This document shows, in pieces, positions 1 to 64,000 of a DNA stretch of 64,000 bases; the first letter of the stretch is position 1; each line of letters opens with the position of its first letter. The translations under genes were made by a program, and so were the position numbers. The stretch is taken from IMG/VR virus record IMGVR_UViG_3300042562_002450, positions 134,627-198,626 of that record. One strand, 5' to 3'. This stretch comes from a virus. Below the pieces are notes generated by a model. That model saw nothing but the letters and a program-made list of their open reading frames with translations. It made no database searches and was not told the DNA's origin.

Positions 1-1175
1 TCATTAATTAAATTTCCGCCTACAGTTGTTGTTTCATTTTCGTAAAATTTCTTAAAAAGGCTAGATGGTGCTCTTTGTTTTCTTGGCTTACCATCAATCA
101 TCTCTATGAATTTAACTTCCTCAACATAAGGTGCATGGTTAAACCATGTTAGCTGAAGAGTACATCTAATAATTCCTGGGTGATCTTCTTCTGAGTATCC
201 ATTAATATTTTCAACAATTACAGCAATATTTGAGTTATCACTAGGATTATTAAAAAGTTCTTTTCTTATTTTTTCATTATCAATAATAGCAATTGGACTT
301 TTCTTTGACTGGATTATCATTCGACTTAGTTTGTCATAACCATGAAAGCTTGTATCAATAGGAAAGTTTACGATCATTCTTATTCGTTTTTTTCCAGACT
401 GTGCCATTACTGGAGTTTCTTCTCTCATTAACATTATTGAATTGGCATATTCATCCATGTCTATAGAAATTGATTCTGGCGGAATATCGAAAACAATATC
501 ATTGAATCTAAAATATCCCGAAGCAATTCGATTATTAATATCTATTGACTCACCATCATCTATGTCTCTAACTGGAGAGGCTTGAGCTAATGCTATGGCA
601 TCAGCTTCAGCTTGATTTGGATCTAAAACTAAGCCTTCCATTTGATTTGTTAACGCAGGTAGCCCTGTAGCTTTAGCTAGATTGTTAATTCTTTTCTTCC
701 AACCATTAGAGAATACCTTATTTTCGGGTCTTCTTTTGACTATCTCTTGATAATCATTCATCTCTTTTTCTAAGAACTCAATCTGTACTTTTTTTGATTC
801 ATCTGAGGAGAGTTGATTTATTTTCTCAACCATCTCAGGAGTTACAGTTCCATTCTTTGGTAATCCGAGAATCTGCTTAAGATGACCTACTGGCCTGCTT
901 CCTTTATTAAAAGTCTGGTCAAAAAGGGGAAGACTAACTTTAAGATTGTTAATCTCATCACCTCTTATCTTGTCCCATCTTTCCTTGTAAATAGCTCTTA
1001 CTTGACTATTGGATATTGACCTTAACTCTGCTTTTGTTGCTGGACGGTTTAAGTACTCGGAATAGCTACCAATCGTAATACCTTTGTTAGTGGCACCGCC
1101 ACTATCATTAGGGTTGTCACTCCAACCTCCCTCTTCCTTCAAAACATGTTTCATTGCTTTATCAAAATTAGTCAT
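1..1175 (-). CDS. Virion protein with N-terminal GH108 lysozyme domain (runs off the left edge of the window)
   Basis: Not in ORF track. Manual translation from ATG 1175: MTNFDKAMKHVLKEEGGWSDNPNDSGGATNKGIT... matches the GH108 EGGxxxxPxDxGGxTxxGIT motif; the frame stays open to position 1. Confidence 0.85.
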   Translation of the reverse strand, partial: MTNFDKAMKHVLKEEGGWSDNPNDSGGATNKGITIGSYSEYLNRPATKAELRSISNSQVRAIYKERWDKIRGDEINNLKVSLPLFDQTFNKGSRPVGHLKQILGLPKNGTVTPEMVEKINQLSSDESKKVQIEFLEKEMNDYQEIVKRRPENKVFSNGWKKRINNLAKATGLPALTNQMEGLVLDPNQAEADAIALAQASPVRDIDDGESIDINNRIASGYFRFNDIVFDIPPESISIDMDEYANSIMLMREETPVMAQSGKKRIRMIVNFPIDTSFHGYDKLSRMIIQSKKSPIAIIDNEKIRKELFNNPSDNSNIAVIVENINGYSEEDHPGIIRCTLQLTWFNHAPYVEEVKFIEMIDGKPRKQRAPSSLFKKFYENETTTVGGNLIN

Positions 1176-1478
1176 TACTTACCTGTTGCTTTTACTGGAA
1201 ATATCTTATTATAAAGTTGAGAAGATAGAACAGCAACCTTATTTATTCATTCTGAATTTTTTATTGACTTAGATTCTTTATAGAAAAAAAGAAAGGGTAT
1301 AGCTTGAAAGTGAACTCTAGTTATGTTTTCTAGCGAAAACAAAAGAAGAAAGAAAGAATCAAAGTGAAATACTTAAAAAGAGTTTATCATGGAATTCTCA
1401 GGATAGGAAGGTTAATACATTGGATTATTTTAAAGAAAATATGATATAGTTAATAGATAGAACTAGTTAAGGAGTAAA

Positions 1479-1961
1479 ATGTATTATCTTACTTTTATAT
1501 TTAAAGATCCAGATACACTTATAATTAAGTGTGTTGGTGTTAAATATAAGAAAACAGAGTTTGAAGACTCCGATATTGCTAAGTTGCTGAAACTAGGCAC
1601 TTCTAATATTGAGACTAAGTTTTGGCTTAAGGAACTAAGAAAAGAAAATAAGATACCAGTTCTTGAGATACTATATAAAGGTCTAAGTTCAGCTGAAGCT
1701 TGCTTTGCAAAACAACAAATACTAATACAATCTGTAGAAGAAAAGATTGACCTAATTGGTCAACAACCTTTAACTAAGAAGTATACAAAAAAGATGAGAA
1801 GCAATAATAGTATGCGCTCTGCTATTGTTGATCAGTTTGGAAATAACTACTCAGGCATACTAGAAGCAGCAGAAAGATTACTACTAGCTCCATCTAATAT
1901 TTCAAAAGTTTTACATGGTAAGCTTGAACATATTGGTGGATATATCTTTAGCTTTCTTTAA
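1479..1961 (+). CDS. Free-standing GIY-YIG-like homing endonuclease with C-terminal NUMOD1-type HTH, probably degenerate
   Basis: YYLTFIFKDP...KCVGV and WLKELRKENKIPVLEIL resemble the Y-x-L-x-DP...YVG GIY-YIG subfamily; C-terminus YSGILEAAERLLLAPSNISKVLHGKLEHIGGYIFSF is NUMOD1-like; it lies antisense to its neighbours. Confidence 0.6.
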   Translation: MYYLTFIFKDPDTLIIKCVGVKYKKTEFEDSDIAKLLKLGTSNIETKFWLKELRKENKIPVLEILYKGLSSAEACFAKQQILIQSVEEKIDLIGQQPLTKKYTKKMRSNNSMRSAIVDQFGNNYSGILEAAERLLLAPSNISKVLHGKLEHIGGYIFSFL

Positions 1962-4900
1962 TATCCTCTGCCTATCTTGTCTTGCATATCGTGATAATCA
2001 AAGTTTCTAGTGTCATCTTTTATTCTCATACTAGATGTATTGTGCTCAGCAGCGTACTTATTTATTTGGAAACCAGTTCTTGCATTCCCTGATATTGATG
2101 GCTTCATGTGTCTTGGACTTTTTATATTTGGAGCACCAGGAGGACTAAAACCGACTCCATTACTTTTGTTATGTCCAGATTGCATATCTCCAAACTCAAC
2201 ATCAGCTTCAATGCTTGATCTTGCCCCAAATACTGTTCCAAGCAATCCTAAGATTGCTGCTGGAGCAAGTGCGTACTTAGCTAAGTTTCCACCAAAGCCT
2301 TTACTCATTGCCTTCACATCATCAGTATTATCCATTATTGTTTTAACAAATTCTGATTGTTTTACCTTACTGCCTTCTAGTATTCTATTTAATTCCCTTG
2401 CTTGATCAGCTGCATTCATTCCACCTTTATATTCTCCAGCAAGGTTGCTTACTTCCATTAGGTCTGTTACTGCCTCATCTGAAGTAAGGTAAAGGAAATC
2501 TTTCTTACTGACACCACCTTCTCTGGAAAAGATAGCTTCAATTTCTTCTGAAGTCTCTCCTGCTCTGATCTTGTCTCCAAGATTTACGGTTGATTTCTCA
2601 TTAAGACTTAAAAAGAGTTCATCTGAAAAATCTCTAAAAGTTTTTATTTTCTCAGTTATATGCTTAGATCCAAACTCTCCATCTCCAGTTATGGAATCTA
2701 GAACTTTTTTTGCTCTTCCACTTATCAGATCTTCAGTTGATTGTGCTTTTCCTTTGATAATGTTTTCAGCAAAAAGATGCAAGGTATTCTCTACTCTAGC
2801 GAACTTTTTAATATCACCATTATTAAGCATGGCATTCATCTGGTGTAACGGACTGGCACTATTAGAAGCTATTCCAATAAAGCCTTTTTCTAAATCTTTA
2901 GCAAGAAAGGTTGAGAGTCTCATTTCCGCTAAGTCATTAGTAAGAACAGATGCTGCCTCTCGACCTTTTAGGGTATACCTTGTTTTGATTTCTTGAGCTT
3001 TCCTTAATTCAATTGAGTCTTCTGTATTTCCATATGCTCTTTCTTTAACTTCATTTGCTGCAGCTTCTGTCTTTGCAGCGATAAGAGACATCGTATCTCC
3101 ATCATAATCTCCATAAACCATTCTAAGGATATTGTTTTTTTTGCCTGAAGCAATAGCCATCCTTTCATCAGAAAGGGCTTCTAAGCCTTCTATCGAATCA
3201 GAAGGTACAACATTCACGGTAATTGCTGAAAGCCCCTCTACTGGCTCTCTAACAGCTACAGCCCATGTATCTGAGAATCTATTAGCACCTGTCTTCTTGT
3301 GAAAGGCATCGTAAGCATCTTCTCCATACATCTCTATGAATTTATTCTTATTAACAGCAACAACAAATGGTTGAGCGTTTTTAGTCTTAAACTTAGCAGC
3401 TAAACTATCAGCATATTCTTCAAGAGCATTTGAACCTGATGAAACTTGAGCATTCATACTGCTAGTTACTTTTCCCTTAAATATTTTGCTTCTTAAATCA
3501 TCACGCATCTGAGAGATTGCACTGTCATAGTTAGTAACCAATGTAGTTAATCTTTCTTTATTTCTTTCTAGTTTTGGTTTTCCCATTTCACTTATTATAT
3601 CTTTGGTTATCGTATCTAGTTCTGTATATTTTTTATACTTACCGCCATGTCCAATCTTTTCTCCAATATGACCTTTCATTGAAGGATCTGTGAAAATCCC
3701 TATCTTTCGATATCCTAAGATTTCATCTTCAAGGTCAACATAAGCAACACCATCAATAGCCTCATTACTAAGGTATGCTGCCCTTTGCTTAAGAACACTA
3801 TTAGATCCTAGCTTTTCTCCTTCAACATCTAAAGGAAAGACATTAGAATTAAAGTCTCCTCCTTGTAGTTTTTCTGGATTAATAATGCCAGCTTTAGTTG
3901 GATTAGTTATGTCTTTCATCATTCGATGTGATGCTTCAAAACTATTAAGTCTTGCATTGGCTCCTGGGTCTAATCTTCTTGACATGACATCTTCAGCAAA
4001 GGCATCAAGTCCCATAACGCTATAGAGTCCTATGTGTCTTTCAGAGAAGAATCCTAGACCACCAGCTCCTGTATCTATTGCAGCATTACCGAATGCAACA
4101 TCTTTATTTTTAAAAAAACCTACATTGGATCTTAGTCCACTAATTTCTTCAAATTCATCTTTACCACCAATGATAGTTTCTATTCTTTTAAAATAGTTCA
4201 TTTTTTCAGTATCATCTATTCTTTCAAAATTAGAAAGAAGGTCTTCCCCAGCTTCATATATTGCTGCCCATTTATTATTTTCAGCATCAGACATCTTAGA
4301 TGCCCCATAGGTTATTCTCTGTCTAGCCTCATGTCTAATGGAATGAAACATACTAGATAAATTACGTGGATCTAATCCGCTTTTCATTGCACTTGAGTTT
4401 GCTATTACTTCTACGTTTTTTATTCTTCTAATGACTTCAGGATCTAATGGCTTATTACCATTTAATTCTTGATAGTATCTCAATATATACTTCTCTAATC
4501 CATCGATACTTCTTTTAACTGTAGCTTTAACCTCACCTGCAATGTCATGAATCTTATCTCCTTGATCAAGCAATCTTTGCTTCCTAAAGCCATAAGTTAA
4601 TCCTTCATTCTCAGAGATGTGAATATCATCAAGATACAATCCTCTATGTTCTTTTTCTAGTTGAACTTTTCTTTGTCCATCTCTTGAGATTCCTAGTAAG
4701 TTTCTATTTCTAAACTGTTCTTCTCTGGTTATTATTTCTTTTTCTATTTTCTCAATTTCAGAAGATAATGATCCTTGCCCCTTAAGTCTTTCAGCATCAG
4801 CAAAATATATCTGCTCACCTACTGGACCTGAAATTACTCCAGCTGAATTTGAGTTAACTTTAAGATATGCTTGTCTTTTGTTTTTTGAATCCTCTATAGC

Positions 4901-6367
4901 TTTTTTTAAATATTCATGATAGTCATCAACATTAATTTTTGTTAGTTTTGCTCTAACCTCAGGGCTAAATGCTTGGAAGCCCCCACCTTGTTTTAGCTTT
5001 GCTGCAAAATCTTTTTCAGACAAGCCAGCGGCATCACTCATCCTCCCCATTAAAAAGCGGGAAAGATCTGTCTCTTTTCCTGCATGGATCTGGAGTGATC
5101 GAGTATTATCTACAAGAGTTCCAGCAAGCTGCCTATTTGTTAAAAGTTCTTCTTTTCCTAAGTGACCGAATGACTTACCTTCCTCAGCTAAGTATTCATT
5201 TATTCTTGTTATCCCTTTTTCATCCATAAAAAGAACTTCTTGATTATGATTAAAAGAGTGGTTACCTTTTGAGTCTATATGGGATGTATTAGTTCTTAAT
5301 CCTTGCTTGGAATTACTGGCTTCTTTTGCGAAAGGCTTTTGCTCTATAACATTGCCTTTTAGGTAAATGATACCTTTATTTACATCTGAAGCATTTCCTG
5401 CATTCCTTCCATCTAAGGCTTCATTTTTAAGTATTTGTTTTTTATCAAATTCACTCATTGGTTGAAATGGATTAGCCTTGGCACTATGTCTATGTAAAGC
5501 AATAGCTTCTGGATTCATTTTTGATGTATTCATAAACCCAGTAGCTTTGTCATTATATTGCATTAATTCCATAAACCTATTGTTATACTCGTCTAAGTTC
5601 ATTTCTCCACTTATGAATTTACTATAGTTTTCTCTTATTCCTCTGACATATGCGACATCAGCTCCTACTATTTCTCCAATACCAGTTCCTGTTGAGTTAC
5701 TATTAAATACTCCTCTAATCACAGACTGATTCTGACCAGCAGAACCCATTGTTACCATGCCTTCTTTGTTAACAGTATGAACTTTTATTTTCCCAGCTTT
5801 AGAAGGAATACCAATAGAGGTTATCTGACCAGTGCTATCAAAGTTAACTGATATCGCACTTGATCTTCCTCTCTTTCTTCCTGACGCTAACCCTTCTACT
5901 GAGTTGTCTGCTTGATCTATTGTAACTTGAAGAGCTTTTAGCTCATCCATTAGTGTTGCACTTTGGTTTCTATATCCACCATCTAAGAAATCAGCTATTC
6001 CACCGCCAGCTTTTGAGCCACCTGACATTATGATCTCATCATTAATATTATTTATTGCTGCAAAGTTTCTTCTTTTAGATACAGCTTTTTCAGTATCTGT
6101 ATATGTATATAAATCTGTATTCTTTAATAAAGAATCTATAGGCTTTTGATCCTCGACAGCTTGAGCTACATCTTTGTTCATTAGACTACTTAAGTTCTTA
6201 ATGAATTTATTATTTTCTTTTCTTAGCTTGCCCCTACCTGTCTTGAAGTGACCATGCTTGATAGACTTGTCTAAAGCTACAGCAGCACCACCAAATAAGG
6301 CGGCTCTTCCTGCAATTGAAAAAAAATCATAATTAACATCAAATCTATCTTCTGTCGTTGTGATCAT
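1958..6367 (-). CDS. Putative virion-packaged single-chain two-barrel RNA polymerase
   Basis: GDKIHDIAGEVKATV (beta-type two-Lys motif), IANSSAMKSG, VAVREPV and catalytic-type GDYDGD (3095-3112), then KGFIGIASN. Start at ATG 6367 overlaps the TGA of the upstream gene (ATGA). Confidence 0.75.
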   Translation of the reverse strand: MITTTEDRFDVNYDFFSIAGRAALFGGAAVALDKSIKHGHFKTGRGKLRKENNKFIKNLSSLMNKDVAQAVEDQKPIDSLLKNTDLYTYTDTEKAVSKRRNFAAINNINDEIIMSGGSKAGGGIADFLDGGYRNQSATLMDELKALQVTIDQADNSVEGLASGRKRGRSSAISVNFDSTGQITSIGIPSKAGKIKVHTVNKEGMVTMGSAGQNQSVIRGVFNSNSTGTGIGEIVGADVAYVRGIRENYSKFISGEMNLDEYNNRFMELMQYNDKATGFMNTSKMNPEAIALHRHSAKANPFQPMSEFDKKQILKNEALDGRNAGNASDVNKGIIYLKGNVIEQKPFAKEASNSKQGLRTNTSHIDSKGNHSFNHNQEVLFMDEKGITRINEYLAEEGKSFGHLGKEELLTNRQLAGTLVDNTRSLQIHAGKETDLSRFLMGRMSDAAGLSEKDFAAKLKQGGGFQAFSPEVRAKLTKINVDDYHEYLKKAIEDSKNKRQAYLKVNSNSAGVISGPVGEQIYFADAERLKGQGSLSSEIEKIEKEIITREEQFRNRNLLGISRDGQRKVQLEKEHRGLYLDDIHISENEGLTYGFRKQRLLDQGDKIHDIAGEVKATVKRSIDGLEKYILRYYQELNGNKPLDPEVIRRIKNVEVIANSSAMKSGLDPRNLSSMFHSIRHEARQRITYGASKMSDAENNKWAAIYEAGEDLLSNFERIDDTEKMNYFKRIETIIGGKDEFEEISGLRSNVGFFKNKDVAFGNAAIDTGAGGLGFFSERHIGLYSVMGLDAFAEDVMSRRLDPGANARLNSFEASHRMMKDITNPTKAGIINPEKLQGGDFNSNVFPLDVEGEKLGSNSVLKQRAAYLSNEAIDGVAYVDLEDEILGYRKIGIFTDPSMKGHIGEKIGHGGKYKKYTELDTITKDIISEMGKPKLERNKERLTTLVTNYDSAISQMRDDLRSKIFKGKVTSSMNAQVSSGSNALEEYADSLAAKFKTKNAQPFVVAVNKNKFIEMYGEDAYDAFHKKTGANRFSDTWAVAVREPVEGLSAITVNVVPSDSIEGLEALSDERMAIASGKKNNILRMVYGDYDGDTMSLIAAKTEAAANEVKERAYGNTEDSIELRKAQEIKTRYTLKGREAASVLTNDLAEMRLSTFLAKDLEKGFIGIASNSASPLHQMNAMLNNGDIKKFARVENTLHLFAENIIKGKAQSTEDLISGRAKKVLDSITGDGEFGSKHITEKIKTFRDFSDELFLSLNEKSTVNLGDKIRAGETSEEIEAIFSREGGVSKKDFLYLTSDEAVTDLMEVSNLAGEYKGGMNAADQARELNRILEGSKVKQSEFVKTIMDNTDDVKAMSKGFGGNLAKYALAPAAILGLLGTVFGARSSIEADVEFGDMQSGHNKSNGVGFSPPGAPNIKSPRHMKPSISGNARTGFQINKYAAEHNTSSMRIKDDTRNFDYHDMQDKIGRGY

Positions 6368-9300
6368 ACAACATAACCCCATTCTCTTAAGGCATCATTT
6401 CGTTCACTTCTTCTATCTAAAGTTATATCTAGATCAGGACTATTATCTAACCCTGGACGCATTACCACAAGGGCATTTTCAACACCACTAGCACTAAGGC
6501 TAGAATAGTGCGAAGCGTAGTCTGAGCTGGAAGAAGCAGGAATATTAACAGTAGCTGCTGCAACTTGAGATAGATCTCCTTCTCTTGCTGATCTTCTTCC
6601 TGTATATGCATGAGTATCTCTTGCCGCATTTTCTAAGTATCTATTCTGAGCACTATCTACACTTACAGCAGGACTCCATCCAACCCAGTCATTTCCAGGC
6701 ATTCTTGATTGATAGTCTTGCAACTCAGCTGAACGTCTTGCTTGAATTGCTCTCTGTCTTGCTTCTACATCTTTCATTACTTTCTTTCTTTGCTGATTAG
6801 ACATTGACTGGCTTTTCATTGCTTCTTGTCTTATTTGATTATCCATTTGTGCTTGGTAAGCATCACGATGTCTTGGATTAACTCTCCCAATCATTTTTAC
6901 TTGTGTGGCTCTATCAGTCTTAATAAAATACTTATATGAAGCTCTTTCATTTTTTGGTAATGATCTCACAACATCAGACGGATGTGAATATAAATCCTTA
7001 CCTGTATATGTCTTCTGTGCCATTATTGTATATCTATCTGCAGACTTAAGATCGCCTTTTGATTGTGCATCTCTTGCTAAGTTTGTGAATTTCATATAAT
7101 CAGTTTTATCAAAGTAATCTGCAATTTCTGCTTGATCACTGCTCATGTCAATTCCACCAAGCCCCATGCTATTAAGGGTCATACTAACAGTTGGCATTAT
7201 AAAATCGTCAATAGGATTCGCCCAGTTTCTGTAATCCTTGGAGTATCTTTGCTCTTCCAAGACATCTTCAATATCTGGTGGTGCTAAGAATTTATGTGCA
7301 GGAGAAACTGGTAATAATGTTTCTAGTGGATTTGATCTTGCAAGGTCAGTTAAGACTGCAGAGTATCTACCTAAAAAACTATCATAGGTACTTGGGTCTC
7401 TAGCATTAAGTTCAGACTTTTTCTTTTCATCAACTTGTCTTTGTACATCATCAAAGATATCTTGTTCATACTGAGTTAGTTCTCTGTTCTGTAATTTACC
7501 TTTAATGTTTCGATGTTCCATAGAGCCATAAGCGACATCAGATAAAATCTTATATTTAAAGATATCAGGATAATCATTTGGATCCATCCCTTTTAGTTCT
7601 TCATATTTTTGAGCGAAGCCCTCACCAGGCAATCTTGAATAGCCATCTTTAACTTTAAGAAATGGATCACCATGTTGAAAATCTTGATAAAAATCAGAAC
7701 CAGGCATCCAGCTAGGCATCATATTCTTTAATGGATTAAGATTAATCGTAGCATCCATCTGAGCTTTCTGGAAACCATCTTGATTCTGGAATACCCTTCG
7801 TAATGCTTCTGTTGTTAAGATACCACCACCTAACTGGAGATCATAAAAGTCTCTAGTTATTGAATCAATATCTTTTGCTGATCTTACTTCATTTGGATCT
7901 GAAAATATCTCACTAGAACCTGTTATGGTTTCCTTTATTGCTTTAACTGCAAAGCCTCTTAGTCCCATAAATTCAAGAGCAGAGTTCCATTGCTTTCTAG
8001 CAAGCGCATCAATATCATATTCTGTGTTATCTAAAAATCCTTCTGGAAGTTCAGACTCGTGCATAGTAGCAACTGGCTTTATAATCCTTCCAAGAGATGC
8101 CTCATAGGCAGGACCAAAGATACCAAGCATACTTCCATCTGGACCAGTTAATGGATATGGTTGATCAAAGTATCTATTCTTTTCCAACCAAAATGGATCA
8201 TATATGGATCTTCCTAGCTTTGTGAATGGTGAAATATTCCCACCATAAAGCTCTTCATTTTTAGAATCATCTATTAATTTGGCGTACCAATTAGGTCTGT
8301 AGTAATCAACCTCAGATCCTTCCCATGGCGTAAAGGATGATTCCCAGAATCTACCTTTCTTAACTGCTACTTCTTTTTCTCCACTATATTCTAAACCTAA
8401 TTCAGAAGCAGATTTATCTGCTCCAAATCCGGCTAAAGTAAAAGGTAGGGCAAGTGCAAAGCCAATAGCTCCACCAGTCCTTATAGCTTTACCTGTTTTG
8501 GTTACATTCTTTTTAAATATTTTACCTAAGATCCCATCGAATGATTCTGTCTTCTCTGCATTCTTTAGGAATTGGCCATACTTGTCTGTTGCAGAAGACT
8601 CTAATGCTAGTCCTTGTACGGAACCCCAAAGCCCTCCAGCCATACCTCCAGCAAGAGTTAATCCTATAGTTGACTGCCAGCCTTCTGATCCTGGTGCTTT
8701 GGATTCTATATAATCTCTGAAACCAGTTAGTCCAGTTATGTCTGAAAGTCTTGCATATGTCTCATGTGCTTTCCGTACACTATAAGCAGCTCCACCAAGT
8801 AGTCCAGCATCTCCAATTGGAGTTCCATCGGGAGCTATCTTTTCTGCACCCCAATTTAAAGTTCCTAGTCCAAAGTAAGCTAAAGCTCCAACTCCTGCAA
8901 GCTTCCCTCCATGAGACTTAAGCATACCTTGCCAGTTAGTCGCAAGCTCATTTCCATCTAGTCCAGTATTAAAAAATTTAGCGATAAATCCATCAGGACC
9001 CAATGTCTTTTTCATCCATGGAGTAAAATAATCATCTAACTCTGGTATAACGTCCGTCAATGCTTCAAAGGGATCACTCATTAACTTCATTGGCTTACTT
9101 ACAGTTTCATGAATAAAAGCACTAGCAAAATGATCAACACCATTAGTAATAAGGAAATCAAACTTAGACATCTGCTGAACATTCTTCAATCCAAGTTGGG
9201 AGAGATGCGACCTTGCAATTGAAGCCATGCTCTTTGATTGATTATTATCTGTTACAGTTTTCATTAAAGAGAATGATCCTTTCATCTCTTCGACTACATT

Positions 9301-11847
9301 CCCTCTGTGAAGCATTAGCTTCCCATTTTCAAAAACAACTTTATGTATCCCCTCTTCTCTAAACTTTCTATTGAAAGCTTTGTCCATATATTTGGCATAT
9401 GATTCGCCTTGTTGTGTTTTAAAATCAACTTCAAAACGGGCAGTATCATACATACCATAGCTGGCAATGTCTCCTAGCCCAAAAGCTTTTGGAAAGCCAC
9501 CAAGAGAAGCCTCTGCTCGTCTTATTGTAGAAACAAGTAAGTCCTGAGCAGTTGAGTGAGTTCTGTTTAAAAGTTTTTCATTATCCACTAATGGACTAAG
9601 CGCACCTAGGTATTTAACATCATTAAGTCTTCTCTTAGAAGCTTGATGCTTAAATACTGAGTAAGCTCCTATAGTCCCTAATCCTGTCAACCCTATCTGA
9701 GTCCATGACATTGGATCTTCATTAGGATCTTCTGGCTTATGAAAGTCCTGTGTTCTAAAACCAGAACCAAATGATGTATTGTATTTCCTTTGATTTTGAG
9801 TCGGGGATCCATGCTGGAGTCCCTCTATTGTATTTGCCTCATCATCACTACCGGAAAATTTAAATAGATTAGTCATTGCACTTCCGAGCATGACTGCACC
9901 GAAAAGCATTGTTCCCATTTTTGCTGTTTTCAATGCTTTAGTCTGAGCATCTGTTATGTCTGGAATCGCTTTATTGCTACGAAGAAAAGTCATTCCCTCA
10001 TCTGAGTTTTTATATTTTAAAAGCTCTTCATCGTATAGTTTTTGTGAATTAGCAATATCATCTGTAAAAATTAGATTTTCTTTATTATATTTAGGATTTA
10101 TTTTCCCTAAGCTTTCTCCTGCTTCAATGTTACCCTTTATCATCTTAGCCATTGACTCTCGATACAAAACAGGTTCTTCAGCCTGTCTCATCTTCAGCCA
10201 ACTATCTGTTGCCTTGCTTAACTCTCCCCCTCCTTCAACTTCCTTCATTGCATTAACAAGCATTTTGGAAAGTCTTCCCTGCTGAAAGTTATCTAAGTTA
10301 CCATCATGCCATTCTTTCTCACCTAAGAATGATCTAGCTAAGAAATTAATATTAGTTCCAACGCCAAAACGACTAGTCTTAGCAATAAGATTTTTCTGCT
10401 GAGCCATTGCATTCAATGTTTTAGATAATTCCTGTATCTCAATAATACTACCCTTAGAATCAAGAGCCTCATTTAATATTTGAGTTGCTCTTATCTTTTG
10501 GTTAGAAACCAATCTATTAAAACCTTCTTCTTCTGTTATCTCTCCTCTTTTAACTTTACCTAATATGCTTTTTCTTTGCATACTTTGTTCTGACCTTAAC
10601 TGCATATATTCTTGTGAGTAACGAACAGGACTTCGACCGTCAAACAGTTCTTCAAAATGATCTATCTCAAAGTTTGCATTCATTGCAAGAATATTCTTTT
10701 TATTTTTCTTTGCATCTTCTAAGAAACCATGAACATATCCTTGTACTGATCTTCTTTTTGCAACTTCGGCAATAACGTTTCCTGCGAAACCTTCTTGAGT
10801 ATTTGAAAGTTGTTTTGAATAATCATTTACTTTTTGGATTTTAGTAAAATCAAAATTCTTTTCCTTATGTAGCTTTCCTATTGCAGTTTGATCATAAAGG
10901 AATGGATGATTTTCTAATTTGAAATTATTAGGTTGCTGCATAAAGATAGAGTGATAATCATTCCCTCTTTTTAGCGAGACTTGAAACATTGAATGCTTAC
11001 TTGACTTTAATGACTTTGTTTCGATATCAACACCATATTGATCATCAAAAGCATTATCAATATCCCCACTGGTAAGTTTTAGGATATCTGAAAAATCACC
11101 TAGTCGAAAAGGAGATCCAAATGCAGTTGCCATCTTTCTCATCTTTCCAAACCAACCATGACCCATACCTTCTATTATTGGCCTAGCTTCTCTTCTCATG
11201 TTCCTAATGAAAGGATTATTGCTTTTGATTCCAGCATGCACAATAGATTGAGATTTAATCTCTTGAAGTCTAGAATAGTCACCTGCGAAATCTGCATGAT
11301 TTAAGGCAGAAAATTTTTGATCTGAGTTGTTAAAAATAGGTAGTGCTTTTTTCTCAATAAAAGACTGAACTCTCTTTACTTTACTTAGATCATTCTGGTA
11401 TTTATCAAAATCATACTTTTGATGAATAGTCTTTTGCATGTAAGGATTATCTTGATTAATATAATGAAGATATCCTTTCTTTATCTTTGAGTTGTGCATT
11501 AAAGCATTGAGCTCTGATTGGTCTACGGACTTAGCTTTATTCATTATTATATTTTCAAAATCAGCAGCAGATACAGCTTTAACCTTTCCTATGCCGTCTT
11601 TTGAAACTTCATCAATAAAACCAAATTCTCCACCATTCGTATTCTTTATCTTTACATCATTTTTTATAATATCCTTTTCAGATATCCTTTTCTTTTTTAC
11701 TATTTCTTTCAATGTATCATTTGATCTTTTTTGCAGACGTTGAATAGTATCAGGGGTATTTTTTTGAATAAAAGACTTTAATAGATCCTCATGGGTCTTT
11801 CCAAAGTCAGAAGCCTTAACTGGGAGATGTTTTCTTTTATTATCCAT
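6364..11847 (-). CDS. Tape-measure-like large virion protein with a DEDDh exonuclease-like domain
   Basis: 1827 aa, directly after chaperone-like and tube genes; Gly/Ala-rich hydrophobic segments; DIET...AMNANFE...HDGNLD motifs. Confidence 0.65.
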   Translation of the reverse strand: MDNKRKHLPVKASDFGKTHEDLLKSFIQKNTPDTIQRLQKRSNDTLKEIVKKKRISEKDIIKNDVKIKNTNGGEFGFIDEVSKDGIGKVKAVSAADFENIIMNKAKSVDQSELNALMHNSKIKKGYLHYINQDNPYMQKTIHQKYDFDKYQNDLSKVKRVQSFIEKKALPIFNNSDQKFSALNHADFAGDYSRLQEIKSQSIVHAGIKSNNPFIRNMRREARPIIEGMGHGWFGKMRKMATAFGSPFRLGDFSDILKLTSGDIDNAFDDQYGVDIETKSLKSSKHSMFQVSLKRGNDYHSIFMQQPNNFKLENHPFLYDQTAIGKLHKEKNFDFTKIQKVNDYSKQLSNTQEGFAGNVIAEVAKRRSVQGYVHGFLEDAKKNKKNILAMNANFEIDHFEELFDGRSPVRYSQEYMQLRSEQSMQRKSILGKVKRGEITEEEGFNRLVSNQKIRATQILNEALDSKGSIIEIQELSKTLNAMAQQKNLIAKTSRFGVGTNINFLARSFLGEKEWHDGNLDNFQQGRLSKMLVNAMKEVEGGGELSKATDSWLKMRQAEEPVLYRESMAKMIKGNIEAGESLGKINPKYNKENLIFTDDIANSQKLYDEELLKYKNSDEGMTFLRSNKAIPDITDAQTKALKTAKMGTMLFGAVMLGSAMTNLFKFSGSDDEANTIEGLQHGSPTQNQRKYNTSFGSGFRTQDFHKPEDPNEDPMSWTQIGLTGLGTIGAYSVFKHQASKRRLNDVKYLGALSPLVDNEKLLNRTHSTAQDLLVSTIRRAEASLGGFPKAFGLGDIASYGMYDTARFEVDFKTQQGESYAKYMDKAFNRKFREEGIHKVVFENGKLMLHRGNVVEEMKGSFSLMKTVTDNNQSKSMASIARSHLSQLGLKNVQQMSKFDFLITNGVDHFASAFIHETVSKPMKLMSDPFEALTDVIPELDDYFTPWMKKTLGPDGFIAKFFNTGLDGNELATNWQGMLKSHGGKLAGVGALAYFGLGTLNWGAEKIAPDGTPIGDAGLLGGAAYSVRKAHETYARLSDITGLTGFRDYIESKAPGSEGWQSTIGLTLAGGMAGGLWGSVQGLALESSATDKYGQFLKNAEKTESFDGILGKIFKKNVTKTGKAIRTGGAIGFALALPFTLAGFGADKSASELGLEYSGEKEVAVKKGRFWESSFTPWEGSEVDYYRPNWYAKLIDDSKNEELYGGNISPFTKLGRSIYDPFWLEKNRYFDQPYPLTGPDGSMLGIFGPAYEASLGRIIKPVATMHESELPEGFLDNTEYDIDALARKQWNSALEFMGLRGFAVKAIKETITGSSEIFSDPNEVRSAKDIDSITRDFYDLQLGGGILTTEALRRVFQNQDGFQKAQMDATINLNPLKNMMPSWMPGSDFYQDFQHGDPFLKVKDGYSRLPGEGFAQKYEELKGMDPNDYPDIFKYKILSDVAYGSMEHRNIKGKLQNRELTQYEQDIFDDVQRQVDEKKKSELNARDPSTYDSFLGRYSAVLTDLARSNPLETLLPVSPAHKFLAPPDIEDVLEEQRYSKDYRNWANPIDDFIMPTVSMTLNSMGLGGIDMSSDQAEIADYFDKTDYMKFTNLARDAQSKGDLKSADRYTIMAQKTYTGKDLYSHPSDVVRSLPKNERASYKYFIKTDRATQVKMIGRVNPRHRDAYQAQMDNQIRQEAMKSQSMSNQQRKKVMKDVEARQRAIQARRSAELQDYQSRMPGNDWVGWSPAVSVDSAQNRYLENAARDTHAYTGRRSAREGDLSQVAAATVNIPASSSSDYASHYSSLSASGVENALVVMRPGLDNSPDLDITLDRRSERNDALREWGYVV

Positions 11848-11863
11848 TGCCTCATTCTATCAT

Positions 11864-11878
11864 TTATAAATAATAGCA
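11864..11878 (-). promoter_or_regulatory. Candidate late promoter (TGCTATTATTTATAA)
   Basis: The TTTATAA core ends 17 nt upstream of ATG 11847, similar in sequence and spacing to the sites at 35698 and 40598. Confidence 0.45.
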
Positions 11879-11911
11879 TCATCTAGTAAAAATACTAAAC
11901 CGAGCTACAAA

Positions 11912-12496
11912 TCATATAAGTGTTTGATTTTCTTTACTAAAGTCAATGTACTCTTGGCCATCTGCTCCTTTCTTCATTGCTGGAGCTCTAGCTTTATCAA
12001 CCTTATTAGCTTTGGGATTTGAAACAAAATCAAAGGTAGTTCCAAGTATCTTTTCTGCTTGAACTAGTCTTCTCATCTGTGTCTTCCATTCCATATCCTC
12101 AACTTCCTCTGGGGTGTATGCAGGGAATGCCTGACAGATTTTAACTATAATTTCATCTCTGAGATTCATTGAGCTATCTCGTACTGAACTCAATTCTTCT
12201 TGGATTTCTTTTTCTGATGTTGGATTAGAGAATCCTAGGATTAAACGAACTATAGTAGATACAACACCAGCATTAAGAGTATTAATTGTTCCTCTTAATG
12301 TATGCTCTACTACACATTCTTCCCATATGTTATCTTCAACAATAGGGGCTAGAGCTGGATATGCTTGGCATATTCTTTTGGCAGTTTCACATTTAGAATA
12401 ACTTAATGGCTTAAATAAAACTGAACCTTTACCTGTATTAAACAGATAAAGGTTCTTATACTTTCCATATAATTCAAATGCATTGCCATTATTCAT
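11912..12496 (-). CDS. Tail assembly chaperone-like protein 2
   Basis: Lies between tube genes and tape measure; VLFKPLS motif parallels FLFRPLK of the upstream gene. Confidence 0.5.
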   Translation of the reverse strand: MNNGNAFELYGKYKNLYLFNTGKGSVLFKPLSYSKCETAKRICQAYPALAPIVEDNIWEECVVEHTLRGTINTLNAGVVSTIVRLILGFSNPTSEKEIQEELSSVRDSSMNLRDEIIVKICQAFPAYTPEEVEDMEWKTQMRRLVQAEKILGTTFDFVSNPKANKVDKARAPAMKKGADGQEYIDFSKENQTLI

Positions 12497-12499
12497 TTT

Positions 12500-13063
12500 C
12501 TATAGTTTTCTAACTAGAGTTACGGCTCTTTCTGGCTCCATGAAATTAGATGCTTGAAGGATTAAATTTCTGATTGCTTCTGGAGCTCCAGCAGTTAATA
12601 CATTAATATTAGCTTGATTTAGCAATGGCCAAACGACACCAGCCATCACAATACCTTCTGTTCTTTGCTGCTCAGATAGTTTTGATTTTTCAAATCTTTG
12701 CATAAGCTCACGCCATTCTTGACGTTTCAGAGGTCTGAAAAGAAAGTTTTCTTTTTCACTTAAAGAGCAAAGGTATATTTCTCCATGCTTACCTTTAAGT
12801 GTTTCTATTTCAGTTTCAGAAGGACGACGTTCAAGACTTTTAAATGTTTGAATTACAAAGTCTGAATTACTTTTTTTCTTTAGAAGTTCTTCTAGTTGTT
12901 TTTCTTCTTCTATGGAAAGAAGGTATGACACATCATCAATATCTACTGGGATATCCTTATCTAGGGATTCAAGATCCATAGCAAAAACATCATCTAAATT
13001 AGGCTCTTGTTCTTCTGTATTGTAAAAACTATCATCAACTTCAGTTTTAACTTGGTCAGTCAT
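12500..13063 (-). CDS. Tail assembly chaperone-like protein 1
   Basis: Position; acidic N-terminus; HGEIYL...FLFRPLKRQEW...VVWP pattern typical of myophage tail chaperones. Confidence 0.55.
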   Translation of the reverse strand: MTDQVKTEVDDSFYNTEEQEPNLDDVFAMDLESLDKDIPVDIDDVSYLLSIEEEKQLEELLKKKSNSDFVIQTFKSLERRPSETEIETLKGKHGEIYLCSLSEKENFLFRPLKRQEWRELMQRFEKSKLSEQQRTEGIVMAGVVWPLLNQANINVLTAGAPEAIRNLILQASNFMEPERAVTLVRKL

Positions 13064-13095
13064 GTCATCTCCAATTCTTTTATTTGATGACTAAA

Positions 13096-13782
13096 CTATA
13101 TAAGGTTTTTAGCAAAAAAGCTATAGCTTTCTTTTAGGGCTTCTCCATTAGCGGATATGAGTCTACCTCTACCAACAAGTTTAACATCAATGATCTGTTC
13201 TCCTATTGTGTCTTCATTGATTACAGATCCGTAACCTATCTTAATGTTAAATGTAGGTATCGCAAATGGATCATATGCTCCACTCTGATCACTCGTTACT
13301 GTAGAGTTTGGAAGAAGAGAATCCAATCTTCCTTTTATAGTCTGCCCTTTTCCATCTGAGTCATTTTTCTTTTTATTGAAAAAATCCTCCAACATTTGTC
13401 TCTTTGTAATTGCATCATTGTAACTAGAATCAAAATCGTATGGACCGATTGGGGTTTTTATTGGTTGACCATCTTTATCTAAGCCTTCTTTGAATCTTTT
13501 TGCTTCAAGGAAAGGATATGATCCTTCATTTTTTTTTCTATAATGTTCGAGTATAGCAAAAAGATAATTTGGTTCTCTGAAATTAATTGTAAAACTTCCC
13601 TGTACCATTATTCGACCTTGCGCTGCATGACTCCAGAAGGTATCTCCGTAACCATATATAGGCATTGAGTTAGAACCAACAGAGCATTGCCAATCAACAA
13701 TATCATCTACCCATAATTCTCCAATAAAAATTGAAGCTTGTGATCCTGAAAAATATTCAGTATTTAATTCTGTACGTGCCAT
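13096..13782 (-). CDS. Tail tube-fold protein (baseplate-proximal tube/hub paralog)
   Basis: YFSGSQ...PIYGYG...GRIMVQGSFTINF parallels the tube protein FSGAD...AIYTMG...GKRMIAGSLIF. Confidence 0.6.
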   Translation of the reverse strand: MARTELNTEYFSGSQASIFIGELWVDDIVDWQCSVGSNSMPIYGYGDTFWSHAAQGRIMVQGSFTINFREPNYLFAILEHYRKKNEGSYPFLEAKRFKEGLDKDGQPIKTPIGPYDFDSSYNDAITKRQMLEDFFNKKKNDSDGKGQTIKGRLDSLLPNSTVTSDQSGAYDPFAIPTFNIKIGYGSVINEDTIGEQIIDVKLVGRGRLISANGEALKESYSFFAKNLI

Positions 13783-14930
13783 TAGAATAGTCCTCTGCTT
13801 CGCTGTAGCATATCATTAACACTATGATTTTCTTTACCCTGATTTCCTGTAATTAAATCCCTTAGTGTTGTTGTCTGATTTCCATTGTAAAACTTTAAAC
13901 TCTTACCTGCAATAATAGTAGGATGAAGCATCGAAAGACTTGTTTCAAAAAGGTTACCAGCATTCTCAATTGTCATAATATCTTCAGCATAGAACGTAAC
14001 ATTGTTCATTAGGGCTAAGTCATTCGCTGATGATTGCTGAGCTTCAGTTGAAATAGTGACACCAAACATGTGCATAAGAGAAGCTCCACCATATTCATTA
14101 ATCATTATTAGCATTAGATTGAATTTTGGCAATTGATCAAGTAATACAATCTCATTAGCAGTAGTACGATTACCATCACTATCGACTCTGTATCTTAAGA
14201 AATCCATAAGTTCATGTGACTGAAAAACGGCAAAGTTCATCGACCCAGCAATCGTACGTTGCCCTCTAGTGTAATCTTTAGCACTAACTCTACCTAGACT
14301 TCTTACTGCAGTCTTTTCTCTATAAGATGAATAGTTGAAAGAGTACAAAGATCCAAGTTCAATAATTGGCTTATCGGTAAGATCGCCTTTCTTTCCATCT
14401 ACTGTTTTTCTTTCTTTATTTTTATTCTTTATATTTTGTTTTTGAATTTGAAAATCTCTAATTGAAGCTAAAGCAGCTTTGGATCCTCCATTCCTAATTA
14501 CATCTATAAAACCAGGATTAACTTTATTTGTTTGAACATTGTCATAATTAAGTTTTGGATTGCCTCTTGTCATATTCGCTACATTTGAAGAGTCTCCATA
14601 TTCGTCTTCAATATCTTCTTGTGTTTTATCGGAACTAATAGTTTCATTTGGTCTTCCATCTTTGAATTCAACAGTAATTTTACCTAGTTCTTTTATGCTT
14701 ACTCTACCAGATGCTATCTGCTCAATTCCGTCAGCTATTAATTTATCTGTTTCTTCTAAAGATATACTGTCAAACTGTTCCTCTCCTGGAGCAAGATTTG
14801 ATTTCATTCTGACTTCATTGCCATCTACGATTTCTCTATGGCTAACTTTTTTAAAATCATTAATATGTCTATATGCATAAACCTTAATATCTGAACCTGA
14901 GAATGTTGTATTGTTTTCAAGATAAATCAT
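13782..14930 (-). CDS. Tail tube-fold protein with insertion
   Basis: TFSGSDIKV and SYREKTAVRSLG...RGQRTIAGSMNF are homologous to 15012..15593. Confidence 0.65.
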   Translation of the reverse strand: MIYLENNTTFSGSDIKVYAYRHINDFKKVSHREIVDGNEVRMKSNLAPGEEQFDSISLEETDKLIADGIEQIASGRVSIKELGKITVEFKDGRPNETISSDKTQEDIEDEYGDSSNVANMTRGNPKLNYDNVQTNKVNPGFIDVIRNGGSKAALASIRDFQIQKQNIKNKNKERKTVDGKKGDLTDKPIIELGSLYSFNYSSYREKTAVRSLGRVSAKDYTRGQRTIAGSMNFAVFQSHELMDFLRYRVDSDGNRTTANEIVLLDQLPKFNLMLIMINEYGGASLMHMFGVTISTEAQQSSANDLALMNNVTFYAEDIMTIENAGNLFETSLSMLHPTIIAGKSLKFYNGNQTTTLRDLITGNQGKENHSVNDMLQRSRGLF

Positions 14931-14943
14931 TAGATTCCTGATA

Positions 14944-14976
14944 TAAAAATAAAGGGGAGAGTAAAAACTCTCCCCC
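14944..14976 (-). terminator. Rho-independent terminator after tail tube gene
   Basis: GGGGAGAGT/ACTCTCCCC stem (14954-14975) followed by a T-rich tract on the minus strand. Confidence 0.8.
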
Positions 14977-15011
14977 TATTGTAAACTAACTTTTTTCGAG
15001 CATCAATGAAA

Positions 15012-15593
15012 TTATCGAGGTACTACGCCAGCAATCTTCGAAGAAGATTTCCATGGAGTAATGCCAGTTGCAATAAATGTATATTGCTGCTCCACAACAA
15101 TGTCATCAATTGAAAAGCCAGAATTTTCATTCATAAGCTCAACACCTGAAACTGTCATAGAAGCTCTAGCACCGTATTCGTTAACTGCAGAAATAACAAC
15201 ATCGAACGGAGGGATCTGATCCACGTACGTTGGAGTTGCTAACTGATGTGACTCAAAGCCTTCATCGTCAAGATCAACGTCTGCATTTGCTCCATTTCCA
15301 AATCTTGACTCAAATCCGACTTCTTCAGTATCAGCAAGGAACTGAGCCTTACTGAAATGTGAAAGAACTGGATTTGCATCAAAAAGGATAAAAATTAATG
15401 ATCCTGCGATCATTCTTTTTCCTCTTGAAAAAGATCTTGGATTTGCGCTTCCCATTGTATAGATTGCAGCTTTCTCTCTCTGGATAGAGTAAGAGAAGGC
15501 TTGAATCGTACCAATTGTTTGGCCAGCGAAAACAGCAGTAATATCTGCACCTGAAAAACTATTGAACGTTCTGTTTATTTGTTCTGTAGCCAT
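15012..15593 (-). CDS. Major tail tube protein
   Basis: 193 aa directly after the sheath gene and followed by a terminator. Confidence 0.8.
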   Translation of the reverse strand: MATEQINRTFNSFSGADITAVFAGQTIGTIQAFSYSIQREKAAIYTMGSANPRSFSRGKRMIAGSLIFILFDANPVLSHFSKAQFLADTEEVGFESRFGNGANADVDLDDEGFESHQLATPTYVDQIPPFDVVISAVNEYGARASMTVSGVELMNENSGFSIDDIVVEQQYTFIATGITPWKSSSKIAGVVPR

Positions 15594-15605
15594 TGTGTTT
15601 TCTCC

Positions 15606-17699
15606 TTATTCTCTTGCTAATGAAGTATAGACTCGGATCTTCTTCATCTCAAATGGAGGAACAACAATAAGTTCAACATCACAATCGCCTTCAATTCTCT
15701 GTTTAGTTGTAGCTGAAACAGAAATTTCAAAACGTTGCATCAAGTTGTTCTTTTGCTCAAGAGAAAGTCTTTGTCTTAAGTTTGTCTCAAGAGAAAGTCT
15801 TGCTGAGCTGCTGTTTGGCTCACCGATATAAGGCTGAGCTACTTCTCTCACAATGTCGATGATTCTATCAAGAACACGAACCGTAGATAGTCTGACAAAG
15901 TCAGAACCAGGTCTAGCAGCAGTAGGAGCATCAGAAATTCTGAAAACTCTATTCTTCTGTTTTAATCCTACGTAGTGATACTTAGAAAGAGAATCAAGTT
16001 TGATCTTAGGTAGTTTTACCAAAGAGTCAGCACCTGAAGCTACTTTATTAGTAGGAGCACTTTGAGGGATTAAAGATGAAATCATACCAGCATAGTAAGT
16101 AGCACCATTTGAAACATAACCAAATCCAGTTTCATCAACTGGGTTTATAAATGTTTGTGGGTAGCAATATACAGAAAGGAATCGACCAATATCAATTGGC
16201 TTCCCGCCTCTATCTTTCAGTACGGCATTAGAACTTACACCAGAAGCTCCAGGTATAATACCTGAGTCTGTAGCATAGAATCCAGGCTTATAGTTTAGTT
16301 TCCCAACCATATGCTTGTTTCCAAGTAATCCTGTACCATTCTGAACAATCTCGCCCTCAGTATCAAGTACTGGTTCTTTACCAACCCAAAGAGAAATATC
16401 CTTGGTTGACATAGAAGCTGGAAGAGAAGTTCCGATAACACCTGTAACATTGTACTCATTAGCTGAAGTAACAAAACAAGCATTTGCTAATTGATAAGCG
16501 AAGTTTACTTCTTTAAAGTCTGCAGCAGTTAAAATCTCTCCAGATATTTTAGTAGTAGCAGAAGCAGAACCTACGCTTGGGTAGATATCAGCAGAACCAT
16601 TACCATTAATGTCCCAGAAGTAGAAATTTTCACCTTCGAACTCTTCTTTGAAAAGCTTACCAAGAGCGTCGCCCTTAGAACCAGCTACTGGATATCTCTG
16701 ACCAGCAGGGATACTTTCATCAGAAGAAAGAATACAGATATCTCCATTAACTACGTTAGCTGCATCAAGTGTAGCTCCCATAGGTAGAAGTTGCTTAAAC
16801 TCTTCAGTTTCAATAACTGAATAGGCTTTCTCAAGAGCTTCGTAAAGCTCCATTCCAGAAAGATTGATACCATCAGAACCATTACGTAAGTTATGGCTTG
16901 TGTCAGAATCATAAGCAAATTCAACTACAACTTCTTTATCGTCAGCATCAGCAGGGACATCAAAAGCAACAACAGCGCCAACTACAGAGTAGCTGTCTTT
17001 TGAAACTTCAGAACCATCCAAGGAAACTTTAACTGAACCAGAATTTGCAACTTGAGATAAAGTGAAAGAAGCAGGAGCAGGATCTACAGCAGCAAAAGTA
17101 TCAATAACAGAAACTTGATCCATAGCAATGTTTCCTAAAGAAACAAAACTATCTGGATTGTTTACTGTACCAATATTAGCACCACCAGTAAAATCACCTG
17201 ATACCATTACTTCTCCAAGGTCGAGCGGTTGCCCACCTGGATTGTTGTCAAATACCATTTGACCAACAGCATTCTGAACTTGAATGCGACCAATCTCTTG
17301 GTTAGGTCCACGAGTGATTGGATTTATGTATCTAACAAAATAGACGTTCGCAGCATCTTTATCTTTTAAAAGAGTTTCGATAGATGTTGGGTTTGATACC
17401 ATATCATCAGTTCCTACTCCATAAAGGATGGCAGACTTTGCGCCGATTCTCATTTGGTAGATATTAGTAGCTCCACCAGCACCAGCTTCATACATACCTC
17501 TGGTAAGGGTACCTTTGATTCCAAATCTAGCTTCGGCTTCTTGGGCCTTGCGAGCTTGAATTGGCTTCTCAGAAACACCCTTCTCAGCTGTACCAAGAAT
17601 CAAGATTGAAGGATCAGTATTGTTTACAACAATCTTGAACGCACCATCTTGAATTTCACTGATAATTGCTGGGAGATTTTCATATCTGTCAATAGCCAT
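15606..17699 (-). CDS. Tail sheath protein
   Basis: 697 aa; C-terminal LSTVRVLDRIIDIVREVAQPYIGEPN...LIVVPPFEMKKIRV matches the contractile sheath C-domain pattern. Confidence 0.9.
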   Translation of the reverse strand: MAIDRYENLPAIISEIQDGAFKIVVNNTDPSILILGTAEKGVSEKPIQARKAQEAEARFGIKGTLTRGMYEAGAGGATNIYQMRIGAKSAILYGVGTDDMVSNPTSIETLLKDKDAANVYFVRYINPITRGPNQEIGRIQVQNAVGQMVFDNNPGGQPLDLGEVMVSGDFTGGANIGTVNNPDSFVSLGNIAMDQVSVIDTFAAVDPAPASFTLSQVANSGSVKVSLDGSEVSKDSYSVVGAVVAFDVPADADDKEVVVEFAYDSDTSHNLRNGSDGINLSGMELYEALEKAYSVIETEEFKQLLPMGATLDAANVVNGDICILSSDESIPAGQRYPVAGSKGDALGKLFKEEFEGENFYFWDINGNGSADIYPSVGSASATTKISGEILTAADFKEVNFAYQLANACFVTSANEYNVTGVIGTSLPASMSTKDISLWVGKEPVLDTEGEIVQNGTGLLGNKHMVGKLNYKPGFYATDSGIIPGASGVSSNAVLKDRGGKPIDIGRFLSVYCYPQTFINPVDETGFGYVSNGATYYAGMISSLIPQSAPTNKVASGADSLVKLPKIKLDSLSKYHYVGLKQKNRVFRISDAPTAARPGSDFVRLSTVRVLDRIIDIVREVAQPYIGEPNSSSARLSLETNLRQRLSLEQKNNLMQRFEISVSATTKQRIEGDCDVELIVVPPFEMKKIRVYTSLARE

Positions 17700-17709
17700 G
17701 TAAAACTCC

Positions 17710-18426
17710 TTATGTCGTTTTTAAGTTTAGCTTAATCTTTTGTAAAACTTGTTCAGTCGTTATCGATACTTCTTCTGTAGTAAGATAATACATTAACGGC
17801 CTAACATGGATAACGCTATCGCCTTCCTTGACAACACTATCCGATTCTCTCTCTATGAAATAATATCTGATTATACCCTTTAAGGCAAAAAACTTCTTGT
17901 GTACACTCAATAAATTTTGAAACCAAGTAGCAACTTGATTGGCTTCCTTATTGCTTCTAGCGTGAATTGTAAAGCATATTTGATTATCATATAATTGTCC
18001 AAAATAATAGATCCATGTAGACCTATCTTCTTCATCTGCTTTTTGAATTGACCTAAGTGAAGGTCGGATTTCTCTAGTCCCTGCATTTGTCATTGGACTA
18101 TTAGTCTGACTAAAAGACCCTGGCTTTTGACCTCTGACACTGCAAGTCACAACTGCGAGAACTTCTGTCTTTGGATTCTTTGGATCTTCAAAAATATTAT
18201 TCTTTGAAAAATCATCAATAAGGATTACTTTGTGGGTCTTCCCTTCTTGATGAATATCCATTAATTGCCTAGTAAGTGTAAGAAAATTATCCAGAGAACA
18301 GTGCACCGGGTTATACTCAACACCAGAGTACTTTGATTCGATATAATCTTCTTTGATTAAAGTATCAAGATACTCAAGACTAAAGTCGGAGTCTACATTA
18401 ACTTCAATATCTTGATTGTGACTCAT
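17710..18426 (-). CDS. Probable tail completion/terminator protein
   Basis: Size and position immediately upstream of the sheath. Confidence 0.45.
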   Translation of the reverse strand: MSHNQDIEVNVDSDFSLEYLDTLIKEDYIESKYSGVEYNPVHCSLDNFLTLTRQLMDIHQEGKTHKVILIDDFSKNNIFEDPKNPKTEVLAVVTCSVRGQKPGSFSQTNSPMTNAGTREIRPSLRSIQKADEEDRSTWIYYFGQLYDNQICFTIHARSNKEANQVATWFQNLLSVHKKFFALKGIIRYYFIERESDSVVKEGDSVIHVRPLMYYLTTEEVSITTEQVLQKIKLNLKTT

Positions 18427-18428
18427 AG

Positions 18429-19010
18429 TTATAATCTTATGCTATTATCAAAATTACTAATTAAATTTATTTTAAAAAACTCAACTCGACCAAATTTATC
18501 AAGTCGATAAGGCTCAGAAGAGCCGATATCATACTTAACTCTAATAGCGAGTGGAGAGCTTACGGTACCATTAATATCTATCTCTGGCTCTATAATTTTA
18601 TCAAATTCATCAGGCATATCTTTCAAGTTACTTGTATGCTTAAAAAGAACATCATGTTCAAGGTATAAAACTAAAGCATCTGATCTGCTATCTCCATATT
18701 CTTTTACCTTACCAGGCTCATGGAAATTCGAGCCTTCAGAAAGATAGGCAGTAACCATGTAGTCATCAAAGAGATACTTCATCCCTTTATTTGTTCCAAA
18801 AGTTGCCTCTCCACTTCTGTTCTCAAGAGTTGAACTTGCAGCTATTGGATATCCCTGACTATCTCTTCGTACTCTTCTGTAAATATAGTAAGATCCTCTT
18901 TCTTCAGTAAAGAGTAATCTTTTGATTTCTTTACGTATATCTGGTTCTCCAGATATTGTTTTGTTATTTCCGTAAGGATTCTTACTTGGTTTTTTTGAAT
19001 AAAAATCCAT
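18429..19010 (-). CDS. Probable neck (head closure) protein
   Basis: Position in the neck region; no diagnostic motif recognised. Confidence 0.4.
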   Translation of the reverse strand: MDFYSKKPSKNPYGNNKTISGEPDIRKEIKRLLFTEERGSYYIYRRVRRDSQGYPIAASSTLENRSGEATFGTNKGMKYLFDDYMVTAYLSEGSNFHEPGKVKEYGDSRSDALVLYLEHDVLFKHTSNLKDMPDEFDKIIEPEIDINGTVSSPLAIRVKYDIGSSEPYRLDKFGRVEFFKINLISNFDNSIRL

Positions 19011-19018
19011 ATTTAATC

Positions 19019-19723
19019 CTATTGTGGTTCTCTGTTTGTTACTTTATACCAATCAAAAGGTTCTTTGTTTGTCATTTGATACCTATCAAGAGTTCGTATG
19101 AAACCAGTCATCTGAGGTAAGCTCCCAGATCTAAGAAACGTTCTTCCGAACATTGGACGATGCAATGACTGCCCCTTAGTTGCAAGCTGTGGAACTAGAG
19201 GGTTATTATTAATTAAGCTTTTGATACAATCGATCAATGGATCTTTGCATGAGATTACTGCTACTGAAAGCTTCATGGATTCACATTCAAGCTTCTCAAT
19301 TAAGCCATCTGCAGGACTTGATCCGTCTTTTTTTGCATCTTTTGATATTGAAAAATCACCAAGTTTCTTATAGACCTTTTGACCTGTATCTCCAAGATAT
19401 ATCTCTGCATTATATATTGCATTAAGAGCAGCTCGATAAGTGACCCATAAAGATGCGAAGTATCTCCATTTTTCAAAATTCACAGTAGAGCAAATAGAAA
19501 TTGCATTAGCCTCAACAGAATACGTATGTATTAAATATAAAAGAATTTCATCAGAAACGTCTTTAAGGTAAGATCCTGCAATGGCTCTAATCTTGTTTGG
19601 TGTAGAATATAGAGGATCAAATGTTGTAGAGAAAGAATAAAAAAGATCAGGATAGAGGTCACCGTCTGTGCTCTCTATTCCACTAATATTAATTTCTACT
19701 ATTTGGTTATTAGTCAATTCCAT
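19019..19723 (-). CDS. Probable head-tail adaptor/neck protein
   Basis: DPLYSTPNKIRAIAGSYL and KKLGDFSISK resemble head-tail connector proteins; position. Confidence 0.45.
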   Translation of the reverse strand: MELTNNQIVEINISGIESTDGDLYPDLFYSFSTTFDPLYSTPNKIRAIAGSYLKDVSDEILLYLIHTYSVEANAISICSTVNFEKWRYFASLWVTYRAALNAIYNAEIYLGDTGQKVYKKLGDFSISKDAKKDGSSPADGLIEKLECESMKLSVAVISCKDPLIDCIKSLINNNPLVPQLATKGQSLHRPMFGRTFLRSGSLPQMTGFIRTLDRYQMTNKEPFDWYKVTNREPQ

Positions 19724-19725
19724 AT

Positions 19726-22700
19726 TTAGTCCCTAATCTTTATAGTTACTATATTCCCTGAAACTGATTCTATACTACCTAGTACTCTTGGAACATAGTT
19801 CGGAGAATACCTAGTAACTCCAACAGCATCACTTGCAGTTAGAAAATAATCATTTGTTTTTTCTTTAGCAGTAAAAGATGTAAGTCCAGATGTTGTCATT
19901 CCGCCGCCAGCATTAACAAACGAAACAGATAGAGGAGTTACTCGTGAAAGATTTAGTTCATGAACTCTTAGTTGACAAGTTCCACCAGTAAGAAGTCCGA
20001 CATCTGCAATACTTGCTGTACTTGAAGATGTATTAACAAGTCTTCCTGCAAATCCTGGTTTGTACCATTCTAGCTTAATTGAAGAGCCATTAACAATTGC
20101 TTTGCATCTATGCCCATTTGTAGATGTTACTAATGGAGCTCTGAACATTGTTTTATTTATTGTTTCTGCAAGGTTGAAAGCCGTACCTGCTATCGTTGTT
20201 GATAGTTGAAAATCTGTCCAAACAGTAGGAAGTAGTTTTGCTACGAATGTTGTAGTCACAGCTTCTGTTGTTAAGCTTGCTGGTATCGTAATTGTAAATG
20301 ATTGACCCTCGGTCAAGGCAGCATTAATATTAATTGTTCTAGATGGAGCAGTTCCCCATATTCCAGCTCTTAAGTATGTTGGTGCTCCAAATTCACCTGA
20401 ATTCAAATCATACGAAACATCATTAATAGTTCCAATTATATTGTCTCGTGTTTTTTCTGTTCTTAATTCTTGAGGGATAGCAATATCCTGATTTAACTTA
20501 AACTCACCATCTGCCACAACAGGAACAACTAATGTGGATGCTGTTAATGTTTTATTTCCAATGATTATTTCATCATGATCAGCAATAGTAGCAGAACTTG
20601 TAATAGTAAAATCTGCATAAGATAATCTAAGAGGATAAAGCCTTGCACCTTTAATAAAAGTTGAACTATTAAGACTAGTTGAGCTTGTTGCTTTTAAGTT
20701 ATGTGTTCCACTTGAATAGAATATTCCTGTAGTACTTGCTGGTACTGTAGTCGCTGGATAGTAAACAGCTCCTTTATTTGGCCAGAAGAAATCAACTTGA
20801 GCAGGAAGATATTCATTCGCAGGATGGAGATCTGCTATATGTGGACAGATCCTATCGTAAGCATCAACAAAAAATGGAAATACGAAATCGATATCATAGC
20901 CAAACTGATTAACAAGGGAGAGTGCAATATTGTCTGAGACTTTTTTTAACCCACTAAGAACACTAGATCCAAGGATAGGATTAATCGTTGTTGCACCTGA
21001 TTCACTAAAATTAACATCTTGTATCTTTACTCCCTTTGATGGAAGCGTTGCTTTTATGATTACATCCCCAGCAGTAGATGTGAGTGTCAAATCAGAAATT
21101 GGCTCGATAGCAAGAGTTCCTAATGATTTAATCTTAGCTAATGTCTGTTGAAAGTTAATATCTTTTCTGAAAGCAATATCTGCCAATCTGAAAGTAACTA
21201 AGCTATCCCCAGATGTTGTGTCTTTAAATGTTAATCCATTTGCTGTTAAGTTTAATTCTTTAGCTGCAGCTGTATTGTCATAAACATTTTGTAGATTAGT
21301 TACACTATTCTGTTTAATATCTATTGAGTTTCCAGCTGTTGAAACCGATAAAGAGCTATCACTTGAAGAGATAGAAACAGATCCAGATAATCCTTGAAGT
21401 GTCTTAACATTATTATGAGGATTAGATGCTGCAATGTGAGCAGCAAAAGCAGAATGGGAAGTACCATCATCTGCAAGATGTGAAGTTGAGTTATTAAGTA
21501 GGTTGACTATATTTAACCCACCAATTACTGCCGAATTTGATATTAAGTCACCAAGACCAGTTATGCTGAAAGTTTCAACTCCAAATTGATTTCTTACTGA
21601 AATTCTTTTTGCTGAGTTATTACCTGATTCAGCTTGAGTTGTTATGATTTTATGAAAACCAGTAACTGCATCATGCTGATTAGCAAAGAGGGAGGTTGTA
21701 TTCCCAATTGTCGTAATGTCTGTTTTTAATTCATTAATTGCACCAATAATATTTTTCTTACTTGTTGAAAGATCAGTAACAGAAGCATCAGAGAAAGGAA
21801 ATGAAACCCTTTTATCTTGAATGATCAGTTCACTAAGACCAGAACTCAAAAGAGGAGTCTCAACTTTATTTGAACTCTTAATAGGATCTGAACTAATATA
21901 TCCAGCAGTATCTGCAATCGTTGTATTGCTTCCTACCTTTAGGTCTCCAACTTTTGCTTTTCTTGTTGCATTCAAGTTACCAACAACTCTGAATGTATCG
22001 GATGTAGAGGTCGGACTTGCATCCTCAATGATTAGACCTCCCTGAGTTGTGTTTGTTACCAATTTTGGAGGAGAGGACTGACCGTATACAGCCTGAAGAC
22101 TAGTGTTAAAAGAACTAGCTTTCAATTCGTTAATTGCTCCAACTAAACTCTGTGAAGTAGTAGAGAGAGCAGGATTCCCAGGCTCTGAAATTGTTACAGG
22201 ATTTGTTAAGAAAATATCTTTTAAATAAATATAGTTTTCTGATTTTAAAGTTAATTTTGAACCTGGAGAAATTGCTCCAACAAGAAGATCTCCAAGACTT
22301 GTAGTAACACTAATATTAGTAAGATCTAAAGTTGTAAAACCACTACCTTTCACTTTCATTGTTACTGGTTTGAAACTTAAGTTCCCTGAATCATCTAATC
22401 TTATTTCTTCTCTTGTTCCAAAGATAAGAGGTTTGCTTGCTATTAATGATATTGTGCTTCCGTTAAGGTACATGTCCTGAAGAGAAGAGTTTCCAGATAT
22501 AGCCTCTAGTATCGATATCCTTTCTGCAATCCCGCTATTTGCTTTTAATATATTAGCAGGAGAAAGGGTAGAAGTTTTGAGTAAGATAGTCTGGGTATCA
22601 CGAATAGCATCAGCAAGCTCATTTGGATCTCTTGCATCAATGTCATCGCCAATGATAGAAATTCCATCATTTATTTTATAAACCCACTCATCTGGTTGGG

Positions 22701-22734
22701 CCTGATCTATATTCTTAATTCTAAATTGGCTCAT
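19726..22734 (-). CDS. Fibre-like virion protein
   Basis: 1002 aa, Ser/Thr-rich; repeated LST-x(4)-(V/I)GAINELK coiled motif seen in phage fibre/whisker proteins. Confidence 0.6.
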   Translation of the reverse strand: MSQFRIKNIDQAQPDEWVYKINDGISIIGDDIDARDPNELADAIRDTQTILLKTSTLSPANILKANSGIAERISILEAISGNSSLQDMYLNGSTISLIASKPLIFGTREEIRLDDSGNLSFKPVTMKVKGSGFTTLDLTNISVTTSLGDLLVGAISPGSKLTLKSENYIYLKDIFLTNPVTISEPGNPALSTTSQSLVGAINELKASSFNTSLQAVYGQSSPPKLVTNTTQGGLIIEDASPTSTSDTFRVVGNLNATRKAKVGDLKVGSNTTIADTAGYISSDPIKSSNKVETPLLSSGLSELIIQDKRVSFPFSDASVTDLSTSKKNIIGAINELKTDITTIGNTTSLFANQHDAVTGFHKIITTQAESGNNSAKRISVRNQFGVETFSITGLGDLISNSAVIGGLNIVNLLNNSTSHLADDGTSHSAFAAHIAASNPHNNVKTLQGLSGSVSISSSDSSLSVSTAGNSIDIKQNSVTNLQNVYDNTAAAKELNLTANGLTFKDTTSGDSLVTFRLADIAFRKDINFQQTLAKIKSLGTLAIEPISDLTLTSTAGDVIIKATLPSKGVKIQDVNFSESGATTINPILGSSVLSGLKKVSDNIALSLVNQFGYDIDFVFPFFVDAYDRICPHIADLHPANEYLPAQVDFFWPNKGAVYYPATTVPASTTGIFYSSGTHNLKATSSTSLNSSTFIKGARLYPLRLSYADFTITSSATIADHDEIIIGNKTLTASTLVVPVVADGEFKLNQDIAIPQELRTEKTRDNIIGTINDVSYDLNSGEFGAPTYLRAGIWGTAPSRTININAALTEGQSFTITIPASLTTEAVTTTFVAKLLPTVWTDFQLSTTIAGTAFNLAETINKTMFRAPLVTSTNGHRCKAIVNGSSIKLEWYKPGFAGRLVNTSSSTASIADVGLLTGGTCQLRVHELNLSRVTPLSVSFVNAGGGMTTSGLTSFTAKEKTNDYFLTASDAVGVTRYSPNYVPRVLGSIESVSGNIVTIKIRD

Positions 22735-22746
22735 GTTACTCTCTTC

Positions 22747-24108
22747 TTAGTTTCCAATAGTTGTATAAGTTCCTTTGATCTCTACATGACCTATAGTCAG
22801 TGAGTCACATTGAACAAAAAATCCATATTGGGTAATATCTGTAATTGATACATTGTTATAGTTTGAACTCTTAAGTGGGTCAATAGAAAGAGTCACAGAA
22901 GATGGAGTAGTTATCATTTTAGATTTAAAGTTAACTCCATATCCCTGGAACTTTCCACCTGCATTATCTGAATGAAATTTCATTCCAAAATAGCCTACTT
23001 CTTGTACGTTTCTTTTTAATATTGAGTTACCTGTAATTATTTGATTCTGATCTGCTTTTAAAATAATATTAGTTGAAGTGTCTAATGTTCCAAAGTCACC
23101 ATCTTTAGTAACTATTAACTCTGAAGTTCCTTCATTATTATCTGAATCTAGTCTTAACGTATAAGTTCCACTTTGAACATCAATCTTGTTATGTTCGAAA
23201 ACTGACTGAACACTAGTTCCAAGAACTAGAGAGTTAGTCAATTCACAAGAAGAAGAAGCAATACTCGACAATACTGATAATAGTCCAGTCTCATCAAGAG
23301 TGAGCACTGGAGAACTTACTCCATTTAATATCTGGAACTTTGAATTAGCAGAGAGACCATCAATAGCATCTTCTGAGTCTAATGTGAAAATAATATCATT
23401 AATTGATTTAAGATAAATCCCATTACTTAGGAATGATAGATTTGTATATTCAAATGAATCCTTAGCACCGATCTTTGAAGTATTAGGCATTACTATATTT
23501 TGACCAACTTCTAATTGACCAGAGATAAGCAAGTCTCTACCTATCGTTGTATCTCCGCTAATTACTACTGTATTACTTACAGAAGAACCAAGCTGAACAT
23601 TTGCTAATGCTGCAAAAGCTCCTTGAACAGAAAGTGTACCTGTAACAACTGCAGATCCACTTTGTAGTATGTATCTATTATCTAGTGTATTTCCTTCTAC
23701 GTAGCCACCTGACATTATGTTGTCAATATCGTTCTGAAGTTCTTCGAATGCTTGCTGACCTCTAGTTGAATTTAGATTACCTATTGCTGTTACTTGAATA
23801 ACATTTGAATGATGTTGAAAAGGATCAGTTGGCATGACAAAAGATAAATGCCCCTCAAAAGCTGTTTGCCTATCCTTTAATGCACCATCGAGAATTTCTA
23901 ATGAAGTTTTGATACTAGAGGCAGCAGGAATATAATGATTAGAGGCAAGACTCATACTGAGTCCAGCTCCCGCAATTACGATTTCAATATTTCTAGTTGC
24001 ATCTTGCAGATCATTTACATGCTCTGCTTTTACATAATCAACACCATTTACTTTTGTATAACTTGGGTTGACAAAAGAATCAATTGAATTTGGGAAATTA
24101 CTAGCCAT
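22747..24108 (-). CDS. Virion structural protein (fibre/collar-like)
   Basis: N-terminal NFPNSIDSF...VKAEHVNDLQDA attachment-type motif; beta-rich body. Confidence 0.5.
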   Translation of the reverse strand: MASNFPNSIDSFVNPSYTKVNGVDYVKAEHVNDLQDATRNIEIVIAGAGLSMSLASNHYIPAASSIKTSLEILDGALKDRQTAFEGHLSFVMPTDPFQHHSNVIQVTAIGNLNSTRGQQAFEELQNDIDNIMSGGYVEGNTLDNRYILQSGSAVVTGTLSVQGAFAALANVQLGSSVSNTVVISGDTTIGRDLLISGQLEVGQNIVMPNTSKIGAKDSFEYTNLSFLSNGIYLKSINDIIFTLDSEDAIDGLSANSKFQILNGVSSPVLTLDETGLLSVLSSIASSSCELTNSLVLGTSVQSVFEHNKIDVQSGTYTLRLDSDNNEGTSELIVTKDGDFGTLDTSTNIILKADQNQIITGNSILKRNVQEVGYFGMKFHSDNAGGKFQGYGVNFKSKMITTPSSVTLSIDPLKSSNYNNVSITDITQYGFFVQCDSLTIGHVEIKGTYTTIGN

Positions 24109-24118
24109 ATATCTATCC

Positions 24119-25111
24119 TTATTGGAAATTAATTATTAACTTATTATCTTGTATTTCATATGTAAAGTCTAAAGGTCCATAATACGAACTAACAGTAGAC
24201 TCTGTAATTGTCTTAATCTTTTCAGATGTAATTGAAGCAGGGTTAATAGACTTATTAAATGTAAAAGTCACAACCTTATTCTCTGAATTATTCATTACAG
24301 AATTTAATGCAGGAGAAATAGAAACTAACTTAAATGCTGATGTTGGATCAGTAGGAGTATTATTTTCCTGTATTGGGAGTCCAACTACAACACCTGAGTT
24401 TTGATCCGAAGGAAGAACATAAAGACTATCACCTGTCTTGAAGTCCCAAGAGTAAATCTCATTCGTCTTAACTAAAGGCTTAACTTTTATTGTGAAGATA
24501 TCTCCAGCGACATAAGTGCCTATATCAAATTTAAAGAATAGACCTTCTTCAATTTCTATAAATCTTTTCTTTGCTGTCAGGTCTATTGAACTATAGTTAT
24601 CAGATGATCTTGTTATTCTATATTTAGCAGTAGATTCAGACCCACCGATTATTACTTCTAATGTATACGTATTGTCAATAAGTCCATTGTATGGACCCTT
24701 AACTAGAGGGCTAATTGATCCTGTATTCAGATTTGAAGCTTGAATATCAAAGACAGATTGCTTCCCGATTTCTTTACTTAAAATTACTGAATATTCAGAG
24801 TTAGCAGAAAGAGGAGATGATGATGTGATCTCTATTAAAGATCTATACAACTCTCCAGCTTGAGCACTGTCCCCGTAATCACTTCCCGTAAAAAGACTAT
24901 TAGATAGCAGTTGAACTCTTTTAAGGTTTACTTTTATTGGAGTTGGTAGTGTTTGATTTAAATTAAGATTAGTAATCTTTTTAATTAGAAAACAATTAAC
25001 AGGAGTTACGCTTCCCTCATCTAGAGAAAAAGGATAGAGTGCTGTAATCACAGGCATTAATGCAATTCCATCAGCATTATGAGCTGGACTAACTATAGGT
25101 AGTACTGCCAT
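24119..25111 (-). CDS. Ig-like domain virion protein
   Basis: LVSISPA...VVTFTFNKSINPASIT and YSVIL/WDFKT patterns resemble bacterial Ig-like (Big_5-type) domains. Confidence 0.5.
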   Translation of the reverse strand: MAVLPIVSPAHNADGIALMPVITALYPFSLDEGSVTPVNCFLIKKITNLNLNQTLPTPIKVNLKRVQLLSNSLFTGSDYGDSAQAGELYRSLIEITSSSPLSANSEYSVILSKEIGKQSVFDIQASNLNTGSISPLVKGPYNGLIDNTYTLEVIIGGSESTAKYRITRSSDNYSSIDLTAKKRFIEIEEGLFFKFDIGTYVAGDIFTIKVKPLVKTNEIYSWDFKTGDSLYVLPSDQNSGVVVGLPIQENNTPTDPTSAFKLVSISPALNSVMNNSENKVVTFTFNKSINPASITSEKIKTITESTVSSYYGPLDFTYEIQDNKLIINFQ

Positions 25112-25112
25112 G

Positions 25113-25394
25113 TTATTCCTGTACTTTTACATTCTTAGTAGGCTTCTTTTTAGTAGAAGGCTTATTTTCTTTTATGTCTTTTGATTCTGATTTTATCAGT
25201 TCTTCGACTTGAACACTAATAGTAATTTTTTTAGCTTTAACAGAAGCCTTAATCTGATCTAGTTCCCATTTCTCTAGTTTTGACTCATCGAGTTCAATAG
25301 CAGGATTGTTTTCACTTAAACTATGAGTTAGGGTAAGTGTTCTTGGATTCATTAAACCCCAAAACATTTGATTAGCATCAAGTACTATCTTCAT
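25113..25394 (-). CDS. Hypothetical protein
   Basis: ORF with RBS in the structural operon. Confidence 0.6.
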   Translation of the reverse strand: MKIVLDANQMFWGLMNPRTLTLTHSLSENNPAIELDESKLEKWELDQIKASVKAKKITISVQVEELIKSESKDIKENKPSTKKKPTKNVKVQE

Positions 25395-25406
25395 TCTAGA
25401 TCCTTA

Positions 25407-25438
25407 TAAATAAAAGAGGGGAGCATTAAGCTCCCCTC
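25407..25438 (-). terminator. Rho-independent terminator after major capsid gene
   Basis: GAGGGGAGC/GCTCCCCTC stem (25416-25438) followed by TTTTATTT on the minus strand. Confidence 0.8.
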
Positions 25439-25474
25439 ATTATAACATTATAATCTATAAAATCTCAAGAGATA

Positions 25475-26821
25475 TTAAGCAGTAACAACTGGAGTTGTAG
25501 CTGGAATGTCAGAAAGGTCAACAGTAAGCTCATAATGAGGAACTGCTGCGCGCTCAATGATTTTATTCTCAGTATTAACAACATTTTTAAGAACTGCTAC
25601 AGATTGACCTTCGTTCATGATACCGAAGCAATAACGCTCACGGAACTTAATTTTCTTAATATCACGAGCTGGATCATTCCACTCTTCAGTAGTCAACTCT
25701 TCATCAACCAAAAGAACACCTAGCTCTTCTTTGTCACAAACGATGATATCGCCGCGTTTCTTAAGAGGGTTATAAGGAGCCCATGGAGTTACGATGATTT
25801 GCATTCCATCCATTCCCCAGTAAGATGGGAAAATTGGAGCAGAATCAATATCACGGTTACGAAGAGCTACTGGAGTAGTCTCAGAAATGTTTTGTTGCTT
25901 ACCTTGCATCAAACCAGCAGACTTCTGCCAAGGGTTTCCACCCTGAGCTGATCCACGATGAGATTGGAAATAAGTAGCATTTCCTTTAAAGAAAAGATCA
26001 CGCATAACAGGATCTTTACGGAACATAGTGTAGAAAAGTGGGTGAAGGATCATTGTATTAGGCATAAACCCTTTAGCAACAAAGTGACCTTCAAGATCCA
26101 ACATATCTTCAGCTGTCAATGAACCATTAGCAGCACCAGCAATGTCACGACCATGAGTAACACCTAATACAGATTGACCTGGATTAAGGTTATCAAAGTA
26201 AGTTACACCCTGAGAAGAAATCATGTTAGCAGCTTTAACTTCTTTATGACGAGCAAGAAGCTTACCAGCAGCCTTAACGTGTAGACCGATAACATCGAAC
26301 TGAGAGTAACGGATCATTTCTTCTGTGATTTTCACAGCAAGACCCACTTTACCAATGTTCGCAATCATCTGAGACATACCGCCAGAAGCTAGTTTAGTTT
26401 CAGGATACTCATCACCTTCAGACATATCTAGGTTAGTAGATGACATGGCAGAAGTCATAGGAAGGATAATTGCCTGTCCCATAGTGTACTGGATCTTCTT
26501 AAGGAGAGACGTCATAAGCAATTGAGGCTCAATGGCTTCAATGGCTTGCTCAGCAACAACCTTAGGCATCATCCAAGGAGCATCTGGAGTTGAATACATA
26601 TCTTCAATTGTCCAAGAATTTCCAACCATATCAGAACCAGAGTTAGTCCAGATGAATCTGAAAGAATCTAAGTTCGTATTAAAATCTGAGAAAAGCTCAT
26701 CAGAAGTTTTATCAGCAACACCAGGTGTCTTTGATGCAATATCTCTAAGAGATTTTTCGGGAGCATTGGTATTTACTTTTACCTTGTACTCACCTGTTTT
26801 TTTGTCTAAAAAAAGTTTCAT
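25475..26821 (-). CDS. Major capsid protein (HK97 fold)
   Basis: 448 aa; EGDEYPE and KVGLAVKITEEMIRYSQFDVI motifs; follows protease and decoration genes and precedes a terminator. Confidence 0.9.
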   Translation of the reverse strand: MKLFLDKKTGEYKVKVNTNAPEKSLRDIASKTPGVADKTSDELFSDFNTNLDSFRFIWTNSGSDMVGNSWTIEDMYSTPDAPWMMPKVVAEQAIEAIEPQLLMTSLLKKIQYTMGQAIILPMTSAMSSTNLDMSEGDEYPETKLASGGMSQMIANIGKVGLAVKITEEMIRYSQFDVIGLHVKAAGKLLARHKEVKAANMISSQGVTYFDNLNPGQSVLGVTHGRDIAGAANGSLTAEDMLDLEGHFVAKGFMPNTMILHPLFYTMFRKDPVMRDLFFKGNATYFQSHRGSAQGGNPWQKSAGLMQGKQQNISETTPVALRNRDIDSAPIFPSYWGMDGMQIIVTPWAPYNPLKKRGDIIVCDKEELGVLLVDEELTTEEWNDPARDIKKIKFRERYCFGIMNEGQSVAVLKNVVNTENKIIERAAVPHYELTVDLSDIPATTPVVTA

Positions 26822-26843
26822 AGTAGTAGTCCTTCCTTTCTAA

Positions 26844-27797
26844 TTACAATTTAAGTTTGAATGTTACTACAGCTGTATTGAGATTACCACCTGCATATTG
26901 AACAGCGTGTGGCACACCATCAGTAGCAGAACCTGGCAATTGATCAAGACCAGAACCATCAGTAAATGTACCTGTGTCTGGGCTAACAACTGGAGAATAT
27001 AGTCTAGGGTCATAAGCTGTCTTAACTTGGTCAAGAAGTTGCTTAGGCCATTGCTTTTCGATAGCAGTTACGATACCAACAACATCTAATTGAGAAGCAA
27101 GAGCTGCTTCTGCATCAGCGAAAGACGCGATAGCAGATGGAGCATAAGCAACAAATTTAGAATTGATGTCGAAAGTAACTAGATCACCAGCTTTAGCAGC
27201 ACCTTTCCATGTAGCCATTCCTGCAAACTTAGGACCTGAAACACCTTCAGTAGGGAACTCAAGTAGGTAGTTAGTCAAGAGAGATACAGAGTTTTGACGG
27301 TTATAATTGTGGTATTCATAAGTACCAGGATTATGAGGGTCAGAGTTCAATTGCATATAAACATCATAAGATGCAACACCGATACAGTTACCTGTAGAGA
27401 TGCCAGCAGCAATCAATGAATCTACAACGAAAGCACCTGCAACAGCAGCAGCGCCTTGAGCATTTTTAACGCCAGCAAGAACGTCAGCAGCAGAATACTT
27501 AGGACCGTGACCTGCACCAAGTGCAAGAGCGATTTTGTATCCAGCAGGAACCAAGAAACCATTTGAATCTACAGAGCATGGAGAACCAGCTGAGATTACA
27601 AAGTTATCGTAGTTTTCAAGTTCAGTACGAACAGATGGAAGGTAAGAAGCTGGAACGAAAGGTCCAAATCTAAGTCCTTCTTTCTTTTCGAAGTTAGGGG
27701 TCATTCTTTGACCAACAAAGCGAGGCATTCCTCTATGAGTAGCTGAGTAGCCGCCCGCGCCTAGTTGACCATTTAAATAGCCAGTTTCAAGTGTCAT
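26844..27797 (-). CDS. Head decoration/cement protein
   Basis: Between protease/scaffold and MCP; Gly/Ala-rich. Confidence 0.55.
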   Translation of the reverse strand: MTLETGYLNGQLGAGGYSATHRGMPRFVGQRMTPNFEKKEGLRFGPFVPASYLPSVRTELENYDNFVISAGSPCSVDSNGFLVPAGYKIALALGAGHGPKYSAADVLAGVKNAQGAAAVAGAFVVDSLIAAGISTGNCIGVASYDVYMQLNSDPHNPGTYEYHNYNRQNSVSLLTNYLLEFPTEGVSGPKFAGMATWKGAAKAGDLVTFDINSKFVAYAPSAIASFADAEAALASQLDVVGIVTAIEKQWPKQLLDQVKTAYDPRLYSPVVSPDTGTFTDGSGLDQLPGSATDGVPHAVQYAGGNLNTAVVTFKLKL

Positions 27798-27808
27798 ATG
27801 AGATCTCC

Positions 27809-30247
27809 TTAAGTATTAACCGTGGTAATTTGTTTTACTAACCATTTATCAGCAAATGGTTTACCCTTGTTTGTTTTTAGTAATGTATACGTTCTCTTAA
27901 TTTCTTTTGCCTTTAAGTCTTCAGAGAGATCAATTTTAATCTCAGCATCTTTAATGATTTGAGTATTTAAACTCTTTGAATCATCTGCGAGTACTGGACT
28001 GTCGACCTTTTCACTCTCAGATAATTTTGTAACTTTTGCTTTTTCAAGATCAGTTACCATATCCTTAAGTGAGTCCTCTGTTCTTTCTAAGTGTCTCTCG
28101 ACTTCTGATTGTCGATCTGAAACCTCAAAAAGTCCAGACTTAATTTTTGCATCTACAACTTTTTCTGCTAGATCTTTTTTTGAGTTATCTTTTACTTCTG
28201 TTAAAGAATTTAAAAGTTCCTCAATCTCGTCATTAGCTAAAAGAAGCTGCTGTTCTAAAACCCCAATTTCTTGCTCAACATCTGCTAGGAAAGGGGCTAT
28301 AATTGAATCAATTATTCCTCTTTCTGTTGCAAGTTGAACTAGCCTTGTGAGCTCTGCAACTAACGTTTCATCATTAAGTTCTATTTGATTATCACATTCA
28401 GTTTTTGTACTGTCAAAAATTTCAGTAGTTTCTACTGCATTATCTGCAACTAGAACCTCTTCTGAGCTATCTTCAACAACAATCTTAGAAGAAATTTTCT
28501 CGATATTCTCAAGAATCCTACCTCTAATTGAATCTGAAGCAACAGTCAAAGCAAGAACTTTTTTCGCTGCAACCACACATGCTTTATTGAGAATTGGGAA
28601 ATATTTACCAGAACCAGCACAATCTTTAGCAACAACAGAATCAAAAGAAACTTTAAACTCATCAGAAAGGTAATCATTCATTTTATGAACAACTTCTTCT
28701 TCAGAAGTTGCTGTTAGCTTAAATTTAGAATCCTTAGATTCTAAGTAAGAACGAACAGATTCTTCTACGGTTTTATCTTTTGTTTCGATCATTAAAGAAG
28801 CCAAGGCATCTTCATGCTGACTTCGTGCAATCAAAGAAGCGAGTTCAACTGCTTCCTTGGCGGTTAGGTTAACACCCTCAATTTTCTGGATTTCTACAAG
28901 AATAGAATCTTCAACTGATGCATCGTATTCAGCACCATCAACAAGTTTAGACCTGTTGTTAAGTACTTTTACTTTCTTCATTACAGCAACTTCATCTGTC
29001 AGAGTTTCAGTAACAATTTCAACTACAGGCTCTACAACAACTTCCTCAGTTGTTACCTTGTCGTTAATTACTGGAATCTGAGAAACAAAATAATCATGTA
29101 CTGCAGAATTCAATACATCACCTTCAATACCATCTTGAGAAGCTAAAGCGGCAGCTGCTTTTTTTGCCAACTCTTCTAACTGCTCTGACGAAAATGTTTC
29201 AGCATACTTCTTGAATTCCATAGAAGTAAATTCGCCATCCTCACCATACAGAAAGAGAGAAATACTGGCACCAATTTGGTCTGCAAATTTGCCCTTCTTC
29301 ATTTTCTCATTCTCCATTGTTTTGAGTGAGTCTTCAAGTCTTTGAATACTATCTTTTACTTCAATAAGATCGGTATTGGTTTCATCTGAGAGAGAGATTA
29401 ACTTACTATCCTGGTAAGAAAACAGATTGGCCGCAATCGAAAATTTATCAACAAAAGTATTATCCTTAACAAGAATAACTGAATCCAATTGTTCAACTTC
29501 ATCATTTCTAATAAGCTCTATGCCCTTAAAACCAGCAGCATATTGATCAGCAGGTTCGCTGACAATACCAACATGGTTGTAACTTTGCTTCCCAGGAATT
29601 AACACTACAGGAACTCCCGAGTCATAAACTTGGCCGCGCTCATGTTCGCATGGACCTTCTGATACCCAGTCTTGGCCACATTCAGAACAAAAAGCAGAAT
29701 CAGAACTCATAGAAATCGATACAGTTAAATAACGTTCATCTAAAATCTTTTGAATTGTTTCGGGATCAGTAATCTTCAATGTTCCATTGATATGTCCCAA
29801 TCCACGATAAGAGTCATTCCCACTATACTCACGAACAACATGCTGAACAAAATCAATCATGCCATTCTTTGGAGCTTCTTTCTTCTTATCAAGAAAATCC
29901 ATATGGGATTTTAAATACTTATCTTTAATTAATAGTGGGGCAGATGTGTCAATATAGTCAGCTTGTATAACTCTTCCTACTGGATCAGAGTCTGAATCAT
30001 GACCAACTAGTACTGGCTTTTTGTAGTGCTTCGTAAATGTAGAAGCACCTTTTTTCATGTTATCTGGCATGTAGAAACCGAGATTTCTAGTTACGATACC
30101 GGAATGTGTCATTTCAATTTGAGAGATTAGAGACTGACCACTAGGTGATGAGCTATCTTTTGTAGTAAGAAAATCCTTACCAGAAAGACTCTTTTTGATT
30201 GATGCCTCACCCGTAATGGCATCTATAAACTTTATCGTATTCTTCAT
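27809..30247 (-). CDS. Prohead protease fused to scaffold
   Basis: PVLVGHD...PVGRV (His), YLTVSISM (Ser), CSECG...CEH; long acidic helical C-terminal part. Confidence 0.8.
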   Translation of the reverse strand: MKNTIKFIDAITGEASIKKSLSGKDFLTTKDSSSPSGQSLISQIEMTHSGIVTRNLGFYMPDNMKKGASTFTKHYKKPVLVGHDSDSDPVGRVIQADYIDTSAPLLIKDKYLKSHMDFLDKKKEAPKNGMIDFVQHVVREYSGNDSYRGLGHINGTLKITDPETIQKILDERYLTVSISMSSDSAFCSECGQDWVSEGPCEHERGQVYDSGVPVVLIPGKQSYNHVGIVSEPADQYAAGFKGIELIRNDEVEQLDSVILVKDNTFVDKFSIAANLFSYQDSKLISLSDETNTDLIEVKDSIQRLEDSLKTMENEKMKKGKFADQIGASISLFLYGEDGEFTSMEFKKYAETFSSEQLEELAKKAAAALASQDGIEGDVLNSAVHDYFVSQIPVINDKVTTEEVVVEPVVEIVTETLTDEVAVMKKVKVLNNRSKLVDGAEYDASVEDSILVEIQKIEGVNLTAKEAVELASLIARSQHEDALASLMIETKDKTVEESVRSYLESKDSKFKLTATSEEEVVHKMNDYLSDEFKVSFDSVVAKDCAGSGKYFPILNKACVVAAKKVLALTVASDSIRGRILENIEKISSKIVVEDSSEEVLVADNAVETTEIFDSTKTECDNQIELNDETLVAELTRLVQLATERGIIDSIIAPFLADVEQEIGVLEQQLLLANDEIEELLNSLTEVKDNSKKDLAEKVVDAKIKSGLFEVSDRQSEVERHLERTEDSLKDMVTDLEKAKVTKLSESEKVDSPVLADDSKSLNTQIIKDAEIKIDLSEDLKAKEIKRTYTLLKTNKGKPFADKWLVKQITTVNT

Positions 30248-30302
30248 TAATTCACCTATTTTTTAATTATTATATGTAACTAGCGTTAATCTGTAAAATA
30301 TT

Positions 30303-32024
30303 TTAAATAATATCAAGGTATTTATCTAAATATTTACTAGATAGTTCCGCCTCCATTTTCGACTCTGATAGTCTTAATCTTTTAAGAATTCTTTGTCTAC
30401 AAGCCTCTTTATTCGCTTTGTAAGTAATAGATTCTCTACCATATCTCTTTTCAAAGAAATCTAAAGTTTTAGTTTCTCTTTCAATTAAAGAGTCTAGTCT
30501 AGACTTCTGTGGGCCAGTCTTTTTTCCATATTGATTTGTTGGAGAATTCTTATTCTTAGCAGAATTAGATGCTGCTTTAGCTTTACTTGTATTAGCAGAA
30601 GAACCTTGCTTAGCCGTAACTAAGTCCTGCTCATGACTCATTTCTGCAATATCAACATTGTTTGTATGTTCGGCTTCAAGAACTCTAAGAGTATGACGCT
30701 CTGTGTACATGTAGTCTTCTTGCCACTTCTCAAGAGGTTGCTTACCAACTATCTCTCTTGTCTCATTTAGATCAATAATATCAGAATTATAAAGAAGCTG
30801 CGCGTTGACATTCTTCTTCATTTGTTCTTCAATATCAATTTCTTTAAACTGTAGCTGAACAAAATTATCTTCTACTAATGGATCAAAGCTGAAATCAGCT
30901 TCTAGTAATAGTTCAGTTATAACTTCTTGATTAATGATTTCTTCAAGAACTGACTGGTAGTCTTTTACGGAATCAATTAATGACTTCGATAATGAATCTG
31001 CAGTTGATCTATTTGATGTGTCTCCATCTCCAATGTCAATTGAAGATATACCGAGTCCTGCAAGGACTCTATTCTTGAAATAACTAAGTACAGGTTGATA
31101 GTTAGGGATCTGACCGTTGGCTCCAATATACTCAATACTATGACGCTCAGGTGTTACTATACCACCCTCTGTTGGCATCGTTTGAATTAGTTGCCTAACA
31201 TAGTCAACTTCATCTATAACTTCACCATTAGGTAGTGTTACATTCCCTGCTGGCTTCTCTGGAGTTCCAACCTTATATTGAAATATAGGAAATAAAGTTT
31301 GATAGAAAAGTATTTCTACATTTTCCTCTAGTCTCCTAAGTGCTTGAATATCTGGGATAACTGGAACTATTTTAGGGGTGCCAAATGTAAAACCTGGTTT
31401 CACATCACATTTAAAATGAATAATATCTTCAGGTCTAAACTTTCTAACTTTATCGTTAGGAAGTCTTTGCTCATACTCGATTACTTTTCCGAATTCATCT
31501 TTTTTAATATAAACATTTTCTGCACCCATTGGGAAGTATCCAGCAATAGGTTTTGATCTTTGAACTCCACGAGATCCGCCAGAAATATTTTCTTTTCGAA
31601 CCTTAACCCAGAAGAAGTTAGACTTTGAGATTAGCTCTTTACCTGTCTGCCTAAGTAGGCTCCGCCAAGGAATACTACTAACGTATTCAATTTGACGAAT
31701 TCTATTTTTAACATATCTAATAGTATCTTCATTCTTTCCTGAAAAAACTTCTCCTTCTTTAAACATTAAGGAAGTCTTTTTTTGAAAAGCTTGTCGTACA
31801 TATGACTCACCATCTTCAATTAATGAAATCTCTACAAGATTATATTCAGATGGCCGAAAGATCTGCCGCATACCATATTGAGAAACAGGATCCTTAACAT
31901 TGGGAGCTTTCCCATTTGTTCGACCTAGTTTCACTACATTACTACTCTTCCCTAGCTCTTTCTGATTAGCAGGTTGAGACTTTTTCTTAGTGACTATTCT
32001 TTTTGCCATAAGTTTGCTGCCCAT
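30303..32024 (-). CDS. Portal protein
   Basis: 573 aa upstream of the protease; FRPEDIIHFK...FGTPKIVP and VLAGLGISSIDIG portal-type patterns. Confidence 0.85.
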   Translation of the reverse strand: MGSKLMAKRIVTKKKSQPANQKELGKSSNVVKLGRTNGKAPNVKDPVSQYGMRQIFRPSEYNLVEISLIEDGESYVRQAFQKKTSLMFKEGEVFSGKNEDTIRYVKNRIRQIEYVSSIPWRSLLRQTGKELISKSNFFWVKVRKENISGGSRGVQRSKPIAGYFPMGAENVYIKKDEFGKVIEYEQRLPNDKVRKFRPEDIIHFKCDVKPGFTFGTPKIVPVIPDIQALRRLEENVEILFYQTLFPIFQYKVGTPEKPAGNVTLPNGEVIDEVDYVRQLIQTMPTEGGIVTPERHSIEYIGANGQIPNYQPVLSYFKNRVLAGLGISSIDIGDGDTSNRSTADSLSKSLIDSVKDYQSVLEEIINQEVITELLLEADFSFDPLVEDNFVQLQFKEIDIEEQMKKNVNAQLLYNSDIIDLNETREIVGKQPLEKWQEDYMYTERHTLRVLEAEHTNNVDIAEMSHEQDLVTAKQGSSANTSKAKAASNSAKNKNSPTNQYGKKTGPQKSRLDSLIERETKTLDFFEKRYGRESITYKANKEACRQRILKRLRLSESKMEAELSSKYLDKYLDII

Positions 32025-34285
32025 TTTTTAACGGTATCAGATGAGCCAAAATCAATGGCTGATTTACTACAAAATTCATTGCTTATGATAGCATAGCTTG
32101 TTTTGAAATGTAAATCAAGGTCAGATCCCGCCCTAACCCCTGCATCTATTTCTATATTCTTAGAACTAATATCGCCTAAGTCTGGAATAATACCATCTTT
32201 ATTCATTTTGTGAACTTCATTTAAGTCATTAAAACTTACTGTTTTAACTATAGAATTAAGATTCACAGAACTGTCACCAAACATATCTTCACTAAGATTC
32301 ATGTCACCATAGTCAACACCAGAGACATTTACTTTAGCTCCAGAAGGAACAATTACAATTAATGGCTGACCATCTGCGTCGGTAGCTTCAAGAAAGTCAA
32401 ATGGCATGCCACTTTGATTCTCTGCAGCCTTTATTCCTTTAACTGCTTCTGATAATGCTTTTCCTGGACCTTTTTTACAAAACTTTTTGAAATTAAGAAG
32501 TCCACCTTTACTTAATTTTTGAACTGCATTAACCATTGAGATTAATCGCATGAACTTCTGAATCATCCTTGTGAATTCAATCTGATCTGACTGATTAGAC
32601 ATTCGACCAAGCATGATCCTCATAAATTCTTCTCTATATATATCTATAGATTGCTTCACAATACCGATACCATCATTTATTGCTTCGGTTAGATCTGTAA
32701 TTATACTTTTCTGGGCTCTCTCTAAATTGTCAATAGCAGCAGTTGCATTAGATGTTAATGTTTGATTAGCTAATGAATTCTGTAATGTATTTGATTTATT
32801 AAAATCAGAAGGTCCCTTTGGTGTCATTCTGCCAAGTAATCCCTTTCGATCTTTGTCAATAGCTGCAAGCTCTCTATCGATTACTGCTATCTCTTTATCA
32901 AAAGTACGAGCTCCTACTTTTTCCTGAAAAGCTTTATTTTGTTTCTTGTCTAAAACTTGACCTTCTTTGAAATCTTTATTATTTCTATAATTTAAAAAAT
33001 CAAGATTTGGAGTTAGTGAAATGCCATCTCTTACAAGTTTGGTTTTGATTACTCTTTCTTCTCTATCTGAAGGAAATAATCGTTTTGATCTATCTGCATT
33101 AACCAATGGTTTTGCATTTGAGTTGAGCGGATCCCTAGAAACTCTTCCAGTTCCTTCTTTATTTTCTATTTCGAAACTTCTCTTTCTATCTAGTTCAACT
33201 TTTCTAAGTCTTAATGCTTTTGCTTTTGATTCTAAGAAATTAACTTTATCTCTATTGAATTTATCTCGATTCATATCTGCAATATTAATTGCACCATTTA
33301 TTTGTTTCTGTAGATTCGTGATCTGAAATTCAAGAGCTCTAACAATACATTTTAATGGACCAATAATTAGGTCTGCATACTTATCTAGATTACTAGTAAG
33401 ACTGCCAATAACAGGTGCCAAGAAAGGACTAAGTAGCTGATTCAATATATTATCAAGACTACTCAATCCAAGATCAAAATACTTAAGCTGCATTAGACTA
33501 AGCAATGACAACAATCCAGTAATATCTGGAATACACTGGCCATCAAGAAATTTAAAAAGATTACAGAAGTCTTTCCCGAATTCATCTAACTTTCCACTAA
33601 ATAAACTACGAAGCATATCGAGAAGCTCTTTCCATTTCTTCTTCATATCTGCAGCCATGTTTAACCAAGGCAGGCCAAACTCAGCAGTAAAACTAACTCT
33701 AAATTCACAAGGAATACATCCTTTTAATAACTGAGAAACAGCCTTGTCGCTTTTAAAGTTATCAAGATAGTTTCCTTTTTCTAATACAGAACGAGAGCCA
33801 GCAGCAGGAGTATCTGCAAGAACTCTTTGATTGAGACTATTTAATTCAACTTCAGATATAGCTGTAAGTTCAGCTTGTTTTTGTGCTACTGACTTACTAG
33901 CCTCAAATTTATTTCCCATAACTATAGACTTATAGGGATTTGCAAGATCAACATTACGTATTAATTTATCCCCATATTGATTCTCAGCAAAAGCTTGAGT
34001 ATATCTACTAAGAATAGATTCGCCTTCTTTCTTTCCTTGTTCTTCTGCTTTCTTTGCAATAAAGTTAACACCTCTCATGGAGTTTTTTAATGTAGTTATT
34101 CCATTTTTAGCTATATGTGATTGAAGTGCAGTAGTGGTGCTAACTGCATCTGTCTTATATCCATAGGCTTGATATTTAGATAAAAGGATACTGGCATATC
34201 CTCTTTGTTCAGTTAATTCTGATGTCTTAAAATTTGAAGATAAGGTTCTTGCTCTTTCTAGTAAATCCTGGTTAGCTGTTGTCAT
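31994..34285 (-). CDS. Large hypothetical (probable virion/baseplate) protein
   Basis: 763-aa ORF in the structural operon; no motif recognised. Confidence 0.5.
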   Translation of the reverse strand: MTTANQDLLERARTLSSNFKTSELTEQRGYASILLSKYQAYGYKTDAVSTTTALQSHIAKNGITTLKNSMRGVNFIAKKAEEQGKKEGESILSRYTQAFAENQYGDKLIRNVDLANPYKSIVMGNKFEASKSVAQKQAELTAISEVELNSLNQRVLADTPAAGSRSVLEKGNYLDNFKSDKAVSQLLKGCIPCEFRVSFTAEFGLPWLNMAADMKKKWKELLDMLRSLFSGKLDEFGKDFCNLFKFLDGQCIPDITGLLSLLSLMQLKYFDLGLSSLDNILNQLLSPFLAPVIGSLTSNLDKYADLIIGPLKCIVRALEFQITNLQKQINGAINIADMNRDKFNRDKVNFLESKAKALRLRKVELDRKRSFEIENKEGTGRVSRDPLNSNAKPLVNADRSKRLFPSDREERVIKTKLVRDGISLTPNLDFLNYRNNKDFKEGQVLDKKQNKAFQEKVGARTFDKEIAVIDRELAAIDKDRKGLLGRMTPKGPSDFNKSNTLQNSLANQTLTSNATAAIDNLERAQKSIITDLTEAINDGIGIVKQSIDIYREEFMRIMLGRMSNQSDQIEFTRMIQKFMRLISMVNAVQKLSKGGLLNFKKFCKKGPGKALSEAVKGIKAAENQSGMPFDFLEATDADGQPLIVIVPSGAKVNVSGVDYGDMNLSEDMFGDSSVNLNSIVKTVSFNDLNEVHKMNKDGIIPDLGDISSKNIEIDAGVRAGSDLDLHFKTSYAIISNEFCSKSAIDFGSSDTVKKWAANLWQKE

Positions 34286-34753
34286 TTAAACGACTCCAAT
34301 ATCAAGTTTAATTTTAGTGTTAGCTAAGGCTTGATCTGCAGAGTAAACAGGAGACAATGGAGCAAGAGCTGGCCCTTGAGCTTGAAGTGTTGCATCTGCT
34401 CTTTCCATTCCAACCCTAACAGGTACAACCAAAGTAGCTGGAGGTGGAGGAGTAACGATTGGAGGTGCAGTAATTATTCCTGGGCCTGTAGGTATTGCAC
34501 CACTTGGTGCCTGTGGAGCTATGTGATTATGTCCAACAATTGCAGCCTGCAAAGCAGTAACTGCAGCGGCAATCGAACTATTTGCATTTGCTTCTACAGT
34601 AGTAATCCTAGCGTTCATTTCATTAACCATCTGAGTATAGTCTTCTATGTGTATGAATTCATATTTTAAAAAAAGAGTATGAATCGTTCTATAGAGCTTC
34701 ATCCATCTTTCTGAGATCGTTATATTTGAAGCTAAAATATTAGGCAACGCCAT
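34286..34753 (-). CDS. Possible baseplate spike-type protein
   Basis: Coiled segment followed by GHNH (HxH metal-binding motif as in spike tips) and a Pro-rich tail. Confidence 0.35.
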   Translation of the reverse strand: MALPNILASNITISERWMKLYRTIHTLFLKYEFIHIEDYTQMVNEMNARITTVEANANSSIAAAVTALQAAIVGHNHIAPQAPSGAIPTGPGIITAPPIVTPPPPATLVVPVRVGMERADATLQAQGPALAPLSPVYSADQALANTKIKLDIGVV

Positions 34754-35213
34754 CTAGTATTCCATTATTGTTAGTCATTCTTTCTTGTAGTTCTCTATTC
34801 AGAATCTCTTCATAATCACGTATTGTTTTATATTTAGAATATGTAATAACTCCAGAAGCTGTTCCGAAGATTGATCTTTCTGCATTTGCAATAAGTTCAT
34901 TTTCTGAATCATCAGGATCATAAGTGAATACAATCTTATCCATAGCCTCTTCTGCTTTTTTTGAAAGATCATCAAAGTCTTCAATCAAAGAATCTAGCTC
35001 AGCGATAGAAGAATCCATAAGGGATAAGATTTCCATATCACTAGGTTCTGCATTCTGAAAAGAAGAGAACTGAGGTGCATTTGTTTTAAGTGATTCATAC
35101 TTTAACTTAGTTGTCTGATTGATCTTTGAAAGATCCTCAGTAGATAAGTTCTTAGTAACATAAGGTCTAATGATGCTAATCTTAACATCAAAGGATTGAG
35201 CAACTGAACTCAT
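34740..35213 (-). CDS. Hypothetical protein
   Basis: ORF in operon. Confidence 0.6.
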   Translation of the reverse strand: MSSVAQSFDVKISIIRPYVTKNLSTEDLSKINQTTKLKYESLKTNAPQFSSFQNAEPSDMEILSLMDSSIAELDSLIEDFDDLSKKAEEAMDKIVFTYDPDDSENELIANAERSIFGTASGVITYSKYKTIRDYEEILNRELQERMTNNNGILDGVA

Positions 35214-35215
35214 GA

Positions 35216-35680
35216 TTATCCTCCGATTGGATTTTCTTCAGCTGTTAACTGAATACTTACATCTCTAAGAGCTCCAATCCTTGCACCTGGAGGAATAGTA
35301 ACTTGAATCCAAAGAGGCTTATAAGAAGTATCTCCGAGATTTGTTGTCCCCACATTTGTAATAATAGCAACATCTCCAGATTGAGTTGAAGCCCATTCAG
35401 AACGAGAAGGTTGAGCATCTTTAACGATAACCTTATAACCAATATAAGCTTCTGGATAATTAACATCTCCAAGCCTAACTTTAGTTGCAGGAACAGGAGT
35501 TAACCTAATATCGGTATAGTAGAAGTCAGCATTGTTATTTTTTAGAAATAATTGTTTTTCTACAGTCTCTCCGTTCGTACCATTATGAGTAGTCTGGATT
35601 GGTCTGCTCTGCATACCATCTTGAGATATTTCTAAGTATTGATTATTATCTTTGTCGTATTCGAAAATACTTAAGCTCAT
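35216..35680 (-). CDS. Hypothetical beta-rich virion protein
   Basis: First ORF after the promoter motifs at 35698-35744. Confidence 0.55.
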   Translation of the reverse strand: MSLSIFEYDKDNNQYLEISQDGMQSRPIQTTHNGTNGETVEKQLFLKNNNADFYYTDIRLTPVPATKVRLGDVNYPEAYIGYKVIVKDAQPSRSEWASTQSGDVAIITNVGTTNLGDTSYKPLWIQVTIPPGARIGALRDVSIQLTAEENPIGG

Positions 35681-35697
35681 TGGGTTCCCTTTTAATG

Positions 35698-35711
35698 TTA
35701 TAAAGTATATC
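35698..35711 (-). promoter_or_regulatory. Candidate late promoter GATATACTTTATAA
   Basis: Identical 14-mer at 40598-40611; both end 18 nt upstream of an ATG. Confidence 0.55.
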
Positions 35712-35715
35712 TAGG

Positions 35716-35744
35716 ATTTTAAACTTGGTAGGTACTGATGTCAA
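35716..35744 (-). promoter_or_regulatory. Sigma70-type promoter TTGACA-N17-TAAAAT
   Basis: Near-consensus -35 (35739-35744) and -10 (35716-35721) with a 17-nt spacer. Confidence 0.55.
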
Positions 35745-35805
35745 CGGAAATATAAAAGGGCACACAAAGGAAAAAAGGAGTAAACCCTTATGTGCCCAAA
35801 CACAC

Positions 35806-37809
35806 CTAGATAATTGATCTAGATATTCTTCTGGAGTTTCTAGCTGTTTTAATTGAATCTCTTGCATTCCTTCTTATGTCACGTCTGTCATCATTATTGA
35901 AAGCTTCTTTCGAATAAATACGACCTGAGTTTGTTCCATAAATCGGATTATTTAAAAATGATACTCCGTTCCTTACACTATTACTAGTAATATCTGAACG
36001 AGTTTCTGGTCTTTGTATTGATCTTCCACCAATAGATGGCTCTGCTATATTCCCAGAACCTTGCCCAAAAGATCCGCTAACAGCAACACTACTTGAGAAA
36101 TGCTGTTTAGTGTACTCACCTAGTTCAATTTCTAAGCCAACTACTGCTAACATAAAAGCATCAAGATCATGATCTCCAGCTGGGCCAGCTTGATATATTG
36201 CCATCCCAGAAGCATTAACTCTTGCTATGCTGTAACCATGCAATTGCTTAAGTAGGACTTCATCTTCAGATGAAAAGTTAATCATTCCTCTTTCAAAAAA
36301 CCGAACATTACTTTCAATGATAAATGGTTTCATATGCATTTTCTGAGGTAATCCAGTTACTGGATCAAATACATCTAACTTAGAACTTGAGTTTATACCT
36401 TTAGTGTTTATGAAATTCATATCTAAATGAGCGAATTGATCTTTTCTCATTTGGGCATCTTGACCGATCTTACGAAGGAGCTCAATCTGAGTTGCACCAT
36501 AACCAGTGTCGACATAGATATATGTACAGTTCCAAATACGATTCATTTCTAATGCTTTCTGAACTGCAGCAGTCTGAACCCATCCTGCTTTTTGAACAGT
36601 GGCAGATGCCACACATCTAATACGCCCATCACCTGGACTATATTCTACTATTCGGATTTTTGTCCCATTTTCCGCATCATTCCAGTCGATACCCATTGAA
36701 TATATATAGTCACGATTATAAACCATATCTTCATACTTATAAGAAACCATAGCAGTTTCCAACAAGCCAAACTGAAAAACTGATGTAGCTGCTTCTCCAA
36801 ACTCTGCAAGAATTTCATGTTGCCATCCAATTTCTGTACGATAGGATGCTCGAAGTTCTGCTTCCATCTTTGGACCCCAAGAAGGATTAGACAAAGAAGA
36901 ATAAAAGAACTCTTTAAAATCCATACGTTGAGTACAAAAATCATAAAAGTATTCTCTACGACCTGATGGCGTAGAAGCTGCAATCATCTCTACATCATTA
37001 TGCTCCATTAAGAGAGCGATAACAGTATCGATATCTTCCTGCTTTAAATAGTCCATCTCATCCATCATAATAAAATCAGCAGGCTGACCTCGGACAGAAG
37101 ATGCACCAGATGAACCAGCAGAAAATCCAGAAATAATCATTCCAGACTTTAATGTAACTTTGTAATAAGGTGTAGCAACAAATGATTCAACCTCAGAGGC
37201 AAGCTCTGGATTCATATCAAACATACGCTTCATACGAGCAAAGAAATCTTTTACCTGTGATAAATAAGGAGCAAGGAATAGAATAGATCCAAACCCTTTA
37301 ACCCATTCATTACGGTGAGCATCCCATCTTTGTTCTTTTGGGGAATTATTAAATAAACGAAATAATGCCCAGATCAACATAACTTCAGACTTACCTAATC
37401 GACGACCACAACGTAAAACTTTGCGCTTACTGGAACATCTTAAGATATTAGATTGATACTCAATCTGCTTATTCGATTTACGGGGTCTCCAACCAAAGTA
37501 CTTTTCAGCCCAAGTAACCGCATCGTAAACTGCAGTTAAATCATATAATTCGCCGTCAGAAATCTTCTCTCCAGACTCTTTCTCAATTCTTTCTAATAGA
37601 TAATCTTGTCGAGGGATATATTTATTCTCATCAGGGATACCTTTGCAATCAATAATGAAGTCGCCCTTTTTATATAAAGGCAAACCAGTTTCATTATTAA
37701 CGGGGCCATCTATAATGGCTACCCTACTATTAACACAATCAAGACAAAATTGGGTAAGCTTCTTACCTTCTTTTGCCAGCGTGACTGAGGGATGCGGGAC
37801 AAAACTCAT
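35806..37809 (-). CDS. terL: Terminase large subunit
   Basis: Walker A GRRLGKS, Walker B MMDEMD, STPSG motif, RNase H-like GIDWN / YVDTGYG / DHDLDA. Confidence 0.95.
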   Translation of the reverse strand: MSFVPHPSVTLAKEGKKLTQFCLDCVNSRVAIIDGPVNNETGLPLYKKGDFIIDCKGIPDENKYIPRQDYLLERIEKESGEKISDGELYDLTAVYDAVTWAEKYFGWRPRKSNKQIEYQSNILRCSSKRKVLRCGRRLGKSEVMLIWALFRLFNNSPKEQRWDAHRNEWVKGFGSILFLAPYLSQVKDFFARMKRMFDMNPELASEVESFVATPYYKVTLKSGMIISGFSAGSSGASSVRGQPADFIMMDEMDYLKQEDIDTVIALLMEHNDVEMIAASTPSGRREYFYDFCTQRMDFKEFFYSSLSNPSWGPKMEAELRASYRTEIGWQHEILAEFGEAATSVFQFGLLETAMVSYKYEDMVYNRDYIYSMGIDWNDAENGTKIRIVEYSPGDGRIRCVASATVQKAGWVQTAAVQKALEMNRIWNCTYIYVDTGYGATQIELLRKIGQDAQMRKDQFAHLDMNFINTKGINSSSKLDVFDPVTGLPQKMHMKPFIIESNVRFFERGMINFSSEDEVLLKQLHGYSIARVNASGMAIYQAGPAGDHDLDAFMLAVVGLEIELGEYTKQHFSSSVAVSGSFGQGSGNIAEPSIGGRSIQRPETRSDITSNSVRNGVSFLNNPIYGTNSGRIYSKEAFNNDDRRDIRRNARDSIKTARNSRRISRSII

Positions 37810-37838
37810 TCTTTACCTCGCGTTTTTCTCGCGATTTT

Positions 37839-37852
37839 TTGTATAGTATATC
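37839..37852 (-). promoter_or_regulatory. Candidate late promoter variant GATATACTATACAA
   Basis: Two mismatches to the 14-mer; upstream of terL. Confidence 0.4.
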
Positions 37853-37858
37853 ACATAA

Positions 37859-38308
37859 TTATAGAACTCTTACTAAAGATTTCCTATTCTTAACTAGTCT
37901 AACTATACGCTTTTTTTTCTTTTTTCTATTCCCAATTAAACGACGCTTCGCGGATTTCTTACTTATATTACGAGCTCGCTTACTAATCTTCGGATTCTCC
38001 GTATTAGCATAAGCAATAGCCTCAAATAAATCGATAAAATCTTTGCTGCCTTTCTTGTGAATGTACTTATGATGATATTCACATAGCGCAATACCATTTG
38101 TCAATTTGAATATCCATTCTGGATGATACCATTTCATATGAATGTGATGTGCATTTAGTTTGCCCTGAGGCCATTTACAATCAGGAAACTGGCATGAATG
38201 CCCGTCTCTCTTAAATATTTTACCACGCCATCTTTTATATCTAATATCTTCATATATGGAATTATCCTCAATTAACTCTCGGATAAGTTCCTTATCAATT
38301 TCTTTCAT
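37859..38308 (-). CDS. HNH endonuclease (terminase-adjacent)
   Basis: RDGHSCQFPDC...LNAHHI...NGIALCEYHHKYIH; start moved to ATG 38308 to avoid overlap with the upstream gene. Confidence 0.9.
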   Translation of the reverse strand: MKEIDKELIRELIEDNSIYEDIRYKRWRGKIFKRDGHSCQFPDCKWPQGKLNAHHIHMKWYHPEWIFKLTNGIALCEYHHKYIHKKGSKDFIDLFEAIAYANTENPKISKRARNISKKSAKRRLIGNRKKKKKRIVRLVKNRKSLVRVL

Positions 38309-38309
38309 T

Positions 38310-39074
38310 TTAATTATGCATTTGCTCAGCCATGTTACTTCCAGATCCATGTAAATTCTGAATCTGTCTCTGCATCGCCATTGAACTATTCTGTGTCATA
38401 TTAAACTTAGGACCATTCTTTCTATTATCATATTCTTGATCTGCGTAATCCATAAACTTCATAGCTTGAGTACCAGCATCAATTCCAAGGAATCCACCTG
38501 CAATGTTGAATGCAGTAATACCACCAGCAATAACTGCACCAGCAGGACCAAGAGTTAAAGCAGCAACCGTACCTATCCCTGTCAATACAGCATCAGAAGC
38601 TATATCTGCAGCAAGACCAACAGCGTTCTTTGCATAGTGATGCATCCTATCGCCAGCATCAACTGCATCTCCAGGATCAGAAGCATAAGCCATAAGCCCA
38701 TACATTCCCATACTTATTCCAGTTCCTACTCCAAAGCCTTTCAGCTGACTTAGTGATTCTTTTTTAAATCTAAGTGTCGAACTATGTTCCCCTCGAATAT
38801 CATTAAATTTTGCATCAGATAGATCTCCAACCTGAGAAGCAGGACGAACATTACCATGCTTGCCTCTTGGGTGTTTGGGAGCCTCATTCATACCTTGATT
38901 ATATTGACTGGTTCTAATACCATCCATAAATGTATCTGAAGACCTGCGTACAAAATCAGCTCCAGCACGGATATTCTCTGATGCAAAATCAACTGCACCA
39001 TTTTTTAATTGCCAAGCAAGATTACCTACTAGCTTTTTTGCAATCCCTGCTTTAGTTCCAAAACCATGTGGCAT
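38310..39074 (-). CDS. Gly/Ala-rich protein with hydrophobic segments (possible internal/ejected virion protein)
   Basis: Composition resembles segments of the tape-measure-like protein. Confidence 0.4.
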   Translation of the reverse strand: MPHGFGTKAGIAKKLVGNLAWQLKNGAVDFASENIRAGADFVRRSSDTFMDGIRTSQYNQGMNEAPKHPRGKHGNVRPASQVGDLSDAKFNDIRGEHSSTLRFKKESLSQLKGFGVGTGISMGMYGLMAYASDPGDAVDAGDRMHHYAKNAVGLAADIASDAVLTGIGTVAALTLGPAGAVIAGGITAFNIAGGFLGIDAGTQAMKFMDYADQEYDNRKNGPKFNMTQNSSMAMQRQIQNLHGSGSNMAEQMHN

Positions 39075-39082
39075 ATTACTCC

Positions 39083-39757
39083 TTAATCATCATCAAAAGG
39101 ATTTAAGAAATCAACTAACATACTACCACCAACAACATAAGCTCCAAGCTTAGCTCCACCCATCGCTTTACTTCCCCCTCCGAATTCATCAAGGAAGTCT
39201 CCACCTATTTTGCTAAATTTGTTATCTGCCTTAAATGCTTCAATAGCTGCCTTATTTGCACCTTCTTTTGTCATCTTCGCTATTGTATCTTCTTGGTTAA
39301 GCGCGTCGCTCATTCTACCAAGACTATTTCTTATTGTTTGTCCGTCTTTTTTAAAAGCTCCGCTAATGCCAGAAAAGAATCCTTCATCAGCAGTAGCAGC
39401 AGCTGCAGCTTTCTTACTTTCTTCTCCAATTCCACCAATTTTTGTCTTTACATCAGGAGCTGCACTAACAGTGTCATGTGCTTCTCGAGCATCAGACATT
39501 TGTTTGCTTTTTGCTGCTAAGTTTGTTTTGTATTGCTCAGTTGATACTCCATTGTTAGATGCATCAAAAGCCCTATCAAAGGCTCCTTGCTGAAGAAGAT
39601 CAGGCTTAGCGCGAGATTTTGATGGAATAAAAGTTGAATCTCTAAAAGGATTTGGTTGGCTGGTGCTAGGAGAAACCGGGTTGTTAACATCAAGAGTCGA
39701 GGCTTGTTTGCCTCCAGCTTTTCGTTTCTTATTCTTTTCTTGGCTTGCCTTACTCAT
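39083..39757 (-). CDS. Ala/Lys-rich protein with C-terminal hydrophobic helix (possible internal virion protein)
   Basis: Low-complexity body ending GAKLGAYVVGGSMLVDFLNPFDDD. Confidence 0.4.
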   Translation of the reverse strand: MSKASQEKNKKRKAGGKQASTLDVNNPVSPSTSQPNPFRDSTFIPSKSRAKPDLLQQGAFDRAFDASNNGVSTEQYKTNLAAKSKQMSDAREAHDTVSAAPDVKTKIGGIGEESKKAAAAATADEGFFSGISGAFKKDGQTIRNSLGRMSDALNQEDTIAKMTKEGANKAAIEAFKADNKFSKIGGDFLDEFGGGSKAMGGAKLGAYVVGGSMLVDFLNPFDDD

Positions 39758-39758
39758 A

Positions 39759-40580
39759 TCATCCCTCTGATATATCTACTATTGTAAACTTTTCTATTTT
39801 AGACTTAATGGATGCTGCACTACCACTAACAGTGAACTCTCCCTTGAATCCAGTGTCCACTCCCTGCTTATCTTTACGCGTTGCGCCTAATGATTCTAGA
39901 AGTTTAACTCTCCATTTCCATGCTCTTTCGATAATAGCATATCCTGGGTGTTCTTGATATTGCGTAATCGGATCTTCGTCTGCTGTATATCCTACTACAT
40001 TTTTTATGATACCTGAAGGGGAATTCGTTTCTTCATCCTTACCGATAGCCATGAAACCTCTCATCTCCATAATGTGAGTAGCGGCTAACATAGTCATTGT
40101 AGTTACCTCCGAGAAGTTGTCCGACTCTACGTCGAACTCGTCGAGATAACGCTTTGTGTAGAGATCTAATACCATAGCCTCAATTGGACAGGCTTCCCCT
40201 ACGGGCGCCTTCCCTATCTGATATAAAGGACATGATGCATTGAATGGGCATTTTTCCCCATAGCATTTCACTGGCATCGAGGCTGTTAATCCTGTCAACT
40301 TCCTCTGTACTCCCTTTACGATCATTACTTTATCTTCTTCTGTCAGCTCCATCTCTGCTGGTAGATAATTAGCAATCATAGGAAATAAAGCACCTCTAAA
40401 GTATTTGTCATCTACTAATGATTTGCTCTGATCTGAAAGTACCGTTAAAGCTGAAGTAAAGTCTTGCGTCCCGGCTTGCGGTTCTAACGCGACCTCTGTC
40501 TTTAGAATTAATCTGTCGATTTCTTCTTTTGACTTATATGCATCTTTGCGAATCTGGTTTGGTAATGTCTTATAACCCAT
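39759..40580 (-). CDS. Probable terminase small subunit
   Basis: First gene of the packaging arm; C-x(4)-C-x(5)-C-x(13)-C cluster; C-terminal LLESLGATRKDK resembles P27-type TerS; start set at ATG 40580 (RBS and late motif upstream). Confidence 0.5.
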   Translation of the reverse strand: MGYKTLPNQIRKDAYKSKEEIDRLILKTEVALEPQAGTQDFTSALTVLSDQSKSLVDDKYFRGALFPMIANYLPAEMELTEEDKVMIVKGVQRKLTGLTASMPVKCYGEKCPFNASCPLYQIGKAPVGEACPIEAMVLDLYTKRYLDEFDVESDNFSEVTTMTMLAATHIMEMRGFMAIGKDEETNSPSGIIKNVVGYTADEDPITQYQEHPGYAIIERAWKWRVKLLESLGATRKDKQGVDTGFKGEFTVSGSAASIKSKIEKFTIVDISEG

Positions 40581-40597
40581 CTCGTTATCCTTATGTA

Positions 40598-40611
40598 TTA
40601 TAAAGTATATC
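40598..40611 (-). promoter_or_regulatory. Candidate late promoter GATATACTTTATAA (includes extended -10 TGATATACT)
   Basis: Identical to 35698-35711, with the same 18-nt distance to ATG. Confidence 0.55.
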
Positions 40612-40639
40612 ATAAATAGTATTTGACAGAAGATCAAGT

Positions 40640-41140
40640 ATTTACCTTTTTTAGGGGTATTTAAAATATGTTTATTTTAGTCAAAAACGGTTGCGAATCG
40701 ACTGTTTCTGTTCGAAAGCTGAAAGAAACTGAAGAGAACTGAAAAGAAAAATGAAATTACGAATCAAAAAAATGAAAAAATGAAAAAAAATAGAGTTCTC
40801 CCTAAAGGGAGAATTAAGATATTTTATAAGATATTGGAATAATTAAGGTCTGGGAAAAAAGACCTAGGTAAGCGCTAATTGCAACATGCGACTGCAGTTA
40901 CCCTAAATGGGTAAAGATTTGGCTGAGTATGCTTGCGACTGCATGACTCTCCGCGCCGATGACACCCCCCCCGTAAATGAAAAATAAAAAAACAAAAATT
41001 GGGAATTCGCAATTTGCAAAATAAAAAATAAAAAAGCGTTAAGGGGGTGGGGGTCAAAAAAAACTAAAAAAAATAAAATGGGAATTCGAAAAAGCGAAAA
41101 TGTTTTCGTGTAGTCCTAGATTGATTGATCAAATAGATCT
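40640..41140. other. Divergent non-coding control region; candidate genome terminus or packaging site
   Basis: Transcription direction switches here; phased A-tracts, TGCGACTGCA direct repeat, C8/G5TG5 inverted arms, GGGAATTCG twice. Confidence 0.45.
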
Positions 41141-41193
41141 CACCTCTAACAATTTCGTTCGAGGTACCGGGGTCTATATATAAAGGAATTTTT

Positions 41194-41391
41194 ATGAAAG
41201 AAATTACTGTTGAAGAATGCATTGCTTTAGTGTCTTCAGTCCTTGGTGTAGAGAAAGCAAATAGCTATAGCAACTACATTGCAGAATTGCAAGATGTTAC
41301 TGTTGCTGTTTCGTCGTATGGTCTTATCTGTGTTCTATATACAGATGATGGTGGTAATTCCTCTGACTTTGAGATTCATCTCATTGCTTAG
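41194..41391 (+). CDS. Early hypothetical protein
   Basis: AAAGGAATTTTT-ATG RBS; 65 aa. Confidence 0.75.
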   Translation: MKEITVEECIALVSSVLGVEKANSYSNYIAELQDVTVAVSSYGLICVLYTDDGGNSSDFEIHLIA

Positions 41392-41459
41392 GGTCTTGCT
41401 TGCTTGTTTCTTACCTATGTGCAATTTCGCATATAGGTACACATATCAAAGGAATTTTT

Positions 41460-41642
41460 ATGAAACAGTTTAGATTAGATTCAATTGACCTTTCTCAACC
41501 TGCTAGTCTTCCATCATTTCCTAAAACAAAAAGGAAATACAGACTTCAAGCTTTTGATAAGAAAGCTAACAAAGAAGTGGAGGAGCACTCTGATCCCTTC
41601 CGTCCTAGAGATACAAGCGTACCTTTGAAGAAGGCTGCTTAG
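41460..41642 (+). CDS. Early hypothetical protein (ends KKAA)
   Basis: Same AAAGGAATTTTT-ATG RBS; start reset from the track's 41400. Confidence 0.75.
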   Translation: MKQFRLDSIDLSQPASLPSFPKTKRKYRLQAFDKKANKEVEEHSDPFRPRDTSVPLKKAA

Positions 41643-41709
41643 TATACATACACCTATATACATATCGTATATAGGTACACATCCACTACATATAACAATG
41701 AGGTATCTA

Positions 41710-41913
41710 ATGACTACTATCAATTACTCTATCACTGTATCTGATGCGCTATCTACACCGCATGCCATTGCCTCTATACATAAGACTAATGGGCACTACC
41801 TACACCTAGTACTAGACAATGGTAAGGACATTACTATTGATGAGTACGATATACCAACACATGACCTTATCCCTACTGAAGATATGTACATAGTACGTAT
41901 CGCTAAGGGGTAA
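41710..41913 (+). CDS. Early hypothetical protein, paralog of 44478..44696
   Basis: GAGG RBS; MTTINYSITVSD versus MTTLNYSITVLD. Confidence 0.75.
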   Translation: MTTINYSITVSDALSTPHAIASIHKTNGHYLHLVLDNGKDITIDEYDIPTHDLIPTEDMYIVRIAKG

Positions 41914-41970
41914 TACATACAAACATAAATACATACAATTTCGTATGTATATATAACCTTAGGAGGTTAT

Positions 41971-42147
41971 ATGTCTTATTCTCTAACTGATGCTATGGCA
42001 TCACTGGAAAACACTTACGAGTACGCATTGCGTGCTCAAGAGTGTGACTACAACGATGAGCATGAAGCTTATCACAAAGCTGCTATTAAGGCGGCGCTAG
42101 AGGCTATCCATGCTCAAGCAGCACTGGAGGCTTCTGATAAGGAGTAA
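41971..42147 (+). CDS. Early hypothetical protein (58 aa, not in ORF track)
   Basis: AGGAGG RBS; MSYSLTDAMASLENTYEYALRAQECDYNDEHEAYHKAAIKAALEAIHAQAALEASDKE. Confidence 0.75.
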   Translation: MSYSLTDAMASLENTYEYALRAQECDYNDEHEAYHKAAIKAALEAIHAQAALEASDKE

Positions 42148-42150
42148 TCC

Positions 42151-42214
42151 TTATTACCTTAATGCAGCCTATGCCGGTCACAAGCCCGGATGAAAAATGC
42201 AGAGTGAGGGATAA
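42151..42214 (+). ncRNA. Twister ribozyme, type P1
   Basis: CCU-UAA-UGCA-GCC-UAU-GCCGG-UCACAAGC-CCGG-AUGAAAAA-UGCA-GAGUG-AGG: P1 CCU/AGG, P2 UGCA/UGCA, P4 CCGG/CCGG, T1 pseudoknot CAC/GUG; predicted cleavage U42160/A42161. Confidence 0.9.
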
Positions 42215-42306
42215 AACATAAGCATGGATTTAAGCTTATGCCCAAAATATAAAACCTCTACATGTATAGTTGGACTATATGTGTATACAAGGAAAAGGAG
42301 CACACC

Positions 42307-42492
42307 ATGAAACGTGATGCAACTGTTCATTCCCAAGCTCGCAAGGCTTGGCGTGAACACAAGCGGTTACGTCGTGATAAAGCTAAGTCCTATTCAAGTG
42401 AACGCTTGATAGGCTGGCGAAATCGCGAATGGGTTAAGGCTCAGCGTAAGTACAATGAAGTACTTGCCTGGTCTGACAACCAAGCCGCGTAG
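42307..42492 (+). CDS. Early basic hypothetical protein (ends QAA)
   Basis: AAGGAG RBS before ATG 42307. Confidence 0.75.
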   Translation: MKRDATVHSQARKAWREHKRLRRDKAKSYSSERLIGWRNREWVKAQRKYNEVLAWSDNQAA

Positions 42493-42660
42493 TACCTAAC
42501 GGTACTGCAACATATCCTGAAACGATAGGGATATGAAATATACCTCCCACTGTAATGGTGGGATGTATATAAAACTTATATAGGTATTACTTATATTGGT
42601 TCTATATACATTGTGTATAAACTACATATTTTATGTAGTTATTTTAGATAAAGGAATTTT

Positions 42661-42912
42661 GTGAAAATAACAATTAACATGTTTTGTGATCGTCTTCTTG
42701 GAGACAACAAAATGGAAGTGCTAATGGTAGCAATTCATGCACGTAAGCTTGATCCCTCTATTAGATTAGAGACAGTTCAGGCTATATATGATGTCAAGTT
42801 TACACTTGATTCATGCATCATGTTTTCTACTGGTAGTGAAGAAGATAAGCAGATTATCGCTAGATTAACTAGTGAGTATGAGTCTCTACTATCACAAGGC
42901 ATGATTCTTTAG
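42661..42912 (+). CDS. Early hypothetical protein
   Basis: AAAGGAATTTT-GTG RBS. Confidence 0.75.
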   Translation: MKITINMFCDRLLGDNKMEVLMVAIHARKLDPSIRLETVQAIYDVKFTLDSCIMFSTGSEEDKQIIARLTSEYESLLSQGMIL

Positions 42913-42925
42913 TAGTAAACGATTA

Positions 42926-42989
42926 AGGCCGAAACGCAGTTACTAAGTAACGTAAGTCGTATATGTGTAATGCACATACTGATGAGGCT
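42926..42989 (+). ncRNA. Hammerhead ribozyme, type II (copy 1)
   Basis: GCC-GAAAC-stem III-GUA(42961)-UAUGUG/CACAUA stem I-CUGAUGA-GGC. Confidence 0.88.
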
Positions 42990-43021
42990 GTATCTAATAA
43001 TCAAATATCCTAGGAGGATAT

Positions 43022-43183
43022 ATGAATGACATAGATAAATGTTTTGAATTGATGGAGGCTTACATTCGAGCAGATGAACGTAATCATAATGGCGAATATT
43101 ATGAGGTATCTCTTAGTGATAAGGAAATCGCTATTGCTGCTGATCTTGATCTCGCTAACTGGATCGAAGACCTAGTTGCTTAA
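43022..43183 (+). CDS. Early acidic hypothetical protein (53 aa, not in ORF track)
   Basis: AGGAGG RBS; MNDIDKCFELMEAYIRADERNHNGEYYEVSLSDKEIAIAADLDLANWIEDLVA. Confidence 0.75.
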   Translation: MNDIDKCFELMEAYIRADERNHNGEYYEVSLSDKEIAIAADLDLANWIEDLVA

Positions 43184-43184
43184 A

Positions 43185-43247
43185 AGCCGAAACGTCTTAT
43201 CTACTGATAGATAAGAGTCTATGTGTAATGCACATACTGATGAGGCT
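43185..43247 (+). ncRNA. Hammerhead ribozyme, type II (copy 2)
   Basis: AGCC-GAAAC-G-UCUUAUCUA/UAGAUAAGA stem III-GUC(43219)-UAUGUG/CACAUA-CUGAUGA-GGCU. Confidence 0.92.
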
Positions 43248-43262
43248 AATCTTATTAGGTAA

Positions 43263-43484
43263 TTGGAGGTTCTTTTGAAAAAGCACACTTCTCCTTCTGA
43301 TCTCTATGAGATCAAAATGTCTGCTCTGCACGGGGCAGCCATGGACTTGATTGAGTTGGAGTTAAATCAGCCCATTTACTGGGTTGATTCTGCTCTTGCT
43401 TCCCTTGCTCTTGACCTTGCCACTGAGGAGTTAGCTAATGCTGAACTTCTTTTGGATATCTGGTTGAGTACAACAGAAAACTAA
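43263..43484 (+). CDS. Early acidic hypothetical protein
   Basis: ORF filling the space between hammerheads 2 and 3; start may be TTG 43275 after GGAGG. Confidence 0.65.
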   Translation: MEVLLKKHTSPSDLYEIKMSALHGAAMDLIELELNQPIYWVDSALASLALDLATEELANAELLLDIWLSTTEN

Positions 43485-43485
43485 A

Positions 43486-43551
43486 AGCCGAAACGCTTTC
43501 ACTTAACAGTGATGTAAGCCGTCTATGTGTATTACACATACTGATGAGGCT
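43486..43551 (+). ncRNA. Hammerhead ribozyme, type II (copy 3)
   Basis: AGCC-GAAAC-bulged stem III (UCACU/AGUGA)-GUC(43523)-UAUGUG/CACAUA-CUGAUGA-GGCU. Confidence 0.92.
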
Positions 43552-43608
43552 GTTCTTAATTAATCCCTAAACATTCACTTATACATATGAACTAACTAAG
43601 GAGTCTTT

Positions 43609-43899
43609 ATGTTAGTAAACATTCGTCGTATATCGAATCATGCAACTGAACGTCTTGTAGAGACATATAGAGTTGCCCCTAAGATTCAAAAGATTATTGC
43701 TTTAGTTGTTTCACAAGCAGCTAAAAATGTAATCGAGTATGGCCGTGATAATGCTGTATTCGTTATTAACCCTAATGAAGGGGCTTATGTGGTTAAAGGT
43801 GACACTGTTGTTACTTTTATTCATAAGTCTCGTATTGGTGAGTTCGGTAACTGCCAACGTGCTTATGATCATTATAAATCTACTGGTAAAGCAGCTTAA
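43609..43899 (+). CDS. Early protein with possible BECR-type RNase fold (DUF4258-like); ends KAA
   Basis: ISNHATERL near the N-terminus and YVVKGDTVVTFI near the C-terminus. Confidence 0.4.
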   Translation: MLVNIRRISNHATERLVETYRVAPKIQKIIALVVSQAAKNVIEYGRDNAVFVINPNEGAYVVKGDTVVTFIHKSRIGEFGNCQRAYDHYKSTGKAA

Positions 43900-43914
43900 A
43901 CAAAAGGAGTACCT

Positions 43915-44238
43915 ATGAATACAAAGACACTTTTTCGTATGCACAGAAGAAATCAATTAGAGAAAGGTATCTGGAAAGATGCTAATCCCTTACTGGAAAT
44001 GGAACTATCTTCCCAATATGGTGTTGGTGGAGCAGAAGGCTTAGAGGAAGATGACTATTTCGCTATGCCTTCTATGGATTCTTTCCTATCAAGTGATTTG
44101 GAAATTCTTAAGAAATACAATTATGTAATTTCTAAAATTGAAGTTGTTGCTTGGGGTGAAGTATTGAATCACGACGGAAGTGTTATTGAGTGTGTATTTA
44201 AAATTTCGGATGTCGTAAAGGCTGAAGAATTATATTAA
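43915..44238 (+). CDS. Early hypothetical protein
   Basis: AAGGAG RBS. Confidence 0.75.
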   Translation: MNTKTLFRMHRRNQLEKGIWKDANPLLEMELSSQYGVGGAEGLEEDDYFAMPSMDSFLSSDLEILKKYNYVISKIEVVAWGEVLNHDGSVIECVFKISDVVKAEELY

Positions 44239-44254
44239 TCAACAAGGAGTTACT

Positions 44255-44473
44255 ATGAAAGCGATTCTATCTAAAGAGATTAAAGATCTAGGTGTCACTG
44301 AGTCTGATGTTAAGCATATGATGAAAGCATGTAATGTTGTTCGTCATACTGACTATGAACCTAGTCTTGGTGATCTTAGGGATCTATTGGCTAATGCTTA
44401 TGAAGAAGAAAAGAAACGTAAACGTATTGTTCTGTCTTGGGCTGACTTATTAACTAGAATTAACAAAGGGTAA
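44255..44473 (+). CDS. Early hypothetical protein
   Basis: AAGGAG RBS. Confidence 0.75.
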   Translation: MKAILSKEIKDLGVTESDVKHMMKACNVVRHTDYEPSLGDLRDLLANAYEEEKKRKRIVLSWADLLTRINKG

Positions 44474-44477
44474 TCAA

Positions 44478-44696
44478 ATGACAACATTAAACTACAGCAT
44501 CACTGTCCTCGATTCTTGTCATCATCAAGTAAAAATCGTAGCAGTTAAAAGAAAGAAAGGTTGTGAGACTGAATACACATTAGAGAATGGATTATTTCTA
44601 TGTGTATCTGATTCATACATAACCAGTGGTGAAGAATTAATCCCAGTATCTGTTGGTAATAATGAACTGTATCTACATGTATCTAAGGTTGCTTAG
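44478..44696 (+). CDS. Early hypothetical protein, paralog of 41710..41913
   Basis: Shared N-terminus. Confidence 0.75.
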   Translation: MTTLNYSITVLDSCHHQVKIVAVKRKKGCETEYTLENGLFLCVSDSYITSGEELIPVSVGNNELYLHVSKVA

Positions 44697-44752
44697 TATC
44701 TCACTATAGAGCTTAACAATATCGTTAGGTTCTACAAATTAAGGAGTATCCA

Positions 44753-44962
44753 ATGGCCTATTTCTCTAATGATTTATCTGTTCGTAAACTTCAGTATCAA
44801 GAGTTACTTATCAAAGAAGGAGACTATACCTTTAATGAAGTAAAGGATATGTCCCTCAGAGATTTGCGCGCTGCTGTTGATGAGGTTCTATGTGTATCTA
44901 TCACAGAGCTAGTTGTTACTGCTGCTGGTGGTGTCTCTAGACGTACTAGAAAGATTGCTTAA
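44753..44962 (+). CDS. Early hypothetical protein
   Basis: AAGGAG RBS. Confidence 0.75.
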   Translation: MAYFSNDLSVRKLQYQELLIKEGDYTFNEVKDMSLRDLRAAVDEVLCVSITELVVTAAGGVSRRTRKIA

Positions 44963-45018
44963 TTAATCACTAAAGGGCCTAGTAATATAGCTAGGCTCTA
45001 TAAAATAAAGGAGTCTCT

Positions 45019-45114
45019 ATGAGAATACTAACTATGAAAATTACCAAATTTAAAGATCAGACTTGGTATGACTTTTATTACAGAGGCAAGCACTTGCTTT
45101 GGATATCTCTATAG
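45019..45114 (+). CDS. Early small protein (31 aa, not in ORF track)
   Basis: AAGGAG RBS after a stem-loop. Confidence 0.5.
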   Translation: MRILTMKITKFKDQTWYDFYYRGKHLLWISL

Positions 45115-45161
45115 ACTAACCATACTTGAGGCTAAATGTTTGAAACAACAAAGGAGTATCT

Positions 45162-45338
45162 ATGAAAGCATTACTTGGTATCTTACTTATGACTTATTTC
45201 TTTGTACTAATGGCTGAAGCAGCTCTTACCGTTGATAAGTTTGGAACACTTGCCGATGTTGCCTCTAAGAATCAAAGAGCTATTAATAAATTACATGGTA
45301 GAAGTCCTGCTGTTGCTTATAACAAGGGAGATCTATGA
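45162..45338 (+). CDS. Small protein with signal peptide/TM helix (58 aa, not in ORF track)
   Basis: AAGGAG RBS; MKALLGILLMTYFFVLMAEAA... Confidence 0.6.
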   Translation: MKALLGILLMTYFFVLMAEAALTVDKFGTLADVASKNQRAINKLHGRSPAVAYNKGDL

Positions 45339-45416
45339 GATTAGTTGTATTGTTGATTGTTGTTCGTATCGCCTTTTCTGTTGTCACTTCACTATAAACA
45401 ATTCAAAGGAGTATCT

Positions 45417-47237
45417 ATGGAAAATTCATCTATCACTAACAATGGAGTTTTTGTGGCTAAATGTAACGAGTGTTTCGTGTCTATCACTACTGGTGAATTC
45501 TGTCACTTGTGTTCACCTTACATGTTAACAAATAAAGGAGCCTCTGTGTCTAAAAACCTTTCTGACAAAGAATTCTTATTCACTGTTGTACTTGAAGCTG
45601 CTACTGAGATTATGAAGTCTAAACGTAAACCCGCTTCTACTAAGCGCTCTAAGTCTTTATTCATCCCTGACCTTAAGCAGTGTTCTTCTCGTATAGGTTA
45701 TGGAATGTCTAATTCTGGTATGGTTGAAGATTGCAATCTATTCGATACTGAAAGTCATGGAGACATTGATAGTAATGGAAGTGAATATGAAGAAGTTGAA
45801 TCTTTATCTTTTGAAGATAGAACTGGTACTAGTATTCACGAATCATCTTACTTAGAGTCTCAGTCTAAAGAGTATTCTTTTGAAAGTAGCCTAGCTCACT
45901 CTAAAGCTGTTCTTCAATCAAGAGATGTCGACACTAAGGATCTATCTGATGAAGTAATTGAAGTTCTAGGTAAGCAAGTAGCTGATGTGAATGAAGCTCC
46001 TAACGCTCGCCTATCTGGTGAATCTAAGTATATTACAACTGTTACTGTTCAGCGCAAGTCTAAGCAGTCAGGCTTTTGGTACAATGTTAAGGATATTGCT
46101 CCATTCATTATTAACAATGAAGCTATCTTTTCTATTGATGACTCTGGTGAAATTGAAGGTCAAAAGTTTGTATCTGATTATTCTTACGACAAGGTAAGTA
46201 AGAAGATGGTTAAGTCTCAGAATTCTGCATTATTGGTTGCAATGAGAACAGTAGGTCTTGATACATTTCACATTGTTAGCTATGTTGACAATCATACAAA
46301 TGATTTCAATACAGAGATCGTTGAACAAAGGTTTGTAGTTAAGTCTAAAGGTTTAAAGTCAGGGAATAAGTTTGAAAATATGAGACTACCTGTTGGTCTT
46401 GCTCCATTCAACTACACTGTTAACAAGAAAGGAAAAGTCGTAGAACAAACTACTTTCTTTGAGAATGACACTCTTGATCTTGAGAATGGTATTGTTATAT
46501 CTGCAATAATGGATGAGGAGTTCGCTGCAGATGTGGATAATAGATTGCATCAACAAGGCATTCTTACTGGTCGTTCTAATGTTACCATAGCAATGATGTA
46601 TGATGACATGTTCAAGGCTGAGTTAGAGCAACGTAAAATGGAAGATCTGACCCTTAGCTATGTAGCAGCTAAAGCTAAGAAAGATGTATTCATTAAACCT
46701 GCTCTTACTGCAGAGTATAAGAGAAAAGCAGTTAAGAAGAATCAAGATCTTCTTTCTTCTACTGAAGGTCAGCTTATATCTAAGTTCATTGAGAATTCAT
46801 ACATCCCTGACATGGAAGTCAAAGCTGATATCCTTGAGTTTCTTAATCAGAACAAAGCAGATCTTTTACTAATCAAGAAGATTGCTATTGCTCATCGTGC
46901 AATTCGTGGTAGAGGTTTCGAAGCTTCTGTTTATAGAGTATTAGAGAAGATGATAGCAGCAAGTAATAGAAAGACAGTGGCTAATCAAGTTGACACTCAT
47001 GTACTTCTTAATATCAGATCATTAAACAACAAGTCTCTTCTTGTCTCTTCACTTGATGATTCTGAAGTTATTGAGATCTACGATGTTGCGGTTAAGTTCA
47101 GAGCTATTGATGATTCTTGTAACATTGAGCATACTGTTGCTATTCAGATGAAAGATCGCTACATGAAGATTAAAGGTATTAAATCTCCTGTAGTCAAGCC
47201 ATCTAATTCCGTCGTTCGTAATGTTAAAGTTTCTTAG
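45417..47237 (+). CDS. Large early hypothetical protein with N-terminal CxxC...CxxC zinc ribbon
   Basis: AAGGAGTATCT-ATG at 45417; KCNEC...FCHLC; acidic Ser-rich linker. Confidence 0.8.
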   Translation: MENSSITNNGVFVAKCNECFVSITTGEFCHLCSPYMLTNKGASVSKNLSDKEFLFTVVLEAATEIMKSKRKPASTKRSKSLFIPDLKQCSSRIGYGMSNSGMVEDCNLFDTESHGDIDSNGSEYEEVESLSFEDRTGTSIHESSYLESQSKEYSFESSLAHSKAVLQSRDVDTKDLSDEVIEVLGKQVADVNEAPNARLSGESKYITTVTVQRKSKQSGFWYNVKDIAPFIINNEAIFSIDDSGEIEGQKFVSDYSYDKVSKKMVKSQNSALLVAMRTVGLDTFHIVSYVDNHTNDFNTEIVEQRFVVKSKGLKSGNKFENMRLPVGLAPFNYTVNKKGKVVEQTTFFENDTLDLENGIVISAIMDEEFAADVDNRLHQQGILTGRSNVTIAMMYDDMFKAELEQRKMEDLTLSYVAAKAKKDVFIKPALTAEYKRKAVKKNQDLLSSTEGQLISKFIENSYIPDMEVKADILEFLNQNKADLLLIKKIAIAHRAIRGRGFEASVYRVLEKMIAASNRKTVANQVDTHVLLNIRSLNNKSLLVSSLDDSEVIEIYDVAVKFRAIDDSCNIEHTVAIQMKDRYMKIKGIKSPVVKPSNSVVRNVKVS

Positions 47238-47246
47238 TTAATCAGA

Positions 47247-47585
47247 TTAGAGCTCAGCAATAATGCTGGGCTCCATAAACAAAAGGTATTGTCACTCATG
47301 AAAAATTTAATCCGTATTACTTGTTTAGAAATTTACTTCCTTCTCTTAAACGAAAAGCACATGTGGCTTGAAAAAAGAGGAACATACATCGATGATCAAT
47401 ATATGGTTGGTGATGCCATTGCTGATCAGCTATATGGTACTGGACATTATTGGTGGGCTAAGGCTCTTCTTGAATGGCAATACAGCAGAGCAACTGGGAA
47501 AGTAATAACTAAATAATTATAAAAACTTAGAGCTCAGCAATAATGCTGGGCTCCATAAACAAAAGGTATTGTCACTCATGAAAAA
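47247..47585 (+). repeat. 59-bp exact direct repeat (47247-47305 and 47527-47585)
   Basis: TTAGAGCTCAGCAATAATGCTGGGCTCCATAAACAAAAGGTATTGTCACTCATGAAAAA occurs twice, 280 bp apart. Confidence 0.95.
47298..47516 (+). CDS. Early hypothetical protein
   Basis: ATG lies inside repeat copy 1. Confidence 0.65.
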   Translation: MKNLIRITCLEIYFLLLNEKHMWLEKRGTYIDDQYMVGDAIADQLYGTGHYWWAKALLEWQYSRATGKVITK

Positions 47586-47856
47586 CATTACTATATGGAA
47601 TTCAAATAAAGTTGAAGTAACAGAAGAGGTGTTTGCTCGCCTTAACTGTGATTTTGTTAATCATAAAGTTCTTACTTATGCTGGCTATGCATATGTGTGT
47701 TTCATTAAAGATAAGCAGACACATGAGAATGCCTCGAAGGTGGATGTTGGATATTATGTTTCAGGTACTTATAAATGCATGTATGGTCCATTTGAGAAAG
47801 CAGAAGAGGCATGGCAAATGGTTGAAGAATTAAAGGAATACGATAGAGAGATGTAA
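47578..47856 (+). CDS. Early hypothetical protein
   Basis: ATG lies inside repeat copy 2. Confidence 0.65.
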   Translation: MKNITIWNSNKVEVTEEVFARLNCDFVNHKVLTYAGYAYVCFIKDKQTHENASKVDVGYYVSGTYKCMYGPFEKAEEAWQMVEELKEYDREM

Positions 47857-47906
47857 GCAGAGTATGAAAGAGCTAAACAATAGAACTAACCAACTAAGGA
47901 GTAACT

Positions 47907-48215
47907 ATGAATATGTCAGAAAAAGATTTATGCATTATTTTACCACTACTATGCAATGAGATTGCTAACAACTTAAATGGCTTATTCTACAATGACGACT
48001 TTGATGATATGCAAAAGAGAGAGGATTTCGAAAACAAGCTAAGTGTAGCATTTAAGATAATGGATAATTCCAACCCTACTGAAGAGTTTAAATCTTGGCT
48101 TAATGGTGTATCTGAAAGGTATCAGACAGAAAAGAACGAACACGATAGAGAGGTTCGATATTTTGAAAGAATAGCAAAATTAGAAAAAGAACTTAATAAA
48201 AAAACAAATGACTAA
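47907..48215 (+). CDS. Early hypothetical protein
   Basis: AAGGAG RBS. Confidence 0.75.
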   Translation: MNMSEKDLCIILPLLCNEIANNLNGLFYNDDFDDMQKREDFENKLSVAFKIMDNSNPTEEFKSWLNGVSERYQTEKNEHDREVRYFERIAKLEKELNKKTND

Positions 48216-48259
48216 GAGCTCAGCAATATCGTTGGGCTCTAATTACAAAAGGAGTATCT

Positions 48260-48505
48260 ATGAATTTATCTATCGCTGACGCTATGGTATTTAGAGATCT
48301 ATTAGAGAATAAGATTGAGCAACTGGATGAGATACTATCTACCATTAAGGAGAGGAGTGAGTTAATTGGAGAACCTCTGGATGAGAATGATGAGTATCAG
48401 CATGACTGTCACCGTCTTAGTTATTACAAAAAAATGCTAAGTCGGATTCAGTCTTATATATTAGTGGAGATGTCACCATCTGAAGATCCAACAACAAAGG
48501 AGTAA
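48260..48505 (+). CDS. Early hypothetical protein
   Basis: AAGGAG RBS. Confidence 0.75.
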   Translation: MNLSIADAMVFRDLLENKIEQLDEILSTIKERSELIGEPLDENDEYQHDCHRLSYYKKMLSRIQSYILVEMSPSEDPTTKE

Positions 48506-48507
48506 TT

Positions 48508-48738
48508 ATGAAAGACAAAAGAATTAAAAGACAGAAAAGAAGATTAGCGAGAGAACACCTACAGCCAATCGTATTAACGAATTATCAAAAGAAGGTAGCA
48601 TCTATTAAGGTCTTAATGGATAGAGTGGATAGATTCGTAAAAGATTCTGGTGTATCGCAAAAGCTTGAAGCTGCTGGTATAGAGCGATCTGATTTATTAA
48701 AAGCTTTTTTCAAGAGAAACAACAAGAAGAAGGAGTAA
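48508..48738 (+). CDS. Early basic hypothetical protein
   Basis: AAGGAG RBS. Confidence 0.7.
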   Translation: MKDKRIKRQKRRLAREHLQPIVLTNYQKKVASIKVLMDRVDRFVKDSGVSQKLEAAGIERSDLLKAFFKRNNKKKE

Positions 48739-48749
48739 TTATGAGAGAT

Positions 48750-49070
48750 ATACTCCGTGACCTCCGTTTCGTCGTGCCTCCTCAACTGCGGCATTCACCT
48801 TGCTTCCGCAAGTCTCATGTGTCACTCCGTTTGTTTACACAAACTTCGTGCCATCCCTCGTTACGATTCGCATTCGCTCATCTCCCTCTTTGCTTCGCAT
48901 TGGGGGAAGCTGCAGCATTCGCTTTGCTTACGCAAACCTCATGCCTCCGCTGGGATCTAATACGGGTAACTCACTGCACTCACTAATGTTCGTTCCATTC
49001 GTCCTTGGGATTGGATCCTTGGGACTAGGGAAGCTCACTTCGTTCGCACATAGCTCGGCATAGCCTCGCA
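48750..49070. repeat. GC-richer island of short mini-hairpin motifs
   Basis: Minus strand carries GCGAAGC, GCGTAAGC, GCGGAAGC, GCGAATG x3 and ACGGAG x3. Confidence 0.6.
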
Positions 49071-49119
49071 TATCAATGGTATCTTTTTTGGATACTAAAA
49101 CAGAAACAAGGGGATTAAG

Positions 49120-49668
49120 ATGAAAACAAAGATTAAGATTAAAGACTTGAATCTTGAGTTAATGAGTTTGTATTTCAATGATACATGGGGAACTAAGGAT
49201 ACGTTCATTGCTGCAGTGAATGTAAATTACAATAAGGAGACAGGAGAGGAGATCGGGGTAGAGGAAGTGTTGACTCCGAGATTTGATACTGTATCGGTAC
49301 TTAGTCAATGGGTAGAAGATAACGTTGCTGATCTTGGCGATCAGTTATGTAATGCTGCTTTGTTCATAGAAGATGAGCAAACGTATGAAGTCTTTACCAG
49401 TAGTGAAGTTACTTATGCGTTTTCTGATTTCATTACAGTAGAGCAAAAGAAATTAAACTATGAGTTCTATTGCAAGAAGCTAGCTACAGCTAACAACTGG
49501 GCTAAGCTTAAGATTGTGAGAGAATCTGTCCTTGCTGGCCAGAAAGGAAAAAACGGGATGTTCTTCTTTAATCCAGGAGAGTCAAAAGAGTTCTGGAGAA
49601 AATACAATGAGAAGAAAAACATTTTAAATCAGGCAATCAAAACAAAGAATGGGAAACGTTCGGCATAG
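49120..49668 (+). CDS. Hypothetical protein
   Basis: 182-aa ORF with RBS. Confidence 0.75.
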   Translation: MKTKIKIKDLNLELMSLYFNDTWGTKDTFIAAVNVNYNKETGEEIGVEEVLTPRFDTVSVLSQWVEDNVADLGDQLCNAALFIEDEQTYEVFTSSEVTYAFSDFITVEQKKLNYEFYCKKLATANNWAKLKIVRESVLAGQKGKNGMFFFNPGESKEFWRKYNEKKNILNQAIKTKNGKRSA

Positions 49669-49719
49669 CCTCACATAGATAAATTTGTAACTTATGTAAC
49701 TTAAACAAATGGAGATCAT

Positions 49720-49929
49720 ATGAAAGACTTAGTAACACTATTCGCAACTAACCATATCGGTAATGTTGAAAGAGAAAGAGAAAGAGAATACAGAGTATCG
49801 TCTAGATTACAAATGGATGATCATTACGCTCCCAAGTCTGGTAGCTTCGTTAATGAGAAAGTTAAACCATTAACTGACTGTGAAGTAATCGAATTAAACA
49901 TTCAGCGCGCTTTTAACAAAGCTGCTTAA
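49720..49929 (+). CDS. Hypothetical protein (ends KAA)
   Basis: GGAG RBS. Confidence 0.7.
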   Translation: MKDLVTLFATNHIGNVEREREREYRVSSRLQMDDHYAPKSGSFVNEKVKPLTDCEVIELNIQRAFNKAA

Positions 49930-49959
49930 AACATAAAAAATAAAACTAAGGATAACACA

Positions 49960-50271
49960 ATGAGTAAATTATTCAATAGAGCTAAGGTAATGAAAGGATT
50001 TGATTACAGTAATAAATTCTGCACGTTGCTTATCGCACGTAGCCAAGTGATTCAAAAGGTTGCTGAGATAGGATTAAAGGTAGGAAATAATAATCAGTTG
50101 AAAGAAAGCTTTTGTGACTCATTAGAAGCAATTTGTTTGGTAATTGAAGATAGAGCTATTGGTTTATACAATATGTATTCTGACGAATACCAAGGTGATG
50201 TAGAGGATTTAATGAATAAGTATAATGCTTTTGAAACTTTAAAATCTGAAATAATTAAAAAAGAATACTAG
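49960..50271 (+). CDS. Hypothetical protein
   Basis: AAGGA RBS. Confidence 0.7.
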   Translation: MSKLFNRAKVMKGFDYSNKFCTLLIARSQVIQKVAEIGLKVGNNNQLKESFCDSLEAICLVIEDRAIGLYNMYSDEYQGDVEDLMNKYNAFETLKSEIIKKEY

Positions 50272-50312
50272 GAGTAGTGACCCTAGTTAGTCGTAGATAC
50301 TTCCTTTGTTTG

Positions 50313-50350
50313 ACCAGTAGATAGTGAGCAATGGGCTACTACTGGTTTTT
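50313..50350 (+). terminator. Probable Rho-independent terminator
   Basis: ACCAGTAG...CTACTGGT stem followed by TTTT. Confidence 0.55.
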
Positions 50351-50371
50351 ACTTAAAACCTTGGAGATAAA

Positions 50372-50653
50372 ATGAATGTAATATTCTTTATTATAATGAT
50401 CCCTTTGTTAGCACTCCGCCTCGCCTTCGCTATCATATTAGCAACAATGAAAACAATAGAAGTAATTGTTCAAATGTCTTGTTTCACGGTTAGTATCCTA
50501 ATCGCACCTTTTGTTTGGTTATTTGAACAAAAGATAGATCGGAAGCTAATCCCAGTACTACAATCTGAAGAAGCTCGCCAAGGCTCGCACCCTCGGCAAA
50601 GCCTCGGTAACCATTCGGCAAAGCCTCATGATACCCATTTTCGAGTCTCATAA
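50372..50653 (+). CDS. Membrane protein (hydrophobic N-half); C-terminus encoded by hairpin repeats
   Basis: GGAG RBS; two hydrophobic stretches. Confidence 0.55.
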   Translation: MNVIFFIIMIPLLALRLAFAIILATMKTIEVIVQMSCFTVSILIAPFVWLFEQKIDRKLIPVLQSEEARQGSHPRQSLGNHSAKPHDTHFRVS

Positions 50654-50687
50654 CTCACAATACACAAAAACAATCCGGGAGGATTAT

Positions 50688-51287
50688 ATGTCATCATCAA
50701 ATGCTCGTGATCTTGAACTTAAAAACCTAGCTGACCAAGCTAAAACTGATTTTGTTATTGTTCAACAACATCCTGAGAAACTAGAAGAGATCCTTGATAG
50801 AACTGTTAAAGCTAAAGAAAACTTTGCAAGTGACTACAAAGAAGCAAAAGAAAAAGGATTATCTCAAACTCGCAAAGATTCCAATAAGACAATTGACGAT
50901 CTGCTTCGAGAACTACAAACGCTTCGTGGACCTGAATTCCCAGCTGGAAGTCCACTAAGTCTTGAAGCTGCTAGCCGAGTTAGTGAAGTAAAGTCCATCA
51001 TCAATAAGATGACAATGGATCCTCAAAGTGAAGAAGAAGCTCGTAAAGCATGGACTGGCCTATACAAATACGGACGAGGCATTGCTACAAATCATGCGGT
51101 GTATCTACAGTGTAAACAAATGTATTATGATAAATTGGCTTCTAATTACCTGAGATATGCTCAAGGTTCATCTGATAGGTCTGAAGGAAGAGATAGAGCT
51201 ATCCTGAACAAAGTTACTAATGGAGCTGTTAACTACAAACCAGAATTTGTTCAAGCTATCTGTAACCTGCTAGAGCCAAAAGCCTAG
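50688..51287 (+). CDS. Hypothetical helical protein
   Basis: GGAGG RBS before ATG 50688. Confidence 0.75.
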   Translation: MSSSNARDLELKNLADQAKTDFVIVQQHPEKLEEILDRTVKAKENFASDYKEAKEKGLSQTRKDSNKTIDDLLRELQTLRGPEFPAGSPLSLEAASRVSEVKSIINKMTMDPQSEEEARKAWTGLYKYGRGIATNHAVYLQCKQMYYDKLASNYLRYAQGSSDRSEGRDRAILNKVTNGAVNYKPEFVQAICNLLEPKA

Positions 51288-51348
51288 TTGAATATTCAAA
51301 GAGCCTGACTTAAACAGTTGGGCTCTTATTCAAAACAAGGAGCAACTT

Positions 51349-52128
51349 ATGTCACGACAACTAGGTATTATTGCACACCATACTGCAGAAGAAAACAAAG
51401 GTCCTACCTTCGCAGGATATGACCTAAGAGTAAAACAAAAACCAAGTAACTATCATCATGTAAATATCAATGACTTTGAATTAATATATAACGGCTTCGG
51501 TTGTGAAAGAGATAACCCAGTTCCAGCCAATAAACTATTCGAAAATCTAAATCGAAGTATCTGTAAAGTCCATGTCGACCAGCTTAAGACTGAAGAAGCT
51601 TTAAATAAAGCAAGTCAAGAAGCTGAAGAGACTAAGAAAGAAGTTAATGGGAAAATCCTTAAGAATGTTTATCAAAAAGGCGATGGGTATCGTTTTGACC
51701 TACAGTGTAATGAAACTGAAGAAATCAAAAAAGCTGTTCAGTCTATGGTTAATGCATGGTCGGGCGCAATGTCTAAACGTATTGAGATGGAATTCGCTGT
51801 CATCTGCCAACTACGTAAAGGTACTCTTGATATCGCTGAAGAGAATGGTCAGGAATTCCTAGTTGAATTCCACGAAGACGGTCCAGTAAAGATAAATGAA
51901 AACAGATGTATACCAATAGAAAAGATTAAAGAATCTATATACTTCATGATCCAGCCTTTTAGATACTCAGAAGAATTATTCTTGAAGTATATAAACTGTG
52001 AACATACTACGGATGGGTTCACTGCGTTATATGAAAAAGGTAAATTGTATTTCGAAAAAAGAAATGGTACGCCGTTCACAGAAATTGAAATAGCTATCGC
52101 TAAGGATCTAATCAAAATGAAAATGTGA
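51349..52128 (+). CDS. Hypothetical protein
   Basis: AAGGAG RBS; 259 aa. Confidence 0.8.
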   Translation: MSRQLGIIAHHTAEENKGPTFAGYDLRVKQKPSNYHHVNINDFELIYNGFGCERDNPVPANKLFENLNRSICKVHVDQLKTEEALNKASQEAEETKKEVNGKILKNVYQKGDGYRFDLQCNETEEIKKAVQSMVNAWSGAMSKRIEMEFAVICQLRKGTLDIAEENGQEFLVEFHEDGPVKINENRCIPIEKIKESIYFMIQPFRYSEELFLKYINCEHTTDGFTALYEKGKLYFEKRNGTPFTEIEIAIAKDLIKMKM

Positions 52129-52135
52129 GGTCCAG

Positions 52136-52774
52136 ATGAGTAAGAGAAATCGTAATAGTAATCAAACCCAGTTGCCTAATGAGCAACAACAACTAGGAGT
52201 CTTTCCCATGCAACAATCCACACCAGCTATTGACACAAAAGCACAAGCAGCTCAAGCAGCAGCAAGTGAACCTAAGTCTACTTCAACAGCTCGAGTAGGC
52301 GGTGAATCTAACACTCCTTCAGATAAAAAGAAGGATGATAAAAAAGAGAGCCAATTCATTGACGTCATTACTTACATCCCACGTAAAGTATGGAATGATG
52401 GAATCATCCCAGTATGGAATCTAGGTAAAGGTATGACACTTAAAGCTTGGGATAGAACAAAAGCTACATTCGAAAATGAAAAAGCTTATGCTAGTTCTCA
52501 AGGTCCTTCAAAGTATCTGTTAGACAGAATTGCGACACTTGGACTTAAAGTGTTAAAACTCGCCGCGGTATTTACCTTGGCTACATTCTTAGCTAAGCTT
52601 GCAATGAGTTCATTCGGTATCGCTTTATTCTCACCAGCTGTCATGATCACTGTAGCAATCGTTGCCCTACTTTGTATGGTAATCCGTTCATACATGATCC
52701 AGAAAGAAACTTCTACAGAAGTATCTGCTAAGACACTTGGTAATCACATCGTTGAACAGATGTGCGCTGCATAA
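52136..52774 (+). CDS. Membrane protein with disordered N-terminus (ends CAA)
   Basis: Two C-terminal hydrophobic helices. Confidence 0.75.
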   Translation: MSKRNRNSNQTQLPNEQQQLGVFPMQQSTPAIDTKAQAAQAAASEPKSTSTARVGGESNTPSDKKKDDKKESQFIDVITYIPRKVWNDGIIPVWNLGKGMTLKAWDRTKATFENEKAYASSQGPSKYLLDRIATLGLKVLKLAAVFTLATFLAKLAMSSFGIALFSPAVMITVAIVALLCMVIRSYMIQKETSTEVSAKTLGNHIVEQMCAA

Positions 52775-52783
52775 TGATAATAC

Positions 52784-52814
52784 AAGCCCAGGGTAGAAAT
52801 ACCTTGGGCTTTTC
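52784..52814 (+). terminator. Rho-independent terminator
   Basis: AAGCCCAGGGTA-GAAA-TACCTTGGGCTT followed by a T-rich tract. Confidence 0.75.
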
Positions 52815-52863
52815 TTATTACTAAAAAACCGCAGATACATCTCTAATGGTTAAGGATAATCAT

Positions 52864-53094
52864 ATGGACTTCGATATACTAGCTACAAAATTCTGGAGAA
52901 TAGAACCTCTTAGTCTAAAAGAACTAGAGTTCCTATACAAAGAATTTAAAGAAGGAATGAAAGCAGAAGTAATACAAGATGGTGACCTGGAAGATATAAT
53001 AGCACATGCACAAGATGCACTAAGACTAGAACTAGCTATAGCCAAAAGAAAAAGACAAACCCCCGTAAAAATCAATACCCATAATCCTAAGTAG
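52864..53094 (+). CDS. Hypothetical protein
   Basis: AAGGA RBS before ATG 52864. Confidence 0.65.
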   Translation: MDFDILATKFWRIEPLSLKELEFLYKEFKEGMKAEVIQDGDLEDIIAHAQDALRLELAIAKRKRQTPVKINTHNPK

Positions 53095-53104
53095 TTAATA
53101 CTAT

Positions 53105-53480
53105 AAGGGAGCGAAGCGACCGTAATACCCAACCCGAGCGAAGCGAGGGTGGTAATCAACCCGAGCGAAGCGAGGGGTACTTAACAAAGGAATAAATAAT
53201 TTTTATTCAGACCGTTAGAGTGATCCGATAAGTTGTTGAAAAAACAAACTTTTGGATTTGGGTACCAGGTACAAATGGGTACAAATAGGTACGAATGGGT
53301 ACGAATGGGTATCAATGGGTATAACTGTTTATAGTAATGGGTATAAATGGTTACATTAAGGTTATTAATGGGGTTTATTGTGATTATATGATTACATTAC
53401 TTGTATATAGCCTTTGGCTATTATATTAGTTATATACCATTAAGAGTAAGTTGATAGGGTATTGTAAAGTTAGTGTTTAT
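53105..53480. other. Candidate replication origin
   Basis: GAGCGAAGCGA x3 (53105-53175), about 8 tandem 10-bp units (consensus GGGTAYRAAT, 53260-53360) and an AT-rich flank. Confidence 0.5.
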
Positions 53481-53508
53481 TTAATCTGCGGTTTTTTAAA
53501 GAGGTATT

Positions 53509-53739
53509 ATGAATAATAGAACTCTTGTACTTAAGATTCAATGTATACATTGTAATAAACTTCATGAAGTTGCTGTTGATCCTAATGATCAAACAGCACA
53601 TAAGCTTGGAGTTGGTCCTAAAAGGTTTGCTCAAAATGCTTATCCTTATTTAAGTGCTAATGATCGTGAATTGATTATTAGTCGACAATGTGGTTCTTGT
53701 TATGATGCCATGTTTCCTGATGAAGAAGATGATTCATAG
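53509..53739 (+). CDS. Small zinc-finger protein
   Basis: CIHC...CGSC; GAGG RBS. Confidence 0.7.
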   Translation: MNNRTLVLKIQCIHCNKLHEVAVDPNDQTAHKLGVGPKRFAQNAYPYLSANDRELIISRQCGSCYDAMFPDEEDDS

Positions 53740-53926
53740 TATGAAAGTATAGTATATATGGCCTTATGGGCCATGAATATGTGTAGTTATCTAGTTGAAA
53801 ATTGATATATTAAATGGTTATTGTTTAATTCTAAGTTATTAGAATTACATTCTTATTAATTTTATATTTATATAATTCATATATTTTTCGGTTTGTTAAT
53901 TTACTGTAGTGAAAACGGAGGTTTAA

Positions 53927-63839: not shown

Positions 63840-64000
63840 AAAAGGAATTTATATGTTTGAACAACTTTATAAGTTAAAAGCTTTAAGTGATTGTTTTTAC
63901 TTATTAAATAAAAGTGAAATTGGTGATTTGATTTATCTTAGAGAAAAGATTCAGCAAAATGTTTCTCTTTTAAATGATGATCTTAGTTTTTTAAATTTTA

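Follow-up and report, generated by a model that had tools for sequence, protein, structure and literature searches.

The window analysed here is a 64,000-nt stretch from the 198.6-kb contig (89% complete) of an uncultured lake phage, and a series of stem-loops stands between the early genes of this phage (Table 1). An initial annotation had listed nine hairpins and a related tenth one, and all ten stem-loops were indeed present, in place and with the loops described. Eight of them conform to a strict definition (a stem of at least 8 pairs, G.U allowed, and the loop AATWWH or ATATC), but site 1 is doubtful and the loop of site 10 differs. The eight strict hairpins all lie on the + strand, where 0.47 per strand would be expected from 200 dinucleotide shuffles; there was none on the - strand and none elsewhere in the contig. 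The family thus does not arise by chance, and its members are found only in the first 7-10 kb of the early arm. They measure 22-29 nt, with stems of 8-12 continuous pairs without bulges and loops of 5-7 nt. As had been noted, the loop-closing pair is mostly C-G (U.G in some copies), and no T-tract is found 3′ of any member. The duplication that gave hairpins 7 and 8 takes in a leader, ~60 nt in all, and hairpin 9 starts one base before the end of the upstream stop codon. A search of the hairpins against Rfam, with E values up to 1, gave no match to a known self-cleaving ribozyme core.

Table 1. Hairpins and neighbouring elements of the early region (positions in the window).
Feature	Position	Strand	Description
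Hairpin 1	41142..41166	+	doubtful; 9 pairs, one U.C mismatch, loop AATTTC
Hairpin 2	41412..41439	+	11 pairs, 1 G.U, loop AATTTC; ends 9 nt before SD; -15.5 kcal/mol, z -7.2
Hairpin 3	41652..41676	+	10 pairs, loop ATATC; z -5.2
Hairpin 4	41929..41950	+	8 pairs, loop AATTTC; z -4.0
Hairpin 5	44707..44734	+	11 pairs, 2 G.U, loop AATATC; z -6.5, - strand z -2.4
Hairpin 6	44974..44999	+	10 pairs, 2 G.U, loop AATATA; precedes a 31-codon ORF; z -4.4
Hairpin 7	47250..47273	+	9-10 pairs, 1 G.U, loop AATAAT; 3′ of the 606-aa gene; z -5.1
Hairpin 8	47530..47553	+	exact duplicate of hairpin 7 plus leader; precedes a different gene
Hairpin 9	48215..48240	+	10 pairs, 2 G.U, loop AATATC; z -6.3, - strand z -1.7
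Hairpin 10	51299..51327	+	same stem family, different 5-7 nt loop; z -5.2
Possible decayed copy	47857..47906	+	hairpin 5-like 5′ arm and loop, without matching 3′ arm; by eye
Conserved leader before first early gene	41108..41185	+	single copy in genome
Twister-P1-like ribozyme, equivalent slot	42156..42210	+	52.3 bits, E 3e-9, below gathering score
Three hammerhead cores	slots at 42913-43608, after the twister-P1-like ribozyme	+	by eye
Intrinsic terminator closing early operon	52784..52811	+	hairpin plus T-tract

The hairpins fold on the coding (message) strand. When the eight distinct sites (hairpins 2-7, 9 and 10, hairpin 8 being a duplicate of 7) were folded as RNA, energies of -8 to -17 kcal/mol and z scores of -4 to -7 were obtained; hairpin 1 folded no better than its shuffles (z -1.2, equalled by 32 of 200). 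The wobbles had been taken to favour RNA, and this was borne out, i.e., the non-Watson-Crick pairs on the coding strand comprise 22 G.U and a single A.C. At four of five tested sites the z score of the - strand was -1.7 to -3.5, as against -4.4 to -6.5 on the + strand at the same sites, and site 7, which has a single wobble, folded about equally on both strands. In an alignment of 15 distinct copies from the window and its relatives, compensatory changes were observed at 9 of the 11 stem pairs, and 93.9% of the cells were paired (23-44% in slid controls). None of 500 shuffles reached the observed paired fraction or covariation score, and the number of compensatory pairs was reached in two.

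Stems and loops evolve differently between strains that are ~95% identical. The stems diverge by 1-3%, a figure based on few substitutions and on relatives that are not mutually independent, and the loops by 10-19%, whereas third codon positions of the same strains diverge by 9-11% and other intergenic DNA by 6-7%. The stem rate is thus close to that of second codon positions and the loop rate to that of neutral sites, and the stem changes that were checked preserve pairing. Since the loops change at about the neutral rate, the conserved loop of the initial annotation is only partly so: the copies in the window are alike, but the loop is not kept in evolution. The stem of hairpin 5 is unchanged in the ~95% identical relatives and the loop of hairpin 6 reads AATATC in relatives; in close relatives the slot of hairpin 9 carries the loop AATAAT, AATACT or AGTATT, four readings in all. 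At the slot of hairpin 10 the related genomes L003, L016 and L018 retain a stem with other loops, and the loop differs in every relative.

These rates bear on the proposal that the hairpins are recognition sites for an RNA-binding protein or a structure-specific endonuclease, of the phage or the host, e.g., a translational repressor that shuts off the early genes or a Csy4-like or RNase III-like cutter. Such sites would be protein-dependent equivalents of the ribozymes in the strict sense. Two unrelated stem types in the window share an A/U-rich hexaloop that starts with AAU and is mostly closed by C-G, and this likeness hints at a reading of sequence beyond a purely structural role; a protein bound next to the Shine-Dalgarno (SD) sequence could block the ribosome, and the slot is interchangeable with self-cleaving ribozymes. 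We nevertheless consider this proposal unlikely, because the loops vary at the rates given above, with four versions in one slot and a different loop of hairpin 10 in every relative, and because stems of 9-11 pairs are short when compared with classical RNase III substrates. Furthermore, searches of the contig for members of the RNase III, RegB and Csy4 families found none, although the RegB blank carries little weight since its control search also gave no match, and a host enzyme or a novel protein could still act at the hairpins.

The hairpins had been placed in front of ribosome-binding sites, and each of them ends 6-10 nt 5′ of the next SD sequence. The spacing is fixed to this downstream SD and variable to the upstream stop codon, so that the slot is the untranslated stop-to-SD interval. 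Between 40600 and 53400, sigma-70-like promoter sites are depleted (20 found, 44.7 expected), and none of the 20 overlaps a hairpin. A terminator scan picked the hairpin at 52784-52811 and no member of the family; lacking the U-tract that follows the G+C-rich hairpin of an intrinsic terminator, the hairpins were rejected as such. Terminator-like hairpins with other stem letters and a T-tract occur in L003, L009, L013 and L016. Downstream of the large early gene, a covarying family member is present in L009 and L018 (whose large genes encode 764 and 647 aa, 24-25% identical to the 606-aa protein), and an unrelated hairpin in L012, L016 and L013, so that a generic hairpin suffices there. In L013 this unrelated hairpin is followed by a T-tract and, together with the closeness of the hairpins to the stop codons, it would agree with U-tract-independent pause or attenuation signals for a phage polymerase, by which expression of the operon would be graded. 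The phage of the window, however, has canonical hairpin-plus-T-tract terminators at the points where transcription is expected to end, and the fixed spacing is to the downstream SD rather than to the stop codon, so that we regard such signals as very unlikely.

Upstream of the first early gene, the core of the leader (41158-41172) persists even in relatives whose neighbouring protein is 44-53% identical, and the leader motif is conserved in all examined relatives that retain the leader. The 3′ arm of hairpin 1 is part of this leader, and in relatives the 5′ arm is replaced and the 3′ arm motif is kept. The leader motif may mark the start of the early operon. Relatives with 76-80% identity of the neighbouring protein have the leader motif but not the family, which indicates that the hairpins are dispensable for the basic early programme.

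The initial annotation had also offered the hairpins as N4-like promoters for the virion RNA polymerase, in which case they would be extruded from DNA, be used by the injected enzyme and give each early gene its own start. The restriction of the family to the first 7-10 kb of the early arm, the gene for a putative virion-type two-barrel polymerase in the tail module and the scarcity of sigma-70-like sites in the region speak for it. The early promoters of phage N4 are hairpins of 5-7 pairs with a 3-nt loop, and the 9-11-pair stems (range 8-12) and 5-7-nt loops of the family do not have this size. An N4-type hairpin of the template strand was rejected, because its 22 G.U pairs become A.C mismatches and the - strand folds much worse at four of the five sites tested. 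Moreover, relatives of the same genome layout do without the family while keeping the leader motif, and the loops drift fast. [quoted passage not shown] The hairpin-promoter reading is thus unsupported and highly improbable, and the single conserved leader motif is a better candidate than the hairpins for a signal read by an injected polymerase.

Comparison with relatives showed that the hairpins do share their type of slot with the ribozymes, as had been suggested. The gene downstream of hairpin 3 has a homologue in L018, and the gene downstream of hairpin 5 one in L016, that is preceded by a hammerhead instead. In L004, hairpin 4 stays with its downstream gene and the upstream gene differs. 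The same junctions are sites of rearrangement: indel joints fall at or in hairpins 1/2, 8/9 and 9, with the deletion joint 47546->48233 of a related strain lying inside hairpins 8 and 9, and in L001, L003 and L004 cassettes are replaced and reordered with breaks in or beside hairpins. The joint positions vary and include shared leaders and ribozyme edges, which fits a homology-driven and not a site-specific exchange.

Such joints in or beside hairpins and ribozymes, the patchy spread among relatives and the duplication of one copy along with its leader could also be explained if the hairpins were selfish or recombinogenic DNA palindromes (REP-, MITE- or attC-like), multiplying in intergenic slots that tolerate them and driving the exchange of cassettes without a role in RNA. 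This explanation appears improbable to us, given the single orientation, the non-Watson-Crick pairs that are nearly all coding-strand G.U, the fixed SD spacing and the variety of the joints. In addition, neither a Y1 (HUH, IS200/RAYT-type) transposase (PF01797) nor a tyrosine integrase (PF00589) was matched in the contig. Integron attC sites span 57-141 nt, have extrahelical bases in a fold of the bottom strand and lie near a tyrosine integrase; identity with them was rejected for want of a PF00589 match and because the hairpins measure only 22-29 nt, form on the coding strand and lack bulges.

Several known systems resemble the family in part. The PeSL cassettes (promoter-early stem-loops) of T4-type phages consist of a sigma-70-type promoter and a terminator stem-loop (PMC2839356, PMC4122927). 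Like the hairpins, they are short repeated intergenic stem-loops among small variable early genes; they lie in hyperplastic regions, and the indels and replacements that separate close relatives have their breaks at these cassettes, as was found for the family. The identity was rejected, since there is no promoter-like site at any hairpin, no T-tract is present and the coding-strand pairing is of the RNA type. In phage and prophage operons punctuated by ribozymes (Perreault et al. 2011, PMC3088659), the ribozymes occupy the same slot between consecutive small phage genes, just 5′ of the next start, and both they and the hairpins are proposed to convert a long transcript into gene-length messages. 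Unlike them, the family is a plain hairpin of 9-11 pairs without a catalytic core, so that any cut must be made by a nuclease.

The substrates of RNase III in phages T7 and SP82 are longer, with about two helical turns of double strand and usually an internal loop, an extended stem that is not found among the 8-12 continuous pairs of the family. These sites of phage early mRNAs (R0.3-R1.3 of T7, and the SP82 sites of B. subtilis RNase III, which are cited in PMC4838370) are likewise repeated hairpins between cistrons of an early polycistronic message and give hairpin-capped products; cleavage of the family hairpins is only putative. The ESAS/SAS repeats of Cluster K mycobacteriophages (PMC3203893), whose function is thought to concern expression, consist of inverted repeats around a short, variable spacer, located just 5′ of translation starts, before a subset of genes and with nearly all copies oriented alike. 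Their arms share a conserved sequence (17-bp consensus) and are tied to a conserved 13-bp start-associated motif, whereas the arms of the family covary and only the fold is kept. Finally, the intercistronic REP/BIME palindromes and the 5′ stem-loop stabilisers (ompA, papA, aprE) of bacterial mRNAs, reviewed in PMC3997798, likewise form stable stems, internal to operons or 5′-terminal and not followed by U-tracts, and shield the adjoining RNA from nucleases, a role that is also proposed for the family. REPs are genome-wide, in both orientations and RAYT-linked, whereas the family is local and in one orientation, and no such transposase was matched in its contig.

Since the hairpins hold up, form on the message strand and stand in ribozyme-type slots, they most likely mark and protect gene boundaries within one long early message and are not start signals for an RNA polymerase of the phage. 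The interpretation that we prefer, with a balance of probability that is about even, is that they are structure-dependent elements at the cistron boundaries (stabilisers, insulators or processing marks) of one polycistronic early mRNA, and also recombination joints. It builds on the observed structure, strand, position, stem selection, ribozyme interchange and joints; a single transcript, a role as nuclease barrier and insulator, and any cleavage are what we infer from them. The annotation's other suggestion, that of an RNA-level counterpart of the ribozymes, is in agreement with the coding-strand pairing, the covarying stems, the stop-to-SD slot and the hammerhead interchange; the idea that a protein reads a conserved loop is weakened, because between close strains the loops change about as fast as neutral sites.

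According to the boundary interpretation, one long early message would start at the leader near 41158-41185 and end at the terminator at 52784-52811, and the hairpins would act through their structure rather than a specific loop sequence. A stable stem would stall exonucleases arriving from both sides, so that an endonucleolytic cut in the A/U-rich spacer would leave an upstream cistron with a 3′ hairpin and a downstream cistron with a 5′ hairpin near its ribosome, and the stem would shield the next translation start from upstream sequence. The neighbouring hammerheads would do the same job by self-cleavage; judging from their sequence, one of the two products would end in stem III and the other would begin with stem I. 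Being repeated, the hairpins may also have a secondary role as joints for swapping, deleting and reordering early-gene cassettes between strains. It is even conceivable, if rather doubtful, that the punctuation has two exchangeable parts, so that some junctions are cut by the ribozymes themselves and others are hairpins cut or capped by a structure-specific nuclease of phage or host, while the joints shuffle early cassettes that probably serve host takeover or anti-defence. Nature would then have its own version of the Csy4-hairpin and ribozyme insulators used in synthetic biology.

In large uncultured phages the early regions are dense arrays of tiny uncharacterised genes, whose expression and exchange are poorly known. 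The region described here is a clear case of structure-only RNA hairpins and self-cleaving ribozymes that share gene junctions and replace one another before homologous genes, and the same junctions are the breakpoints at which cassettes are gained, lost and reordered between co-occurring strains. If the boundary role is true, such hairpins could be used to delimit units of transcription and of processing in phage genomes for which no transcriptome exists, and the hairpins of this family might serve as compact insulator parts.

The ten stem-loops that the initial annotation had reported in front of early-gene Shine-Dalgarno (SD) sequences were all located as described, loops included (hairpins 1-10, see the table). 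A strict family, defined by a stem of at least 8 pairs (G.U allowed) and an AATWWH or ATATC loop, has eight members on the + strand of the window and none on the - strand, the expectation being 0.47 per strand from 200 dinucleotide-preserving shuffles, and no further members were found in the remainder of the 198.6-kb genome. The eight distinct sites 2-7, 9 and 10 fold as RNA with energies of -8 to -17 kcal/mol and z values of -4 to -7, and no shuffle folded equally well; the exception is site 1, which carries a U.C mismatch (z -1.2), and site 8 is an exact duplicate of site 7 over ~60 nt, leader included. A half-copy of the hairpin possibly survives at 47857-47906. Rfam gave no matches in the window at gathering thresholds, and at E values up to 1 the only match was a twister-like element, with none at the hairpin sites.

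The window is the final 64 kb of an uncultured lake-phage contig, in which the - strand genes as far as 40637 serve structure and packaging and the early arm, made up of consecutive small + strand genes preceded by strong SD sequences, begins at 41194. No informative Pfam or PHROG match was obtained among the early-arm proteins tested; in the GenBank phage set the early region and the non-virion polymerase had no match, and the terminase matched only distant large myoviruses. Close relatives of the terminase or of the 606-aa early protein, encoded just before hairpin 7, were absent from the IMG/VR search, a host search with a profile built from the family of the neighbouring 292-aa protein gave no matches in 185,579 species genomes, and no tRNA genes are present. 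The G+C content drops to ~25-30% at 54000-64000, a stretch that takes in a second polymerase-like gene, versus 35-39% across the remaining window.

Features of the window and of related contigs
Feature	Position	Remarks
Terminase	35806-37809	- strand block
Divergent control region	40640-41193	550 nt; several motifs kept in relatives
GGGAATTCG-type motif	41000, 41079	two copies; kept in relatives
G-run, then A-run	near 41043	kept in relatives
19-nt motif	41108	kept in relatives
Single-copy core	41158-41172	kept as far out as relatives at 44-53% protein identity
Hairpins 1-10	41142, 41413, 41652, 41929, 44707, 44974, 47250, 47530, 48215, 51299	
Three hammerhead cores	42913-43608	by eye; open stem II, type II layout
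Terminator-like element	about 50300-50350	hairpin + T-tract; early arm
Canonical terminator	52784-52811	hairpin + T-tract; early arm
Joint	41181->41448	18 shared letters, in common leader
Joint	41913->42155	related strain
Joint	45164->48216	related strain
Joint	47546->48233	falls within hairpins 8 and 9; 7 letters in common
Joint	47553->48248	related strain
Hairpin + TTAAAC/TAAAAC + TG	L009, before 6664-6927 and 4009-6303	intergenic slots
Hairpin + TTAAAC/TAAAAC + TG	L012, before 8015-8224	intergenic slot
Hairpin + TTAAAC/TAAAAC + TG	L018, before 8199-8429	intergenic slot
Hairpin + TTAAAC/TAAAAC + TG	L025	

Two sets of relatives were compared, close ones (contigs L001-L006, ~95% nucleotide identity) found via the 606-aa protein, and others (L009-L020, 88-76% protein identity) found via the 292-aa protein beside the divergent control region. 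Members of the hairpin family recur with other stem letters in the close strains as well as in L009, L016 and L018. When 15 distinct hairpin copies were aligned without gaps, 93.9% of cells were paired and 9 of 11 pairs had compensatory changes; the observed paired fraction and covariation score were matched by none of 500 shuffles and the compensatory-pair count by two, and pairing was only 23-44% in a control in which the partner strand was slid. The non-Watson-Crick pairs in the stems were 22 G.U, one A.C (at a terminal position) and one U.C; several of the wobbles are inherited copies, and the independent ones, estimated at ~10, are still one-sided. In a DNA palindrome undergoing decay, G.T and A.C would be expected in equal numbers. 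As four of the five - strand versions tested also folded much more poorly, the fold is that of the coding strand and, most simply, of the mRNA.

The loop had been described as a conserved AATWWH. It is A/U-rich and usually starts with AAU, but its letters turn over quickly: measured against the ~95% relatives, divergence was 10-19% at loop positions and 1-3% at stem positions, compared with 2-4% at second and 9-11% at third codon positions and 6-7% at other intergenic positions (12-14% in the two shortest loci), figures that, the counts being small and the relatives non-independent, back the covariation result and cannot carry the claim alone. The stem changes checked preserved pairing (C-G to U.G, G.U to G-C). 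Four strains have four different loops in the slot before the 48260 gene, and no relative shares the loop of hairpin 10, while the stem of this hairpin is identical in the close strain L003 and is kept with altered sequence in L016 and L018. With slow stems and fast loops, the fold is therefore constrained and the loop letters are so only loosely. This turnover bears on the proposal that the hairpins are RNA processing, stabilising or protein-binding sites. Covariation and the coding-strand fold favour an RNA-level element, one that is interchangeable with ribozymes; recognition by a loop-reading protein is possible and is weakened by the loop turnover. Neither a phage RNase III nor RegB nor Csy4 was recognisable in the contig, although the RegB control search gave no match anywhere, so that the RegB blank weighs little.

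Every hairpin is situated between a stop codon and the following SD, at 6-10 nt from the SD with one exception, and its distance from the stop codon ranges from a 1-base overlap to 20 nt. A role of the stem arms in SD/anti-SD pairing was dropped, since there are two stem types of opposite polarity. As initially annotated, no T-tract follows any of the hairpins. Hairpins like the canonical terminator, with other stem letters and then a T-tract, are found in relatives, several of which keep an AGAAAT loop, and elements like the second terminator-like one also occur there with other stem letters. The stretch 40600-53400 is poor in sigma-70-like promoter sites (20, versus 44.7 +/- 7.6 expected), and none of the 20 coincides with a hairpin; a -10-like reading of the loops gave inconsistent matches and was dropped. 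The alternative that the hairpins are N4-like promoters for the virion RNA polymerase does not hold up against their strand, their geometry or their conservation.

A motif at ~41158-41185, single copy in the genome, includes the 3′ arm of hairpin 1. This motif precedes the first early gene and is kept wherever a relative still has the leader, as far as those in which the neighbouring protein is 44-53% identical. The 5′ arm of the hairpin is peculiar to the source phage; hence hairpin 1 was not placed among the secure members of the family. Folded as a consensus, the leader is weakly structured (-5.5 kcal/mol, 2 compensatory pairs), so that it was dropped as a family hairpin and treated as a sequence signal, the candidate for the start of a single long early operon. 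The divergent control region is likely the place of this early start signal, which would possibly be read by an injected polymerase.

The hairpins had also been said to occupy the same type of slot as the ribozymes, and this was borne out by the relatives. In the window, slots at 42148-43608 hold a twister-like element (52.3 bits, E 3e-9, under the Rfam gathering score) and the three hammerhead cores, for which an Rfam scan of 42913-43608 at E up to 1 gave no hammerhead match. Hairpin 3 precedes the 41710 gene and hairpin 5 the 44753 gene, and a hammerhead precedes their homologues in L018 (42% protein identity) and L016 (48%), respectively. The slot after the large early gene holds a family hairpin in L009 and L018 and an unrelated one in L012, L016 and L013, the last followed by a T-tract. 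The family is absent from L012 and L013 (76-80% relatives) and from the more distant L025 and L026, and ribozyme-like elements are present in L012 and L025 despite its absence. By reading of the layout, a type II hammerhead cut would give an upstream product whose 3′ end carries stem III and a downstream product whose 5′ end carries stem I, the same arrangement as expected when a nuclease cuts next to a plain hairpin. Intergenic slots of relatives also contain a recurring short motif, a small hairpin with a run of the TTAAAC or TAAAAC type behind it and then TG; it resembles the pistol ribozyme layout and may be a third ribozyme class in these early operons.

Other non-coding elements were observed in these early arms. 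A G+C-rich stretch with repeated CGCTCCG / GAGCGAAGCGAG-type units lies at 53095-53251 in the otherwise A+T-rich early arm; such stretches, in long intergenic gaps (230-410 nt) of L009, L012, L013, L016 and L018, were found in every examined relative of the 76-88% set and could be a structured RNA or a binding-site array. The 219-nt gap at 42493-42711 holds two more hairpins outside the family, with a similar one in L012; one of the two recurs in L001. A TTGGCT motif directly after stop codons recurs in the early arms of L016 and L018, placed either within a hairpin loop or immediately 5′ of a hairpin; its 8-nt form ATTGGCTA occurs four times in the 198.6-kb genome, once in the window, away from hairpins.

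In related-strain contigs from four lake and estuary DNA runs, deletion and replacement joints lie within or beside hairpins and ribozymes. Three genes between hairpins 7 and 9 are missing from L003, and L001 and L004 carry a somewhat diverged gene (83% identity) behind the same hairpin-plus-leader. The cassette order of L004 differs from that of window 41928-43247, the 42307-gene block standing ahead of the block with hairpin 4, the 41971 gene and the twister; the 3′ part of the twister was found in both aligned pieces. Since joint positions vary and neither a Y1 transposase nor a tyrosine integrase was found in the contig, homology-driven exchange would fit better than site-specific recombination. 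An attC-like reading of the AAC/GTT ends was dropped, as these lie at the top of the stem rather than at its base. Homology-driven exchange has been proposed for T4-type PeSLs (PMC2839356, PMC4122927), which are known stem-loop cassette boundaries, and the hairpins described here also lie at cassette boundaries.

The best-supported reading of these sequence comparisons is that the hairpin is a structure-dependent RNA element at the cistron boundaries of a long early message, where its proposed functions are those of a nuclease barrier and an insulator, with a host endonuclease possibly cutting nearby, and that it would also serve in recombination as a joint. Phage genes flanked by ribozymes have been on record since 2011 (PMC3088659), T7 and SP82 have hairpins between cistrons (as cited in PMC4838370) and hairpins ahead of start sites are known as ESAS (PMC3203893). 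Rather than a new kind of system, this is a clear, well-controlled variant, in which plain covarying hairpins, without promoter or terminator, are exchangeable with ribozymes.

Follow-up and report, generated by a model that had tools for sequence, protein, structure and literature searches.

A twister and three type II hammerhead ribozymes in consecutive small-gene junctions of a large phage genome

Layout of the ribozyme array

Four self-cleaving ribozymes, one twister and three type II hammerheads, occupy four of the five consecutive junctions between six co-directional small genes of a large phage. All four are located within 1.4 kb on the coding (+) strand, and their core-conserved positions are all intact. 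They are the sole elements of their kind in the 198.6-kb genome, according to searches with a hammerhead descriptor, with a covariance model called R1 and for twisters. The array lies in a window of 64,000 nt, the whole stretch of DNA that was analysed. It is a clean additional example of a layout described in phages since 2011 and not a new phenomenon.

The phage context is given by the IMG/VR record and by the large terminase. The genome (~199 kb) is AT-rich (36% GC) and belongs to an uncultured, apparently lytic-type phage. Firmicutes-like traits are the AAGGAG ribosome-binding sites (RBSs), the GC content and a terminase closest to those of Moorella and Bacillus phages; by these sequence traits, the phage looks Firmicutes-associated. 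A strand switch and a promoter-like site are found at ~40.8 kb, and a rightward block of small orphan genes begins near 41.2 kb. Early expression of this block is plausible. No terminator-like site was found on the + strand between 40815 and 46500.

All six genes of the array region are on the + strand and encode orphan proteins. Gene 1 (41971–42147) encodes an acidic protein of 58 aa (pI 4.6, from the ORF list and charge) and ends in a TAA at 42145–42147. The product of gene 2 (42307–42492; 61 aa) is very basic (pI 11.0); this gene starts at ATG 42307, not at the longest-ORF start, and has the RBS AAGGAAAAGGAG. Gene 3 (42661–42912; 83 aa) uses a GTG start and ends in a triple in-frame stop, TAG TAG TAA. 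Gene 4 (43022–43183) encodes a strongly acidic protein of 53 aa (pI 4.05, net charge -10), and gene 5 (43275–43484) an acidic one of 69 aa (pI 4.2), whose start is most likely the TTG at 43275 behind GGAGG and not the longest-ORF start. Gene 6 (43609–43899), the first gene past the array, encodes a basic protein of 96 aa. No family was matched by any of these six proteins in Pfam and PHROG searches. The flanked proteins show no mutual similarity, which rules out a duplication of gene-plus-hammerhead cassettes. An SD-like sequence (GGAGG or AAGGAG) is present 3' of each ribozyme, followed by a start codon at 27–96 nt.

The twister ribozyme

The type-P1 twister is located at 42156–42210 on the + strand, with an extended P1 spanning 42152–42214. 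It is the only twister that was identified in a genome-wide search. It matches RF03160 with 52.3 bits (E = 3.2e-10 by cmscan of a 2.5-kb stretch; 8e-9 on the whole window), which is 15 bits under the gathering cut-off of 67.2 bits because the optional P3 stem is absent and replaced by CUAU. The full-length alignment to RF03160 contains the conserved nucleotides and the P1-P2-P4 arrangement, and places the predicted cut between U42160 and A42161, in the UAA internal loop. The complementarity of the T1 pseudoknot is present as CAC/GUG. Its middle pair covaries among 85 phage twisters (A-U in 37, C-G in 35, G-C in three and U-A in two; four are non-pairing, and the partner motif was not found in another four), and the twister in the window carries A-U, one of the covarying forms.

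The possibility that the upstream gene ends in the twister's own UAA, with non-stop mRNAs as the outcome of cleavage, was ruled out. A frame of at least 40 codons is closed by 26% of the twister UAAs, compared to 19% of random TAAs, and a separate ORF ends just upstream in 11 of the 16 frame-closing cases.

The three hammerhead ribozymes

The hammerheads HH1 (42927–42989), HH2 (43185–43247) and HH3 (43486–43551) are all on the + strand. A compact descriptor (4-bp stem II, GAAA and CUGANGA), run over the 198.6-kb genome, gave three matches, which are exactly these elements. Model R1 was built from 87 hammerheads of other phages only; it contains 15 stem pairs, ten of which show compensatory changes, including pairs in stems I and III. 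It detects HH1 with 42.9 bits (E = 3e-11), HH2 with 43.3 bits (E = 2e-11) and HH3 with 45.8 bits (E = 4e-12). No further match was obtained in the window at E-values of up to 10, or in the genome at up to 1. The R1 alignment puts the three elements in the type II topology, in which stem II is open and loops close stems I and III. In HH1, the order is GGCC, GAAA, stem III, GUA with the cleavage site, stem I (loop GUAAUGC), CUGAUGA and GGCU. A three-way junction is formed in the minimum free energy (MFE) folds of HH1 and HH2. The MFE fold of HH3 mispairs the CUGAUGA region with stem I, and its junction is taken from the R1 alignment.

The core of each hammerhead consists of CUGAUGA, GAAA and the A15.1-U16.1 pair, and position H17 is A, C and C in HH1, HH2 and HH3, respectively. 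The core-adjacent pairs 10.1-11.1, 1.1-2.1 and 15.1-16.1 are G-C, U-A and A-U, the standard pairs used as a hammerhead rule by Perreault 2011 (PMC3088659). The elements have a 4-bp stem II, a long stem III (interrupted in HH1) and a GC content of 40–43%. They match a short-loop subclass with loop I GUNANGC and a fourth stem II pair, loop I of HH3 (GUAUUAC) being non-consensus with two minority variants. The three copies share the same stems I and II, and their 3' halves are nearly identical across ~35 nt. The usual tertiary contact of type II hammerheads is a pseudoknot of at least 4 bp between loop I and the 3' tail. It is absent in HH1, and the 4 bp possible in HH2 and HH3 are matched by ~30% of shuffled tails. 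Fast cleavage at cellular Mg2+ concentrations requires such a contact, and that none is evident here counts against the processing proposed below. Other hammerhead permutations gave eight core-only candidates genome-wide, all within coding sequence and without helices.

Rfam at its gathering threshold gave no matches in the window. Its hammerhead models, including Hammerhead_II (RF02276), did not match HH1–HH3 even at E<=10, whether the search covered 106 nt, the 2.5-kb stretch or the genome, and the gathering threshold of RF02276 (37 bits) is not reached by any of them. Control phage hammerheads score just 37–45 bits with RF02276. The failure is explained by the composition of the model and not by the absence of the motif: the RF02276 seed is GC-rich and carries an AGCCaAA pseudoknot tail, whereas HH1–HH3 are AT-richer with a short GUNANGC loop I. 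Core sequences, helix topology and cleavage sites are alike between the two Rfam models and the elements in the window. Censuses of phage ribozymes that use the curated Rfam model are thus undercounts, from which AT-rich, short-loop type II hammerheads are missing entirely.

The predicted cleavage sites follow GUA at 42961 (HH1), GUC at 43219 (HH2) and GUC at 43523 (HH3). The elements begin 14 nt (HH1), 1 nt (HH2) and 1 nt (HH3) past the stop codon of the preceding gene. An earlier sequence-only reading had placed one twister and three hammerheads at these four positions of the coding strand, and the RF03160 match, the descriptor and R1 confirm it. Its twister start, 4 nt past the gene 1 stop at 42147, corresponds to the beginning of the extended P1 at 42152. 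Its hammerhead cuts agree with ours, and the strong RBS it noted behind each ribozyme is the SD-like sequence described above. It had also named the two Rfam models as a check, of which twister-P1 recovers its element and Hammerhead_II, for the reason of composition just given, does not.

Proposed processing of the transcript

As judged from sequence, the most likely role of the array is self-processing into shorter mRNAs, since genuine elements are located on the coding strand in junctions of co-directional genes and no terminator-like site is present on the + strand. The sequence-only reading had suggested the same, and this part of it stands. Quite probably, a polycistronic RNA is self-cut at the four junctions into hairpin-capped pieces, uncoupling the genes in decay and translation. 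The block of small genes from ~41.2 kb would be transcribed into one long RNA, in which the twister and the three hammerheads would fold co-transcriptionally and then cut themselves by internal transesterification. Cuts are predicted after 42160, 42961, 43219 and 43523, each giving an upstream product with a 2',3'-cyclic phosphate and a downstream product with a 5'-OH. The released pieces would measure ~801 nt (genes 2 and 3), 258 nt (gene 4) and 304 nt (gene 5), and gene 1 as well as genes 6 onward would be split off from these middle pieces.

In phage T7, the early polycistronic mRNA is cut between genes at long duplexes by the host RNase III. In both phages, intergenic RNA elements would give rise to gene-length, hairpin-ended mRNAs. 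The T7 RNA is cut by a host protein, whereas the RNA of the phage studied here is predicted to cut itself, with a 5'-OH and a cyclic phosphate at the resulting ends.

The predicted product ends fold as terminal hairpins. Each upstream hammerhead product would keep its stop codon and terminate in the stem III hairpin, and each downstream product would open in the 7-bp stem I hairpin with no unpaired nucleotide, followed by its own RBS. Both products of a type II hammerhead are capped in this way because both flanking stems are closed hairpins. These automatic caps are a possible reason for the prevalence of the type II permutation in phage operons. The downstream product of the twister starts with two unpaired A residues. 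The terminal hairpins, more than the 5'-OH itself, may set the stability of each piece, and neighbouring genes would therefore be uncoupled in decay and translation. The proposal of the sequence-only reading that 5'-OH ends resist RNase E is questionable and host-dependent; in B. subtilis, a 5'-OH admits RNase J1 (PMC3328962).

The remaining junction, between genes 2 and 3 (42493–42660, + strand), carries no recognisable ribozyme. It is 168 nt long and consists of consecutive hairpins, the first 83 nt having a z-score of -5.3. It gave no Rfam match at E<=10 and no R1 match, and it fits none of the twister-sister, pistol and hatchet classes. This junction might hold a phage-specific terminator or promoter, which would break up the single transcription unit.

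Stop-codon placement and the other junctions

The close spacing between stop codon and ribozyme is a feature of the whole family. Among 143 phage type II hammerheads, 76% start within 5 nt past an ORF end, compared to 6% of random positions, and the median gap to the stop codon is 1 nt. In 53 of 138 elements, the first strand of stem II is directly adjacent to the stop codon or overlaps with it. This abutment suggests that cleavage is tied to translation termination in a way that can be tested. In addition, nine other junctions of the operon contain, instead of a ribozyme, a conserved and repeated hairpin of the form C-AAUWUC-G. By analogy, these AAUWUC-loop hairpins could be the protein-dependent counterpart of the ribozymes.

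A different role could be derived from these observations, in which the position of the ribozymes serves more than compact packing and belongs to a junction code. Folding and cleavage would be gated by translation of the gene upstream, because the terminating ribosome would cover stem II and the GAAA core. In this phage, the ribozymes would be interchangeable with the hairpins, which would act as a second, protein-dependent signal, and perhaps with the unclassified element at 42493–42660. We consider this reading rather unlikely. No description of the stop-codon rule or of the interchange between ribozyme and hairpin was found in a limited search of the literature.

Alternative roles of the array

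Cleavage might chiefly serve gene shut-off, with the 5'-OH exposing the RNA downstream of the cut to destruction by a 5'-exonuclease (RNase J1 in Firmicutes). The function of the ribozymes would be to restrict how much of the small, possibly toxic proteins of host takeover is made, or for how long. This is in line with the glmS ribozyme of B. subtilis, whose 5'-OH product targets the downstream RNA to RNase J1 (PMC3328962), with the Firmicutes-like RBSs, GC content and terminase of the phage and with the two unpaired A residues that open the twister product. However, the downstream products of the hammerheads have no unpaired 5' nucleotide in front of their 7-bp hairpin, so that a 5'-exonuclease should be impeded, and the strong RBS after each hammerhead suggests that translation of the gene behind it is intended. 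The RNase J1 route also presumes a Firmicutes host. We regard a shut-off function as unlikely.

It is very unlikely that the hammerheads act above all as modules for the boundaries or the recombination of exchangeable small-gene cassettes, in a role similar to that of the promoter-early stem-loop cassettes of T4-type phages, and that RNA cleavage is secondary or incidental. The near-identical 3' halves (~35 nt) next to unrelated genes would fit such modules, as would the within-array similarity seen in other phages (e.g., L016 and L031), the repeated hairpin in the other junctions of the operon and the literature, which describes the flanked genes as small, variable and lacking conservation (PMC3088659). 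Yet the catalytic cores are fully conserved and compensatory changes occur in stems I and III throughout the family, which indicates selection on an RNA fold and not on DNA identity alone, and an equivalent slot is held by the twister, which is unrelated in sequence.

The 258-nt (gene 4) and 304-nt (gene 5) fragments might be re-ligated into circular or spliced RNAs by a re-assembled hammerhead, through the shared stem II GGCU/AGCC, or by an RtcB-type ligase. The end chemistry is appropriate, the half-ribozymes are complementary with stems I and II the same in the three copies, and Perreault et al. had considered such re-ligation (PMC3088659). It is nevertheless highly improbable, as such products were sought by the same authors and none was detected, and the ends would be held by a mere 4-bp stem II. 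That the four motifs are inactive relics or chance matches, as the missing Rfam hammerhead match, the twister score below gathering and the lack of a supported tertiary contact could suggest, is hardly tenable in view of E-values of ~1e-11 with an independent model, no other match in 198.6 kb, intact core positions, equivalent positions of the four elements and an Rfam seed (GC-rich, pseudoknot-type) with which even controls reach just 37–45 bits.

Comparison with known arrays

Close relatives of the phage were found neither by megablast/blastn against 50,697 phage records nor with a phage-specific hammerhead pattern in viral and metagenome contigs. The terminase retrieved only relatives at 28% identity from viral and metagenome contigs. 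These two distant relatives gave no R1 or twister matches, and the positive controls worked.

The sequence-only reading had called a mixed-class array unusual, which does not hold. Multiple hammerheads flanking single genes in prophages were described by Perreault 2011, who proposed a function in mRNA processing, and polycistronic self-processing is the standard hypothesis for such arrays (PMC3088659). Cleavage in vitro was shown for three tandem arrays; the RNAs cut by such tandem prophage hammerheads are polycistronic and ~2 kb long, and one set also cleaves in vivo (PMC3088659). In D. vulgaris, cyPhyRNA-seq showed activity of three type II hammerheads located close to phage-like genes (PMC8782182). 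The array presented here shows the same arrangement, in which at least two ribozymes lie close together on the coding strand and flank phage genes, with four in 1.4 kb. In both systems the hammerheads lie within ~1–2 kb on the coding strand and flank single small genes, the type II topology is common and the same processing into single-gene mRNAs is proposed (PMC3088659). In contrast to those prophage arrays, the present one is found in a ~199-kb, AT-rich genome of an uncultured, apparently lytic-type phage, and its copies are predicted ribozymes with short loops, without an evident pseudoknot between loop I and the tail, and invisible to Rfam.

Twisters and hammerheads share common gene neighbourhoods, beside small non-conserved ORFs in phages (PMC6765202, PMC6155905). 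It was from shared neighbourhoods that the ribozyme nature of twister was first suspected, and twister-sister, pistol and hatchet were later found through them (PMC6765202). The twister of the window, located in a hammerhead-type junction, does not differ in any essential way from the neighbourhoods of Roth 2014 and Weinberg 2015 (via PMC6765202). The dense mixed-class array of this large phage can serve as a test case for the roles of the thousands of self-cleaving ribozymes of bacteria and phages. In a pattern search, the hammerhead architecture of this array was found in at least 120 viral contigs, with up to eight copies in 4 kb, and seven other loci in viral contigs combine twister and hammerhead.

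Genome and operon setting

The phage contig, whose last 64 kb form the window, is 198,626 bp long in IMG/VR and estimated by CheckV to be 89% complete. Its GC content is 36% and its ribosome-binding sites (RBSs) are of the AAGGAG type. The large terminase gene, located by Pfam/PHROG searches at 35806-37809 on the minus strand, encodes a protein nearest to the terminases of Moorella and Bacillus phages (~30% identity). The minus-strand gene block to which it belongs ends at 40637, and from 41194 to the window end the ORFs are nearly all on the plus strand and mostly small. Six of these (genes 1-6, 41971-43899), each with a strong Shine-Dalgarno sequence, matched no family in Pfam and PHROG searches; of the proteins they encode, three have very low pI values (4.05-4.55) and two are highly basic.

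A bidirectional terminator (40794-40815) lies ahead of a gene-free leader. Because it is followed by a promoter-like site at ~40.8 kb (40814-40843), and no terminator-like site was found on the plus strand between 40815 and 46500, it is plausible from these signals that one RNA spans the ribozyme junctions. The leader itself (40851-41193, plus strand), a 343-nt stretch between the strand switch and the first small gene, is heavily structured (MFE -85 kcal/mol) and holds two A-rich 33-nt repeats (40980-41012 and 41059-41091), each ending in TGGGAATTCG. At the far end of the contig, GC falls from ~36% to 25-26% over the final 10 kb (54000-64000), within which lies a 1485-aa ORF without Pfam match (59113-63570).

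Identification of the ribozymes

At gathering thresholds, Rfam reports nothing across the window. In E-value mode, the type-P1 twister model (RF03160) matches 42156-42210, between genes 1 and 2, from end to end with 52.3 bits (E-value 3e-10 on a 2.5-kb stretch, 8e-9 on the whole window). The score stays under the 67.2-bit cut-off because four nucleotides replace the optional P3 stem. The sole departure in the conserved stretch is CAC...GUG against a consensus of CCC...GGG. In a set of 85 distinct twisters taken from viral contigs, the middle pair of the T1 pseudoknot is A-U in 37, C-G in 35, G-C in three and U-A in two; the positions do not pair in four, and in another four the 3' partner motif could not be located. 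With A-U in 37 of the 85, the T1 pseudoknot of the window twister is thus a common compensated form. In a possible 9-bp hairpin (42131-42156, plus strand), the last codons and stop of gene 1 (UGAUAAGGA-GUAA) are complementary to UCCUUAUUA, which forms the 5' strand of the extended P1. Before cleavage, this hairpin would be in competition with P1; after cleavage, it would cap the upstream product at its 3' end.

A simple hammerhead descriptor (4-bp stem II, GAAA, CUGANGA) applied to the whole genome gave only three compact candidates, also found by eye, on the plus strand: HH1 (42927-42989), HH2 (43185-43247) and HH3 (43486-43551). The minimum-energy folds of HH1 and HH2 contain the three-way junction; that of HH3 mispairs the core. 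The Rfam check proposed by the sequence-only reading therefore holds for the twister, below the cut-off, and not for the hammerheads, which matched no Rfam hammerhead model even at E<=10 on a 106-nt stretch. This miss is explained by the Hammerhead_II consensus (RF02276), which is GC-rich with a 3' AGCCaAA pseudoknot tail; at other phage loci, used as positive control, the model shows matching topology and scores 37-45 bits against a 37-bit cut-off.

The search pattern GCCGAAAC-N25-55-CUGAUGAGGC was found in at least 120 viral contigs, with 149 elements among the matches listed. From these listed matches, 87 distinct aligned elements, none from the present genome, were used to build a covariance model. 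Their consensus fold has 15 pairs, 10 of them with compensatory double changes in 31-47 sequences each. In the window, the model yields exactly three matches (45.8, 43.3 and 42.9 bits; E 4e-12 to 3e-11), scores partly owed to the 18 core bases shared with the search pattern, the spacing and both hairpins being scored independently. Nothing beyond HH1-HH3 appears in the window up to E=10, and they are also the only matches on the whole genome. The array of one twister and three hammerheads had been read correctly from the bare sequence and is well above chance. The predicted cuts agree as well: between U42160 and A42161 in the twister, after C43219 and C43523 in HH2 and HH3, and in HH1, as placed by the covariance-model alignment, behind GUA (42961) and not behind the GUC three bases upstream.

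A short-loop hammerhead subclass

Fast natural hammerheads require a tertiary contact, which in type II is usually a loop I/3'-tail pseudoknot (PMC3088659). Among the matches listed, at least four complementary loop I/tail bases are present in 86% of the long-loop elements versus 30% of the short-loop ones. No such pseudoknot was found in HH1; HH2 and HH3 have a 4-bp complementarity, a level attained by ~30% of shuffled tails. This weakens the case for their activity. The short-loop subclass (50 of 138 elements, on 37 contigs, among the matches listed) is mostly without this pseudoknot. Its loop I, G-U-N-A-N-G-C, is conserved, and a fourth stem II pair occurs in 84% of its listed members versus 30% elsewhere. 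HH1 and HH2 have the exact loop I motif (loop regions 42962-42978 and 43220-43236) and HH3 has two minority variants; by sequence, all three can be assigned to this subclass, whose members RF02276 scores at or below its own cut-off. The 3' halves of HH1-HH3 are nearly identical and the proteins they flank are unrelated. The stem III sequences of HH1 and HH3 are homologous, with compensatory changes.

Placement and proposed processing

The ribozymes occupy four of five consecutive junctions, as originally noted, and constitute the entire hammerhead and twister complement of the 198.6-kb genome in genome-wide searches. The gap from the stop codon is 4-8 nt for the twister, 14 for HH1 and 1 for both HH2 and HH3, and 27-96 nt separate the ribozyme ends from the next start codon. 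Among the matches listed, 76% of 143 phage type II hammerheads begin no more than 5 nt downstream of a same-strand ORF with at least 40 codons; for random positions the figure is 6%. In this listed set the gap has a median of 1 nt, and 53 of the 138 distinct listed elements have a stop codon that abuts or runs into the first strand of stem II. Stop-codon abutment is a property of the phage type II family and not of one phage. Stop codons and ribosomes are not mentioned by Perreault 2011 (PMC3088659). The abutment could be mere compaction; it is also possible that the terminating ribosome gates hammerhead folding.

Self-processing, as first suggested for this operon, is the working hypothesis accepted for such arrays. 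A long transcript would be cut at the junctions by the twister and the hammerheads, which would release genes 2-3 on a product of 801 nt, gene 4 on one of 258 nt and gene 5 on one of 304 nt. Because of the type II topology, each hammerhead cut would fall between two closed hairpins: the upstream product would retain its stop codon and terminate in stem III, and the downstream product would open flush in the 7-bp stem I, followed by CUGAUGAGGCU and the RBS. We infer that these hairpin caps would outweigh the end chemistry. The suggestion that a 5'-OH resists RNase E holds only for hosts relying on that enzyme; the phage has Firmicutes-like features, and in B. subtilis the 5'-OH left by the glmS ribozyme exposes the RNA to RNase J1 (PMC3328962).

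Precedents and conservation

The arrangement, first regarded as unusual, is not so: it has precedents both in the literature and in other viral contigs. Clusters of several hammerheads that flank single genes or small groups of genes are frequent in prophages (Perreault 2011, PMC3088659), an arrangement like the present one; three tandem arrangements were cleaved in ~2-kb transcripts in vitro, and one in vivo (PMC3088659). According to a 2017 review, hammerheads flank ORFs of small, non-conserved proteins, other self-cleaving classes occur at these same ORFs, and the link to phages is persistent (PMC6155905). Twister was recognised as a ribozyme through gene neighbourhoods common with hammerheads, and ribozyme clustering was used in the discovery of twister-sister, pistol and hatchet (2019 review, PMC6765202). 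At least 120 IMG/VR contigs carry type II hammerheads whose stem II has the GCC/GGC form. Arrays among the matches listed include the viral contig loci L016 (eight copies in 4 kb, 889-4793), L031 (five, 10788-13090) and L030 (four, 2152-5075). At no fewer than seven other fetched loci, one strand carries a type II hammerhead together with a twister core, some 350-550 nt apart, a lower bound given that the strict descriptor recovers only one of the three hammerheads of the present phage.

No close relative of the phage was found among phage records, viral contigs and metagenome contigs, and two relatives (28% terminase identity) showed no hammerhead or twister in searches with working positive controls; the array is therefore not demonstrably a conserved feature of the clade. 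The absence in distant relatives fits the sporadic ribozyme distribution described in the literature. What is added to existing knowledge, of modest value, is that Rfam overlooks such hammerheads, together with the short-loop subclass, the hairpin caps predicted for the products and the rule on stop codons.

Other junctions of the operon

Nearly every non-overlapping junction of the operon carries either a ribozyme or a covarying hairpin of 8-11 bp with an AAUWUC-like loop, frequent G-U pairs and no U-tract. These hairpins, each just upstream of an RBS, lie on the plus strand at 41142, 41413, 41652, 41929, 44707-44734, 44974-45000, 47249-47275, 47529-47555 and 48215-48241. Their loops (AAUUUC, AAUAUC, AUAUC, AAUAUA or AAUAAU) are closed by C-G, except for U-G in the AAUAUA copy. 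A protein-dependent processing site and a phage-polymerase signal are candidate roles. The only ribozyme-free junction of the array (42493-42660, plus strand) consists of 168 nt of consecutive stable hairpins, the first 83 nt having a fold z of -5.3, and matches neither Rfam (E<=10) nor the hammerhead covariance model. Two 59-nt stretches, 280 nt apart (47247-47305 and 47527-47585, plus strand), are 100% identical. Each spans a junction hairpin, the RBS and the ORF start. Their identity suggests that a small-gene cassette was recently duplicated or underwent gene conversion.

Follow-up and report, generated by a model that had tools for sequence, protein, structure and literature searches.

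Type-P1 twister ribozymes (RF03160) were described by Roth et al. 2014 as reviewed in PMC5408937, and their structural references are the O. sativa Osa-1-4 and env22 ribozymes. According to that review, stems P1, P2, and P4 are essential and P0, P3, and P5 are optional, the T1 pseudoknot consists of three Watson-Crick pairs and an A-A pair, the T2 pseudoknot is defined alongside it, and the cut in J1-2 separates a less conserved U from an A that is highly conserved (PMC5408937). Twisters and hammerheads occur at most a few kilobases apart in the vicinity of phage genes (PMC5408937, PMC6765202), and clustering of these two classes is a layout already known from phages. Hammerheads flank single genes in prophages, and tandem hammerheads placed in this way cleave native transcripts of ~2 kb in vitro (PMC3088659). 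RNA processing has long been proposed for clustered phage ribozymes but is in general still unproven (PMC3088659, PMC6765202), and the literature has yet to settle what twisters do for bacteria and phages (PMC6765202).

The stretch of DNA analyzed here (the window) makes up the final 64 kb of an IMG/VR virus record of 198,626 bp with a G+C content of ~36%. A minus-strand structural module that extends up to 40637 encodes capsid, portal-like, and T4-type large terminase domains, and the large terminase shares only ~30% identity with its counterparts in Moorella phage MTATph1, Bacillus phage 0305phi8-36, and other large myoviruses of this kind. DNA of this phage is present in lake/freshwater metagenome runs from 19 studies, and a search of sequencing runs listed no RNA run that contains it; the source is an uncultured ~200-kb freshwater tailed phage that is widespread in lakes. 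The structural module is followed by a 550-nt noncoding stretch and then by a run of small plus-strand open reading frames (ORFs). The divergent region between the structural and early modules (40640 to 41190) contains A-rich repeats and two GGGAATTCG motifs, and a bidirectional terminator-like hairpin is found at 40794 to 40815, inside the 550-nt noncoding region.

The twister is located in a 159-nt spacer between two of the early ORFs, which encode proteins of 58 and 61 amino acids (aa), and it is co-oriented with both. Identical 58-aa and 61-aa proteins were found on 15 contigs of other assemblies and on 17 contigs, respectively; a search of IMG/VR for relatives of the two flanking proteins found none, and a megablast search of 41000 to 44000 against cultured phages gave no match. 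No terminator-like sites were detected on the plus strand between 41190 and 45400, and no antisense host-type promoter faces the twister at this locus. Sigma-70-like promoter sites are depleted in 40600 to 45400 (2, versus 18.0 ± 4.8 in shuffles), which is consistent with transcription by a non-host polymerase. The next gene starts 97 nt past the twister, behind two hairpins like those preceding other early genes, and because of these hairpins the 61-aa gene may be served by a separate promoter, in which case processing would be less needed. Ribozyme-free early slots each hold an A+T-rich hairpin of 8 to 12 pairs (41418 to 41443, 41652 to 41676, 41925 to 41954, 42259 to 42285, and 42620 to 42640). 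These hairpins (e.g., ACCTATATAC...GTATATAGGT) are followed by TACACAT-like bases, lie 15 to 40 nt upstream of the ribosome-binding site, and have arms resembling hammerhead stem I (TATGTG/CACATA); they may act as promoters for a phage polymerase or as sites for RNase. Perfect hairpins of 9 to 11 bp at 41951 to 41972 and 43001 to 43025 (ATATAACCT-TAGG-AGGTTATAT and TCAAATATCCT-AGG-AGGATATATGA) take in both the start codon and the ribosome-binding site of the genes for the 58-aa and 53-aa proteins, and they may serve in translational control.

The twister-P1 covariance model aligns with the element over its full length (model positions 1 to 68 of 68) at 52.3 bits in cmscan, with an E value of 7.6e-11 in a 601-nt search and of 8.1e-9 when both strands of the 64-kb window were searched with 4,227 families, and this match is the only one for twister-P1 in the whole 198.6-kb phage record. 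A first-pass annotation of this DNA had named the element a twister-P1 ribozyme, and a full-length match far stronger than chance would give agrees with this, though its score is 15 bits below the RF03160 gathering score of 67.2. The sequence strings on which that annotation relied are in place (GCCGG-UCACAAGC-CCGG at 42173 to 42189, GAGUG at 42202 to 42206, and UAA at 42160 to 42162), and the covariance-model alignment puts the cleavage site between U42160 and A42161, where the annotation had predicted it. A default Rfam scan of the window at gathering scores listed nothing because the element scores below the cutoff, and the deficit in score arises because the P3 stem of the model is replaced by a CUAU linker. 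All 14 of the other type-P1 twisters that were scored, from nine viral or metagenome loci (L011, L025, L043, L081, L141, L155, L224, L225, and L227), reach 41 to 59 bits and thus also fall below 67.2, which indicates that the threshold is strict and not that the element is doubtful. Within a further 137 kb, one type-P1 copy scored above the gathering score (L195, 70.5 bits), and type-P5 twister copies, for which the cutoff is 37.6, routinely passed. The window element is a typical minimal phage twister, and we are highly confident that it is a P3-less type-P1 twister with a genuine twister fold. It is one more well-supported member of a very large family, and its intrinsic news value is small.

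Relatives were collected from IMG/VR with a 17-nt P4/L4 motif in two scans, one in which the middle T1 base was A and one in which it was any other base, each with >115 contigs, and a script paired the L4 base with the N of the GAGNG that adjoins a 4-mer complementary to P2. From the matches listed, 26 distinct P3-less phage and metagenome twisters, including the window element, were aligned with MAFFT (alignment A2). At the sequence level, the element has each of the features given in the review (PMC5408937), namely, the essential stems, T1, T2, and the position of the cut between U and A. It carries the consensus base at 26 of the 26 invariant columns of A2, with part of this invariance imposed by the search pattern for the L4/P4 17-mer; the AA, GC, and GAG.G columns are not all imposed by it. 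The predicted cut lies 13 nt past the stop codon of the 58-aa gene, and of the 89 phage copies among the matches listed, 80 have U and 9 have C just before the cut. The commonest P2 among the matches listed is the UGCA found here (67 of 89 distinct phage type-P1 copies), and a linker of 2 to 4 nt takes the place of P3 in 29 of the same 89; the CUAU linker itself (CTAT in DNA) recurs in L141 and L155. T2 is present as the GC/GC pairs that are invariant in A2, which makes it uninformative for covariation. In the GAGUG strand, the first three bases and the last G are invariant in A2. G42202 is probably the active-site guanine, by analogy with the O. sativa numbering (G45/A7 in PMC5408937), and the middle T1 base cannot be this invariant guanine because it varies freely.

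P1 consists of three Watson-Crick pairs and a possible extension of five pairs, and A and G form a mismatch at the outermost P1 position of the model. The wider span of 42151 to 42214 in the first-pass annotation corresponds to this lengthened P1: in the MFE fold, 42151 to 42155 would pair with 42210 to 42214 through five A-U/G-U pairs, with A42156 bulged. The strains are identical in this extension, which therefore holds no covariation information, and if the A-U-rich extension does not form, P1 has no more than the three Watson-Crick pairs next to the active site. The features are listed in Table 1.

Table 1. Positions in the window of the twister, its parts, the neighboring hammerheads, and the flanking early ORFs
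Feature	Position	Strand	Basis or details
Type-P1 twister core, without P3	42156..42210	+	cmscan, RF03160
Outer limits of possible extended P1	42151..42214	+	MFE fold
P1 5' strand	42157..42159	+	C42157-G42209, C42158-G42208, U42159-A42207; cmscan structure line
Predicted scissile bond U42160 / A42161	42160..42161	+	RF03160 model positions 5 and 6 (U, A)
P2 5' strand UGCA	42163..42166	+	Pairs with 42198-42201; P2 = UGCA/UGCA; cmscan
T2 pseudoknot, 5' half	42167..42168	+	G42167-C42185, C42168-G42184
CUAU linker replacing optional P3 stem	42169..42172	+	Model P3 positions deleted
P4 stem (42174-42177/42186-42189) and loop L4	42174..42189	+	cmscan, alignment A2; 4 G-C pairs
T1 pseudoknot, L4 side CAC	42179..42181	+	C42179-G42206, A42180-U42205, C42181-G42204
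L1 3' strand GAGUG	42202..42206	+	42204-42206 = T1 3' half; A42203 partners A42182
Type II hammerhead a	42927..42989	+	By eye and descriptor script; predicted cut A42961 / U42962
Type II hammerhead b	43185..43247	+	By eye and descriptor script; predicted cut C43219 / U43220
Type II hammerhead c	43486..43551	+	By eye and descriptor script; predicted cut C43523 / U43524
Upstream 58-aa early ORF	41971..42147	+	Stop 42145-42147, 4 nt before extended P1
Downstream 61-aa early ORF	42307..42492	+	GGAG ribosome-binding site

The pairing of the T1 pseudoknot is maintained across the family. Among the matches listed, the base in L4 and the N of GAGNG were A-U in 97 of 98, C-G in 62 of 62, G-C in 14 of 14, and U-A in 1 of 1 cases. 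After deduplication, 89 distinct type-P1 copies among the matches listed had a middle T1 position of A-U (42), C-G (40), G-C (5), or U-A (1), with one mismatch, so that this position pairs in 88 of 89. In A2, which is drawn from the matches listed, the middle pair is always Watson-Crick (AU 16, CG 5, GC 4, and UA 1), and with the full pseudoknotted structure 96.2% of the cells pair, compared with 81.5% in shuffles (0 of 500 shuffles reached the observed value); only 15 to 40% of the cells pair when the partners are slid. P1 and P2 covary among the relatives in A2, and across the 89 copies among the matches listed 280 of 356 P1 cells are paired, versus 177 ± 6.7 in shuffles. Since the search pattern fixed the P4/L4 bases and the parser demanded P2 complementarity, only P1 and the middle T1 pair are independent tests of the structure, and both pass. 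The claim that a change from CCC/GGG to CAC/GUG retains the pseudoknot is therefore well founded (pairing in 26 of 26 A2 copies and in 88 of 89 type-P1 copies among the matches listed). This is genuine covariation, but in the sampled phage twisters CAC/GUG occurs about as often as CCC/GGG; it is a routine variant, one of two common states, and no notable departure from the rice twister.

Compared with the RF03160 family, the element shares P1-P2-P4, T1 and T2, the U/AA cleavage loop, the L4 motif, and the GAGNG strand, and the family allows P3 to be absent. It differs in having CAC/GUG at T1 where the model consensus is CCC/GGG, a 4-nt CUAU linker, and a J4-2 junction of 8 nt (AUGAAAAA) instead of the usual 5 nt, as well as in scoring 15 bits under the cutoff. 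The phage twisters of IMG/VR (L141, L155, L011, and L043 and the arrays L081, L025, and L009) have the same minimal form and score 41 to 59 bits; like the element, they are intergenic, on the coding strand, and between small genes, and CAC/GUG is frequent among them. However, most of them are found in contigs with 45 to 65% G+C, often directly before a ribosome-binding site, whereas the window element belongs to a genome of ~36% G+C and follows a stop codon, with the next start 97 nt away. Its neighbors are hammerheads, whereas the IMG/VR arrays consist of more twisters. For the 98 phage type-P1 copies among the matches listed, the median gap was 24 nt after the upstream same-strand ORF and 31.5 nt before the next. 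Twisters placed "inside" same-strand ORFs (41 of the 98 listed) were discarded as meaningless, as spurious long ORFs abound in high-G+C contigs.

Arrays at gene spacing were common, with 7 twisters in 5.5 kb in L009 and 3 each in L081 and L025. Groups of 3 to 7 twisters spaced 300 to 600 nt apart, one per small gene, occur at L009:2681-5405, L081:12734-13420, L025:12152-12820, and L037:1224-2616. One viral contig carries a twister-P1 and a twister-sister 2.3 kb apart (L195:2812-2874 and 5163-5234), and a RAGATH-28 RNA is found in another twister-bearing contig (L150:1645-1724). At L155:4484-4854, a distance of 39 nt separates a P3-less twister from a tRNA gene, and another tRNA follows after a further 110 nt; this twister could have a role in processing tRNA ends.

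Three candidate type II hammerheads (a, b, and c) fill the next three intergenic slots downstream of the twister, beginning 14, 1, and 1 nt past the preceding stop codons, which agrees with the first-pass annotation that a different ribozyme class sits in the same kind of slot. All three have the core CUGAUGA ... GAAA ... [quoted passage not shown] H / stem I ... CUGAUGA, and the open stem II is GGCC/GGCU. RF02276 gave no match to the three hammerheads at an E value of ≤10, and the only match to an Rfam hammerhead model was a partial one to Hammerhead_3 at 15.7 bits; the neighbors would be expected to work like type II hammerheads, and we do not claim the Rfam family as modeled. Descriptor and motif scans of the 198.6-kb record found no further hammerheads, and one other descriptor match was dismissed as implausible and located inside a coding sequence. 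The loop of stem I (UAAU in b and AUUA in c) may pair with AUUA/UAAU just 3' of stem II, and such pairing would form the pseudoknot that is typical of type II hammerheads. In 2.1 Mb of twister-bearing viral loci, a crude descriptor found 2 type II-like hammerheads versus 1 in shuffles, and CUGANGA-hairpin-GAAA occurred 14 times versus 4 in shuffles, an enrichment too weak to use.

As in the prophage hammerhead clusters of Perreault et al. 2011 (PMC3088659), which include type II and for which processing of long phage RNAs is the proposed role, self-cleaving ribozymes are found here at consecutive gene junctions. Unlike those clusters, this locus has two ribozyme classes in one operon and belongs to a large lytic-type lake phage. 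It is reasonable to read two classes in one type of slot as implying selection for cleavage, which restates a published observation.

DNA contigs from four lake runs were compared with positions 41000 to 44000 of the window at a likeness of at least 80%. The JGI, ENA, and Logan assemblies include near-identical contigs, and the twister of these strain contigs matches that of the window without a difference; in near strains its sole polymorphism is T42170A, in the unpaired linker. A more distant lake contig of 1,998 nt (record 16 of run X21) aligns with the window only at 42160 to 42206, with 0 differences, and at the 5' half of hammerhead c, the two being separated by 663 unrelated letters. 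Alignment joints were found at ribozyme borders (41960 to 42156, 42206 to 43484, 42209 to 43110, and 43247 to 43939), several of them at 42156 and at 42206 to 42209. Strain contig L231 carries hammerhead b as a 73-nt island of 100% identity, and the ORFs on either side of it have no relation to those of the window. Positions 1 to 1270 of this contig correspond to window positions 42190 to 43777 without 42611 to 43004 (an 83-aa gene and hammerhead a) and have other genes between the hammerheads; the resulting joint from 42610 to 43005, which also occurs in run X14, is at hairpins and not at a ribozyme. Substitutions in the hammerheads are compensatory: in the L231 variant of hammerhead b, stem I reads UACAUG/CAUGUA in place of UAUGUG/CACAUA and stem III reads UCUUACUU/AAGUAAGA in place of UCUUAUCUA/UAGAUAAGA, and hammerhead c in X14 and X21 contigs has a different yet complementary stem I after 43522 (CAUACG/CGUAUG). 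The ribozymes are conserved islands in a mosaic early region.

An exact 47-nt twister pattern had no match in IMG/VR, and a looser P3-less pattern retrieved only 4 loci from metagenome contigs, none related to the phage studied here. One 1.4-kb metagenome contig (L225:177-231) shares 46 of 47 twister core bases with the window element and has a different, compensated P1 (CGCC/GGCG). This contig has long A/T runs, with ~50-nt tandem repeats as flanks, and looks non-phage, possibly eukaryotic.

We consider an early-operon twister that cuts a long RNA into gene-sized messages to be the best explanation for this locus, with a probability of roughly 0.8. The 55- to 64-nt element would fold during early polycistronic transcription, with P1-P2-P4 locked by T1 and T2, and self-cleavage between U42160 and A42161 would follow. 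This would leave a 2',3'-cyclic phosphate at the end of the upstream piece, and the 5'-OH at the start of the downstream piece would lie inside the folded body of the twister. With the three hammerheads cutting as well, the operon RNA would be divided into messages of one or two genes that have nonstandard ends, and the stability and translation of the separate messages would be uncoupled. We infer that the twister cleaves, that it belongs to a long transcript, and that its cleavage has this effect. We consider active cleavage in vivo to be probable, and we hold with less assurance that processing of mRNA is its purpose, which we regard as somewhat more likely than not. As the stop codon of the 58-aa gene ends at 42147, a terminating ribosome would cover the P1 5' strand, and folding in vivo may thus compete with translation.

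The mosaic structure of the early region invites another reading, namely, that the ribozymes, as short and highly conserved blocks among small early genes that change fast, act mainly as patches of DNA homology at which early-gene cassettes are exchanged or lost through recombination, whether among related phages or among the three hammerhead copies, with RNA cleavage being secondary or hitchhiking. We regard this as unlikely. Homology between lake contigs does begin and end at ribozyme borders, and in L231 hammerhead b persists as an identical island among unrelated ORFs while one gene and hammerhead a are missing; however, purifying selection on RNA function yields conserved islands too, so that the pattern does not discriminate, and the compensatory stem substitutions point to selection for RNA structure and lower the DNA homology. 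Moreover, the deletion joint from 42610 to 43005 is at hairpins, and joints seen at 80% likeness in metagenome contigs may stem from other phages. Promoter/stem-loop cassettes in T4-type phages reportedly play a comparable role in recombination (Arbiol et al. 2010). A reading in which the same 50- to 65-nt blocks both cut the transcript and serve as swap junctions, so that the ribozymes delimit exchangeable early-gene cassettes, is speculative, and we give it a small chance. The idea that the match is a decayed or fortuitous twister-like sequence without activity could draw on its score below the gathering cutoff and on the many computationally predicted ribozymes that fail assays (PMC8782182), but we hold it to be very unlikely given the E value of 8e-9, the presence of all A2 invariant positions, the compensated T1 change, and an element that is identical across many lake samples and conserved where its flanks are not.

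Two further alternatives accept cleavage and differ in what becomes of it. Cleavage might be conditional, with the folding of the twister governed by ribosomes passing along the 58-aa gene, or by some factor or ionic condition, so that the element would form a translation-coupled switch on downstream expression or on decay of the upstream mRNA. The P1 5' strand with its extension (42151 to 42159) is within the footprint of a ribosome at the stop codon at 42145 to 42147, regulated cleavage has been proposed for phage hammerheads (PMC3088659), and engineered twisters in 3' untranslated regions reduce expression according to work cited in PMC6765202. This alternative is nevertheless quite unlikely, as the minimal twister has no ligand-binding or sensor domain and the distance to the stop codon varies widely among the phage copies listed. 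P1 is also reportedly dispensable for twister activity, which counts against such a switch. Alternatively, the 5'-OH and 2',3'-cyclic phosphate ends might be joined, so that RNAs between ribozymes are ligated into circular or spliced messages, and a nicked hammerhead could be restored by way of stem II from pieces that have a near-identical type II hammerhead at each end. The bracketing of single genes by three near-identical hammerheads would suit this idea, which was raised in PMC3088659, but such products were sought in that study and none were found, and the twister end is without a partner half. A search for RtcB (PF01139) and Rnl2-type RNA ligase (PF09414) genes detected none in the 198.6-kb record, which is ~89% complete, although a host enzyme could serve; we judge ligation to be highly improbable.

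Cutting of the early transcript by the twister and hammerheads thus stands as the preferred reading, and the locus bears on several wider points. The RF03160 gathering score misses this element and most of the minimal phage type-P1 twisters that were scored, and default annotation therefore underreports such twisters. Natural strain mosaics around the ribozymes offer a population-genetic handle on RNA function versus DNA recombination. If the ribozymes do delimit exchangeable cassettes, the ribozyme class, twister or hammerhead, would be interchangeable and only the cut would matter, and the products would be single-gene messages with unusual, nuclease-resistant ends. A link to transcription by a phage polymerase, to which the promoters and terminators of the host may be of no account, would, if true, be new. 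The locus is a compact natural case in which two ribozyme classes seemingly do the same job at four consecutive gene junctions, and it is useful material for the question of what self-cleaving ribozymes do in bacteria and phages.
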